Assembly (NCBI GenBank): GCA_036172245.1
Contig: JAYWIR010000042.1
Span: 186,001-250,000, forward strand
From: Raillietiella orientalis
Taxonomy: Eukaryota
Length of the DNA: 64,000 nt
Direction of reading: 5' to 3'
A model generated the notes under the pieces. It was given only the letters and a program-made list of their open reading frames with translations. It had not been told where the DNA came from and ran no database searches. Shown piece by piece: positions 1 to 64,000 of the stretch. The translations under genes and the position numbers were made by a program. Within the stretch, counting starts at the first letter, position 1; every line of letters begins with the position of its first letter.

Positions 1-126
1 CAGAATCGGGTCATCCTACGCGCTGCTCCCAAGTACGTGGGAACTCGGTGTGGTGTTGGAGGAGCTCGTCGTGGAGGGACGCATCGGCACGAGCTTTGGC
101 GACAGTGGAATCCCTGTTAGCCTGGA

Positions 127-1440
127 TCACGAGGAATTAAGGGACACTCGAAAACCTGAACCAGATGACGATGTGTGCCAGTGCACAACGTAGCCGGGGC
201 ATGTCTTTTCAGCCATCGGCAGCGATGAACAAGTGTCCATGATGATCACGGATACAGCATCACTCTTTTCGCTGGATGGTGCGTGTGACGAGCTCCAACG
301 AAAACTTTGAGTAGACACTGCCTCCGCGAGCTTTCTCTGCGGGGGGAGTTTTCTTCAAAGCCTCTTCCGATGTCTCCTGGAGCTGCTGCAACCTGTTCTA
401 GGCGAACAGAAGTCTTTCGTCCACCGTAGTCCAGGAAACGGAAGGAGTCTGTTGCTCGCTCAGGATCGCGTCAGCTGGTCTTTTAAGCCGTTTGTACCGC
501 GCTTGGAAACTCGAAATTCACCAGAGGCTGGGTCCCCAGCCGCTCGAGTGCCGGTTCGCCCTCTGTGTGTGGCTCGCGCACCCCGCGTACGTGGAGCTCA
601 TGGATATGTGTCATCCTCGGTTCACCTCAATGGGAGGACTTCAGTGTGTGGGTGGTGCAAGTCCATCCACATGGATTACCAAACGATTCGAGCGAAAGGC
701 CATTCTTCCCCTCCCCCCTCCCTCTACGGAAGATATCCCGGTTCTAGCTCCTCCATTGCTATAGCGATGTCTTCGTTTTGTTCAGAGCTTCTGACGAGTG
801 CTGAGCCACATGCGCTTAGCGACGACCTTCGCACCTCACCGATGCGGTGCAGATGTTCTGCAGAACGAGCGCACGTTGTGATGTATGTAGGTTTTCTCGC
901 TTCCGCACAGATGCTATCTGGCATCTTTATCGAACGTGCGGGTCCATGCCCTTGGATCTGTTCTTTCCTTCCTTGCCTCGCTCGCCGCCATTGCCCAACC
1001 TGGAGGAAGGAATGGCGCTTTCACTGCTCCTTCCGCCAAGTTGGGCAACAGCAAAGAGGTCGCCTCACAAGACTTCGAGGTCGTGATTCCATGGAAGCTG
1101 GGCTTTTCCGACCACTTCACGAGTCCCCAGTCTTCCGTTTCCCGCACTCGGGGGAGGGAGGGGTAGAGGACGTAGGTGGGACCTGCTCGTCAGGGGGAGA
1201 TCCCGCGGTACCGAGGCGAGCACGGAAGTTAGCAGGCGACCTGAAGGCAACCGTGCATCTTTCCCTCCTTCTCATGCCGAGGAAAGACGCCCAGCTGATC
1301 GCCAAGTACGACTGGTAAACCCACATGCCCTTAGGTGGCTTCCCATGAAAGCTGAAAGCGCTCGTCACCCTGTCCTGGCTCGCTGGAGAGCGCGAACGTC
1401 TGCGCGAATGCCGAACGACGATGGCATGCGATGCCAACTA
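127..1440 (-). mobile_element. Decayed L1/Tx1-like LINE: ORF1 remnant (~1440-1100) and AP-endonuclease start of ORF2 (~900-130)
   Basis: Frameshifted minus-strand remnants appear in the expected order: PECGK zinc-knuckle-like, HNVRSF (~T.NVRG), TYAG (~NVYAP), SGEF (~GDFN), SVRLEQ (~SRLD), RDH (~SDH), GSGFRVSLNSS (~G.G.WKLN.S). Matched by eye only. Confidence 0.4.
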
Positions 1441-2439
1441 GCTGTAAGTTCATCCGATGCTTCCGGTCTCCCTGTCAAAGTCCGAACCGGGAGCTGAAGT
1501 CTGCCATGAGGACCGTCCCATGCAGACGAGAGCTGCTGCTCTCTCCTCAGCGTGGCGCCTGCAATGGGATGTCTTTCGTTGGCTTCTAACACGTGCGTTC
1601 GCTACTGAGCGCTGCCGTTTCCACTGTTTCACGCGGATATAACGTGCCAAGGACACTGTGGGTGTTTCGTCTCTTTCGAAAGCACCGGGACCGCTGGACC
1701 CCTGGATTTCCTCTTCCCTATTCCTCAACCAGGTGCAGAAGAGAAGTCCCTCCTTCCAAACGCCATCGCGGGTACAAGGAGGGACTGTGTGCCAAGATGA
1801 CGCATTTTGTTCTCGCTGCCTAAAGAAAGAGTCGCTTTCCTTTCCAAGTTCCTCAATACATCCTTCTGTAGGATCCAGATCCATTTGTTATTCTTCTTCA
1901 GACTGACCGCATCCCTCTGGGAGGATGGTGCCTGAAGCTCCAAAATCGCACGGCCTGCCGGTTCTCAGTCTTGCTCTATTCCTCTTCTGAGAGAAATTCA
2001 CGACCTGGGGTCGTGCTGGGGTATCGTCTTCTGGGCGTCAACATTCTTTGCTGAATTCCAGATCGGTTCGTCGGCAAGAGTCATCAGTTCTTTTCTTTCT
2101 TTTCACTCCTTTGTCAATCCGCGATCTGGAGCCCAGTTTGAGTATGTCTTCCAGACCATCTGTCATCAAGCTGAAGCGGTACTCTGAAGTGTCTATCTTC
2201 GATACACATTGGTCAGTAGGGCACCTCTCCGGGACTCAGCACGACATCTTCTCCAGCCTCCAGCATCGAGCAGGTTGCTCGCAGTCACCTTGCTGCTGGG
2301 ACAAAAGGAGACTAGGATCTCGGAGACAGTCCCAAGGAGGCGGGAACTCTCCTTGCCGATCTTCTGTTTTACGTGCTGAACACTCGCTGGGAGCATCATT
2401 CGCTTTGCCTGGAGTGCTCCACACAGCGCAATCCAAGAG

Positions 2440-3330
2440 CCCTCCTACGAATCTGGATGCCATTTCCAAGCAACCGAATGCCTGCCTTTCCGTAAACGAG
2501 GATCAGAAACAAAACCGGACGATTTGTTGTTCTTCCTGACCAGGTAATGCAGATCTCCAGATTCTTGTGTTGACCTTCCTCTCGTCAGAGCTGAAGATCC
2601 AGATTTCCTAAAGATCGAACCACATGGTACGTTCCTTCGAAACAAGAGAGAAACTCTTCCAGGACAGAACTGATACTCCATGAAGGCACCCTCGAACCAG
2701 CTAAACCTGGAAAATTCCCCCTCCAGAGGGGATCTTCAGCCAGCGTTCCCGAGTCTTTTGCGACGGGCACGTTGGATGGTAGCCAAGGCGTCATGTCTCC
2801 AGTTCTGACCTTCACATTCTGACCAGTGCGTGCTTTTCCGCGCATCAAAGAGTTATCCGACCGAGTACGCTGCCTCCTGCAGTGCACCAGTTCATCCGTC
2901 CTATCTGCATGCCCCTGCTTCCCGCCACCATCTAGAGGGCAAGTTTGCAGGAAGTCGACTTCCTGCAAAGTTGCCCTCTGAGCGGAAAGTTTTTCCACAA
3001 GCGAGCAGGCGTGGGAATCTTCTCGAGGCGCCGTCGAAATGACTCCAAGGTGAGTTTCCTTCGCTCCTGCCGTCTGGGATGGCGCGGCTGCACGAAACTT
3101 TTTTTCTCCTGGTCGGTATCGAGAACGAATTTTCTGGAGAGGTAGTTCCGACCTGCCTTCTGGTGGACGGCACAGCCGGTTGAAGGCCATCCCTTCTCCA
3201 CGGTATCGTGATCGCGACGTACTTCCACAGAACGTATCCTTTGCTTCTCGACCTTTTGGCTAGAACCAAAGTGCAGAACGCTGCCTTCCGTTTGGGGTTT
3301 TTCCCCGACCTCCCTTGTCGTACCCGCAAT
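2440..3330 (-). mobile_element. Decayed L1/Tx1-like LINE, ORF2 C-terminal part
   Basis: KAAFCTLVLAK, VLW...MAFNRLCRPPEG (~F.W....LC.P..EGG) and a downstream FCPG..LF zinc-finger-like remnant; broken by frameshifts. Confidence 0.4.
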
Positions 3331-5727
3331 CTTTGGAGCCCTTACGTTGAATGGGTGGTGTCTCGTGATTGGATGTGGGGCTGATGTCCGTCCTCCTCTC
3401 CTATATGAAGCGTCCTCTTCAACTCCTGGCCACCGTTTGACTGTTTCATTGTTCGTAGTGATGCGGAAGCGTCGTCGGCATGGATCGGCATCGGCGATGC
3501 ACGTCTTCAGGGAGTGGGATTTCCCTGGTTAATCAGAGTAGTCCACGGGAGGAGCGGCCTCCTCCTCCCTCCCCGACGGACTCGAAAGCTCTCATCTTTG
3601 ATGGAATACTGGCGCTCAGCTTTGCTTTAAGCTCACCGCACCCTCGGGCTGAGGATGAGGATTGCCCTCGGCAACAAGATGGAACCCTTGCTGACGCCCA
3701 CAACAAGCGCTTCCTTCCTCTCGGGTTCAGGGTTCAGGTAGAATTTCATTTTGTAATCCCTCCACTCCTTCCAAAGACCCACTTTCGAGGGATCACTTCG
3801 GTGACCTCACCTCTCTCCCTTGTCATGCAATCCCAGTGGATGCGCACTCCCAAGGTCATTCTTTTTCGGTCTTTCTACCTCCGGACAAGCGCTCCTGGAA
3901 AGAGTCGCTCCGGATGCAAGTGAACCCGGGAGGGGAGGGGAGCAGCAAGTGATGATGGTTGTCGTTTGAGGGATTTTTCCTGCATCTTCGCCGCTCCCAG
4001 CCGTCCCCGGCCTCGCAGCGAGCGCCCTTCGGCTGGCTCCAAGGACAGGAGCCAGCCAGCCAGCCAGAAGTTTTCTGTGCTCCAGGGCCGAGAGGAATCT
4101 TCTCATCAGTTCTCGAAAGATGTTCTCTTTCTAAACTGAGATTACCAACCCATCAATTACGTTTGCACATTTCACTTTCAGAGGATACATTTTCGCTACC
4201 GTGGCAACGGCTAATTAACCGGATGGAGCAAACCAACAAAACTGTGATGAAAAAAGAGAGATTTCCCGTAGGAACGAAAGTGGGAAAACCTCCATAGCGA
4301 GTTAATGAGCTCGATCTTCAGATGACCAGTGACCTCTCCCGCGATCATAAATTGAGGAGTCATTCATTCTCTGCTCTGGAAAAGCGCTGCATCCATTAAC
4401 CCTTTTTAAAGAAAACAGCTTTCGCCTACTCGTGGTACTTCACCAAGGAAGTCAGCTTCTTTCTTTTTTTTAGAAAGCGGAGCGTCAGATCCTGGCGTCG
4501 AGACCTGATGGATTCCGATTTGTCTCTACAAAAGGACAAGGAATCAAACTGTCCTGGATTTTTTATGCATACCATCTGCAAAGAAATCAGGGTTTCTGCA
4601 CACAAAAGGTACTTTATCTCCGCAAACGTGCAGCTGGTTTCAGACTGCATCTGTGGATCGCAAACCGCGGCTTCGCACGTGGAAACCACAAGACGATGGT
4701 CGTTTGATCCACGGAAGCGACAGCCATGGAAGTTCGCGAAGATAAAAAAGAGATAAAAAAAACTCTGCATTTTTATGAAGCTCCACGGAGATCCCCCAAG
4801 TCCGACGGGCTACCTGCTTTGATTCGTAGAGTCCTTCGTCTGCGCCTGGAGGGAAGGGCGCTCCCTGTACGTCTCTCCGCTACACGCGGTCTCGCCCCTG
4901 GCACCCTCACCTTTTCGCATGCAGTGCAGTTCATCATGAAGGGCACAAGGCAGACATAAGGACTGGTTCTTGGGGAGGAAAATGCAGCCAACTGGAGCAC
5001 TTACGCATTTTGCCGCATCTTTTTCGCTTACTGCTCCAGTCCATCTTGAGATGGCACACATTTTCATGAGCAGGGATACATTGAGACACTTCCTGCTATG
5101 GTGCAGGATTCAGAACGCGTCTTGAACGTGGCGGACATTCACATTCCGTGTACGCTGTGTGAAAATACGTGGAACGAAACACGCAGAGAAATACTCACGG
5201 GCGTGCAGAGGATCCGCGCGCCCTTCCTCTTTTTCTTCAGGTGTGCTCGTCCCTGCGGAGCGCGATCTTTGCCAGCGGCACACCCATGCAACGCAATGCG
5301 CACAGTCAAGGAGTGTTAGCAGCGTGCGCTCGAACGATTTCTGGCACACCGTGACGTCTCCGTCGTTCAGCGAACATACAAACGACGCATTTTTGCAAGT
5401 GTTCGCCTACACACAGGACACGTGCACAGGGTTTTTTCCCTCCTGCCTGAAAAGCCAAAAAAGCATCCAGCACGCGGCGGCGGTAAAGTTACCCGGAGCC
5501 ACTACTAGAACGAGCTCCATGATGGGAGGAGTGCTCGTGTGGCAGTGGTGGGACCACGGAGAGCTCGCACGAAGGGCCCCATTTCCAGCACCCTCGTACT
5601 GAGTGGCTTTCAATCACTCGGCAAATTCTGGTTCATAGGAACATCTGTTTGTACGAACCACCGCGTGCTTAAGCGGCAGTATTCGATTTGCCTGAAGTTC
5701 CCAGAGCTTCCCCGAAGTTGAGCTCCA

Positions 5728-5980
5728 AGGAACTGTTTTTCACCCGCATTTTTTCCTCTCTTTTTTTTCCGGGTTTCCTCTTTTTCTTCGGGTCCCAAGG
5801 AGTGCTGCAGACTTGGGTCTCGCCTTCTTGGAGGGGGGTGTCCATGCCACCTGAGGGCGCGTGTGACTCTTCAAGTTAGGGGGTGATCCGTGAATCCAGG
5901 ATGGGCTCCGGAGGAAGAATTCCTTTCCTATTACCCTTGGAAGGGCCCTCCGAGGGGAACCATCCCTTCTTTATTCCCCC
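5728..5980 (+). repeat. Dispersed repeat family, 5' module (T-tract...GGGTCCCAAG...GAGGGYGCGTGTGACTCTT)
   Basis: Direct nucleotide similarity to 7857-8117 and 8767-8857, and to 50250-50380 and 62630-62770. Confidence 0.8.
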
Positions 5981-7856
5981 CGAGAGTTCGAGAGAAGGAA
6001 TCGCTAAGAAAAAGTGATGAGCGTTTGCAAGAGCAGCAGACATCTATCTACGGACGGTGGGACTGACTTCGACCTCTTGGTCGCGTGCGGTGATTCTTGC
6101 TACTGAGTGCAGCACGGAGCACAGTGCCACGGTCGCGGTCCATTTGAGCCTTCCTCCGCTCTCAATCGCTCGAGAACGCGTTAGGGGAAGCTGAAACACG
6201 GAAAAATCCCGTTTCTTGGAAAACACCCCTTTGGCACCCTACATGGGCTCTGCCATTCCAGGTGGGAACCCCGAAAACTTCTGGACCGATTTCCGAACGG
6301 CTTTCCAGGAAGTTGTCACCGGCAAAAAGCTGCAAGGACCCTCTCCAGGTAAAAACAAAAAACAAAAACAAGAAACAAACACGCTTGCCGCCATGCTGCC
6401 AAAAAACACCCGCAGGAGCGCGCCGTCGGGAACTTTCTGTCTAGATTTCTGGCGTCGCCGCTTCCCGGAGCTTTCACTGCCTGGGGAAGACGCTGGCAAT
6501 GCTGCCCCGGTGTTCCGGGATGCCACTGGGCAATCTTCCCGTTTTCGCTCCGGCGAGCGGAGCGGAGAAATTTCCAGAAAATATCCAAACCTTTGCAGTG
6601 CATCCATAAGTCGAAACGCCCTCTCCATTCTCTCTCGAAAGTGTCTCTTCAAGTGCCGGACGTGACGTAAAAGATGTAATGAGATAACGATCGACCGATG
6701 TAACTTAGTTGTTACATAACGCATGTTTAGAATTTAGCTCAGTTAAATGCTAATGTAATTTTTAATTCACACATGGGTTGAGTGATACGAAACAATGGAA
6801 GAAATGATTGAGATCGCTACTTCTTACCCTTATTCCACCCTTGGTTTGACTTATCGAAGGCAAGAAGGAACGAATGCCACCCTGACCTCCCCCACTGGGC
6901 GAAGAGAGGGATTCCTTGCATTCAGAAGGCCCTCTTTCGGCCTTCTAAAGGGAGGGAGAAGGGAGGGCCGACTTGCTTGTTGCGAGCTTGGTCGGCCAGT
7001 CACGATGGGGTCGGTGGCAGCAGTCGCCACGGTCGGCCGCCCCCCATCCCGACGAGCGACTGCCTCCTTCCGCGCTTCGCGCCCACGAATCGCGCGCGCT
7101 CGGAGCCACCGTCGCACCGCGGCGATGTCCCTCAGCTGCTCCTTGCGCTCTGGATGCTGCTGCTCTCCCTGGATGGACTATCCCCCCCCCCTCTCTCTCT
7201 CTCCTCGCGCAGCCAAAGTATCGCTTTTCTTCACTCGAAACCGGGCTCCTCGTTTCTCCCGGATGCTGCCCCGCTGGGTATCCTCTTTCGTTAGAGCAGG
7301 AGAGCCGCTTCCTGCAGGGACTGCTGCAGACGGCAAGGGGTCGTTTCCGTTGCACCTTTCCTCCCGCCCCTCCCCCAACCCTTGCTTGTGGGTTCCGCCC
7401 TGATGAACTGCCCTTTGGCGGGTTCATGCCGCGCTTCCGAGTAAGGGAGCGAGAGCTTCCCCCTCCTGATCGCCTCCTGTGCCTCCCCAAACGACGCGGA
7501 AGGACGAGCCGAGTCTGGAATTCGAGCAGCCCGGGAAGCGGGGGAGAAGCCTAGGAAGCGAATTCACCGCCGGTTCCAGCCGCTTAAAGCAGCTGGTGGA
7601 TAGTTCTGCCCGCTGCCGCCGCCGGAGCCACTCTCGCTCGCCGTTCAAGGCGGCCAGACGGCACCTGCGGAATCCCGCCATCGTTCCTCCCTCTCCTGGT
7701 TTTCTTTTCGAGGAGGAAAGGGGTTCCGGACCCTGGTCTCAAGGCGCCCCTGGGCCTTCCGATATGCACGGGACGGGATGCTACGAGGGAAAAAATCCTG
7801 GAGAAGACCGAGTCCACGGATCGTCTCTCGAGCCACCGAAGCCCTAGAAAGGCGCT

Positions 7857-8455
7857 GCTGTTTTCTTCCGGATTTTTTTTTTTTTTCCGGGTTTCCTCTT
7901 TTTCTTCGGGTCCCAAGAGTACTTCAGACTCGGATCTCGCCTTCTTGGGGGCGGGGGCACGAAGCTTTTTAACGCTGTCCATGCCACCTGAGGGTGCGTG
8001 TGACTCTTTAAGTTGGGGGATGAGCCATGAATCCAGGGAGGGCTCCGGAGGAAGGATTCCTTTCCTCTTACCCTTGGAAGGGCCCCCGAGAGGAAACATC
8101 CCTTCCTTATTCCCTCCAAGGTGTCCCCTGCAGGGGATGGCACTCCCCCCCACCTCTTTTTCTCCGAAGGAAACCCGGAAGGGAACCGCTCCTCGTTTCC
8201 TTCCCTCTGAAGGATTGCTCCTGGAAGGGAGCAGCGCGCTCCTTCGCAGCTTGAAGAAGACCCACCCCGAGGGGAGTTTCAGCCCTCTTCATGGCAAGCG
8301 ATGAGAAAAAGAAGAAATTGGAAGGGGGAGGGTCTTTCTCCTCCCCCTTCGAGGTGGGAGGTGGCTTCGTTTGCGCAGCCGGAGGGCAACCCCGAAGGGT
8401 TCCTTCATTCCCGGAAGGACTCCGGAGGGTCGAATTCCGATCCCGACTACTCGGC
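7857..8455 (+). repeat. Longer copy of the same dispersed repeat module
   Basis: Shares ATGCCACCTGAGGGYGCGTGTGACTCTT with 5844, and ATTCCYGGRAGGACYCCGGAGGRTC with ~50683 and ~63875. Confidence 0.8.
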
Positions 8456-8503
8456 GGGGGCATCCGGGTATTCAAGCGGGGGGGGGCTTGAAACTCGCGA
8501 CGC

Positions 8504-8589
8504 TCCCCTGGGCGGGGTTCGAACCTGCGACTCTCGCTTGCACCGCGGGCGGAGACGGCAGCCCACGCGGCCGCCAACGCAGGCAGGGA
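8504..8589 (-). other. tRNA-derived (SINE-head-like or pseudo-tRNA) sequence
   Basis: Minus strand has a B-box GGTTCGAACCC inside a T-arm-like stem, a weak A-box (TGGCGGCCGCGTGG) and CCCTG/CAGGG end pairing. No clean cloverleaf. Confidence 0.4.
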
Positions 8590-9146
8590 GGATCCCAGGA
8601 GGGTGGCTGCTGCTGCTGAACCCCTGATGCGCGTTGCCGACTACCGTGAAGGCTGCTGGAGGTGGCGCGGCGAGGGAAGAGCTTCTGCGTTGCCACTAGG
8701 CGTCGCCGAGGGCGGGAGAGCCGTGACTCGAGGGAGGCTTCGGGCTTTGGTGCTCTGGAACTCCTGGGAACTGTTTTCCACCCGGATTTTTTCCTCTTTT
8801 TTTTTTTTTCGGATTTCCTCTTTTTCTTCGGGTCCCAAGGAGTGCTGCAGACTCGGGAGCTGCTCCGCCGCCGCGTGCTGGATGTTTTTTTGGCTTTTCA
8901 GGCGGGGGGAGAGAGAGGGGGGGGCATTTTCCGTGCTCGGTCGAGGGAGGGAGCGGAGGAGAAGCGTTCCTCCCGGAGGCGTTCGCACCGCTGGACGGGA
9001 GGACGAAAAGGGGTGGAGCAGCTCCCCTCGGGTTTCTCTTCCCGCAGGCGTCAGGTTTCCCTGTGCGAGCCCGCGAAGGCAGCGCCACCGTTCACTGGCG
9101 GGGGAGGCAGCAGAAGCAGCGGTGGAGCAGTGGAGACGGCGGCGGC

Positions 9147-12100
9147 ATGGCGCTCGTCCTCAAAGTCGCTCTCCTTCTTTTCCTCCTCCTCTCCCGAGGG
9201 CCGGCCCCCCTCCCCGGATGCGCCCGGGCGGCCCCCCGCGCGGAGCGGCTCCTGCCCCCGTGGTTCGACAAGGCCAAGTTCGGCATCCTCGTCAGCTGGG
9301 GGCTGCCGTCCGTGATCGGCTTCACGCCATTCTCGGAGAACCTCTGGGTGGCGATGAGAGGTAAGCGAGAGGAGTAGGTCGCGCTCCCTCCTGCCTGGCG
9401 GGAAGGTCTCCCATCTCCCTGGAGGGCCCCGAGGCCCTCTACGTTCTCGGAGCACTCTGGGCCCTGCCTCCTCCCCCCCGTGGCAGACGGCCTGTTGGCG
9501 GACTCGCCCGTGCCCGTCGCCAGTGCCCACCCATGGCTGTCCCCCGGCCAGCGAACGGACCACCACCCCCGAGGGAAGTGGGGGGGGGGAGGAAGGCCGA
9601 GAGCTGCGTCCCGAATCCCCACGCGCTCCCGAGGTGCGCTGCTCTGACGACCGCGCGCCACGGTCCCTTGACGCGCGTCCACCGGGACGCCAGCGCGAAG
9701 CGGAATTTCCAGCCAGCATCCCTGGGGAATTTGCGCTTCTCCGGACGCGGAGGAGAGGGGATCCTCGGGCAAAGGAGGAGATCTGTTCGGGGGCACCCGG
9801 TTGTCTCCCTGCCCCAAGGGCTCGATGAAACGCGGGATCTGCGGGAATCCCGGGGCGGCTTCCAAGGCTCTCCAGAAATTCCGCGAGACCTCGCAAGAGC
9901 CCGCACGCGGAAGATTTTTTCGGAGGAGCTGTCCAGGCAACCTGGATCCGACGAGGCAGATGCGGGGATCCACCCTACCGTCTGCCTGCGGTGGCACTCA
10001 GCTGACAAGACGGAATTCATCCTCGCAAGCCCCAGGGGCAGAGGCTGGGACCTTCCCCCTCCTTTCGACCGCTTCCGGGCGGACGGACATCCCGCCGTCT
10101 CCTCCTCTCGGACAGCACCGGCCGCCGCCTCTCCTCGTCATCCACAGCAACCCTTCTTTCCGGTAACTGACAGCGTGCATGAGACGGTCAGCAGTGACGA
10201 GGGGGGAGGGAGGGGACATTTTCCGTCTATCCGCAGTAGCAGCCGCAGCAGCACCTGGTGGTGATCCTGCTGCCCCCGTGAGGAGGCTCTTAGGAAACGA
10301 CAGTGGGCCAAGGAAGTGGAGCAGAGTCCCCCGACTGGCTTCCGCGTTGCTTTCCCCTCCGGGCGCTCGTCCGCTGCTCCCGACCTACTGGTTGCGCGCG
10401 CCTCTTCTCGGCTTGCGGAAGCTGCAGAAGGCAGTGATCCCCACCCTCCCCCAGCGGGATGCACTCCAACCCCATGGCCGCGGACGTGTCGCAAGCTGTT
10501 GCTGCCTCCGCGAGGGGCCGTCTGCTTCCCACAGCACCCTGACCCTGGTACCACGTGTGTGTGTGTGGTGGTGAGGGGTATTCGGAGAAGAGAGCAGCAG
10601 GCTGAAGGGGTCACCCCAGAGCGACCACCCGGAGACACCTCATGGCTGCTGGCGCGCGCAGCCACGAGGTGGAACAAGGCACCTGGGACGAACCCCCCCT
10701 CCTCTGAGGAGGGGAAGCAACGCTGGTAACGAGTCTACCCCGGCGGGAGGTCGAGTCGGGCTGCTGCCTCGACACGGGGACTCGCTCGAGCCGAGGTGCG
10801 CGGGCGGAGGTGGAGGATGCAATCCCTCCTGCCGGCGCAGGAGACACGTTCCCTTCCCTCCCGGGCCTGCCTCGATCTGCGTTCCAGAAGCCAGGAACAG
10901 AGAACTCCTCATCTTCCTGAAGGAGAACCGCCGTCCGATGCTGGGCTACCCAGGGCTGTCGCAGGAATTCAAGGCTCAGGGCTTCAACTCGGACCAGTGG
11001 GCGGCCTCCCTGCGGAGAGCGGGAGCCAGGTGGGTGCCCCGGACCCGGGGTGTGTGCGTGTGCGAGCTCGGAAGGAGGCACTGAAGGAGCAGCTCTGCGC
11101 GCCAGGAACTCGAGGACAGGGAAGCTCCAGCCTCCTGGGTCCTCAATCGCCGTCGCGGTTCCACGGCTGTTCAGGTTCGCCCTGCGGGTTCCGTCCCGAC
11201 GACGTTTGGCCTCGAGGGGGTCGAAGGGGTGGAGGCATTCTTCCACCCCCGACAGCCCTTGGCATGTGTCTACGCGCGCGCGCGTGCTGCTCGTTGGGGA
11301 AGACGGACGGAACTTCCTGCGCGCTCCCGGGACAGGAGAAGGTGGCGACGCTTTCTTGCTATCGAGGCCGCGGCCCCCGCTCCCTTGCCCCTCGAGTAGG
11401 CCGGAGAGCTCCTGCTTCGGTGCTGCCGGCGGTAGGGTTGTGCAGAGCGAACGCCGGCCGGTAGGCGCGCCAGCTGGAAGGGCCGTCCGCGCGGCTACCG
11501 TTGCTCCCGGGCGCCTCCCGCTCGCACGTCGGGACTTTCTCTTCTCCCGCCGCAGGTACGTCCTGATGACTGTCAAGTACCACGATGGATTCTGCCTGTG
11601 GGACTCGCCTTGGTGCGGTTACTGGAGCTCCGCGCGCTCCGGACCGAAGAGGGACCTCGCCAGTAAGGCGGCAGGAAGGCGTAGGGGAGGGGAGGGGGGG
11701 GGGAATAAGGGGGAAACCCGGAGGCCCGAAAGAGCTGCTCTTCCTCCAGAAGAGCTGGCGACGTCCTTGAGGAAGATGGGAGGAATACGGTTTGGAATCC
11801 ACTACACTCTCAAGGAGTGGTACCACCCTCTCTTCCTGTCCGACTCCGGGACGTCCTGGAAGAGCAGGCAGTTCGTCACCGAGAAGGTCATCCCTGAGCT
11901 CAAGGATCTGGTGAGAGATTCTTCCGCTCCCGAGGGGTACTTCCGGGTGGGAAGGGAGCGGTCGCCTGCCGAGCGCCCCGAGACCACTGCGGCGGACCGG
12001 GAGTCTTGGAAGGGAATGGGAAGGGGAGGGAGGAAGGTGGAGGAAGTCCCTGCCATCCGGACCAGCTGCGGAAGTGAGCGCCTCCTTCTGCCACCCCGCG

Positions 12101-13404
12101 GGCGACCTACCTTCCTCGGAGGGGCCGTGTTGGACATGGGACGAGGGTGATCCTAGAGGCGTTCGGAAACCTCCACGCGAGTGGCCTTCCTGCTCTACTC
12201 AGAATTCCTTCCTCGAGGATGTGGACGTCGAGGACACCATCCGCCAGCGTCCTCCTCCCCCTCCCTTCCTCCTCCTCCTCCTCCCGCTTCGGCGCGCGCT
12301 GGTCTGCCGTTTTTTTCCACCCCAAGGCGGTAGCTCTCGCGGGGTCACCCCCGCTTTAGGGCGCGCGCGCGCGCCAAAGTCTCTCCATGCTGCAGGTGTC
12401 GAGACTACACCCGGAAGTGATCTGGTCGGAGGGCAACCAGGGCCCCACGGCGAACTACTGGGGCACGGAGGAGATTCTGGACTGGCTGTTCGAGGCGAGC
12501 CCCGTCAGGAGGTCCGTGGTGGTCAACGACCAGCTCGACCCTCAGTGGGCCTGCTCCCGCGTCAGCACCTTCTACACCTCGTGCGAGACGCCAACGACAG
12601 GTCGGTGGGCCCTCCTCTCCTCTCTTCAGAACCCTCCGGGAACTCCCCCCCTTCCTCCTCCTCCTGCCTCGCGTCCTCAGGGCGGCTTCCGAGTCACAAG
12701 TACGAGAAGCGCATGACGATCGACCGTCGGGCGATGGGGAGCCGCAAGAGCGTGATGGTGGACGATGTCCGCTCCCTAGGAGAGATCCTGGAGAGCTTCG
12801 TGGATACCGTCAGCAAGGGAGGTGAGGGATGCAGCCAACTTTCCTCCGCACCTCCTTCTCCTCCTCAGGGAACTTCCTGCTGGCCATCAGCCCCTCCTCC
12901 GACGGGTTCATCCAGCCGCTGTACGGCGAGCTCCTCCAAAGTCTGGGCGACTGGCTGCGGGACAACGGGGAGGCCATCTACGACACCAGTCCGTGGAGCT
13001 GTCAGGAGAGCAAAGTCTCTGGAGTCTGGTGAGGTTCTCTGGAGAGGGTCGCGCGCAGCCTCCGGCTCGCCCCGCAGGTACACCAAGAAAGACTATCCCA
13101 GAAAGATCGTGTACGCCTTCGTCGGCAAGCACAACGTCGGAGAGGTGTACGTGGAGTGCGTGCGCCCCACCAGAAGTACCAGGGCCACGCTCCTCGGTCA
13201 CAAGGGACTCAACGTCTCGGTGAGCCTGCTTTCCCCGTAGCCCCACTGCTGTCATCTCACCCCTCCCCTCCCCTACATCACGCATACTCCTCCCCCTTTT
13301 AGTGGTACTGGCACACTCCCTCGCTCCTGCGCCTGTTCGTGCCTCAGAGGCTGCTTTACGGTTTCGACAGCATGTGGGTGGTCCGCTTCACCGACCTTTA
13401 CTGA
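9147..13404 (+). CDS. FUCA: Alpha-L-fucosidase-like protein (GH29), copy 1; 9 exons, 457 aa, signal peptide, degenerate active site
   Basis: Exons 9147-9360, 10888-11029, 11556-11662, 11750-11910, 12396-12600, 12681-12821, 12869-13028, 13078-13219, 13303-13404. All introns are GT-AG, phases join in frame (1374 nt) and the CDS ends in TGA. Motifs: PPWFDKAKFG..WG, GARYVLMTVKYHDGF, GPKRDL, EWYHP, PEVIWSEG, SPV...VVVND, TVSKGGNFLL, WLRDNGEAIY. Confidence 0.92.
9600..10700 (+). mobile_element. Decayed LINE reverse-transcriptase fragment in intron 1 of fucosidase copy 1
   Basis: Ordered degenerate RT motifs in the 9533-10264 and 10179-10574 frames: GPLTRVHRD (~RPLTLLN.D), GQRRRSVRG (~Q.GFV.GR), GFQGS (~DF.KAF), PRGRGWDLPPPF (~RG.RQG.PLSP.LF), VTDS (~YADD), RLLG. 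Confidence 0.4.
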
Positions 13405-13499
13405 ACCGACCCTTTCCACCTACGCAGGGGGGGGATGGGAACCGTCCGAAGAAGGGACCGCTCTGCTACGAGAGAAGAAGTTTGTTTCATCCTCCTGGA

Positions 13500-14350
13500 G
13501 TGTCGTCTCATAGGAAGGGCGTGGGGGAGGGGGAGAAAAGGGGAGGGACAGCAGCAGAGACTTGCACCCTTTCGAGGACGCCTTGCAAGCGCGCGGTTCG
13601 AGGGCGAAATCGATGACCGGGGTGACCAGCGAGGAGTTTACATTCTTTGCGGCGCGCGCCGGACTGCCAGCCCATCGTCTCTGTAGCTCCCGGCCGCAAC
13701 TTCTTCCCCCCGTGTGGCGGAGCAGGGGATAGCAGCAGCTCCTCGTCTCCCCAACCCTTGAGCCTTCTTGAGGGATCTTCAGGAGGCCCCGGCCTGGGGC
13801 GTGCTGTCCCTTTGTCCAGAGGCCACTTCCGGCCCCGCATCTCCTGCCCACCAGGAGAGCAGGAGGACTCCTTCGTTTTCTTCCAGTCCGTGTAGCTCCG
13901 GCCGCCTCTGGCCTGCTCTTGGAAGGACCGCATTGCGCCCTTCTTGCCCCACCGCCCTCCTTGCGCCAGCTTCCAGGAAGTTTGCTCTCCCCAGGGCACC
14001 TTCTTCTTCGCGATTTTCCCCGTCACTCTCGATCGAGCGCCGAAAGATACTCCTGGCCGAGAGCCATTCTGGCCGAAGGAACGGAAACGAAAGTGGAAGC
14101 TAGGCGCTCGGCTCGCTCGAGACGAACAGGGAGGAGATGACCTTGCAAGGGGTGCGGGCGCCCGGCAGAGAAAACGGCTCGCACCGAAACCGGGAGAGCG
14201 GAGAACAGCGGAGACGGCACGGGGCAGAGCGGTTGCCGTGGAACCGGAGGCCCGGAAGAGGAGAAAGCCTTGGAAGCCCAGACGAAGGGAAGGCGCAAAA
14301 GAAACTCCGGCCTCGGATCGTTTAGATCGGCTGCCGCTTTCGCTTGTCAG
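13500..14350 (-). mobile_element. Decayed L1/Tx1-like ORF2 fragment (region between endonuclease and RT)
   Basis: FQEQARGGRSYTDWKKTKESS resembles the L1-clade E..A.GA..RS...W...GE motif; degenerate. Confidence 0.3.
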
Positions 14351-14599
14351 CACACGAAACGGCAATGCGATTTACCCGGGCGACCGCTCCTCAGCCTGGG
14401 GTTGCGAAGGAGAAGTGGGTGGGCGACGGTGAGTTTGGTCATGTGTTGGACATTCAGGAGGAATTTCCGCCCGCACTACAAGCGTCCGCGAGTCTCGGGA
14501 GATCAGCGAAGCAGCCGGTTGCGCTTGCCGTTTTTTGCTGCTTACGGTGCCTTTGGCTGCCTCCGCGTTTGCTCCAGTCGGTGCTCCGACTCTCCTCTG

Positions 14600-17450
14600 C
14601 CTTCCCCGAGCACGTCGGCTGAGATGCTGGCACGACGGCGACCGCTGGCCGAGAAAATGGCAAGCGGCGCCGCTGCCGCTTCCCCTATAATGCGATTGCT
14701 GCGTGATCTCGCCAGCATTCCTGACCTCGAAACCCATCCGTTTCTTGCATCTGGAAAACCCTCTCGGAAGCCACCGGACGGAAAATCTGTGTTCGGGGGG
14801 TTCTCGTCAGAATTCGCCCGCCTTAGCTACGACTCCACGTTTCCGAGAGAGGCTCCCACGAGTTGCCATGTGTGCAACTGCACTGTTGCCCAACGAACGC
14901 GAAGGCGTGTCCGTTCCAGGCCGCATGCAACAGGCGAGAAAGACAGGCGGCAGTGGGCCTGCCCTAGGTCTTCAGTCTGCGCGACAACCGGAGAGCAAGG
15001 GAATGACGCTTCCAGTGTTTGGGAGGTTGCCGGCACCGTGCTTCTGGAGAACGTGCGCGAGTTCGGGGAGTCGGCGAAGAGAGCCTGTGCCTCGCTCATC
15101 CATCCGTTCGGCAGTAACCCAATCACCCAGGAAAATTCTAAAGGGGCGCCGCACGTTCCCCTTTCCCATGATGGTAAGCACACCAAATTCGACGCAAAGG
15201 GGAAGGAAGAAGGAAGCGGGGAGGCGGAGGGCCGATGAGTGTAGATGCAATGCGACCGTTCCTCTTCCTGTTCAACGGTCAGCCACCGCCATCCCGACCA
15301 GGCACGTTCTGAGAGATCTCGGATTCCGCCTCCCCGCAGACAGGGAATGATTCATCTTTCAAGGAGAGCAAGCCACAAGATCACGAGAGGCCGGTTTCTC
15401 GTCTGCACGAACACCCGGAAGTCAGTGAAGATCTTTTTTCCCCTCCTTCAGGTCCAAACTTCGAAGGCACGGCCGATCCAAAATGCTCAAGTGACCGATG
15501 GATCAGTAGATGGAATGCGACAATACATCTATTCGGTTCCAAACACGTGCTAGCCATCCCACCACGAATTTCTGGACAACTTCATCTACCATCATCCCTC
15601 ACGTTCTTTTACCCATGTTACTACCAAAGGGGCTCCAGTGTCCCTACTCCTCTTCATTCCGCTCCTAGAAAGCGCAAGGCTCGTAATTCAGTGTCACGTC
15701 CGCTACGATTTACAGCCAAAAACATCACCACCGGCAGTGTCCCTATCACCAGACTTTCGAATATTTTCATCAGCCTCGTTCCTTGGATCTTCATTATGAT
15801 TCTAGAATGAACCATAGCCCTCATCCAAGCTTACATCTTTTGTCACGTTCACTTCCTTATGCACGGAAAAACAGCCACAATAACAACCTACCCACCAGCC
15901 AGTTTATCTCCACTCTCTCAGACTTGGTCTGTGAAGGCGGACCCAACACTCTCACCTCCCTCTCACTCGAATCCATAACTCTTTCCCTAATCTGCTTTGT
16001 ACATAATGAACATACCTCCCTCATGTTCTCTCTGTGTTGCCTGCATCCACAATCACAAGTGGATTTCTCTGTGGTAGAGGCATGAAGCGAGATTCTTCAT
16101 GCGGGAGAGATGTTTCCAATAAAAATAATAGGCACATTTAAATTCTGAATAATCATATTCATCCCTTCAGAAATCTTTGTATTTTTCTCCTGATCATTCT
16201 TCCGTGCCAGATTGAGAGCCATTCCACAATTCAGCTTTTCTTCACCTCCGTCTAACATCTCTATGCTGCACACTCTTCAACCTTGCCCATCTTTTGACAT
16301 CAGGCATCTCAGTTACAAGGACGCATCATTCCCTTTTGACCAAAAAAATTTCCCCGTGCCCTAATTTATCTACTTTTTCCTATTACCATCGGCCCCCTGT
16401 TTATCACAATCCAAATCATAGAATGTTTTATACTTAGGTTCTTTACTACAGATTTCATGTTTGGTTCCACATTCTTTATTGGTACCACCATTTACCTCAC
16501 TTCCTCATCATTGCAAATTCTTGCACTCTCTCGCACTCGTGTCCAACACCTTTCCTTTGAGCTTCCTTCATGATACTGATATTTCGTGGGCGCTGTATTC
16601 CTCTTCCTATTGTGCTTCTGGGTATACCCTTCCAGTTGCTATGCAACGCACACGTTGGAAGCAACTCTCAGCTGGACGGAACGCCTCTGTGATGCCCTTC
16701 CAGGTTCAGTTGCTGCCCGCATCTGGTGCGGACGGGAACGAGGAAGAGAAGCATGGGGCTGGTGGACACTCCTAGGAGGCTGTGTTTGCAGAGATTTTGC
16801 TTCGATTTCCCGCTTCTGTGTACCATGTGGTGTGAGAGTGTCTTCTCGTGCAGGTGTACACGAGCGGGACGCGCGCGTTTGTATTTTCAACAGCCAAAAG
16901 CCACCGAGCGGGACATTCCCGGCAACTCCCGAAGACGCCGCTTCGAGAATGGCGTTTCAGCTGCCGTGGTTCTCGATTTTGACTGCTGAGCCGCATGAGC
17001 CATCAGTAATGAAAGTCACGTGGCTTATTTTCACGACGTCCATGTTTTTCTGTGTGAATCAGCAATTGGTTGCTAAAACAGGGTTTCCCCGTGATTTCTG
17101 ACCGAAGGGAACTCTTTGAAAGCCCCAGCGGTATCTCTAACGACCTTCGGTCTAAACGTGATGCCGCATGCGTTTGTCATTTGGGACTGCGATCACTTGG
17201 TGTTGCTGCCTTCTTGGAAGGAGGCAGGGGGAAAAAATTCCGACGTATGAAAAGGAAAGACGCCTGTTGAAAATCCCGCGCGATGAGCATCCTGATAGAA
17301 CATCTGTAGCACTGCTAGGACAATCGGCGGGACAGGCGAAGAGGACTCTCGAAAAGATTGAATTCCAACGATCCGTTACGCAATCCATGAAGCGACGTCT
17401 TCCTCGCGTGCCGACTGCACAGGCTTCCAATAAATACAATTTGGACAGCT
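14600..17450 (+). mobile_element. Decayed CRE-like (restriction-like endonuclease) non-LTR retrotransposon
   Basis: ASGAAAASP..RLLRDL, GGSR...LLPNEREGVSVPG (~L.P.QFGVGVPG), SSGSRRREPV (~GVQQGDPL), LRDLGFRL, then AVVLDF and LGQSAGQAKRTLEKIEFQRSV resembling the RLE C-terminus. Many stops and frameshifts. Confidence 0.35.
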
Positions 17451-19449
17451 TTGATCCCCTTATTTAATATGATGTATTGAATCCAAGACTTCACTTCGTA
17501 CCGGGACTTCTGACTCACTGATGGAATACCAATACGCCTGCACTCTGCATTCGGGGAGCATTTGACTTTCTTTGCCTCGCTACTCTGCAGTTCCACCTTA
17601 CGTCGAATGAAAAAAAGTGCAGATTGACGTAAGTAGCATTAGCTGCCGTCAACACCAGAGCATTTCTTGTTTGGTGGGGCAAAGAGAGAGAGAGAGATGG
17701 AGGGGGGGGAACTGGACTAAGGCAAAATATTAATGCGATGCTTTTTTACCTGAGAGGCATTTTTTTTATTACGAGGCGTAAAAATACTACGCTGTAGCGC
17801 ACACCGTTTGCAGAACAGGAAGAAGAGAAGAAGGGGGTGGGAATGGCGTGTCGAAACCTTCCGAACACCGCCGCCATCAGAGCAATGGCGCCATCGTCAA
17901 CGGATTGTTCGTGGAGCTGTGCGGGCGCGAAGCTGATCCTTCCCTCCCTATATCGAAGATCACTCTTTGACCTCCGAAGAGGATTGCGAACGTCGTTCCG
18001 TGGGCACTTTTGGAGGCAATCGGTTTTCCGAAAGCAGTTTTCCCGTTACGCGTAGGTTCAAACCCGCTGAACGTGCTGAAGAAAGAGCCGCCTCGGCACA
18101 CAGCTGGGCTCTGCAAGTTACGAGGTCTGAAGTCACTTAACGAGGGGGAGCCGGACTACCCGAGGAATTTTATGCCATCCCGTGAAAGGCATGGGGCACT
18201 GGTTCCAGGGCGTTTCCAGGGCCTTGAGTGTTCCGCCCAGAAAGGAACCCAGAAAGTCGGTTAAACGACACAGAAGCCTTGACACTGGGCCCACGCGCGA
18301 AGCACGCAAATGGGGGAGATCCCGCGTCTAGCATTCCTGATGACGGCAAAGGGCATGGGGATGACAGGTTCGGTTTGCAAGCGCCTTCGGTGCGGCATTC
18401 TGGAAACGCGGGCTGCATGCGGCATCTGCGAGCCTCCCTTCATCCCCCCCTCCCCTCCCCCGATAGCGCTAGGATTGCGTCAAATAGAAAGGAATAGTTT
18501 GTCGACGGTACTCATCTTCGAACAAAAAAAAAAGAAGGAAAAAGGAAGCAGGGAGTAAGCTCAGCGACACGTGCGTAAAGGAGGATCACACCACGTCGGA
18601 ATAACTCCCTCCTTATCCAGGAATTCGCCTTTCGCAGTTCGTCGCTTTCCTCCTCGAAAGTGATGTTTTCGGCGCGGATGCTCCGCGCCGGAATCCTCGA
18701 GACCCGTGCGGTTGCAAAGTCCAGAAGCAGCTATCTCGACTGCAAAGATGACGGCTCCACGAGGGGAGGAAGGGGAACACGCGAAGAGGGATGCCGCCGC
18801 AGCCGAATCACTGCGAGATGGCCGTCGAGGGCCACCCCCCCTTCAAGATGGCGGCGGCAGTTCTCGCCGCCGCCATCTTGAAGGGGTCTCCCGATTGTTA
18901 TCGCGGGGTCGAGGCGGCGGCGCGGTACACGCAACAAAGTCCGGTCGGGGCTCACAGCGCATGCGGGAAACGTGAGCGCGCTCTAGTGCGATTTTCCGCC
19001 GCGCGGCGCGCTTCCCGCAAAAAGAGCGGTGTGTGCAGCATGGAGAGTATGCGTGCGTAGCTCGTGTTGAATTTGTGAGAATCTAATCTTTGGCAGACAT
19101 GGCTTGTGTTTGAATTCACAGTGTGTGATATGTAACAGGTTTATTAGCTGGAACATACATTTGTTGTTCGACTGATTCCACAATGAGTGAAGCAATAAAA
19201 ATGGTACGTATCGCCGAACTCTCCCTTCAATCTTAATGAGCGAGCGCTGTCTGCGGCACCGGTAAATCGTAAGATTTCTTCATGAATGAGAATGTGCCGA
19301 GTTAGGGAAGCTGTGCGTAAGTTGGATTGAAGTAAGAGCGGAAGGGAGTGCGCTCTAAAGCCCATCATTGGGTGGGGTGAATAATTTATTCACGGTGATA
19401 GGTGAGTGGAATGTTAAGGGAGTGGGAAGAAGGGAGGAGGGAGGGAGGT

Positions 19450-19510
19450 GACGACGACGACTACTACTACTACTACTACTACTACTGCTACTCTACTACT
19501 ACTACTACTT
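19450..19510. repeat. (GAC)n(TAC)n trinucleotide microsatellite
   Basis: Directly visible. Confidence 0.95.
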
Positions 19511-19747
19511 GTTGCATCAGCCGTCTCATTGGAAAAAAGAGAAAGGGGGAAAAAGAAAGGCGCTTCCTTATGCCACACGACTTGCTGAAAGGGAACAGCA
19601 ACCGGTCTCGCAAAGATCATCTTGCTGATCATGCAGAAATCGAACTTGTTAAGCATTTGGTTTCCTGTATGCAGCGAACATTCTTTTTTTTTCTCTCTTT
19701 TTTTCCAAACAACTTCCATAGGGCCAACCATTGTTGGCCGAGCCGCC

Positions 19748-21686
19748 ATGTTATGGCGGAAAGCATGCGTCTCCATGATGCCCTCGACCCCCACGGTAAA
19801 AAAAAAAGATCCATGGAACGTGACTTTCGTGTCTCAAGTGTTCCGCCGGCAATGGACGTGTCTGTTGCTGTTCCAGTTTAAGGAAGAAAAAATGATGATT
19901 ATCCTTAGAGACCCGTTGATCCGGATGAGGAGGAAGAAGAACCTGAAGTGAAATTGCGCCCTTTAAAAAAGGAAAAGGGTGGCCTTCGTAGGAAACGCAT
20001 CATTGTGCTGTGCATCAGCACATTGCTTGGGGCTGTGCTTGTTTTAACCGGTGCCACACTATTTTCGATCTTTTCGAAAATCATCGACGACAAGATCAGA
20101 GACGTAAGTTGGCCGATAGCTCACTCCAATTTCGAACCCATCAAGTAGCAGCTGCCGTTGAAGCAGGATAGCCAAGCGCTGGAAACATTTCTAAATCCGC
20201 CGGGATTCATTTATTTCAACATTTACCTTTTCAACATTACGAACTATGCTGACATCGTGACCAATGGATCAAAACCGATCGTACAAGAAGTCGGACCGTA
20301 CGTTTACAGGTAAGTCGCCCGCACAACTGCAAAATAGAACGGTGAACGGTTAAGAATTTGCTTGTTAACAGAGAAGTGTTCGCAAAGGAATTTCTAAGTG
20401 ACCCATCAAATTCTTTGGACTTCACGTACTCCTTGAAGAAAACGTACTTTTTTGACCAAGAGAAATCGGCTCCCTTCACCGAAGATGACCTCATCTGGAC
20501 CGCCAACTTGCCAGTGTTGGTGAGTGTCGTTAGTCGTTCGAAAGCGTTTGGGGTTTATCGGTGCGTTCGGTCCAGGGCATGATCCAATACTACAAGCATA
20601 TGAACAAGTTACTCAAGAGGACCATGAACAGGATGTTGAAAAAATACACTCAGGGGGTCTTCATAAACCGCACCGCCGGCCAGCTGGCGTTCAAGGGAAG
20701 CTACGAAGAGCTGATAGATAAGTTGTCCTCCGCTCTCTTCGTTGAGATCCTCCCGAATAACACGTTCGGTTTCTTCTACGGGGTAATGCGCTTTTCCTGT
20801 GAGAAGTGGTAACCGAGTTCACAGAAAAACGGCACCACACAAGGAAATTTCACCGTGAAGAGGGGGACAGACGACATCAACGAACTGGGCAGGTTGCTCG
20901 CCTTTGACAACCGCACCGAGACGAACACCTGGTCCGAGGCCTCCGCCTGCACACTCATGAACGGCACCGACGGCACCATCTTCCCGCCCTTCTTGTCCAC
21001 TAGCGAACGTCTGTATGTGTATTCGCCGGACTTATGCCGCTCGGTGTTCATGGAATGGAAGACGTCCGAGACGGTGCAAGGGATACGCGGAGAGCGCTTC
21101 CAGCTGTCTCCCGCGGTGTTGGACACTCCCGAGAAGAACCCGGAGCAGGAGTGCTTCTGCGTGAAGGCGAACGAGAACTGCTCCAACCCTTCGGGCGTGT
21201 TCAGCATGAAGCCGTGCTCTGACAGAGACCTTTTCTTCTCCATGCCCCACTTCTATGGCGGTGACAACTCGCTCGTTCTTGGCGTCGAGGGCATGAAGCC
21301 CAAGGCGAGCGACCACCTCACATTCGTGGTGCTGGAGAAGGTAAGCGGGAGCCTCGTACTTTCCTCAGCTCCTGGATCGTCCCGTTTTCTTTTCCCAGAA
21401 ATCCAGCGTGCTCCTCAGGGCGGCCAAGCGCATCCAAGTTAGCATACATTTGAGTCAGTTAGAAGACTTCGACATTCTGGAACAGGTGCCTGACGTGTAC
21501 CTGCCGCTGTTCTGGATCTCCGAGGAGGTGGAACTCCCTCAGTGGGTGGTGAACAAGATCCACGACAAGCTGATCCGCCCGCAGCAGCTGGCCGAAGTGG
21601 TCTGCTGGCTGCTGGTAGCGGTGGGCGTCGTACTCATCCTGGCGTCCCTCGGCGTGTACTTCTACTGGAAGAAGCGCAAAGAGTGA
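19748..21686 (+). CDS. SCARB: CD36/scavenger receptor class B family membrane protein (SCARB/LIMP-2-like), ~520 aa, two TM helices
   Basis: Exons 19748-19795 (tentative, gccgccATG), 19909-20103, 20149-20309, 20372-20519, 20576-20782, 20825-21340, 21399-21686. Introns after the first are 42-62 nt, GT-AG. Motifs: N-terminal TM, YLFNITN..GSKPIVQEVGPYVYRE, FGFFYGKNGT, NGTDGTIFPP, YSPDLCRS, CFC...C..SGVF...C, FFSMPHFY, AAKRIQ, YLPLFW, C-terminal TM, KKRKE-stop. Orthology within the family is not resolved. Confidence 0.92.
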
Positions 21687-21830
21687 ACGGAGCGGAAACG
21701 TCCGTGGTGACGCCACGCGGCTGTGATATCATCCTCCTTTCGGACGCTTTTGGTCCCGGCGTCCTCTTTCCCCCCTTACCTTTTCCCTCGCCTACCTTCC
21801 TCCTACCTAGTCCCTTGTTCCTGTTGATTC

Positions 21831-21836
21831 AATAAA
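21831..21836 (+). promoter_or_regulatory. Probable polyadenylation signal of the SCARB gene
   Basis: AATAAA 145 nt after the stop codon. Confidence 0.55.
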
Positions 21837-22552
21837 GCGGAAAAAAAAGTGGGACACGTGGATGGAGGCTTGCGACCGGCGTCCCGACAGAAGCGCCAGG
21901 GAAAGGAAGGTTCCGTGCCGGGAAGGGGACCTCCCTCGTGCCGCGCGGTGGCCGCTGCCGTGCCCTCTTCGTTAGCAGCGACGGCAGGCGGCTCGTCCCC
22001 TCACTGCGGGAGATCCCGCTGCCCGAGACGTAACCTCGAGTGGTGGGACGCCCACAGGGGCGAAGGGCGAGGAGGGAGGATGCGAATGTCCCGCGAAGGC
22101 CCTTCCTCCACTACCAGATGCGGCACGCCGACTCCTCCTCAGTGCAGGGGAGGTCGCGATGGGTGCGCGCGCCTGTGGTTTCAGGAGGGTCGGCTGCCGT
22201 CTCCGCTGACCACGACGTGCCGCCACCCAGCAACCCGCATCTTTACCACCTTCCCTTGGGTATGCACTCGTCCGGCGGTGGGTCTCCACTCCTCGCCCTC
22301 CGAGGCTCGGCAGGCAGCGGTCACTCGTTGCGTCTACCCGCGGTCCCTGTCTGGGTCCTTCCGGAAGAGGACCGAGGCCTTCCGCCGCGACTCCACGACG
22401 GCAACGTGCCCGATCAGAGATCGCACAGCGGCTCTCGAATGTCAGAACGCGAAAGACACGTCGCGGGGGAGGGGCGTCACGCGGACAGAGGACGGCGCTC
22501 GTGACGCAGCAGGAGAGCTCGTCACCACGATCTCTGCTGCAGACGGGTGACC

Positions 22553-25500
22553 ATGAACCTCTGGCAGCGGGAGGCGCCGCCGTCGCTGCTGCTGCTGCTG
22601 CTGCTGTCGTCCTTCTGCCCCTGCACGGTCTGCGCCGATCCCTGGGATCCAGTGGACTCGAGGCCCTTGCCGAAGTGGTACGACGAGGCCAAGTTCGGCG
22701 TCCTCCTCAACTGGGGGGTCTTCAGCGTGCCGGCGAGAGGGAAGCCTTCGGAGGAATTCTGGCTGCAGTGGGAAGGTAAGGCCGGAGAGGGAGGGACGAA
22801 GAGGGCGCGTAATCACCCACGGCCGTTCTCTGACCCGCACGCACGCGTCTCGGCTGCTTCTTGCGCGAAAGGCGAGAGTAGAGAGATGGCCGTACACTCC
22901 TTGCGCGCGAAGCCGGGTGACGTGAACGCGCATTGGCGACTGTCCGCCTTCTCGCCCGGAGCGAGGAGAGCCTAAAAAGGCGAAGGGAAGGGCAGTGAGC
23001 AAGCGCGGCTCTCCCGCGAACAGGAGATCTCTCATCCCCTCTCCCTCCCTCCCAGGCCACAAGAAGATGAAGTCGCACCAGGAGTTCATCGCCAGACACT
23101 ACGGGACCGATTTCGCCTACATGGACTTCGCCAATGAGTTCTGGGCGGAGTTCTTCAACCCCGATCAGTGGATGCAGATGATCAAGGACTCCGGGGCGAG
23201 GTGGGTGGCGGCCGCGAGGAGCAGCTGCGGCTGTAGGTCTCTTTCCTCCTCCTCCTCCTTCCCGCTCGCGCGTGTCCCGCGCTGCGGCGCTCGCGGGAAG
23301 CGCGAGAGGGAGAGAAAGACGAGGAGAAGGCGAGAGGAGGACGTGGGGTGGAATAGGGTGGACGCGCGCGCGCGCGCGCGTGGACATCCGCCCACTCGCC
23401 GTCGAGCGATAAAAAACGCTCCCTGTCCCGCTCGCTCTGTGACTACTCTGAGCAGCCCGCGTCCGATTTCGGCGGCCGTTGATTGGATCCCGCGGAGGAC
23501 GTGCTCCTCCGGGACTCGCCCAGACCTGATGAGCTGAGCGATAGCATCGTGGGCCACCACGCTGTCGCGCGCCCGATGCGCGGCGTCTTCCGCGAGGGGA
23601 GGTCGTTGCAGTGACGGACCGATTGGTTGCTCCATGTCTCCGAAGTCCTCGCGGCGCCATCGCCTCCTCATGGAACCCCCTCCCCCCTTACACACACACA
23701 CACGCACACATACAAATACGCAACCACGTTCGCGCGCGAGCGCATTCTTTTCTTCTTTTTCATCACTCCCAACTAAGCGGAAGAAAATCACGTGCGTTCC
23801 TGCGAGAGTACGAACGTCCACCTGTGGAAAGCATACCGCCACCAAAGCCCCGCACGCGGGGAAAGGGAGGGCGTTTTCCCGCGTCTTCCGAGAGACACGC
23901 AGGCGCTGCTGCATCCCCCGCATGTACCTGGCAGCGGCGCCATCGATCGCCGGGCCTCACGTTTTCACGCTTTCCGCGGCTAGCTTCCGCTCGGCTGGAG
24001 ATCCCCCTCGTGGACGTGTTAGAGGCCATCGGGGGTAGATGACTGCCCCCGGCGCTTTCCTCGCAGTTTCCAACCATCGGCGCCGCAGCACCAAGGATCA
24101 GCTCCCCTTGGAGAAGGACACTTCACCATCCGCACCGGATTGTCAGCGACGGAATTTTCGTCGGTTCCCTTCCTAGTCGAGAGCTATGGAGTCTTTGGAC
24201 AGCCGCACGGAAAAGGGGGCCAGCAATGACGTGTTTCGTGCGGAAAAGGGTGCAAGCAACAGGACATGGGGTGGCATTTTCGAGACCAGTGTTGTCGAGT
24301 CTGGAGTCTCCAAACTGCACGCGAAAGCGCTTCGTGTGCGACGCTTTGGACCAGATTAAGTCCGAGGACAGTTGTGATGATACACCTCGCGCAGCTTAAA
24401 AACGTCGCCCATGCTGTTATCTTTGCATTGCCTCGTTGGTCGCCATCTGGACGTCACGCCCCGAGGCCAGACTGGCGGCGTCACATCGTTCACCCTGTGT
24501 CATCGGCACATCACATCACTGTACTCCAATTGCACACATCACTGCTTACGAACCCGTGGACCGCGGAGATTTTCAGATCACTGTGCCTGAAACACGCGGA
24601 CGATTGAGTGTTTGCAGATGCACGAGTCACTCTCTTTGAAAGCTTGCGAGTCGTCGCGACTGACGACAAAGTGACGAAGTGACTGCGTGTGAGGACACAT
24701 CAAGTGCAGGGGCGTCACTGCACGGTATGCAGACCGCCAACTGTTCCGCACGCGCTATTCGAGTGGACTGACTTTGTGGCGTGGATGAATGCCCTCTACG
24801 CGCGGTGGCGCGCGGCATGGCCGCGCAGACTGTGCGGATAGAACCTGCCCGCGGCGGCTTCGCCCCGGGCCGCCAAGATCAAGTCCTGGAGCGAACCGAC
24901 CAACGGCGAGACGGGCTCTTCCTCACCCTCGATCAACGACCGAGCAAGGTCGGGACCCTAATCAAGTTTTCCGACCCGGAACGAGTGCACGGACGTCCCT
25001 CCGGCCAAGGGAAAAGCCCTAAAGGAGATGAGGGCTGGAAGAGGCGCCTTGGGGTGCTCGGCAGCTCACAAGGAAGCAAGCAGTGGCGGTAGCTTGCCGG
25101 TGGGGTTCTTCCTCTGGATAAATGCGAGGGAGGACAGGACATCGGTCTCCTACCCCACCACTCCTCTGGCGTGACCTTAGCATGCGTGCGCGCACGGTTT
25201 TTTTTCCTTCCCCTTTTCGGCCAGGAGCGGTCACTTTCGCCGCGGGGGGACGACCGAGGCGCAGCAGGAAGGGAGGGGAAGCGAAGGGAGAAGGACTCGA
25301 AGGAAAGGTGCCGCTTTTTCCCCTTTCACGCAGATACGTCATGGTCACCGCCAAGCAGCCGGACGGATTCTGCATGTGGTGGTCCAAATACTGCAACACC
25401 TGGAGCTCCTTAGAGAGGGGAATGATGAGGGACCTTGTCGGTGAGGAGAGGTGGCCGTTGGGGCTGCATCCCTGCGCACGGGGATGCTTTCCAGAGATGT

Positions 25501-28500
25501 TGTCCGTCAGTGCTACGAACAAGAATCTCAAGTTTGGCATCCGCTACGTCGCTCACGAGTGGTTCGATCACACGTACCTCTCCAAGGATCTGGCGGCCAC
25601 CTACTTCGTCGAAGCGAGGGTCCGACGACAGGTGATGGAGCTGGTGAGGAGGGAAAAGGGGGAAAAGGCAGCTCGGCCGCTGGCGAGGAGTCCCCGGGCT
25701 GTGGGGCTGCCGACGGCCACCCTCGGCTTTCCCGCTGCTCCCGAGAGCCAGAAGGCGAGGAGGGTCACCTCACTCGCCGCCCACTCACCTACCGCCGGTC
25801 GCGGCGGAGGCGCTGCTACCTCGCCGCCAAAGTTCCTCCCGCTGTTCCCGCGGAAGTGACCGATCGAAACTCAAAGGGAACCCCCTCAGGGTGTTTCATT
25901 CCGCCACTATGTGCTGTTCCCAGAGGACGAGACGATCCGCCTACCCCCCAACGGCGCGCTTCGGCATGGGGGGAGTCCTGTTCGAAATCCCTAGCGATCA
26001 AAATCCCAAAAGATCCCCCAAAATAGACATGCACTCTCATTCTACATAGATTAACATACAAGTCTATTTTAATATGCATAATTATTCAAATTTATTAAAT
26101 ACATGTTATCACATCCTAATACTATTGGAACAGACATTTTGTATATTCATTCATTATTATTTATGCCATCCAGTCCTAGTAAGCATCTGTTCCAATAATA
26201 TTACTCTTAATACTATGTATGTTGATATATATGAATAACTATATACAGTAAAATGAGTCTGTATATTAATGTATGTGGAATAAGCATATATATATAATTT
26301 TTTAATCTCCATAATATATATTGATTTATATGTTTATATATAAATATATGTGTTAACATAAATAAAAAACATTTATTTATTAAGTATAACCTTTGCAATA
26401 TACATTAATCCATAAATTAATCTTTATATAAATATGTATATCGATGCATATAACAAGCATATATATTTTTGATAATATTTAATTCTTTATGAATACACTT
26501 CCAGTAATATTCCTGCAAATAACATGAATGTAATAGATATGAATAACTATGTATAGTAAAATAAATTTGTATATCAACCTACGTAGCGTGTATAAGCGCA
26601 CGTGCCCACGTCTTCGATCTTTCGGGATCCCCGGCACAGGAAGGTGAAACGCGAGGGGGCGGTGGCTTCAGTGAGCTGGGAACTCTGGAAGGAGAAAAGG
26701 AGACGGACAACCCCTCACTCTCCCACTCCTCCCATCCTTTTCCAACAACTGGGTGACCCCGTGACCCCGTCCTTTGCCGCCGTCCGCAGCTCCGCGCCGT
26801 TTCGGCTCCCGAGCGAAGCTTCCCGTGGCTTCCCGGGGAAACGCCCGAAACCGCGAACGCTGCAGGAACCCGCAAGCCCTACGAGACGCATTCCCCGGTC
26901 CTCGATCCTGGAGCCTCCTGCTATCGGAGGAACTCCCAGCCTACGACTCCGACCGACGGAGACGATCGGCAGTTCGAACCCATGGGATAGAAAGGGAGCG
27001 GTAGAGGGTGGCCTTCTTTTCGGAAATGACCTCAAGGTCGGGGAGAAGAATAAGAGAGTCTGCCGTAATTCCTGCAGCCCCCGCGGCCTCAGGAGGAGGT
27101 TCTTTGGGCGCCGCCTTGGGACCTCGCCGGAGGAGGGCATCTGCCCGCTACCTCGGAAGCTGACCCGTCCTTTGCTTCCTCCTCGTCCCTTCGGCGTGTT
27201 TCAGGTGCAGAGGTATGGACCCGACCTCTTCTACTTCGACGGCACTGCGAAGTCGTCGTCCTTCTGGAACTCCTCATCGATCGCCCAGTGGTTCGGAAGC
27301 AGTGGGGCTCCTGCAAGCAACGCGGTGCTCTACGACCGCTGGGGTTCCAACACGCTCTGCAGGCATGGATCCATCTACACGTGTCCGAAAGCCGCCCAGA
27401 TGACCGGTAACCAAGGGGAACGGATGATCGACTGCCCCCTTTCCCTTCTTTCCCTCCCCCCGCGGAGGTCGGGACACCTTCTCGCTCTCCCCCTCGCGTG
27501 CCTCTCTGCACGTTCCGGCGAGGTGGATGGGCCCCTCTTCCCTCCGTCTCCCGGGGAGCGAGATGCCGGTTGGCATCAGAAAGAGAAGGAAAGGAAGGCG
27601 TGGAAAGTCCTAGGGGCGCCACCCGCAAGGAGGTTCCGACCAGATGCGGAAGCGAGTTCACGTCGCCGAAGCCCCGGGAAGAAACGGGAGGCGTCCAAGG
27701 TCTGCGCGCTGCTCGGTGGCCCACACAGGAAAAATTCCCTCTTCCGTCCGGGGACGAGAGCCAAGGACCACCGAAGGGAAGTCAGAAGCCAACGCTCGGG
27801 TCAGTGACCGGAAGCTCCTTGTCGATGACCTCCGCAAGGGAGGAAGCCTCGCGGTCTTAAGCTCCCTGGGCAGACCCTCTGACGGGAACGGCCCGCTGAG
27901 GGGAAGAGGAAGGGGAAGGTGGCAGGAAACCTTTGAACGGCTCCTATCCCTTCCTTTTTACCTCAGCTCGGGGATCCAAGCACAAGTGGGAGAAGACGAG
28001 ATGGATCGATCGCTTCTCGGGAGGGTACCGAAGGGACTGCACCTTTCGCGACATCCTCTCCGCCAAAGAGATCTTGATCGACCTGGTGAAGACAGTCAGC
28101 GATGGAGGTTTGGACCGGTTCCGATGTGCGGTGTCCCCGACCTCTTTCCAGGAAACTACGTCCTGAACATCGGACCCACCAAAGAAGGAACCATCCTTCC
28201 TATCTTCCAGGATCGGCTGAAGTCTCTAGGGAAGTGGCTGAGCATGAACTCCAGGGCGATATATGGATCCACCCCTTATAAGTGTTCCATGGATCCTTCC
28301 AACAACCGAGTGCTGTGAGTATCGGGTGCTCAGATGAACTGCACGGCCGCCGCCTGCAGGTACACCAGCAACAACAAGGACGTCTTCGCAGTGGTTATCG
28401 AGTGGCCTCGGAACGACCGGTTCAACCTCACGTGCATTACCGACAACGTGCAGTCCATCAAATTTTTGCCGAAACCGAGCGTCGAGGTCAAGGTAGTGTG

Positions 28501-28646
28501 ACCTCCCAGATGGCCCACCTCCTGGGTCGGCAGAGACGACGTCGTTCTAGTGGCGCAAGGTGAACAACCGCATCGAGGTCTCCATGCCGGCGAGGATGCA
28601 CCTAGAAGTCGACTACATCTGGGTTTTCGTTGTCACCAGAGCGTAG
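22553..28646 (+). CDS. FUCA: Alpha-L-fucosidase-like protein (GH29), copy 2; 9 exons, 452 aa, signal peptide, degenerate substrate pocket
   Basis: Exons 22553-22775, 23056-23200, 25334-25440, 25495-25643, 27205-27406, 27967-28107, 28152-28314, 28360-28492, 28551-28646. All GT-AG, in frame (1359 nt), with the same intron positions and phases as copy 1. Motifs: [86 protein letters not shown]. Confidence 0.93.
26030..26580. repeat. Very AT-rich island with an internal ~310-bp-period duplication, in intron 4 of fucosidase copy 2
   Basis: TTCCARTAATATT...ATGAATAACTATRTAYAGTAAAAT...TGTATAT occurs at ~26190-26268 and ~26499-26575; abrupt composition change from GC-rich flanks. Confidence 0.7.
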
Positions 28647-31600
28647 CTGCGGTGCACGCCTTGAAGAGCGAGGTCAAGCCTGTCTGAGATCCAAGACGCG
28701 TGCGAAAATACACGTGCTGTTCTCTCTCTGGTCTTCCGTTTCTCCCTTCTTGAACGTTGAGTTCTGAGTGAGGGTTCTGTGAGCGAGGTTTGCTCGACCA
28801 ACCGGTTTCATCCCTCGGGACGCAACCGGGATGCGAATGCAGGCAGAAGGGCTGCTGCTGCTGCACTTTTTGCACACCTGATAAAAAAAGCATGGGCAAG
28901 CAATTTTGTCCGGCTTTCCCTTTTTTTTTTTTTAAAGAAAAAGAAAAAAAATGGGGCGAGGTCAGGCACACAAACTAGGCAAACGTTCGGTGGACATTTG
29001 CGAAGGTGTCTCTCTCCCAGCCAGACTGCTTGAAATGAACCTTTCCTTTCAGAGCCGAGGGCACGTAGTTGTGAAGAAACAGGAGGATCCCATCGGTGAT
29101 CTTCCCAGTCTTCCCAGCTGTACGACATACAAAGTAGGGCATGAACTTCGGAGAAATGCCATGCGTTTGGATGGAAGGGAACACGGGGCTCGGAAACTCA
29201 ATCCCGCCCCGCACCCTGAGCAAGCGGTTCACACCTTGTGCCCGTGGATACATAAAGGAACCTGTCTGCCTGTAGAACCACCTTTCCTCGAAATTCTCTC
29301 CGTCATGCAGCATCCCGTTATCAGCACGTCAGGGAAGCAGTCGGGCAATCCTGATTGACTTCAGGCACAGAAGATGCAAGGCATTCCTAGTGGTACACGA
29401 TTCTTGCATGAAATCCATTAGTTAATTCTTCCGGCTCCCATAAGGAGAGAGCCTCCTTGATATATACTGAGACCTGCTTTTTCATCTTCATGGAGATTTG
29501 CTTCGTTTTACAAGAAATTGATACCGTTCTTGTGACTTTTCAGATCTCGTCCTTCTCCGGCAAACCATTTTCGGTGTGAGGTTTCGAATCGTGCGCTCAG
29601 TTTTCTTGAGATTCTGCCTAATCACTTTGGTTCACCCTTTTGCCTGGAATCCTGCTTTCCCAGAAGAAATTTTTTTTCTTTCCCGGCTTTTGGCAACGAA
29701 CGGCAGCATAAAGAAATGCTCCTCCTGCCCTTCCATAGACTTGGTTGAATTGCACTCCCATCCCTTGCAGGCCATCGCAGGTATGACCGACAAGCTGCTT
29801 TTCCATACCACGAACCCCGCCACGAGTACTTCCTGGAACTGTGGTAGACAATTTCGACAAATGCGGAAAAATTCACACGTTTGCCAGCATGGCCCATCCA
29901 AATTTTGCCGTGAAGAAGAGCACGTCGTTTCCTCCAACTGCCGTCGTTCACGAGCTTCAAGTACCAAATATTGCTGCTGATGCTGTCAAAAGTGGCTTCA
30001 GCAGCTGATCCACGCAAATGTTAATGCGATAGACAAATGTTTCTTTGAGCGCTGCACATAGCCAGAGGAAGCAGGTCAATATCCGATGCGTTCGTGCTGA
30101 AGTGCATCAAAAACACGCACACACTCGTGTGCTCCGAGCACACGTGTCCTTCGTAGAATTCGAAATTCCACTCTTGGATTCGTGTTGCGCCACAGTTACT
30201 CTGATTCTCCCGCAACTCCTCTGGCATGATTCTCGGTTGAATGGATCGTAAAGCGTTCTCCTGCTTTCATTTCAGCGCAAGTCCTACCAGTCGGTTTGGT
30301 TTGGGTTTCCTCGATTCGTCCTCTTAACACGTAAAGCACACATTTGTGTTTGCATGGATGGAGATGCGTGTGCAGATAGGATCGAATCAGGATCTCATTC
30401 ACTTTTAGGAATAACATACATCTCACTTCTAGGTTGTGCATGTCTCACATTCTCATTACACCACTCGCAACCTTGTCTAAGATAGAAACGAGCTGAACAA
30501 GTGGCAAATAATATATGTTAATAAATGACATGAATTAGTAACGACTCACAGCAATGTCGAACAAATTCCTTTGAAAAATTCAAGATAACAGAACTTGCAG
30601 AAACTTTGACAGTTATTTAATGACACAAGTACATCAATCTGGTGATGCCAAAATCTTTCTCTCGTGTTTACCAGTGTTATCAGATGGTGGCAGAGTATTC
30701 CTCAGAGTAATATGGTGATGCTTCCTTTGATATCACTCTGAAAACGAGGTGTACTAATGTGCACCATCTGTGCTGATAGCATCACGCTGCTAAAGTATGT
30801 GCAGCTTCTTTTACACGAATTTACTGCTGGATATGGTTCGGCTTTAGCCTGGGACAATTACAGAACCAGTGCAAACAAGAAAGATCAGCTCTCCAAAAGG
30901 AGAAGACTAGGATTCAAGATACTTAGCCAGCAGTGTTTTCTGGAATATCTAAGAAACAAAATTCCCTGAGCAGGTAGGCCAACTGGCAACCATGATTAAA
31001 AACCCTCATCTTATTTACAATGGGAAATGCTCACAGGATAAAGCATTGGTGAAATTGTGATGAGCCATGATTACAAGAACTTTCCAATGCCAGTGATCCA
31101 TACATTCATTCATTCATCTTGTGCAGCATTCCCATGGCCGGGCAGCTAAAATGGGTTATGAGGCGCATTTTAGGCGACTGTAAATTTCTGACAGATTATT
31201 GAAATTAGGGAGAGATGAGGAAGGAACATTTGTAGTCATTACTAAATAAAGGTAACTAAGTGCGATGGCGTGGTTTTTGTGCTCAGTGTTCAGTGAAATC
31301 GATAAGACTGGCAAAATGTATTGAGCATAAGGCATGGAGACATGCATAATCATAGAGAACTGCTCACTGATCACGATGACTCGCTAAACCAGTCAGACAA
31401 TAAATGGCAATAGAGGAAGAGACAAAAGTAGGTGAAGTCCGAAATCATAGTAAGCAGTATGGATCTCAGGGGCTCAAACCACAAATTTGCACTTTGGCTT
31501 CTCCATTGTCACTATCCTATAAGAATCAAGTTACTCTGTTCTCATATTTCATTTGCGACAATATGGAATTTTTAGAGAAAGTTACCCTTAGACATAATAA

Positions 31601-32349
31601 TGAGTAAATAACCTTCATGGTTAGAATACCGCAAATGACAGCGGTTATCTCAAGAAATGTAGATAAATAATAAAAAAATCATATTCAAAAAGATCGCATC
31701 TCTTATAACTGAAGAGTTTCCGAAGCATAAAATTTTATGTTGTTCTGTAGTAATTTTCACTGTACCCCAAAGAAAGAATGAAACAAAACATAATGTGCAT
31801 TCCAATTTTTAGACTCAGTTCCAGTATCAACTTTGAATAACGGTATATAAGTTATTTACTTTTAGGCTTCACCTTAGGTTGAACCATATTACGTGTTCAA
31901 TCCGTTGCAAATGGACGTAGAAATTAAATCTACTCATCTCAGTAAATCTCTTAAATGGATGATCACGAAGTTCTTGGATTTCAGAACGTTTAAATGGTAC
32001 TCGTTAACGTCGTAATTATAGCAGTTTTTGCACTACGGCTGAGTATGCTACGAGCATTCGAATTCACTTTAAAAGAGCGAAAACTTCGCGTTATTTCCTC
32101 TTACGTATTGGTATTAATCAAAATTATTTCATAAAGTTTCAAGGCAAAAAATATAATTTCGGTAATTTACAGTCGCCACTTATTTGATTGTAAAGCATGC
32201 TGGTAAAGGAATTCCATTTCATTTCTCCTAATCATTATTGCTTGTAACTGGAAACAAGAAATCAAACATTGGTGTTTTTTTTTTTCTCTTACCATAACGA
32301 TCCTTGTAGAATTCATGACAATACAAAATTACGTGCTAATTCAGTAAAG

Positions 32350-35300
32350 AAAGGAAATATCCTACCTGTATTGGACAATATCGTTGTAAATGACCGCACC
32401 AAGTGCTTCTAAGACTTGGCAGCTTTATAATTTCGTACTCCTCCCCATAGTTGCAGCTGTATCCCCAGCTGACAACCCTGTGAGAAATGCTCTTGAAGTG
32501 TTTCGGTGCTTTTGCTTGCAGGTTGAGGTGTTAAGTGCATCGATCAGGTAACTTAGAAGCTTCATGTAGGCTGGTACGATGATCCTTTTTCTTTTTTGCT
32601 ATTTTTTGATTTTCACTTTTTATTAATCTTTTCAGCCTTTAATGAGTGGTGTTGTGTTTTATTAAAGCGTTTGCAGAGTAGCCAACTACAGCAAAGACCA
32701 AAGACACAGATAAGCATCATTGGTAGAGTAATAAGTTTGTTAATGTATACATTTGTCACATGACTAGATGAAAAGAAAATAATGTTTAGCATTTGCAGTT
32801 AATGCCTTGAGGTGGTGTTACCAGCTGTTGCAATATCATTATTGCAAAATAGTTTTTTTTTAAAATCGTGATTTCCACATGAGTATGTTTATCAATGGTG
32901 AACCTCAAAAATTATTTAATAAGCACAGATTGTTTTTTTCGGTAAAAGACTATGTGTAATGTTTTTGAAGTGAGCTAGGTCATGAATAATAAAAGGGCTT
33001 TGCAAAGTGCTCTGGGGGGAGTTTTAGAGATTGATAATTGTTTGACATTGTTAGCTTTGTGCTGCCTAACGGCAAACATTAAGAAACACTTGTAAAGTAT
33101 TTTTGTGTTCAATTTTTCAAGTCACTAATTTAATGCAAATTTCCCATTATCCACTATATATTAACTTGTAAAAGCCTAGAGCTAGTATTGGGCATTGCTT
33201 TGAAGTTAAGTATTTAACACTGGCAACACGTTCAGTATTACTAACATACTAACCATATGATGGTATGCATAGATTAGTTACATGGAGTATTGCAAAAAGC
33301 TACATTTTAGTTCAACAAGTATCCAGGTTTGGATCAACATAGAGCTTACTTTCTTGAAGCTCTTGCATATCAGGATGTATCATGCTTGTACACATCATGA
33401 AGGTGAAATTCATGATCAAAACTGTAATTTGAAGAAACATTGAGTGGATATTCACTACCATTTGGAATGAATATTTTGTTACCTACATGATCCATCCCAA
33501 CATTTCACAAGTCTGCTGTTACTCTAGCTTTAATTTTGGAGTGCTTCTCATCTATATGTACTTTGAAGGTTTTCTGTAGAAATTTGCTGTCTGACTTCCT
33601 TTAATCCTAGATAACTTTTCGATATTTCAAGCAGTGTTGGTGAAGAACTTATGGTAATGATTGTCAGACTGTATTTTGAACATAAGAACATCCATAAAAC
33701 TTTTATCTTTTTGATCTCTGCAGTTCCGTTGTCATTGTTCATGGTTTTCTTATGACTTGCAATATGTGTCAAGTAATTACTTGTGATAATGATAGTAAGC
33801 CTCCATGTATATCATGACTGTATTAAATTTGATTTAATAATAACTGCATAGACTTTAATAGCATGTGTTATGTAACTCACACATCAATAAAAACTTTATG
33901 CAATTTTATGATAGTGAACCTTCAAATCAGTAATTTTATTTTTCCTGTTGCTGATAAAAAAAAAAATGTGCTGTTAAAGTCAATATTTTATTATCAGATC
34001 TAAAAGAGGCTGGAATCGTAGACTGTGAAGATAGATGTACACATATAAGGCAAGTAAACATTCTTTGATAAGTGCACATTCCCAGTGACATCTGAGAAAG
34101 AAATTTTCTGATGACTGGTTCCAGGACAAATGACCTATGTTCAAGATCAAGAACCAATAAGTGATCTCTCCTTTTTTTTTTGCATGTAGAGAATTCTCTC
34201 CTTTTTTACTTAGAATGATTGCTGTCCAGGATACTCAGCAAGAATTTATAGCAATTTGGGTCGCTATTAAAAACCACCATAGTTCATGCTACTCTTTAGC
34301 TACAGAAGGTGGGATTTCTGTGGGACAATTGGTATAAAGGAAAGGTGTCCAAGAACTCATTTTTTTATTCCCCAAATCGGCATTTTTTTGGTATTATTAA
34401 AATGACAGCACTGCAAAAATTTCAGATATAAAGCCATTTCAAAAAATTTCTCATTTAATTCAAATGTATAGGAAAAAATTGGAATCAAAAGAACAAAAGA
34501 AACATGTAGAAATTTCGTTCATGTTCCATTGACAGAAACATGGAAAGCCAAATTGTTCATGCAGGTGCAATCACAAATGGTGATCTGAAAACCTCATTAG
34601 GAACAAACATATTATTGCAATGTGGCTTCTGAATTGTAATCTTGACAGGGTAGTCTTTTGTAGGTGATGTGTATGCATTCTTTTTTGTGGGTATACTGGA
34701 TGCATATATCTGTAATGAAATCAAACATGTACTCTCAGTTCAGATTAACTGCAATTTTTAAACTGTTCAAGTAGTAAAGTTCAGAATTTTGCACGCATTA
34801 CTATGCTATTTTCATGGTGCTGCACTAGTGTCACAATTCTAACAAACTTTGGGTACTGCATCTGGAAAAAGTTCCATTTCAAGGAATATGCTGATACAGC
34901 AGAAGTATGCAATCAAGATACTTTGATTCGGATGCTTTTCCTTTTAAGGGTTCTCATAACAAACATTTTTCGATATAGATTCATTCATTATAAAACTGAT
35001 ACATGCAAGCTAACTGGTTGAGGAAAACGTACATTTACAATTACTGTGAAGATCCACTTGTACAAAATGCTGTTTTATCTAGATATGTGATAAGTAGTCT
35101 TTGCTAAGCTAAACAAGAAACAAATTGATACTAAATAAAACGTTCAGAATTAAGTGCATCATTTGAGAATGCTGCAAGACCAATCAACAGTCCATAGTCA
35201 ATTTGATGCACCTTTCTTAATATGGAAATTCAAGTCAAATTATTTTATATGTAATCATTGCACGTTCTTCTGCAGAAGAAACGTGTAGATCCACAATACA

Positions 35301-37950
35301 TTTGCTTTTATATACTATTCACTAGCAGATAAATAAATGAAGACTTGCAGACTATTAAATTCAGGTGATCTGAACAGGATGTGTACATTTTTCAACAGGC
35401 ATTTAATGAACAAAAAACTGAATCGGGTCACTGGTTATTGCATTTGGGGCTTGCCTTCCTCAGAGCGATACCAAATAAACAGAAATCTTTATTTGCACAT
35501 GTATGCCAAGACCAAACCTCTATTAATTGCCTGTTTTGGCTGCCCATCCTTTGGTAGTCTGTTCAATCAATTGAAAACAGTATTGTTGTTACAAAAACCG
35601 TTTTGTTACCTTTAGCATTGACAGTCACAATAGTGCAAATTATTTTCCTTAGAATTTCAAAAATGCGAGAAATTTCCACATTTTCCGAATTTCCACACTG
35701 AATCAAGGTCTTTTAGTCTTTGCTCTCAAGCCAATTTCATTAGTTTGCCTATAGGGAAAATACACCATCAGAAATCAGTTATCCACGAGCCATCACTAAG
35801 GAACAAAGGCCTTAGTTTTTTTCATTGTTCCAAATTGTACAGTGCCCTCTAATTTATGAATACTCTATTTTTCCGTGTACTGTTTGCTGGATGATGTGTT
35901 TGTTATCACCAGGTTCAAAAGCATGAAGTCTTTGTATTCCACTATTTGACTAAGTAGGGTATGTTGCTTGAAATGGTAAAAGGGACTTCACCTGCTGATG
36001 CATTAGATAAATCATTTCTCTTCAAAACTGATAAAAACTTATCCTAAACGTTTATCAGATCAATAGCATTGCATACTGGAGAAGTATTTAGAGTCAAATC
36101 TACATAAACAGTAGTTGACAGTGCAATAGCATTATTAGGTGAAGTTAGACAATGAGTTCCCACGGTAACTAATCAGATCAACTGCAGTGCAGCAGCAGAA
36201 ACCTTGAAAACATCCTCTGTGAAAATATGCACCTGCTAAGCAGCCAAGGTGTAGCATGGATCTTCACGTTGAGCTGCAAATTCTAAATCTTCAGCCGTTC
36301 TTAGAAAGCCACTAATTTGTCTAAACAACTAAATTTGAGTAAATTAGCTTCTTATGACTGTCAAGGAGGCATTAGCCCCCTAGATAGAATTCACCGGTGT
36401 TTTCAAAATTCGTTCGAGGTTGAATCAGGTCTCTTCCGAATTTAGCAGATCCAGATCTTAGTTTGCACCCTGTTGGTCAGCCCATCTTGGCTTCCATTTA
36501 TTACTATATTCACAATAATGAGGTTCCTTCGCATCATGTTTACAAAAAGTAGATAGTTTTGTTGAGCTGTCTGCTTCCATTTGCTTGCGAGGGCAGAGTG
36601 CAATGGAAGACTTCGTGTCTGCAAACTCAGATGACACAGAATCCTGAACAAACAGATGTGGATAACGAAGCTGGGCACACGCTGTCTAGAAGGATCATAA
36701 AAAAAAAAAAAAAAGAAGCATAAGATTTGAAAGAATTACGAGAAAATTAGAGCTGTTTTCTCAGAAATATTCGAGTAACTGTCTTGGAACCTTGCTTCGC
36801 AGCTTGCAAACGAGACTTTGTTAACATTTGCTTTCACGGGCTTTGGTGCTGTGAGGTTCCTCTTCTAGAAAAAGTTCTACCTCTGTTCTTCAGAGTCGGC
36901 AAGAGATGTCACTGGAGAATCTGGGATGTGGTCACTGTCCTAATCGCACTTGGGACGTGCTTTCTTCGGAGCAATGCTAAATATTTGGGAGAGATTTCGA
37001 GGCGATCAGCATGTGCAAACGGGAGTACGACTGTTCCAAACAGCGAATGGATCACTCTTAAGCACCCGCTTCTTGATTCTGCTTTGGTGATTTTAGAGAA
37101 TGGGGAAGGGTCCTTCTTTCTTCACAGTTGTGGAGAAAAAACGAGGACTAAAGGGAAAGGAGAACCCTAGCCAATCCTTAGGTATCCCTGACAGCGTTCC
37201 AGCAGCTTTCGCTCTGCCCTTTTTGTCTTCTCGTGGTATCGAGTCTTTCAGCTCTTCAGTTCCAGCGCGCGGAAACAAACTGTTCCAAGGTGTTTGCACC
37301 TCTGTCCTCGGGTTCGAGGCGTGGATGAAGCTACTGTTCTGGGTCGGAGCTGATGTCAAGGAGAGGTGTGCTGCAGGAGGAAAAGTTCCTCTCCTCGGTT
37401 CCGTTCCGAACCCTATTCTCCCCCACTCTTGATCCTTTGCTTCGTGGCAGCCGATGTCCATGTGGACGGAGCACTAAACCCTGCGTGGAACGTTTTTCCC
37501 ATCTGCTTCCTCATCCTTCGTTGCGTCCACCTCCCTCTTCTCAGCAGACGCGCTGATCTTCCTCTAATCTGCTCCGAATGGTGTCGTCCCTGGCTTGCCT
37601 GCCGTGTCCCGTTCAGGATCGCAGCTTCTGGAACTTCTTGGAGGGATCGATCCCGGTCAGAGATCTCTGATAGTCCCTTCTCTCCTCTAAACCCGCCATC
37701 CCGACTGAGCAAGGTCGCGGAGTCCTTTCGGCAGTCCGCAGAGGGTGCGAGTAGTCTTCAGGGGGTTTGTGAGGGCCGCTTCCTGTACAGAAGTCTGGGA
37801 GACAACTCTCGCTCTCTCTGCCATGGATACGATCGGGGCTGACGAATACGTCCTCACGACAACCGAGGGTTCCTTTTCCCTGCTCCTCCCTCTATCGCCC
37901 TTTACCAGAAAGTCCAGGTCGCACGGTATGTCCAGGGACAGTTTTGTTTT
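32350..37950 (-). mobile_element. Old, near full-length decayed L1/Tx1-like LINE
   Basis: Ordered remnants on the minus strand: ORF1-like FHAG..CHEAK (~37500), IIVNI / *FN / SD* / LNTS endonuclease motifs (36520-36080), RP..CYKFLLSIL (~34260-34225), KSYLGL (~33610), CKQ..ETLQEHFSQGC....LW zinc finger (~32520-32440). Confidence 0.45.
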
Positions 37951-38121
37951 TTTTTTTCACGCCAAGGACGTTCCGGGTTTCATTGTCGTGACAACCGCGC
38001 GGTAGTCTGGCCGTGGTTCAGGGAAGGAAGAGGTCGTGCAGGGGGGTGGGGGCGTAGGGACTCTTTCTGAAGGCGTGTGCAGGACGAGGCGGCAGCTCGT
38101 TCAACCCCAAGTTGCGCCAGA

Positions 38122-40459
<2,338 letters not shown>

Positions 40460-40522
40460 CTACGCGGACCAGCGCGCGAGCTCCTTCGCGGCGCCGCGAG
40501 TCGTCCAGCTCGGGAGGGGCAT

Positions 40523-40530
40523 TGACGTCA
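40523..40530. promoter_or_regulatory. Palindromic CRE site TGACGTCA ~150 bp upstream of the Runx ORF
   Basis: Exact consensus match; function is inferred only. Confidence 0.3.
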
Positions 40531-43500
40531 CGGCCGTGCACGAAGAGCCCGGACAATCTCGCCCTGAGCGTCAGCCAGCTCCCTCCCCCTCCCGCGCGCG
40601 CCCTCCCTCGGTGGAACGATCGACCCAAAGTGGATGAAGAGCGCTTTCCCCTCCTGGCAACCTTCAGCTCCCGGACACACCGCGGGAATCTACGCGGTGC
40701 GCGGTGTAGACGAAAGGCGCGAGAGGAGGAAGGGAGGAGGAGGAAAAAGGGAGGAGGAAGGGAGAAGAAGGAAAAGTAGGAATGGGCCGATGGAAAGCTG
40801 AGATCATGTCTTTGCTGCCGGGTCGGTCCACGTGCCACCATTTCGTCCGTCCACTTTCTCAGAGAAAGAGTGATGCGACGGCGGGTTTCACCAGCTTGCA
40901 AAGATGCACAACAGCCGCAATGGATTCCGCGGCTGCTGCTGCTGCTGTTGCTGTTGCCACTCCGCCATGCCGAAGCATTTCCGCCGCTACTGAGCGCCTG
41001 GCAAAAGCTCCCTGAACACCAGATCGAACCCCCGCTGACGAGCATGGGACGTCCCTGCTTGTGTCACTTCAGTCAGCGGCTTTCGCTCCGGGAAAGCATG
41101 CAAGCGGTTTCCAAAGCAACGGAATCACCCCATACTCCATCAGCGACCCCTCTGCAGAGAAGGGCGTGGTAGATGCTTCAGAGACGAAGCGAAGCCGCCA
41201 ACACGTGCATCCGCGCTCATCGTGCCGCCCTTTTTTTTTGGTTTTCGTTTCGAAGGGGCTCACCCCACCCGACACCCCTACCCACACGTCTTTCGCTGCT
41301 CGTCCGTCGGGCGTGGGAGTCAACGCATGGAAAGAAGTCGCTGCCCTGACGAAAAGACACCGAGTGGACGTCCCTATGAGCTCGAACAAGGATGGCCTCT
41401 GGAGCTTTGAGCAAAACACGAAACCCACTACCCATGAAGAGGGTCTATCGGCTCCGCCGCCAGCCACCCGATCGATGCCTTCGACATCCAGAAGGGACAT
41501 TTTGTCGAAACTCTTCCTTTCGGAAATACCCAGGCGATTTGAGTCACACTGCGGTGTTCTTTTTCTTTTCTTTTCTCTGTAAAGATGGCGGAATCGAATT
41601 CTCTCGTTTCACAGGTCGTGGGATTTCACCAATAAATCAAAGTAACTATGGAGCTTCCGTTTCCATCTGCGGACCGCATTGCTAATTGCACAAAACACGA
41701 CATGCATATATTTTATGCCATCCCATCCTCACCGATGAATTTTTAATTGAAAGTACGACTCTGGAAGCGGAGGAATTGTCATCTGCAAGCGTTCTCCTCC
41801 TCCTCACTCTTCTTCGGATGCTCAGCGGCAATTTCGACTTTCATTTTTGCTTTTCCATCGAGGCACCCGTGCGCGCGCATTCATGGTTATTGCTTGTAAA
41901 TTATTCCTCTCGGGAAGAGATAATTTGAAAATTTCGAAAGTGCCACGTTGGATGGATGCGTGATGGCGCACGCGTCCGTTCCTGTGGAAACCTGGTCAGC
42001 GATCTGGACACCAATCTTCGCGATTGCTGAGCTGGAAAGATTGCGTCTCTGCCCCAGCAGTGCCTTCACATTTTTGTTTGGGGTTCATCTCCAGCGTTTC
42101 TCCCGTCGCCGACTCCCGCAGGGACTCAGCACTGCGGTCTGAAATGCATTCCCGGGTGGATGCCCGGGTTCGAAAAACCCGACAGGCCTCAGAGGCACCT
42201 CCTTCCTTCGATACACAAGCGAGGAGGATGCAGAGGAGGAGGGAGGAAGAGGTGTGGACCGCGGGAGCCTCCCCGAGCTCCTTTTCACGTTCGCTAAGGA
42301 ATGCTCGCGTTTGGGAAGAAAAACTTGCGGGAGGAAGAGGGGAGGAGAGAAGAGGGGGCAGAAAAGAGGAGAGGAGAGAATCGAAAACGGGAGGGAACAG
42401 GGAAAATGGGGGACGCTCCCCAGTGGGGCTGTTCGATGGCTGACCACCCGGCTGAAGTTCCCAAGCAGGCAGGCGCTTGCGGATGCAAATGAAAAGAGGT
42501 TCCATTCCGTTCCCCCCTCCCCATCGCTCCGAAAGCCAATTCATTGAGAATCCAGACAAGGCAGCGCGCCCTTTTGTTACCAACGCTCCTTCCGCGTGCA
42601 GTACTCTTTTCTTTTTTTGCGTGCTGTCCCTCGAGAGACGGTCCGCTCTTCATGCGTGGGATCCCCCGGCGAAGGTGACGACCTGAGAGTTCCGAGGAAG
42701 CCTCGGAGCGCGCGGGAGGCCGCCCGTTCGAGTCGGCTTTCCAGCCGGCGTCTCGTGTCGTGGGGACCTCGCGGAACAGGTGGGGAGGGAGGCTGCTGCT
42801 CCCGACGTGCGCTTCCCTCCCTCCTCTCGAGAAGGCGGGACGGAAGCGGGAAGGCTGCCAGCGCCCAACCTGCCACGGGCGGTCTCGGTTTTCAATTTGC
42901 ATGCATTCGACCGTACAGACGAAGAAGCTCTGGAGACGGACCGCCAGCCGAGCGGGAGGCCATCCTCGGCGGGCGCACGCGTGACAACTCGGAGCAATTT
43001 GCCGTGCTGTGCAGCTACGCGATTCGGACCCACAATGCGTTCGCCAGCAATCCGGGAACAGTAGGAGTGTGTCTGTCTGTCTGTCTGTCTGTGTGTGTGT
43101 GTGGGGGGGGGGGGAGAGAGAGAGGGAACGTTGCTTCCATTTGCTCGAGTTTCATTCATTAATGATGAGAATTTGGTGGAGGAGTGGTAGGAAGCACACA
43201 CACGCATTCTTGAATCTGTGTGTTTTGTGAAATGCGGAAGCGGAAGCGGATGAAGCTTGACACCTGAATTTCCACGGCAAACTTTGCAGCTGTCGCTGGA
43301 GAGCCATTTGCAATGGCCGGCGGAACCCGGGCGCTCGTTCGCGGAGAGGGGAGGCTGCCGGAAGGACCGCGGAAGAAGCCTCCACGGACTCTCCAGTTCG
43401 ACGAGGCGAGGGCGGGGGGGAGGGGGAGGCTGGGCGTCTTCCGGGTCCGTTTGCGACGAGTCCCGGACAGTGGGAAGAAGTGGGAAGAGCATACGCGCAA

Positions 43501-45399
43501 GTGGCCGGCACCCTCCCTCTTCCTCTTCGTCCCCTCCCTTCCCCTCTTCTCTTCTCTACTCTTCCGCAAAGGAGTCCCGCCAGCCCGCTGGAGGAGGGCT
43601 TCACTGCTTCCCCCTCTCCTGGCTCTCGCGTGCGGAGCGGTCTCCACGGTCATGAGCTCGCAGCTTCCATCCAGGAGCGTCGAGTGGGTGAATCAGGGGG
43701 AGGGGGTGAGGCCAGCAGCCTTTTTGTTGCAGCAAAACGGCAAGTTCTGCGATGCAACCACTAATCGGCGGCTCCTCTTCCAGAGTCGTCCTTTGCTGAT
43801 AATGAATCCTGTTAATTAATGAACTCCGTAGACGATGAGGAACACCGTCCCAGACGTGTGTTCCTTTTTTTTTCTTTTTCGCCTCGTGTTTTCGCTCCTG
43901 TCTTCAACTGCTTTCCCATTGGGGAAGAACGCAATGAGAGGGTGGAGGAGGAAGAGAGAGAGGGAACCCAAACAAATTTTTTTTGCTGCTTTTTCCTTTC
44001 GCCGGTTTGCAAGAGGTTTATGAAAACGGTCGCAGCTGCAATTTCCTGACCACCGTTCATATCTCGAAGCGATGCCTGCTCCAGCGCGATGATGAATAAC
44101 CATTCACACTTCGCTTCCGCAGCGATTACGATGGCAGCGCGCATTAATGAGTCTCCAGGAGGCGGAAGCTACGGCGGATTCGTGGACCCGGTAATGAACC
44201 ATGCGAGAGATTAAATCTGCTTCTCGGGCGAATGCGCGACGGGTCTTTCCCTCCCGCATTCGTCTTTATTAAAATCCATCATTTTGAACTGCCACGTGAG
44301 TCCGGGGGGAGGGAGGAAGGAAGGACGGGCAAGCCGAAATTCCGCCCCCCCTCTCTCTCTCTCTCCTTTCCGCGAGGCTCTGTGCACGCGGAAGGATGGG
44401 AAGAAGGGAGGCGCGAACCCCGTAGACGGGACGTCCGCGCAGCGCAAGCTGGTACTGATGTTTCGCGGGGAGCGGGAAGGGGAGGAACGGAACCAAAGTT
44501 GTCGGGAGCCACGTCGGGGCTGTCGGAGCAGCTCATCGAGGAGAGAGGACGGAGTCTTCCCGCCCTGTGGAGCGCTCTGGAGGCGATGCGAGGTGTCGAG
44601 GTTTCCTGGAAGTCGGCCCGGACTTCCAGGAAACCTCCGTCGCACCAGCATCGGAAGAGCAGGATCTTCTTCCTCCCGGCTTTCGCGGCAGCACAACAGG
44701 AAGGGGACGTGCACGCGCGCACAGTGCGTACTCCATCCACGGCGTAGTTAACGGCGCATTCTCTGCGCCCGCAAGTGCTTCCGCATGCGCGTGGCGAGCG
44801 TGGTGAATTTTCCCGGGAGAGCGCCCATTCCTTCTTAACGGAGCTTTCCTGCGCTCTCACCACTCCTCGCCCAGGTTTTGGCACTTCTGCATGGATCCTG
44901 TGGTTTTTTATAGCTTCCTCTGCTACTACTACTACTACTCAGTAGTGATAAGAGAGCTATTTCATGACTAGCCCGGTCTTTCATTATTTGTGATGGCTCT
45001 TATTACTTCCTCACCAATCTTTTCATCTCGCGCCTACTTGCTGAGTAGTGCGCAGGCGCCGCTTTTCGTTTCCTTCTTCCTCGTCGCCAGCCGGCTGTGT
45101 GCAGGGTCTCCGTATCTGGCGACTCACTTCCATTGGTGGTAATACCCCCACGGAAATTCACTTCCGCCACCATCGACCCTTTCCGCGAGTGGGTCTGTTC
45201 CTGAGAATTAACGTCCTCAGGAATATTCACATACGCGAGAACATACATCCAAGCCGCTCTGTCTGATTCTGCTGCTTCTAACAGAACCGAATGAACCCGC
45301 AAACAAAATCTTCGGTCTCCTTCGCCGATGTTCCCGCTGATGCCATCCCCATTGTCAACATTTGCATTAAAAAAAAAAAAAAAATACGTCCCAACTCTG

Positions 45400-46050
45400 T
45401 CCTTAATCCTCCAAATAATAAGTAGCCTCACGTGTGTGCCTTTCCAGAAACTCGCAACCCTTCTTAAACCTATGGAATCCCTCCTCCAGCGAGGTACATA
45501 ATTCCTCACGTGTGGGCCTCGTCTCTCACGAGTGCGACGCTTTCTCTGCAAGCAAACACGAGACCGATGACGTATATTGGACCCACAAAGTATTCCACTA
45601 CCCACAGCCCAAGAAGGGCTGGATACAGCAACCGGATTACTCCATCTCCATCTCGGTCTAGCCGTCGAACCAGCACACATCTCCTTCGTTCTCAGACAGA
45701 GAACTGTCAGTCAAGAAATAATAGAAAAGAAAAGAATCGCACACACCCTGTACGCCTCACAAAACTTCCAAAACCCCATCCTATTATCCGACCTAACTGC
45801 TTAACATGCCACATCGTGCCCATGCAGTAAGGCGCGGATATTACCGGAAATCCTCCACGAGGGACTCGTCGCCTATGAATAGCACACCAGTAGCTTCTAC
45901 TTTTAGTGCTTTGCGTCGAGCGTACTAAAGCGAATCGCTTCTATCCCTTTGTCTCGATGTCAAGGTGCCAAGAACTAGCTCTCTTTATGTCCTCTACCGA
46001 GGTGCAGGCCTCGGTAAAAGAACTAGCTGTCGCTTTGCTGGGTTCCTCGG
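45400..46050 (+). mobile_element. Decayed CRE-like element 3' end (zinc knuckle plus RLE)
   Basis: DDVYWTH....KKGWIQQPD (~D.YG.H..C..GG.I.RHD), IRPN...ADIT (~RPD...DVT), ERTK.NRFYPFV (~E..K..K..F.PF). Confidence 0.35.
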
Positions 46051-49039
46051 AAAAATGCAAGATTCGACAGCCCTCCCCTTACTACAGACGAAATGTGATG
46101 ACTCATGTCACCCTCAAAATTCACAATGTAGAAGGGACACCTGTTGGTCACAGTCAGCTGCCTGACCAACTTGCCGAAATCCGACGAGCAGACCATATGA
46201 TCGCTGGACGCAAATCGCTGGATGTGTATATCCCGACAACGGACACGTGGCCCTCTGACTCTGTCAGCATCCCTGAGATCCTCATCGGTCGGATGATCAG
46301 CCATGGTTGCCCGTCGGGGCAGGCTGGAAAGAAGCTGCAGAACCAGACCCTTAATTCTCTTTCTTGTGCTCCCGAACGTCTTGTTCCCATCCTCAATCAT
46401 CGTTCAATACCCTGTGTGTCGCACCAGAAGTGGATGACTTTAAAATCGCTTCCACAAGGATTCCAAAATCTTAAAGAATGCCTTGAAAACGATGCCCTGA
46501 GCCACCATTACAGGACAAGGTAAGGATGCCAATCGGACCCTTCAACTACTAGGATGTTTTCAATCCAAAACACCAACAACACTTGATAGACTCCGGGAAC
46601 CCACTGCTGCAAAGAGCATACCTGGGAAACTCGAACTTAGGCTCTGCAATCTGAAGAAAACGAGACAAACATCCCAAACAGACATTGGGAATTCCCCTCA
46701 CGAAACATCAACTTCATGAAAGAATGAATCAGGTTCACAAGAAGCCCAACAGGAAATACGAAAGAAGGCATATTCCGAAACGAGCGGGAGAACAAGAAGC
46801 ACTAAGTATCATCTTCTCACAACCACTCCCTAGAGAAATTTATCGGATATTGTAAGACATCGCAGGCACTGGTAATGCAGCATCTTTACAATTCCGTTAT
46901 TTACAAGGATAGATGCTGCCTCACGTGGTATAAGAAATCTGACTCAGCTCGCTCGCGTTCCAATCAAAGTGTGACAATCATCGTCGACTTTACAAGGGCA
47001 AACGAAAAAAACCGTACAGATTCATACAGCACTTTGAAGATAAAATCATCCTTTATTTGAAATACCGTGGTTCTGTTGAAGCTTATGACGTCCTTCACAT
47101 TTCTGCCATGACCAATTGGGAACCGGAATTCCTCGTGATTAAGAATAGAGAGGTGTAAGATTGTCAAGACAACCGACACCGCCGTCAGAACCACCTCATA
47201 GGTAGTTGCAGAAAACGACACCCCACAGCTGACGTCTCTTCTTCCTTTTCCCCAAATCAGCTTCTTTAAGCATCACAGTTCTTTGTTGGTCTTCTTTCCT
47301 TCGTACCTCAATTCTTTGCACTTTGATTGTTCTTTGATTTCTCCATTGCGGATTGCATCTTCGGCTCCACATGCTTCATCTCCGAAGATTTCCATGGATC
47401 GCCCCGGGCAGGAAGTGGACAGGAACCCCGGAAGAGTTATAATTACTTGGCTTCGAGGTGTCTAATTGTGATCTCCTGTTGTAGCGCTGGTTTGGTGCCC
47501 ATTTTTCTCCCTTTTTTTTCCTTTCCTTAGCGATGTCAGCCACTGATCGCCGTGCGCGTACTGTCTGGCGGCCCCGGGTGAAAACGAGCAGCTGCGCAGT
47601 CGACGGGTCGCTTTCCACGTTTCCTCCTCACCGGTCAGGTCTTCGTTGCCAGCAGCAGCCTCGTCCGTCGCCGTTGGTATCGCTGTCTCACCTGAAAGAA
47701 CTCCCTTTTTCCCTGACTACTGCTTGTGCGCGTTGCCCGGGCCTCTCTGACTGACCGGGAGCAGCAAGGAGGTGCGGTCCCGTTTTCCTTTCTTCTGAGT
47801 GAGCTCTGGATGTCTGATAGTGACTCAAGGAGGCGTGCTTGAGTAAGAGAGAGATTCCTCTGGTAAATCATCTTCTCCAGCGGCCTGCGCACCCAAGGCA
47901 TCAGGACGAGACTAGTTATGGGCCATGGAAAGCAGGTTGAGTCCCATGCTCTCTGCCTTTTGTCACTGTGCTGCCGTTGCCACCCCGAATCATATTGACC
48001 AATAGAATTTCATTGAGAAATAACTTCCTCGTAGGCCCCAGCTAACTCTGGGTCATGTGGGTTCAGAACTTCTCCATGTAGGTGCGCCCTGCAGCCGAGC
48101 CTGGTCAGCCAACCAAGCCGCTTGCAAGTCCACTCCAGGTGAGCGGCGTGCCGAAATCAGCTGACTCGGATCTTCATCCACCCTTTCTTCCTTTCCCGTG
48201 TGGGCTCATAGGCGCTTCCTCACGGTTCCTCTTCTTTACACGGAAACTGCTACCGCTACCTACACGTTGGCAGATGGAAAAAGTCACAACCACGACCTGC
48301 CCATGAATCATCTCTGATAACCATCGACTCGCACCAGGCCAGTTCCAACTACCACCCGGCTTGCTCACGTCCGCTAAGCAGAGAACCCAACGTCCTGCTA
48401 CGCCACCCCATTTGGAGCGGAGCGGCACTGGGATCATACTCTACTCATTATGCCAAACATTACCAGGCTCATAGCATTGTAAGATATTCATATGGGTGGA
48501 AGCATGATGTGCACTTATGTGGATCGTCTTCTTGTGATTACATTCCTAGATTTATTTATTTATTTTCTTTTCTTCAAGAAAGGGTTTTTATAGGTTTTTG
48601 TCTTATTTTTGTTGTAGTCCCGCGCCCTATGATGTTTGCGATACTGAGATCGTAATCCACTGGCGTGTTTCTCGTTTACCTTACACTTTTCAAACACTTT
48701 TTCACACACACACATCCCTCTTTCAATGAGAAAAACGAAGAACTGCTTTCCCTCCTTCGTTAATAGCACTGTGTTTTCGAGGCCCGGTTCGGTCAGGTCA
48801 TCCCTTTCCATAGTCCTCTTTCGCGGAACAGGTCTCTGCCGGGATCGTGTTCACGTGCTTCCTTTGCAAATGCGAAATGGATGGAGAACTGGACTTCGGG
48901 GTGTTCCGTATCAGCTGAGACGAAGTCAGGATGAAATCGGGTGTGAACGCAAACGCGTTAAGGGAAGGCCCTTTCCAGGAGCAGCGAGTCAGGCCAAGCA
49001 GCTGAGTGCGATGAATTTTTCGTGGTGCATTATGCGCCG

Positions 49040-49812
49040 TGATGAGTCGCCTCTCGGTCTCCGGACTCGCCGCGAGCCTTCCAAGCGCGTGGTAGAACCA
49101 AGGGTTCTACCACGCGCTTGCAACCTGCCAAAGACCCGTGCGCAGACCGACCAGGTCCGCTTCGGTAGCGTGGGGGAAGAGAAATCGATAACAAAAACAA
49201 ACACACAAACCAGGGGAGGGGAAATTAGGCATTGGGGAGGCCGAGGAAGGGATCACGGTACGCTGCCAGGCGTCCTCGGCTCCCTGTTCAGGATGCTGGC
49301 AAGTTCCGTTCGTGTGTCGCCCGGGTGGGGCCATTTCGAGGCGGCCTTCAGGAAGATCCGCGCCCGGTGGATGGCGTCCCTGCCATTTCGGCCTCTTCTG
49401 GAGTTCCAGACCGCCGTCATCCGTCCTGCCAGAGAACCGCAAGGGACGCGGCTGGCTGTAGTGTGGCACGCACGAAGAGAGGTCTGAAAATGTTTCCCCG
49501 GGGCCGCCCACCACTATTCCTAGGGTCGTCGCGAGGCGATTCCAAAGAAGTCGGTTGGCAGCACTGTCTAGCAGCAGGTGCCGGAGGGTCTCCTTCTTCC
49601 CGCGTCTGTCGCACTGAACGCCCTCCTCCCTCCCTGTGTCCAGTGGCGAAGGAGCGCTTTGCACGGGATTCCCCTGTGCGCCACCGGCAACGCCGTCACT
49701 TGAGGGGGAGGGAGTCACTATTGCAGCACGCTGGGGGCCACTTTACCTCCTACCTTTAGCTCTCCCCAGTGTAGGAGTCCGTGGGGTGGGACACTAGGAG
49801 TCGCAGAGTCCA
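49040..49812 (-). mobile_element. 5'-truncated L1/Tx1-like 3' fragment (zf-RVT plus 3' UTR hairpin)
   Basis: CDRRGKKETLRHLLLDS....LWNRLATTLG is homologous to 50890-50990 and 63360-63260; 3' tail similar to 51290-51430. Confidence 0.7.
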
Positions 49813-50099
49813 TGACCTCACGAGTTGTCTATTCCTCGAGAAGTTTATTCTTTGCTGCTATGCAACACGTTACTTCCCGCCTTGCCGGGATGACACTGTC
49901 CCTTGCGTCTTTTAGGGAGGGCAGCACAGGGGCAAGGAGGGTAGAAGGAGGTCCATCGCAACCTCTGCAAGTTGCGGAAGATCTCTTCCAACGACATGCT
50001 AGTATCGACGCCTGGCTCGCGCCGTGGATCTTTCCCCAGGCGAAGACCCACCCCTAGTGCGATTGGCGAGGTAGAGGGAGATCCAGGTGTCCTCCTCCT

Positions 50100-51470
50100 G
50101 GGATGATAAAAATCCTCCTGGATTCTTCTGGATTCAGTACTTTCCTTCAAGCTTTTTTTTTTTGTTTCGCTTAGTGCTTCGCGCCTTAGGGGCCTTAGGG
50201 GCCACCTAAGAGGGTGGGGCTCACGAAGCTCTTTGACACCATCCACGTCGCCCGAGGGTGCGTGTGACCCTTCGAGTTATAGAGGATCCCTCCGGAGGGA
50301 CTACCTTATGTACTCAGGAAGGGCTCCGGAGGAAGGAGAGTCTGTTCCTCTCTCACGCATGGGAGGGAACCCCGAAGGGAATCCCTCGCCCTGGTTGTCT
50401 CCAGAAGGACCCCCGGAAGGAATGCCCCTTATTTCTTCTCCGAAGGGAGCCTGCAGGGGAACTGCTTCTTGTTTGCTCCTTTGAAGAGAACCCCGAGGGG
50501 ACGCTCCCCAATTTTTCTAAAGGGTAGCTCCCTTAAAGGAGCAGCGCACTTCTCCACACTCTGGAGAGGTATCGATCCATCACCAGCTCCCTGGTACGAG
50601 ATCGAGGGTCACTTCTGAGGAGAGGGACGGATCCATTTTCACAACCGGAGAGGAAACGCGAAGGGACCAAGCCGGTTCCTGATTCCTGGGAGGACCCCGG
50701 AGGGTCAACTTCCAATCTCGGAGACATCCGGTTTCCGGCTTCCACCAGTAGCCCCCGGTGCTCACGAACACCCGCACCCTCCCCTTGAATTAAGTGGCAG
50801 GAGCCGGTGTTGATGCTGCTGCACTGGGGTCTCCCGTGCAATGCCCGCCGGCATCAGGGACACGGGAGGGGGAGGGGTGGCTCCGAACTGTGCAAAGTGT
50901 GGGGAGCGGGAATCCCTCCCGCACCTCCTAGTAAACTGCGCTGCCCCCTGGCCCCTTTGGGGACGTTTTGCCACGACTCTTGGAACACCCGGCGGCAACG
51001 CCAGAGATTTTTTGAAGAGTCTCTTCCTGCGCGACGCCCTTACTCCGGCAGGTCTCATCCCCAGCAGCACTTTGCTGTCTATGCGGCGGGACCGTGGCTG
51101 CCAGAGGAGGCTCGAACGACAGAGACGCCCCCTACTTTACTGTCCTCTTCATGGGACAGCGTCAAGATGACCCCATCTGGGAGTCTTGAAACAGGCACTT
51201 GCCGGCATCCTTACATCCTTACAAGGATGCTGAGGGCACCCTCCAGCACTTGGTGATCCCTTCCCGAATCCTCCCATTTTCTAACAGTATGTTTTTTATT
51301 TTTTTATTTTTGTTTGTCTCCCCTTCCCCTGTGCTGCTGAAGCGAACCCCGCTGTCTTGCGTGCAGTTCCCGGCAGGTTCCATCTCTTAGTTATTAGTCA
51401 CGTGGCAGGATCAAATCCTGCCACAGACGTTGATTTTACTCTATGAATAAACGCCCTGGAGTGACCGGGT
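50100..51470 (+). mobile_element. Compact LINE-derived element: dispersed 5' module joined to an L1/Tx1 ORF2 C-terminal zinc finger and 3' UTR
   Basis: LLHWGLPCNARR...NCAKCGERESLPHLLVNC....LW is a CCHC zf-RVT motif; the 5' part matches the 5.8, 8.0 and 62.6 kb repeats; AATAAA at 51446. Confidence 0.75.
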
Positions 51471-52005
51471 GTCAACCAGTGCAGCACCCGAATAGGCCAA
51501 CCAGCGTCATCTTGCGGGTGGTGGGAGACTCGAAACCCTCGACAGCTGCCCCCTCATTTTTCGGCAATGATCCCTCACGGGTATTGGAACCCCCCGCAAG
51601 GGAACAACGCGCGGACACCGTAGCCACACGTACCGCATTTGTGGTCGTGCTGCCACGTGGACAACTGATGCCAAGAGATTTTTTTTATCAGGTCCGATCC
51701 ATGCCAGGGGTGTTGATGCAACCTTCATTTTACAACCCTTTCAGAGCCGAGTTCACACGACTGTCGGGCGAAACGGCGAAACAGCTGGAACGATCGCGCC
51801 TCTGCACGGGAAGCGCGTTGCAGAGGGCTCGAAGTTTAAGGAGCAAGCAGTACGCTGCTCCGCGATAAAGTTTTTTAGTGTCGGCCGCAGCGCGAGTGGT
51901 CCGAAGTGTGCGGCCGTGTCGGCGAGAGCGAAGGCGGGACCGCAAACATCCCTCGACACGGGCTGCTCGGAGGAAGGAACCGCCTGCGCTCTGGAAACAT
52001 ACCAG

Positions 52006-52332
52006 GCGCGGGGAAGCAGGGGAGCCGCGCTGCAGGCGAGGGGAATGCGGAACTCGTGGGAACACTCCGCTCTTCTCCGAGGACTCGCCGACCGACGCTG
52101 TTCAGTGGCGGCAGAGGGACGGAGGGATGTCGGTCCCGACAACCGGTGTCGCGTGGAAGGAGGGAGGCAAATGGGGTAGGAAGAGGCAATCCCTGCTGTC
52201 GGAGGTGCTCTTCGGTGGCAGCAGAGGGAAGAATGCTGAGCGCGGGAAAGGAAGGGAGCCGCGCCGCTCGCGAGGGGCATGCGGAACTCGTGGGAACACT
52301 CCGCTCCTCCCCGAGGACTCGCCGGCCGACGC
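52006..52332 (+). repeat. Direct repeat of ~93 bp with 234-bp period; spacer modules recur at 53591-53665
   Basis: GCGAGGGGMATGCGGAACTCGTGGGAACACTCCGCTC..GAGGACTCGCCG at 52006-52098 and 52240-52332. Confidence 0.9.
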
Positions 52333-55300
52333 CGGAGACGGCGTTTCTCTACGTGCGCACGGACACCTGAAACCCGAAACCCGAGCTCGCTCGGTTCGTA
52401 ATTACTGCACTCGAAATAGGTACACATCATTCGAGACCACATGCGGTCGTTACAAGCCAAATCTCATCTCTGAAGACTCTTGTAAACATTTTCGGAAAAA
52501 AATTCCTTTAAATTAGGTAAACATTACCTGAGCTGGGAACCATGAAAGTTTGCCTTTACAAACTATTTTCACGTATCTCTACTAGAAGAAGGGAGGCGGA
52601 GGGGGAGGGAAGTAGGTTCAGAGTGGCTTCGAATACGCAAATTCCGAGCGGAAATCTCCAGCGAACCCCGTACGTTTTTACCAAAATCCTCTCAGCACTC
52701 AGGAGAGTCTTGCTCTTTGGAAACCATGGGAACGTGCAGGAGGAACGTCGGCTCTTTTCGGACTGACCGAACGTGGAGGAGGAGGTTTTGCTTCTTTCGT
52801 TTCCCCCCCCTCAACACCCCAGGCACAATTTCTGAATCCTCGAAGAGTAGGGAACCACACAGGCATCCTCTTCCCATCGTCGCCTGGTGGAATACGAAAG
52901 CAATTACAAAATCTGACCGAGATCATCCATTCCGACTTCCGGACACCGCGCTCTGCGGGTGAAGCGAGCGAACGAAACGTCAGCAAGGAAAAATCTCTGC
53001 TAGGAGCGGGCATTAAAACCCGGAAGGACTGACATCCTTCACGCTAGCCTCTGCAAGATGCTATGGTTTCGACAGGCCTTCCCGGAAAATGACGGTAACC
53101 TCTCGCTGCCCCGAGACGCTGCCTGCAAGCTGACGACACGGCCCTCTTTCCATGACTCGGATAGCATCCTTAACGGATGCCAGAGTGAATGTGACTGCCC
53201 CGAAAAAACGAAAAAATAAAGAGAAAAAACAAAATCCGACGCGCTGTTTCAGGTCACGGAAACGAAGGGAACACGATATACCAGCACACGCACGCACTCA
53301 CGCACGCACGCACGCACGCACCCCTAGTGCTACCAATCCTCCATTTCGATTCGCTGAAACCCGCACCCTGTAGTCTCGCGTACTCTGGACTCTTCAAATA
53401 CCATTCCTACGCAGTTGGCTGAAATTAATGTAAACAACTTCTTCCGGGAAGGCATTAGGTGATTAAAGCGTGCCAGTCGGAAAGTCTGTGAATTCGCCGT
53501 GAGCAGCTTCTTTCTGGGGCGGTTGGTAACCGAGCCGAAAAGACGAACCGGAGAGCGGCCGGGCAGCGGAAGGTACCCCGAATAGGGAAAGAAGAGGCGA
53601 TCCCTGCTGCCGGAGGTGCTCTTCGGTAGCAGCAGAGGGACGGAGGGATGCCGCTCCCGAAAACCGTGGAGGCAAAAGGCCACCGGTTGGAGCGTCCTGT
53701 CTCTTTCGCCCCATTTTCGAGCAGCTGGTGTTGGTGGGGGCGTCAGGAAAGCGTCGGCACGGGACGCGAACGGTGAAGACTTTGTGCTGCCGGAAGCGAA
53801 GGGAGGGAAAGCGAGGAGGGGAGGCGTGCAGGATTCATCCGCGTGCACGCGACGAAAAGGGGATCTGCTGCTGCTGCTGCCGGCTTTCGCCCCGCTGGAT
53901 TCCGGCGGGATTGCCGCCGGGGGAAATACGCTCCGGGCAGTTGCGGGAAGTCCCGTTCCGAGGTGTGGACGGCATCCGTCGCAACTCTGAGCAAAATTGC
54001 GGGCGTGACTTTCCCGTTGTGGTGGTCCTTGCCCATGTTCTTCCGCGCTGCCGCAGACATCCGGAGAAGGGAACGGGGCTCTCGGGGGAACCGGGAAGGA
54101 TCGGATTTTCGCCTCCATCGATTCATTAAATGGAGCATCTTGGTCAATGCGATGGACCGGGGAGAGAGGCTCCTGACGGACAGGTTGCAGACTTGGCCAA
54201 CGCTTCTGCTTTTCATTTCCTCCAAGTAATGGAGCGTGCTGTGAACTCTCATCCGCTTTCCCCGGTCAGATATCCGGGAGTCCATCCATCCCTTGCACGG
54301 TGTGCATCTTGGCTCCTCGGAGCGGGCAGGGATGCTTTCCCTGGTGTTCCCGCTCTGCGGGAGAACCGGGGATGGTTCCTTCGTGCGCGCGCGTGTGCGG
54401 TTTTCGGGGGTTTGCGATTCGATCGTTCGTTTCGCGACTTGGCGCGTTGGAAAAGACCAAAGGGAGTCCAGACTTCCGGTTCCTTCTACCTCCCGTCGTC
54501 CCCTCCGCTGCTTGGATCGGAACCCTCCGCCGGAACGCTTCCGGATCCGAAGCCCAAGAGTCCTGCCGTACGGAATCAGCAGTCTCTCTTTTTCGTTCTT
54601 CCGTCACTCGCGCGCGTCAAGCGGGGGCATTCTGTGAATAAACCCAGCCAGCATGCACCACCCACCCACGCACCGAAATGCAAACTCGAATTTCTCTGTT
54701 CTCGAAAGAAGAAAGAAAAAAAAAAAAAAAAAGTGGGGGGGGGGGGGGGGGGAAAGGAAACGAGGAGAAAACACATGGCACTCCGAATTCCCGATCTCCT
54801 TTCCATCTGCGGACTCGCTCTTGGCTGCGAAAGATGCAGTTCGTATGCACGCCTTGCTCTCCCGTTCACGTGGTCGCTCGGGGAACCGTGGGGACTCGAG
54901 GAGCAAATAGAGGCGAAGAGCGTTATCTCAGCTGAAATGCTCTCATGGCACACCCAGTGATCCGTCCCATGCATGAAGTCAGGCTGGACGTGAGGCGGCT
55001 AACTGTCGGCGGGAGAGATATTTCATCCCGAAAAACGGGGAAAAAACGGGAAGGAGTTGGAGTGAAATCATAAAATAGGATTCCTCCCTCGACGTGCGTG
55101 TGCATTCATCATGCCCCTGGACAAGGTACAGGTGCGTACGAAGTGTACGTGTACATCGTCCGGCGTACCCCCGTCTTGCGCGCGCGCACCCGTGAGTGTA
55201 CGGCGCCGATTCATCACGCCCGGACCACGTGCACCCTTTCGAAGATCATGCGCTGCAGAGCTTCCCCCCGCCCCACCCCAGCGTTGCAGCATCTGCTAAT

Positions 55301-57899
55301 CCGAACTGCTCGTTCGTTGGCAACGGACGCTGCAATCTCCGTTCTTTCGCCCTCGTGCTCGCCGACCGCAGGTCATCTCGAACTTTCTGTGCAGTTTCGT
55401 TCTCGATATGCCAAATTACCAGGTGCCATTCGTCCCGATGCCCTGCTACTGACGGATAGGAGATGGAGAGTGGGAACACCGCCTTCGGGAAGCGGAGTCC
55501 CGTGGAAGACGCGCGCAGACTGGGGACCGGAATTTCCTTTTACCGGAATGGTCTTTCGTGCGTTCTGCTGCGAAAGACGCTGCTCACCATCTGCATCTCA
55601 CTGCTTCACGGTATTGATCCCTGATCTTCCTTTGTTCCGGGAAGGGAAATTTATTGAATAACTTTTGGAATCAATGGAGTGATTCGTATGAAGCGGGCAA
55701 ACATCTGGGAACAAGCTGGAAACTGCAAACATCAGGGTGTTACGAATCGCAGGTTACGATGCGAGATAAGGCTATGATCTTGATGTCGTCGCCAGAAGGA
55801 TCTACATAAAAACTAATAATGATTAAAAAAAAAAAAAAAAAAAGCAACGAAGGAAATGCACCGAGATGGATTAAGATATTTACCTTGCAACCCAGCTTCC
55901 TGAACCGAGGTTTGCGAGCGGATTTCCAATTTCGTATGATCGGTCTTTTGCAGCATCTGTTTTCATGCGATCCTTTCAAACCTTTCGGCCATTCTCTCGC
56001 TGCAGTTAACTGTTGAATGCACACTGACCAATCGCTGGCGGCCTTCAAAGCGGGGCGCACATGACCAATAGAGGCAGGATTAGAATGCGGGCAAATGAAT
56101 ACCCCTGCCGAACGAAAGAGAAGTTTAATTAAAAGTTACATTAAAAGGAAATCGCCTTCTTTGTTTAAAAAGTCACCGTCCTCTACAAAATAGCGACGAA
56201 TTAATACCAGATTTGATCCAGGATTGCGTTTATTTTTTCCCCTTTTAATCATCTGGGCTGGAACGATTGCATTTTCTAAGCCCATTTTTTCCGAAGCAGC
56301 TCTGCCACAACGTGGGCTCATTGATGGGTATCGATCAGCGCAGATCTTCAGAGGCGTCGTCGTGTGGTAAGGCAGCTTCCTCCGAGGAGCGTTTCGAGTC
56401 TTGGCTCCGAGATGCACTCGCCGTCGCGAGGGGCGCTCCGTCCGCCTGCTGGAAGCCGCCGCAGGGCTCATTTGAAAAGCACATCCAGCGGAGCAGAGAC
56501 TGCGCCACTTTTCTTTTCTTTTTTTTCCTTTCCTTCCCCTCTCGAAAGAGAGATAACAAAGAAACCGTGCCGAAGCACTCATTTGTGCAAAGCGGTGGAG
56601 AAGAAACGGGAAGTAACCTCTAAACCGCCGGCCGCCGCTCTGCAGGAACCGAAGGACGGTCCGTCGCGGGCGAAGATCTCACCGGAGAAAACTTTTTTTC
56701 CGGAAAAGCACATCATCTTCCGAGTGCGACGCACAAAGACCTTGGTGATAGAGCCCCACGGATCGCAAGCTGCGCGTGAATCGTTCGTTGTTGGAGTAAC
56801 AAGAGTGTTCGTGACACGGGAAGAAATATCGGAGGACTCCAGGGATGGGCCGAGGAAAATCACAATAGCTTTCTGAAACAGACCCCGGGTTTCGCTTTCT
56901 AGGGACCGTTCCCTCGCCTGTGCGGCACGTGGACCGAGATGCATCCTTTCGCTCTTCCCTCCTCCCCCGTTTCTTTTCACCTTCCCGAGGAAACGGAGGC
57001 GGCATTGAATGCGCGGGTGGTGATGGTTCGTTAAAGAAACTCAGCGGCGCTTCGATGCTGGAACATCTGGTTGGTGGGTTGCTCGTTTGTGTGTTCTTTC
57101 GTACATCGAACGGAAGGTCCTGATCTTCCTGCTCAGCTTGACCCCGATCCTCTGGGCGACGACGAGCTCGAGCACCTTGGTCACCTCGCCCTCTTAGAGG
57201 TCGCGTGCGAGCAGCATCTTACTCCTGTTGTAGAGATGGAATATGTCCGTCTTCATGGGATCCACGATCTCCTCCGGACAGCCGATGCACAGCTCTTGTC
57301 CTGGATGTAGCGGAAGACGTGCGGGTAGTCTGCGGTGACCACGTTGGAGACGCCACTCAGGTCCTCGAAGGATGCGTGGCGGGTGGGCATAACTGCTCCC
57401 ACTCCCGCGAATCCTCGTCCTTGGGAGCGCAGGCGCGGGGAGAGGAGAGGGGACTGGAAGAGGGTGAGCTCAGGGACGAGCACCGGGACCTCCTCGTCCT
57501 CGTTAGCGTGGTTCGACACCTTGGAAGTCTCACTCGCCACTCGCACTTCCCTCCTCGCACCCAGCAGGCAGCAGCATCGTCTGTGCCACGAATACAACAA
57601 GTTCAGCTGACTTGATCCATCGTATAAAGCGGAGAAGAAATAAACCAAAGAGCATTCGGGGAGGGGGGACAGAGAGATTTCGTCATGGATGGATTTTCGA
57701 CGGGATTCGCGTTGGCTGGATTTCTTTGAAGCCTATGTTGTTTACTCGCCGACGCGGGAATGTTCAGGGGGACGAATTCCATTTCTCTGTTGCGGACCGC
57801 CCGCTGGCTGCAGAAGCGCGGACTCGGAAGCAGAGATGCCCACGGTGATGTTCAAACTATAAAGGAAGTCTCGCCGGATTCCGATGGAGTGGAAGCGCA

Positions 57900-59650
57900 A
57901 TGGAACCGTACCGTGCCCCTCCGCAACGAAGGCCATCTCCAGCTGGAGGCCAGCATCCATAGGCGTGTACAGGCTGTGCGCCAAGTGCCTGGTCTCCAGA
58001 TTCACAAAATGGATCATGAGGGAAAGACGGGGTGACTGGCGCTCGACAGAAGGGCTTCCTACCCTTTGATGGGGTTCTTGAGCAGAACTTTGCTCCGCGG
58101 ACGCGACAGGACTTTTCGAACGGAAGCAGTGGGACCGCAGGACGCGCGTCACCGGCGGCTTCAGAGACAGCGCGGTCTCCATTCCGGAGACAAAAGTTGC
58201 GCATCCCTTTCGGCGGGTCGTCCAGCTTCGCAGGGAGGCGCGCGCAGGGGCGAGCGTCTGCGAGCGTTGCGTTCCCGCCCGAAGGTGGTCGTCCTCGGCC
58301 ACTGGATGCGCGCAGAAGGTTCCTCGGAGAACCTGCTGCGCGCCGGCTCCCCGCTGGGGCTCGGAAAAACGCGCCACGCGTTGTGCGGGAACGCGCTCGA
58401 GCGGAAACGACGAAGGCCCCAGGATTTCTTGCCGGACGGTTGCGGGAAGCCCTCACGCCTCCCAGGCCTGGACGGGATCCGCCGCACTTGCGCTGAAGAT
58501 TGCGGAGGCGGCTCTTGCAGCGTCGTGGTGGTTGCCCTTGCCGATGGCCGCCGCGGACGTCTGAGTACGGGGAACCGATAAGGACAATCGATGGAACTGG
58601 GGCCTAGATCTAGGAGCTGCCTCCCGTTCGGAAGTGCCTCTGGAGCCGCCCACGAGAGGGCGTCTTTTCGGAGGAGCAGCTCCTGGAATTCCCATTCGCT
58701 GACCACGTCGGACGTCCCTGGGATCAGGGCGTCAATGGTCAGGTTGCCGCCCTTGCAGGGTGTGAAGACCGGCGGGGGACCGGACGACCTTGTGGGAGCT
58801 CGGGATGCGGCGGTCCCACGTGGACGGACATCAGCTGCGCGGGCTTCTGGCTGGCGAGCGCATCCTGTCCATCCTGCCTCCGCAACCCAGAAAGGCCGAA
58901 CATCCCTTCGGCTCCTATCCGTGGACTGCTGCGGCTCCACCTACTTCTCTTCGCGTCAAAGTGGGAACGCTGCTCTCCCACGCCGCCGCCACCGCCTTCC
59001 CGCTCAGGATGTTGAGCGACTGGGAGGCGTCGTCGTGGGGAGAATCGAACTTTCGCCTCCACCGTTGCACCGAGCGCAGCATCCTCGCCATCGCGTTTCC
59101 TCGGAAGAGGGGAGGTCGGTCCTTGCAGGTCCCTTAGCGAGATCCTTGGAGTGAGGGAACCAGGAATTCCTTTACGGGGTAGGAACCCGCTGCTTCTGCT
59201 TTTCAGGCGCCACCTTTGCACCATCCTCCTCCTCATTCCAGGACCACAGCCCTCCCTAGCTCGCGACACCTCGAGCGGCTGTCCCTTCGTGACCAGGCGA
59301 CCGGAACACCTTCGTCTCTCCCCTTCGAGAGGTCGCGCCATGCAGATCCCGACCGCAACTCCTCTTCGGTGCAGGGGAGCAGCTTCTTCGGCTCGCTCCG
59401 CCTTGCTTGGTTCTTTGGCGCTTTCTCGCTGCGTGCCGAAGGTGGAGAGCGGACCAGGGACTTCCTGCGGACGTCGCGCGGACCGCGTGCGACCTTCCCG
59501 CCTACCCCCCACCATCCCCGCTGCAAAGACGGCTCTTCCTGCTGGGTGTGCACGCAAAGGGACGCCGACGCCTCTCTCTTCGCCGGCCTGGCTGCTCCCG
59601 GAAGTTCTATTTGGTTTCCTTTTACATCGGAAATCCATTATTAGCCTCCC
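57900..59650 (+). mobile_element. Decayed L1/Tx1-like ORF2 (RT core to zinc finger)
   Basis: SADATGLF (~YADDTTLF), GLHSGDKS (~GL.IN..KS), RFLGEP (~KYLG.P), LQGVKTGGGPDDL (~L..K..GGLG..DL) and SCWVC, in order. Confidence 0.5.
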
Positions 59651-60699
59651 TCCCCTCCTTCCCCATTCGCGCGCGGCTTTCATCTCCCCGGCTTCCGGTT
59701 TCATCCCGAATCTTCCGTGCCCTGCCGGCTCGCCCCGCGCCCCGCTTTCGTGTCCGGCGAGCTGCTATTCGCAGCCCTGCGGACCCCCAGCGGGCCCCTG
59801 GCGGCCGTGGAACCGCTCCGCGCCCTCGGCGGGACGCCTGTCGCCCCTCCCCTCCCCCTTCCTCTCTCCTGGCGCTTCCGCGCTCTCGGGCGCGCCCCGG
59901 TCTGAAGCGGACCACCTCCTGTAGGAGTGACCTCCGCGTCGCCCGGGAGAGAGCGCCGCCGCGGCTGCAGGAGGAAACGCATGCTTCCCGGCGCGGGCTC
60001 TGCGTTCCTTCGCTCCCTGTTAACGTCCCGCCTCCTGGTCGAGTGCGGTCATTACCTAAATGGCGCCGCGCCCAATTAGGATAATAATCCAATTTAAATC
60101 CAATTAGGCCCATTTGGGTTTCAGGAAGCGTCCCGTCTAATTGCAGGTTCCCAATTTCGTGGCGAAGTGCGAGGCGGGCAGGGGGTGTTTCCCACGGTTA
60201 CCTCCCATGGAAACGGAGTCCCGCGCTTACGGAACTCCCCGCGCGAAGGATCGAGGGCGCTGTTGGTGGGAAGGAGCTCATGTGCTTCCAGGCGTCCACC
60301 AGCTCGTCTCTTCCTCCCCTCTGGGTTCTCGGGAAGGCAAGGAACCTCTGAGGGATGGAAACTGGGAGGAGCTCCTTCTCTCCATCCCCTCCCCATCTCA
60401 CCGTAGACCTACGGAGAGGCGACACGCCTCCCTGTTTTCCGCCTGCTGCTCGCGATGATGCTGCTCTTGGCCGCCGCTTGGAGCGCGACTGGGGGAAGGA
60501 CGGAGAAGGGAAAGGAAAAAAAGGGGGGTCAGGAGGAGAGGCAGCCCACCCTGGAGGTGCATCGGTCCTCGATTGCTCTCGGACAGGTCAGAGCGCGCGC
60601 TCGGAGTAGCAGCCTTTCCCTGAAGGTCCGCTCGGAATGGGTCCCAGAGAGACGCAAAGGTGGCCAAAGAGGGCGCTGACTGTTAGCTCTCCCTCTCCC

Positions 60700-61500
60700 G
60701 CAAGGGGCACGGTAGATTTCCTCCAGCCAGGCCTGGAAGACATCCAAGCCTCCAGGGACTCTCTCTGCCGTCGTAGGGCAACTAGTCCCATAGGCCTCCC
60801 ATGACCTTAGCGACTGGAGTCCCCCGCCGCCTAGCCGGATCCCGGGCGTGCCTGCGCGGTCGCGTGGACCAGGAGAGATGGCACGTCTCTCCAGAGGGCG
60901 CGCGAGGATCCCCTCCTTCTGCTCTCGTCCGCTCCGCCTCCGGACCGGGAAAGGGGCGCAGGGAGGCGCCCCTTTTCTCTTCCCTTCCTCTTTCCCTGCC
61001 TTGTCATATCTTTGGACCGCGGGGTCAGGCGTCCGTGGGCTTTGCCCGGAGCGCGTGCGGGTCCGGAGGGCTTTACGCGCAGGGAGGGGGGATCTCACTG
61101 CTTGAGAGGTCGCTCGACCCTTCCTACACCCCCTCTCCCCGGAGTTCCCTCGCCCAAAACGGCTCCAGCAATGCTTGGGTCCTCTGGGTCGCCGCAAGAA
61201 CCGGTCCAGAGACGGAAGCGTCTCCAGGGCTCCAAACGGAACAGCAACCTCGCCGGTCCGCACGCTGCTATCTTCTGCCGCTACCTGGCGGACGCATTCT
61301 GTGAGTGGGACCACCGTGACGCGTCTTGCACTGGTCGGGTGCGGGCGGATGCCGACGGCGAGGTCAGAGGAGGAGGAGCAAATGGTACCACGAGCGGCAC
61401 TGTGGAGACGCGGAGCCGAGGGCTCCCAGTCCGAAGCCACCAGCAAGGCGACTCCCGGGGGTCTCTTCGAGCTGGTCGGCTCTCGCGCTCTCTTCCCGGT
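60700..61500 (+). mobile_element. Decayed L1/Tx1-like ORF2 fragment just downstream of the endonuclease
   Basis: RGPG...PSFC...W....VRGLC and IFCRYLADAF resemble L1-clade post-endonuclease motifs. Confidence 0.35.
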
Positions 61501-62569
61501 TCCTTTCGACCTCTTCAGAGAAGCCTCCGCGGAACCCGGGACCGGTGCGAGTTGAAGTGCGGTTGAAGGAGGAGAATCCAAAGCCCTGGATTGGTCGCGA
61601 GAGAGCGAGAGAGCCGAAATGGAGAGAAAAGGGGATGCAGGACGCGGCAGGAAGACCTACAGGGGATGGGTGAGGGAGAGGAAGACTCCGAGGACATTTG
61701 AGTCCGTCCACGGCAAGGAGCGTCCGGGAATGTACCGACCCAAAGCAGCAGCAGCGCCCGTTAGGCCAACACGGAAGGTTCCTTCCTTCTAGCACTTCCT
61801 TCTCCTATACCGCTGTGTTCGCGGTTTCCCTCCCTCGTTACCGTAGTTAACCCGACTTCTTCCCGGAGTCGCTCTCTCGTCTTCCGAGCCGCTGAGCCAA
61901 ACCTTTCCCTTTTTACTGGAAACGCAATCCTGGGTCCTTCTTGCACCTTGTGAACAGGTCGACCGTTATGTGAGGGTAGGTGGTAGGAGGGAAGACCCCA
62001 CGGTGCCTCCAGCTCGATCAAAGCTAAAGTGGGCCGCCCTGCTGGCGACCTTCCTACACAATCGTCGACGGCAGTCATTGCCGGGATGGTCGACGTGGAG
62101 GAGGAAAGCGTTTTCGCCATACCAAGGAGGCATTCGCAACCGCTTCGAGAGGAGTGATGCGCAATGGTCCGAACCGGAATGCAGGATGCAAGCGGCTCCT
62201 CAGGGCAACCGTGACCAGAACGAGCTCGAAGTCGGTGGCATCAGCACCCCCGTTCTCTCCCCCTCGCGTTTACCCCTGTCAGGACCACGCACGTCACCGT
62301 CATGCTATCCCATACCGTTCCCTGTTTATTTATTCATTCCCTGGCTTTCTCTGCCCTTCCTCAGCTCCCTCCCTAGCTCTGCCCCCAGTGAGGTTCTTCC
62401 CTTTCGTTCCAGGGCGGTCTCGCGTCGGTCCCTTCCTTGTTGCACGCATTTTACTTATTCATATTGGATAAAGGCGCGGACATCCGAGATGAAAAGGTCA
62501 TCAACCAAATCCTTCACTGTGCTCTTGCGCTATCCATTTCTTTTCATTTTTGGTTCCCAATGAGTGCTG

Positions 62570-64000
62570 GACAAGCATCCGCACCCTCAGCGGAGGCTCA
62601 CGAGGCTCATTGGCACCGTCCACGCCACCCGAGTGTGCGTGTGACTCTTCGAGTAATAGGTAGTGATCCCGGAAGGGGACCACCGTGTGATTCCAGGAAG
62701 GGTCCGCAGAAAGGAGTCTGTTCTTCCCACGCCTGGGGAGGGAACCCCGAAGGGAACCCCTCACCCTGGCTATTTCCGATTTCCACCCTGACACGTCGGA
62801 GTGTCTCTTAAAATGTAAAAAGGAAACTCACAAATTGTGGTGGGACGCGTGGTTATACCACGCTCCGCTTGTCCACAGACCTGCCGGGTCGCCGGTGTGC
62901 AGACTGGCGGGCTTCCCTCGACGGCGGAGGATGGGAGAAAACAGACAGAAAGAGTAAACAAAAATAAATAAAAATCTTTGGGAGAATAGGGAAGGGATCC
63001 CTGTCCGCCGTAGGAAGTCTTCAGCATCCTTTCCAGGATGGGCCAGATAGGTCCATCCGAATAGCTCCCAGGTGAGACTCTCTGGCCGCCATCCGCAGAA
63101 AGCGAACTGAGAACCGGACGGCGTCCCTTCCGTCTCTCCCTCTGTCGGCTTCGCTCCAGGCCGCCTCCATCCCGCGGCAGAGCTATGCTGGGGTTGCGGC
63201 TGGCTGCAGGACGTCCCTCACGAAGAGGAGTCGTAAAACATCCCTGGAGTTGCTGCAGGGGGTTCCTAGAGTCACATCAAAGCATTCCCAAAGGGGTCGG
63301 AGGGTAATACCGTTCACAGGCAGGTGCGGCAGGGATTTCCGTTCTCCGCACCTGCTACAGTCCGAGTTCTTCCTCCCCAGAGTCCAGTGGTGTTGGCGGG
63401 AGCTGCAGGGGAGACCCCAGCGCAACAGCAGCAGAAGTGTCGACTCCCGTCACTTCAGGCGGAGGGAGCTGCTGTTCTTGAGCTCTAGAACCCACTTCAG
63501 GTCTCTGCTAGGAATGCCAGGCAGCTCGCCCCAGTTCTGAAGTCCTAGTGGGAGGACACTCGGGATCGCAGCGTCTGGGAGCCTCACCTTGGTTGTCCCC
63601 GGAGGAAACCACTTCCTCATTCTCTGCGAAGGGACTCCCCGGAGAGCAGCCTCCCCTGATTTCTCCTCCGGAGGGAGCCCGCAAGAAAGCCGCTCCTTGT
63701 TTCCTCCTCTTTGGAGGGCCCCGAAGGAATGCTTTCCAATTTCTGAGAAGGGTCGCTCTCAGAAGGGAGCAGAGAGATTCTTCACTCTGGAGAAGTATCG
63801 AACCGTTCCAATCGAAGGACACGATGAAAGGTCTCCCCCCAAGGGGGGGATGGGATGGGAACCGGCACTCCTCGATTCCTGGAAGGACCCCGGAGGATCA
63901 ACTTCCAATCCCGACCAGTCAACAGCGCGTGGTTACTGTCCGTTTCTAGGGCGTGGATTCTGAAGGAATTCTGACTCCCCGGAGAGCAGGGATCTCTGGC
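62570..64000 (+). mobile_element. Copy of the dispersed 5' module interrupted by an opposite-strand LINE 3' fragment
   Basis: 62570-62771 and 63582-63915 are collinear with 50200-50720. Confidence 0.7.
62772..63581 (-). mobile_element. 5'-truncated L1/Tx1-like 3' fragment (zf-RVT plus 3' UTR)
   Basis: RWGLPC...DCSRCGERKSLPHL.VN....PLW..F..TLGTP, homologous to 50810-51050. Confidence 0.75.

Follow-up and report, generated by a model that had tools for sequence, protein, structure and literature searches.

The question raised by this locus is what becomes of two intact genes with the fold of an animal α-L-fucosidase when most of the residues that hold fucose have been replaced in each of them. 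The genes lie in a window of 64,000 nucleotides of the Raillietiella orientalis genome (contig JAYWIR010000042.1, here C42), within which all coordinates are given. The reading that we favour, with a probability of roughly 60%, is that they code for retained, secreted or lumenal pseudo-enzymes of the GH29 fold that would not act as fucosidases.

9147..13404, + strand: copy 1, degenerate GH29/FUCA gene, 457 aa, nine exons
9147..9230 (approximate end), + strand: putative signal peptide of copy 1, hydropathy peak 3.51 at residue 7
9147-9360, 10888-11029, 11556-11662, 11750-11910, 12396-12600, + strand: exons 1-5 of copy 1
12681-12821, 12869-13028, 13078-13219, 13303-13404, + strand: exons 6-9 of copy 1
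22553..28646, + strand: copy 2, degenerate GH29/FUCA gene, 452 aa, nine exons
22553..22636 (approximate end), + strand: putative signal peptide of copy 2, hydropathy peak 2.78 at residue 12
22553-22775, 23056-23200, 25334-25440, 25495-25643, 27205-27406, + strand: exons 1-5 of copy 2
27967-28107, 28152-28314, 28360-28492, 28551-28646, + strand: exons 6-9 of copy 2

Both genes read through from their start codons (ATG at 9147 and 22553) to their stop codons (13404 and 28646) with no internal stop after splicing, all introns have GT-AG borders (8/8 in each copy, 16/16 in total), and the intron phases (1,2,1,0,1,1,2,0) are identical in copy 1, copy 2 and the canonical FUCA of the same genome, which bears out an earlier note's account of full ORFs with eight introns at identical positions. 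The strong divergence between the copies that it described holds as well, with 140 of 441 aligned residues (31.7%) identical. The signal peptides that it named stay putative: a hydrophobic N-terminal core is found in both copies, as judged from the best 9-residue Kyte-Doolittle mean, and downstream of it no 19-residue stretch exceeds a hydropathy of 1.32. In an exon-level Pfam search, PF01120 matches four exon stretches in each copy, and by this catalytic-domain profile match copies 1 and 2 belong to GH29. Against an animal FUCA profile built from 81 sequences, the spliced products align over about 420 residues and through the C-terminus (copy 1 in the range of 390-406 bits, E 2.5e-120; copy 2 E 2.6e-125). 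The C-terminal β-sandwich profile PF16757 matches copy 2 weakly (24.2 bits, cut-off 25.6) and does not match copy 1.

Twelve residues of the fucose pocket were taken from Table 10 of PMC11796335. Nine of the 12 are replaced in copy 1 and nine in copy 2, versus about 29% of the other conserved columns (31/108 and 31/106; Fisher p 0.0024 and 0.0028, respectively), so that residue loss is concentrated in the fucose pocket of both copies, in agreement with the claim that gripping residues were replaced while the scaffold was kept. All eight motif pairs on which that claim was built are present at the expected exons. One change among them, E to D in KHHEG, had been counted as damage and is rejected as such, because KHHDG is common among the 31 homologue matches obtained with copy 2 (see below) and also occurs in the T. 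maritima fucosidase. The catalytic positions are the following.

12429..12431, + strand: nucleophile position of copy 1, Asp to Glu220, equivalent to human D225
12582..12590, + strand: acid/base loop of copy 1, Cys271-Glu272-Thr273, whose register decides whether Glu or Thr lies opposite the catalytic Asp
27238..27240, + strand: nucleophile of copy 2, Asp220, retained, aligning to Asp225 of human FucA1 in 7PLS
27388..27390, + strand: acid/base position of copy 2, Asp to Lys270, the preceding Pro aligning to human Glu275

The O4 histidines H58 and H133 have become Ser and Tyr in copy 1 and Asn and Gln in copy 2, the O2/O3 tryptophan W71 is Asn and Glu, and the platform tyrosine Y177 is His and Arg, respectively. 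In the C6 pocket, F56, W223 and W299 correspond to Leu, a retained Trp218 and Met in copy 1 and to Leu, Tyr and Gly in copy 2. The O3 glutamate E70 is kept in both copies (Glu64 in copy 1), the O2 histidine H134 in copy 1 (His128; Pro in copy 2) and Arg259 in copy 2 (Gln in copy 1). At the acid/base D276, the proposed change from C.D to CET/CPK stands for copy 2, which has Lys. For copy 1 the residue depends on the register: if the alignment is left ungapped, with FYT upstream and the phase-1 intron downstream as anchors, Glu272 lies opposite the catalytic Asp, and if it is anchored on Cys instead, Thr does. The statement that each copy replaced these residues by different amino acids is right in that the copies lost different things, but copy 2 keeps its Asp nucleophile.

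Such substitutions are unusual within GH29. The earlier note had allowed that they might turn out to be common there; of 103 homologous domains, 87 show the full set of 12 pocket residues, and no domain departs from it at more than four positions. In the human enzyme, D276N by itself cuts kcat/KM 40-fold on pNP-fucose and brings activity on a natural disaccharide below detection (PMC9548408). From the residue roles in solved GH29 structures we infer that the copies have lost both fucosidase activity and fucose binding. Catalytic death is well supported in copy 2 but less so in copy 1 with its possible Glu/Glu pair, and nine lost pocket residues per copy make useful fucosidase activity improbable.

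The main competitor of the pseudo-enzyme reading starts from that pair: one or more of the copies, with copy 1 as the likeliest candidate, would be a working glycosidase or transglycosidase whose sugar specificity is new, which we consider rather unlikely. In copy 1, Glu would have taken the place of the shorter Asp at both catalytic positions, and four replacements (His to Ser, Trp to Asn, Trp to Met, Phe to Leu) would have made the pocket between them wider. The ungapped register puts Glu220 and Glu272 at nucleophile and acid/base, so that copy 1 may still cut another sugar; His128, Glu64 and Trp218 remain in place, and the losses cluster at O4 and C6, positions that switch GH29 enzymes to L-glucosides or L-galactosides (PMC9774334). 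Replacement of the pocket Arg by Asn is tolerated by active enzymes, and Glu is the acid/base in most bacterial GH29 members (PMC11796335). On the other hand, PMC9548408 describes an Asp nucleophile throughout GH29, 81 of 81 references have Asp at this position, and no description of a Glu/Glu catalytic pair was found in the GH29 literature examined. Because the references were retrieved via the canonical exon with the nucleophile, the Arg and the acid/base, conservation at these three sites is inflated. Should the register be set by the loop disulfide, the acid/base position of copy 1 is taken by Thr, and copy 2 has Lys there. Specificity switches that involve the C6 pocket and the position of the O4 His are documented for the α-L-glucosidases ClAgl29A/B of Cecembia lonarensis and the exo-α-L-galactosidase BpGH29 (PMC9774334); these enzymes are bacterial and keep the two adjacent His of the KHH motif and the O2 Trp, which are partly or wholly lost in the copies (one His and the Trp in copy 1). 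Counting against the pseudo-enzyme reading are the O2 His, the O3 Glu and the possible carboxylates at both catalytic positions of copy 1, as well as the nucleophile, Arg and O3 Glu of copy 2, so that catalysis on another substrate is conceivable for both.

Besides these two genes, the genome holds a single canonical FUCA gene on contig C43 with 12 of 12 pocket residues present, and a third degenerate copy on C42, 41 kb upstream of copy 1 and outside the window. Of the sugar-gripping residues, F, H, H, W, W and probably E remain in copy 3, which has lost the nucleophile, the Arg and the acid/base loop. A weak match on contig C3 (E 0.074) did not recur in two other searches. The degenerate copies are 27-32% identical among themselves, and copies 1 and 2 are 37-38% identical to canonical FUCA, which in turn shares 55-62% with other animals. 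In a phylogeny that includes the GH29 genes of this genome, as the earlier note had proposed, the canonical gene and the copies form one group (SH-aLRT 95; quick search, very long branches), with end branches of 4.5-6.8 for the copies versus 0.5 for the canonical gene. Placed singly, copy 1 (99/97) and copy 2 (88/89) join the canonical gene and copy 3 does not. Copies 1 and 2 originated by duplication; no DNA-level block similarity remains between the copies. Bacterial origin or contamination is rejected by the spliceosomal introns common to the canonical gene, and allelic or haplotype duplicates are rejected by an identity of only 27-32%.

The copies are interleaved with class B scavenger receptor genes, one of which is the following.

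19852..21686, + strand: intact gene for a CD36/class B scavenger receptor, 7 exons (the short first one a best guess) and about 506 aa, between copies 1 and 2

This gene has an open spliced frame with GT-AG introns (PF01130, E 3.4e-56), and the order on C42, all on the + strand, is copy 3, CD36a, CD36b, copy 1, CD36c, copy 2. CD36 was the only match above cut-off in Pfam scans of 129 longer and 115 shorter window ORFs, from which ORFs rich in R, P, G, S and A had been filtered out beforehand, so that the scans may have overlooked other genes; searches of the window for tRNAs, Rfam families and large tandem arrays were all negative. In mammals, a member of the CD36 family, LIMP-2, escorts a glycosidase, glucocerebrosidase. 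With this precedent, copies and co-duplicated receptors could form a functional module, for example in gut or reproductive tissue, in which the pseudo-glycosidases serve as carriers, escorts or ligands, a proposal that we regard as quite improbable. Three of at least four CD36 genes in the genome stand among the three copies and have open frames; their mutual identity of 33-37% points to an age similar to that of the copies, and the best four-taxon trees of copies and receptors fit block duplication. However, AU tests resolve neither of these trees (p 0.09-0.71 across all six topologies), the genes do not follow one another in a regular repeat, canonical FUCA has no CD36 match next to it, and the layout is explained without any functional link if the two kinds of gene came to be neighbours once by chance and were then duplicated as a block. 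Within such a module of three copies and three receptors each copy may have a different role: copy 3 may be a dead fucose-binding lectin, copy 2 may bind an anionic ligand in a basic pocket (Arg175, Arg253, Lys270), and copy 1 may be a Glu/Glu glycosidase acting on a non-fucose sugar. That at least one of two things is true, a working enzyme with a Glu nucleophile or a physical partnership with CD36 proteins, is doubtful.

Least probable is that the copies are pseudogenes, either inactivated a short time ago or not expressed, or else fucosidases of weak residual activity without a special role, a view which their extreme divergence, the near equality of pN and pS between the copies and the nucleophile and Arg of copy 2 would suit, but which is opposed by their intact structure and, for residual activity, by the nine lost pocket residues. 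All three degenerate copies are free of stops and frameshifts and have 48 of 48 splice dinucleotides intact. A retrocopy of FUCA on contig C31 provides the neutral control: it has lost its introns and splice sites and is dead, with seven in-register stops, nine frameshifting gaps and 162 mismatches in 774 bases. Since this retrocopy is wrecked at only 21% divergence, neutral decay of the intact copies is very unlikely. In simulations of neutral decay, 11 of 2000 genes were still intact when divergence had reached 5% and none of 2000 at 20%; it takes a divergence of about 40% for six or more pocket changes to arise. Also opposed to the pseudogene view is the GC content at fourfold sites, 0.83 and 0.79 in copies 1 and 2, versus 0.67 and 0.57 in their introns. 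A processed or decaying pseudogene is thus rejected for copies 1 and 2, and the claim that they are retained genes is upheld; a very recent gene death would leave no trace in sequence. A search for RNA runs covering positions 9100-13500 yielded none, which has no bearing on expression. The dN/dS check that had been suggested is less telling. A codon model gives an omega of 0.06-0.25, a single value taken over a four-gene tree that is saturated and has the canonical gene as one of its branches, and the direct comparison of copies 1 and 2 is uninformative because synonymous sites are saturated (pN 0.49, pS 0.53); with pN so close to pS, rates alone are no proof of present-day constraint.

Constraint on the scaffold is seen in the distribution of changes, which affect about 30% of conserved columns versus about 85% of variable ones (in copy 1, 32 of 109 versus 139 of 164; p 8e-21). 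The six fold-critical fucosidosis sites (human G60, S63, S150, N329, G340, L405) and the structural E289 are all kept in copy 2, and in copy 1 except for Leu to Val. The lineage-specific Cys135, Cys363 and Cys402 are common to the canonical gene and all three copies and occur in 0, 0 and 2 of 81 references, respectively.

Ancient lineage-specific duplications of the organism's own lysosomal α-L-fucosidase would have given rise to both genes. Housekeeping activity would have stayed with the canonical gene, freeing the duplicates, in which selection would have preserved the fold, disulfides, signal peptide and splicing and not the fucose pocket. The copies would then bind something other than fucose, either a different glycan or a protein partner, and would not hydrolyze fucosides. 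The fucose lectin or decoy role offered earlier for copies 1 and 2 is not sustained: the O4 histidines, the O2/O3 Trp and most of the C6 pocket are gone, and with O4 and C6 contacts lost in both copies a fucose lectin is unlikely. Copy 3 appears to fit such a role better.

Chitinase-like proteins of GH18 are duplicates under purifying selection with radical active-site replacement, and the chi-lectins among them keep sugar binding, whereas copies 1 and 2 lose binding residues too. The same likeness holds for the Drosophila S-LAPs (PMC3078892); both groups belong to other enzyme families and have known tissue and function. The best PDB match for both copies is the animal GH29A α-L-fucosidase human FucA1 (PDB 7PLS), which shares with them, as does canonical FUCA, the two-domain layout and fold-critical residues but not the nine pocket replacements. 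Vertebrate FUCA2 is likewise a retained FUCA paralogue, from a separate duplication; it showed no activity on common fucoside substrates (PMC12427801), yet it keeps nucleophile, acid/base and structural Glu, whereas the pockets of the copies are dismantled. Among FUCA-like proteins of other invertebrates, pocket residues are also replaced in Plodia interpunctella XP_053601604.1 and its isoforms, in the Logan fragment P0139 and in Armadillidium RXG56058.1, all annotated only automatically. The Plodia and Armadillidium proteins have Lys at the acid/base, like copy 2, but Plodia has 4/12 pocket changes versus 9/12 and does not group with the copies in the tree, and these proteins are apparently independent of the copies. 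The term "clade" used in the earlier note applies within this genome only, as searches with exons 3-4 of each copy found no orthologue elsewhere. Exons 3-4 of copy 1 gave 0 of 304 candidates at E ≤ 0.001 against a 90% protein set and no usable match in the ESM Atlas, where the Plodia protein retrieved ordinary FUCA clusters only. Exons 3-4 of copy 2 gave 31 matches among 1.84 billion representatives (best 49.9 bits), none of which resembles copy 2 at the changed motifs; each query was a stretch of about 100 residues interrupted by a translated intron, so that distant orthologues may have escaped. In the literature searched, mostly at abstract level, no paper was found that deals with animal GH29 paralogues of degenerate active site or with a gene cluster of FUCA and CD36.

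The usual view of animal GH29 fucosidases is of enzymes with one purpose and a pocket that hardly varies. This one genome combines a canonical gene, three long-retained copies, each with a different part of the pocket dismantled, and a true pseudogene as control; together they form a compact natural series in which to ask what role the GH29 fold has once fucose is no longer hydrolyzed. The same question is already raised by FUCA2, for which no activity was detected (PMC12427801), and by fucosidases of the sperm surface, for which binding to egg coats has been proposed (PMC4554920). A further consequence is that automatic "alpha-L-fucosidase" labels overcount activity in invertebrates, the Plodia protein being a further case. 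If copy 1 does cut another sugar by means of a Glu nucleophile, a rule stated for all GH29 would be broken.

Copies 1 and 2, the two altered fucosidase genes of the window (G000:C42:186001-250000, from a eukaryotic assembly of 210 Mb), were duplicated and retained, and their losses centre on the fucose pocket. The degenerate copies are real and no artefact, and the picture is richer than the earlier note drew it; its full ORFs, eight introns and strong divergence are borne out (457 and 452 aa; 31.7% identity between the copies; GT-AG borders at all 16 introns, with phases 1,2,1,0,1,1,2,0), and every motif pair it named can be located in the two genes. Hydropathy indicates a single N-terminal hydrophobic core in each protein and no membrane-length stretch downstream, and the top solved-structure match for the tested exons is human FucA1 (7PLS). 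By sequence both belong to GH29, and by their pocket residues neither qualifies as an alpha-L-fucosidase. Genome searches with PF01120 (17 matches among 21 candidates) and with a louse fucosidase query (23 of 26) converge on the same five loci:

9147-13404, plus strand: copy 1, spliced model, nine exons, 457 aa
22553-28646, plus strand: copy 2, spliced model, 452 aa
G000:C42:139304-153937, plus strand: copy 3, an intact degenerate FUCA gene of 442 aa with the same eight introns (loci L020-L021)
G000:C43:1757134-1764011, minus strand: canonical FUCA, 456 aa, eight introns as in the copies (loci L018-L019)
G000:C31, about 562320-563130, minus strand: FUCA retrocopy, intronless, truncated and derived from the canonical gene (locus L022)

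Copy 3 lies upstream, its end about 41 kb from the start of copy 1; a TATA-like box is found about 100 bases 5' of its ATG. The canonical gene retains 12 of 12 pocket residues and is 36.5-38.4% identical to copies 1-3, as compared with a median of 55% (up to 62%) to other animal fucosidases. A weak match to exons 3-4 of copy 1 at G000:C3:4571720-4571881 (minus strand, E 0.074), absent from the other family searches, is probably due to chance. Three related elements of 100-260 bases, 80-92% identical, precede copy 1 (about 5720-5985, 7860-8120 and 8755-8860), an AT-rich block in intron 4 of copy 2 (about 26040-26600), surrounded by GC-rich DNA, is possibly an old insertion, and the region directly after copy 2 (30000-36000) is AT-rich (GC 33-39%), and the ORFs scanned there gave no Pfam hit above cut-off.

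A quick tree of 35 proteins places the canonical gene in one group with copies 1-3 (SH-aLRT 95) amid insect sequences, the copy branches being 9-13 times the canonical branch. As a guard against long-branch effects, each copy was placed singly among 18 other proteins; copy 1 then joins the canonical gene with 99/97 and copy 2 with 88/89, and copy 3 falls outside the group of the canonical gene. The cysteines and introns in common with the canonical gene speak for a lineage-specific duplication as the likely origin of all three. Short queries found no orthologues of copies 1 and 2 in protein databases.

The 12 active-site residues were defined by Table 10 of PMC11796335, the catalytic pair D225/D276 was taken from PMC9548408, and 81 of 120 animal proteins, 420-510 aa long, served as references after exclusion of 39 fragments or fused models. 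At the 11 pocket positions tabulated, 76 to 81 of the 81 references carry the canonical residue, the figures for nucleophile, Arg and acid/base being biased by the query exon. Nine of 12 residues are changed in copy 1, which retains the O3 Glu, the O2 His and one C6 Trp, and nine in copy 2, which retains the O3 Glu, the Asp nucleophile and the Arg. Six changes are counted in copy 3, with its O3 Glu scored as retained in a hand-set register; it lacks nucleophile, Arg and acid/base loop and retains most fucose-gripping residues. Other conserved columns are changed less often in copies 1 (31/108; Fisher p = 0.0024) and 2 (31/106; p = 0.0028), the comparison for copy 3 (32/106) giving p = 0.14. 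The E-to-D change in KHHEG, formerly counted as damage, is a normal variant. Loss of the acid/base residue, also claimed earlier, holds for copy 2, where Lys occupies the position, but is less sure for copy 1, whose loop from FYT to the phase-1 intron aligns without gaps when Glu272 faces the catalytic Asp; the Cys-to-Cys register, in which Thr faces that Asp, requires one insertion and one deletion. Because of the gapless register, copy 1 may carry Glu at both catalytic positions.

Pseudo-enzyme duplicates are already a known kind. Vertebrate FUCA2 is described as inactive and differs in keeping its catalytic residues (PMC12427801), and a family-wide GH29 survey emphasises that pocket residues are conserved and that duplications are frequent (PMC6718869). 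Of 198 homologous domains, 95 were set aside because too few sites were covered, and 103 cover 10 or more of the 12 sites; 87 of the latter have no change, 10 have one, two have two and four have four, the last all being isoforms of a single Plodia gene. The nine changes lie far outside this sample, which speaks against the concern that the same substitutions are common in GH29. Partial pocket loss nevertheless recurs among other invertebrates: P0157 of Plodia interpunctella, P0139 and P0126 are apparently independent FUCA-like proteins with pocket changes, among them acid/base Asp to Lys, and are annotated as fucosidases. The literature searched, a limited body of texts, describes neither a set of degenerate animal GH29 genes nor a FUCA-CD36 cluster.

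In every copy about 30% of conserved columns are changed, as against about 85% of variable ones. Six human fucosidosis positions, at which damage affects folding and not the active site (PMC9548408), and the structural E289 are all kept in copy 2 and, except for one Leu-to-Val change, in copy 1, the mapping of L405 being least sure. Three cysteines common to the canonical gene and all copies occur in 0, 0 and 2 of the 81 references, which suggests that lineage-specific disulfides may still be maintained. The retrocopy, taken as neutral control for decay, has diverged by 21% over 774 bases, with seven in-register stops and nine frameshifting gaps. When neutral decay was simulated with substitutions alone, 5% divergence left 11 of 2000 genes intact and 20% left none of 2000; at 5% the 11 pocket sites carried on average only 1.3 changes. 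Since neutral decay breaks genes before many pocket changes accumulate, the pocket was lost while the reading frame remained protected. The codon-model omega of 0.06-0.25 comes from a saturated tree of which the canonical branch is part, and pN (0.49) and pS (0.53) between copies 1 and 2 are near equal; both points count against the argument from constraint.

CD36-family genes are interleaved with the copies:

L025:1565-3261 and L026:3600-5344, both plus strand: CD36a and CD36b, intact, between copy 3 and copy 1
19852-21686, plus strand: CD36c, intact, between copies 1 and 2
L028, G000:C2, about 3099800-3101800: the sole further CD36 gene detected in the genome

The order copy 3, CD36a, CD36b, copy 1, CD36c, copy 2 spans about 75 kb, uniformly on the plus strand. 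Four CD36 genes, a lower bound from this search, would be few for an arthropod-like animal. CD36a, b and c are 33-37% identical; CD36b is basic and fast-evolving, and shares with CD36c an N-terminal tail that is acidic, then basic. In the best four-taxon trees CD36b groups with CD36c, and copy 1 with copy 2, the pattern that block duplication predicts, with no topology rejected. Copies 1 and 2 have, too, both lost four pocket sites that are retained in copy 3. One chance adjacency followed by block duplication explains the layout; a functional link between the degenerate copies and the CD36 genes is possible. A recent inverted duplication (C42:179318-180192 and 183022-183896; 875 bases, 98.5% identical) comprises the 5' part of CD36b, its duplicate being truncated. 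Several members of a dispersed repeat family (65-84% identical), probably an old transposon, are scattered through the cluster, some of them in introns of copy 3 (in the window, about 50200-51300 and 62600-63800; C42 133400-134600, 144600-145300, 149100-151900 and 184500-185200).

Very probably neither copy 1 nor copy 2 hydrolyses fucosides, and as the O4 histidines and the C6 pocket are gone, we infer that neither binds fucose well. We favour, at a probability of roughly 60%, secreted or lumenal pseudo-enzymes, with the GH29 fold repurposed to bind another glycan or a protein. For copy 2, whose pocket has gained Arg175 and Lys270 and retained Arg253, one might guess at an anionic ligand. Copy 3, which keeps most fucose-gripping residues while having lost the catalytic ones, is the best candidate for a fucose lectin. 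A new glycosidase, chiefly copy 1, is the main rival and a doubtful one: sugar switches in GH29 proceed via the O4 and C6 positions (PMC9774334), but the Asp nucleophile is termed universal in the family (PMC9548408). Recent pseudogenes or residual fucosidases are improbable, even if gene death in only the final few percent of divergence could still fit the data. A role in reproduction is at most a lead, suggested by the fucosidases carried by Drosophila and mammalian sperm (PMC4554920) and by the S-LAP family, dead enzyme duplicates kept in sperm (PMC3078892). The degenerate FUCA set, known so far from the sequence of one genome, would surprise a GH29 specialist and is easily tested, and new chemistry in copy 1 is a testable chance.
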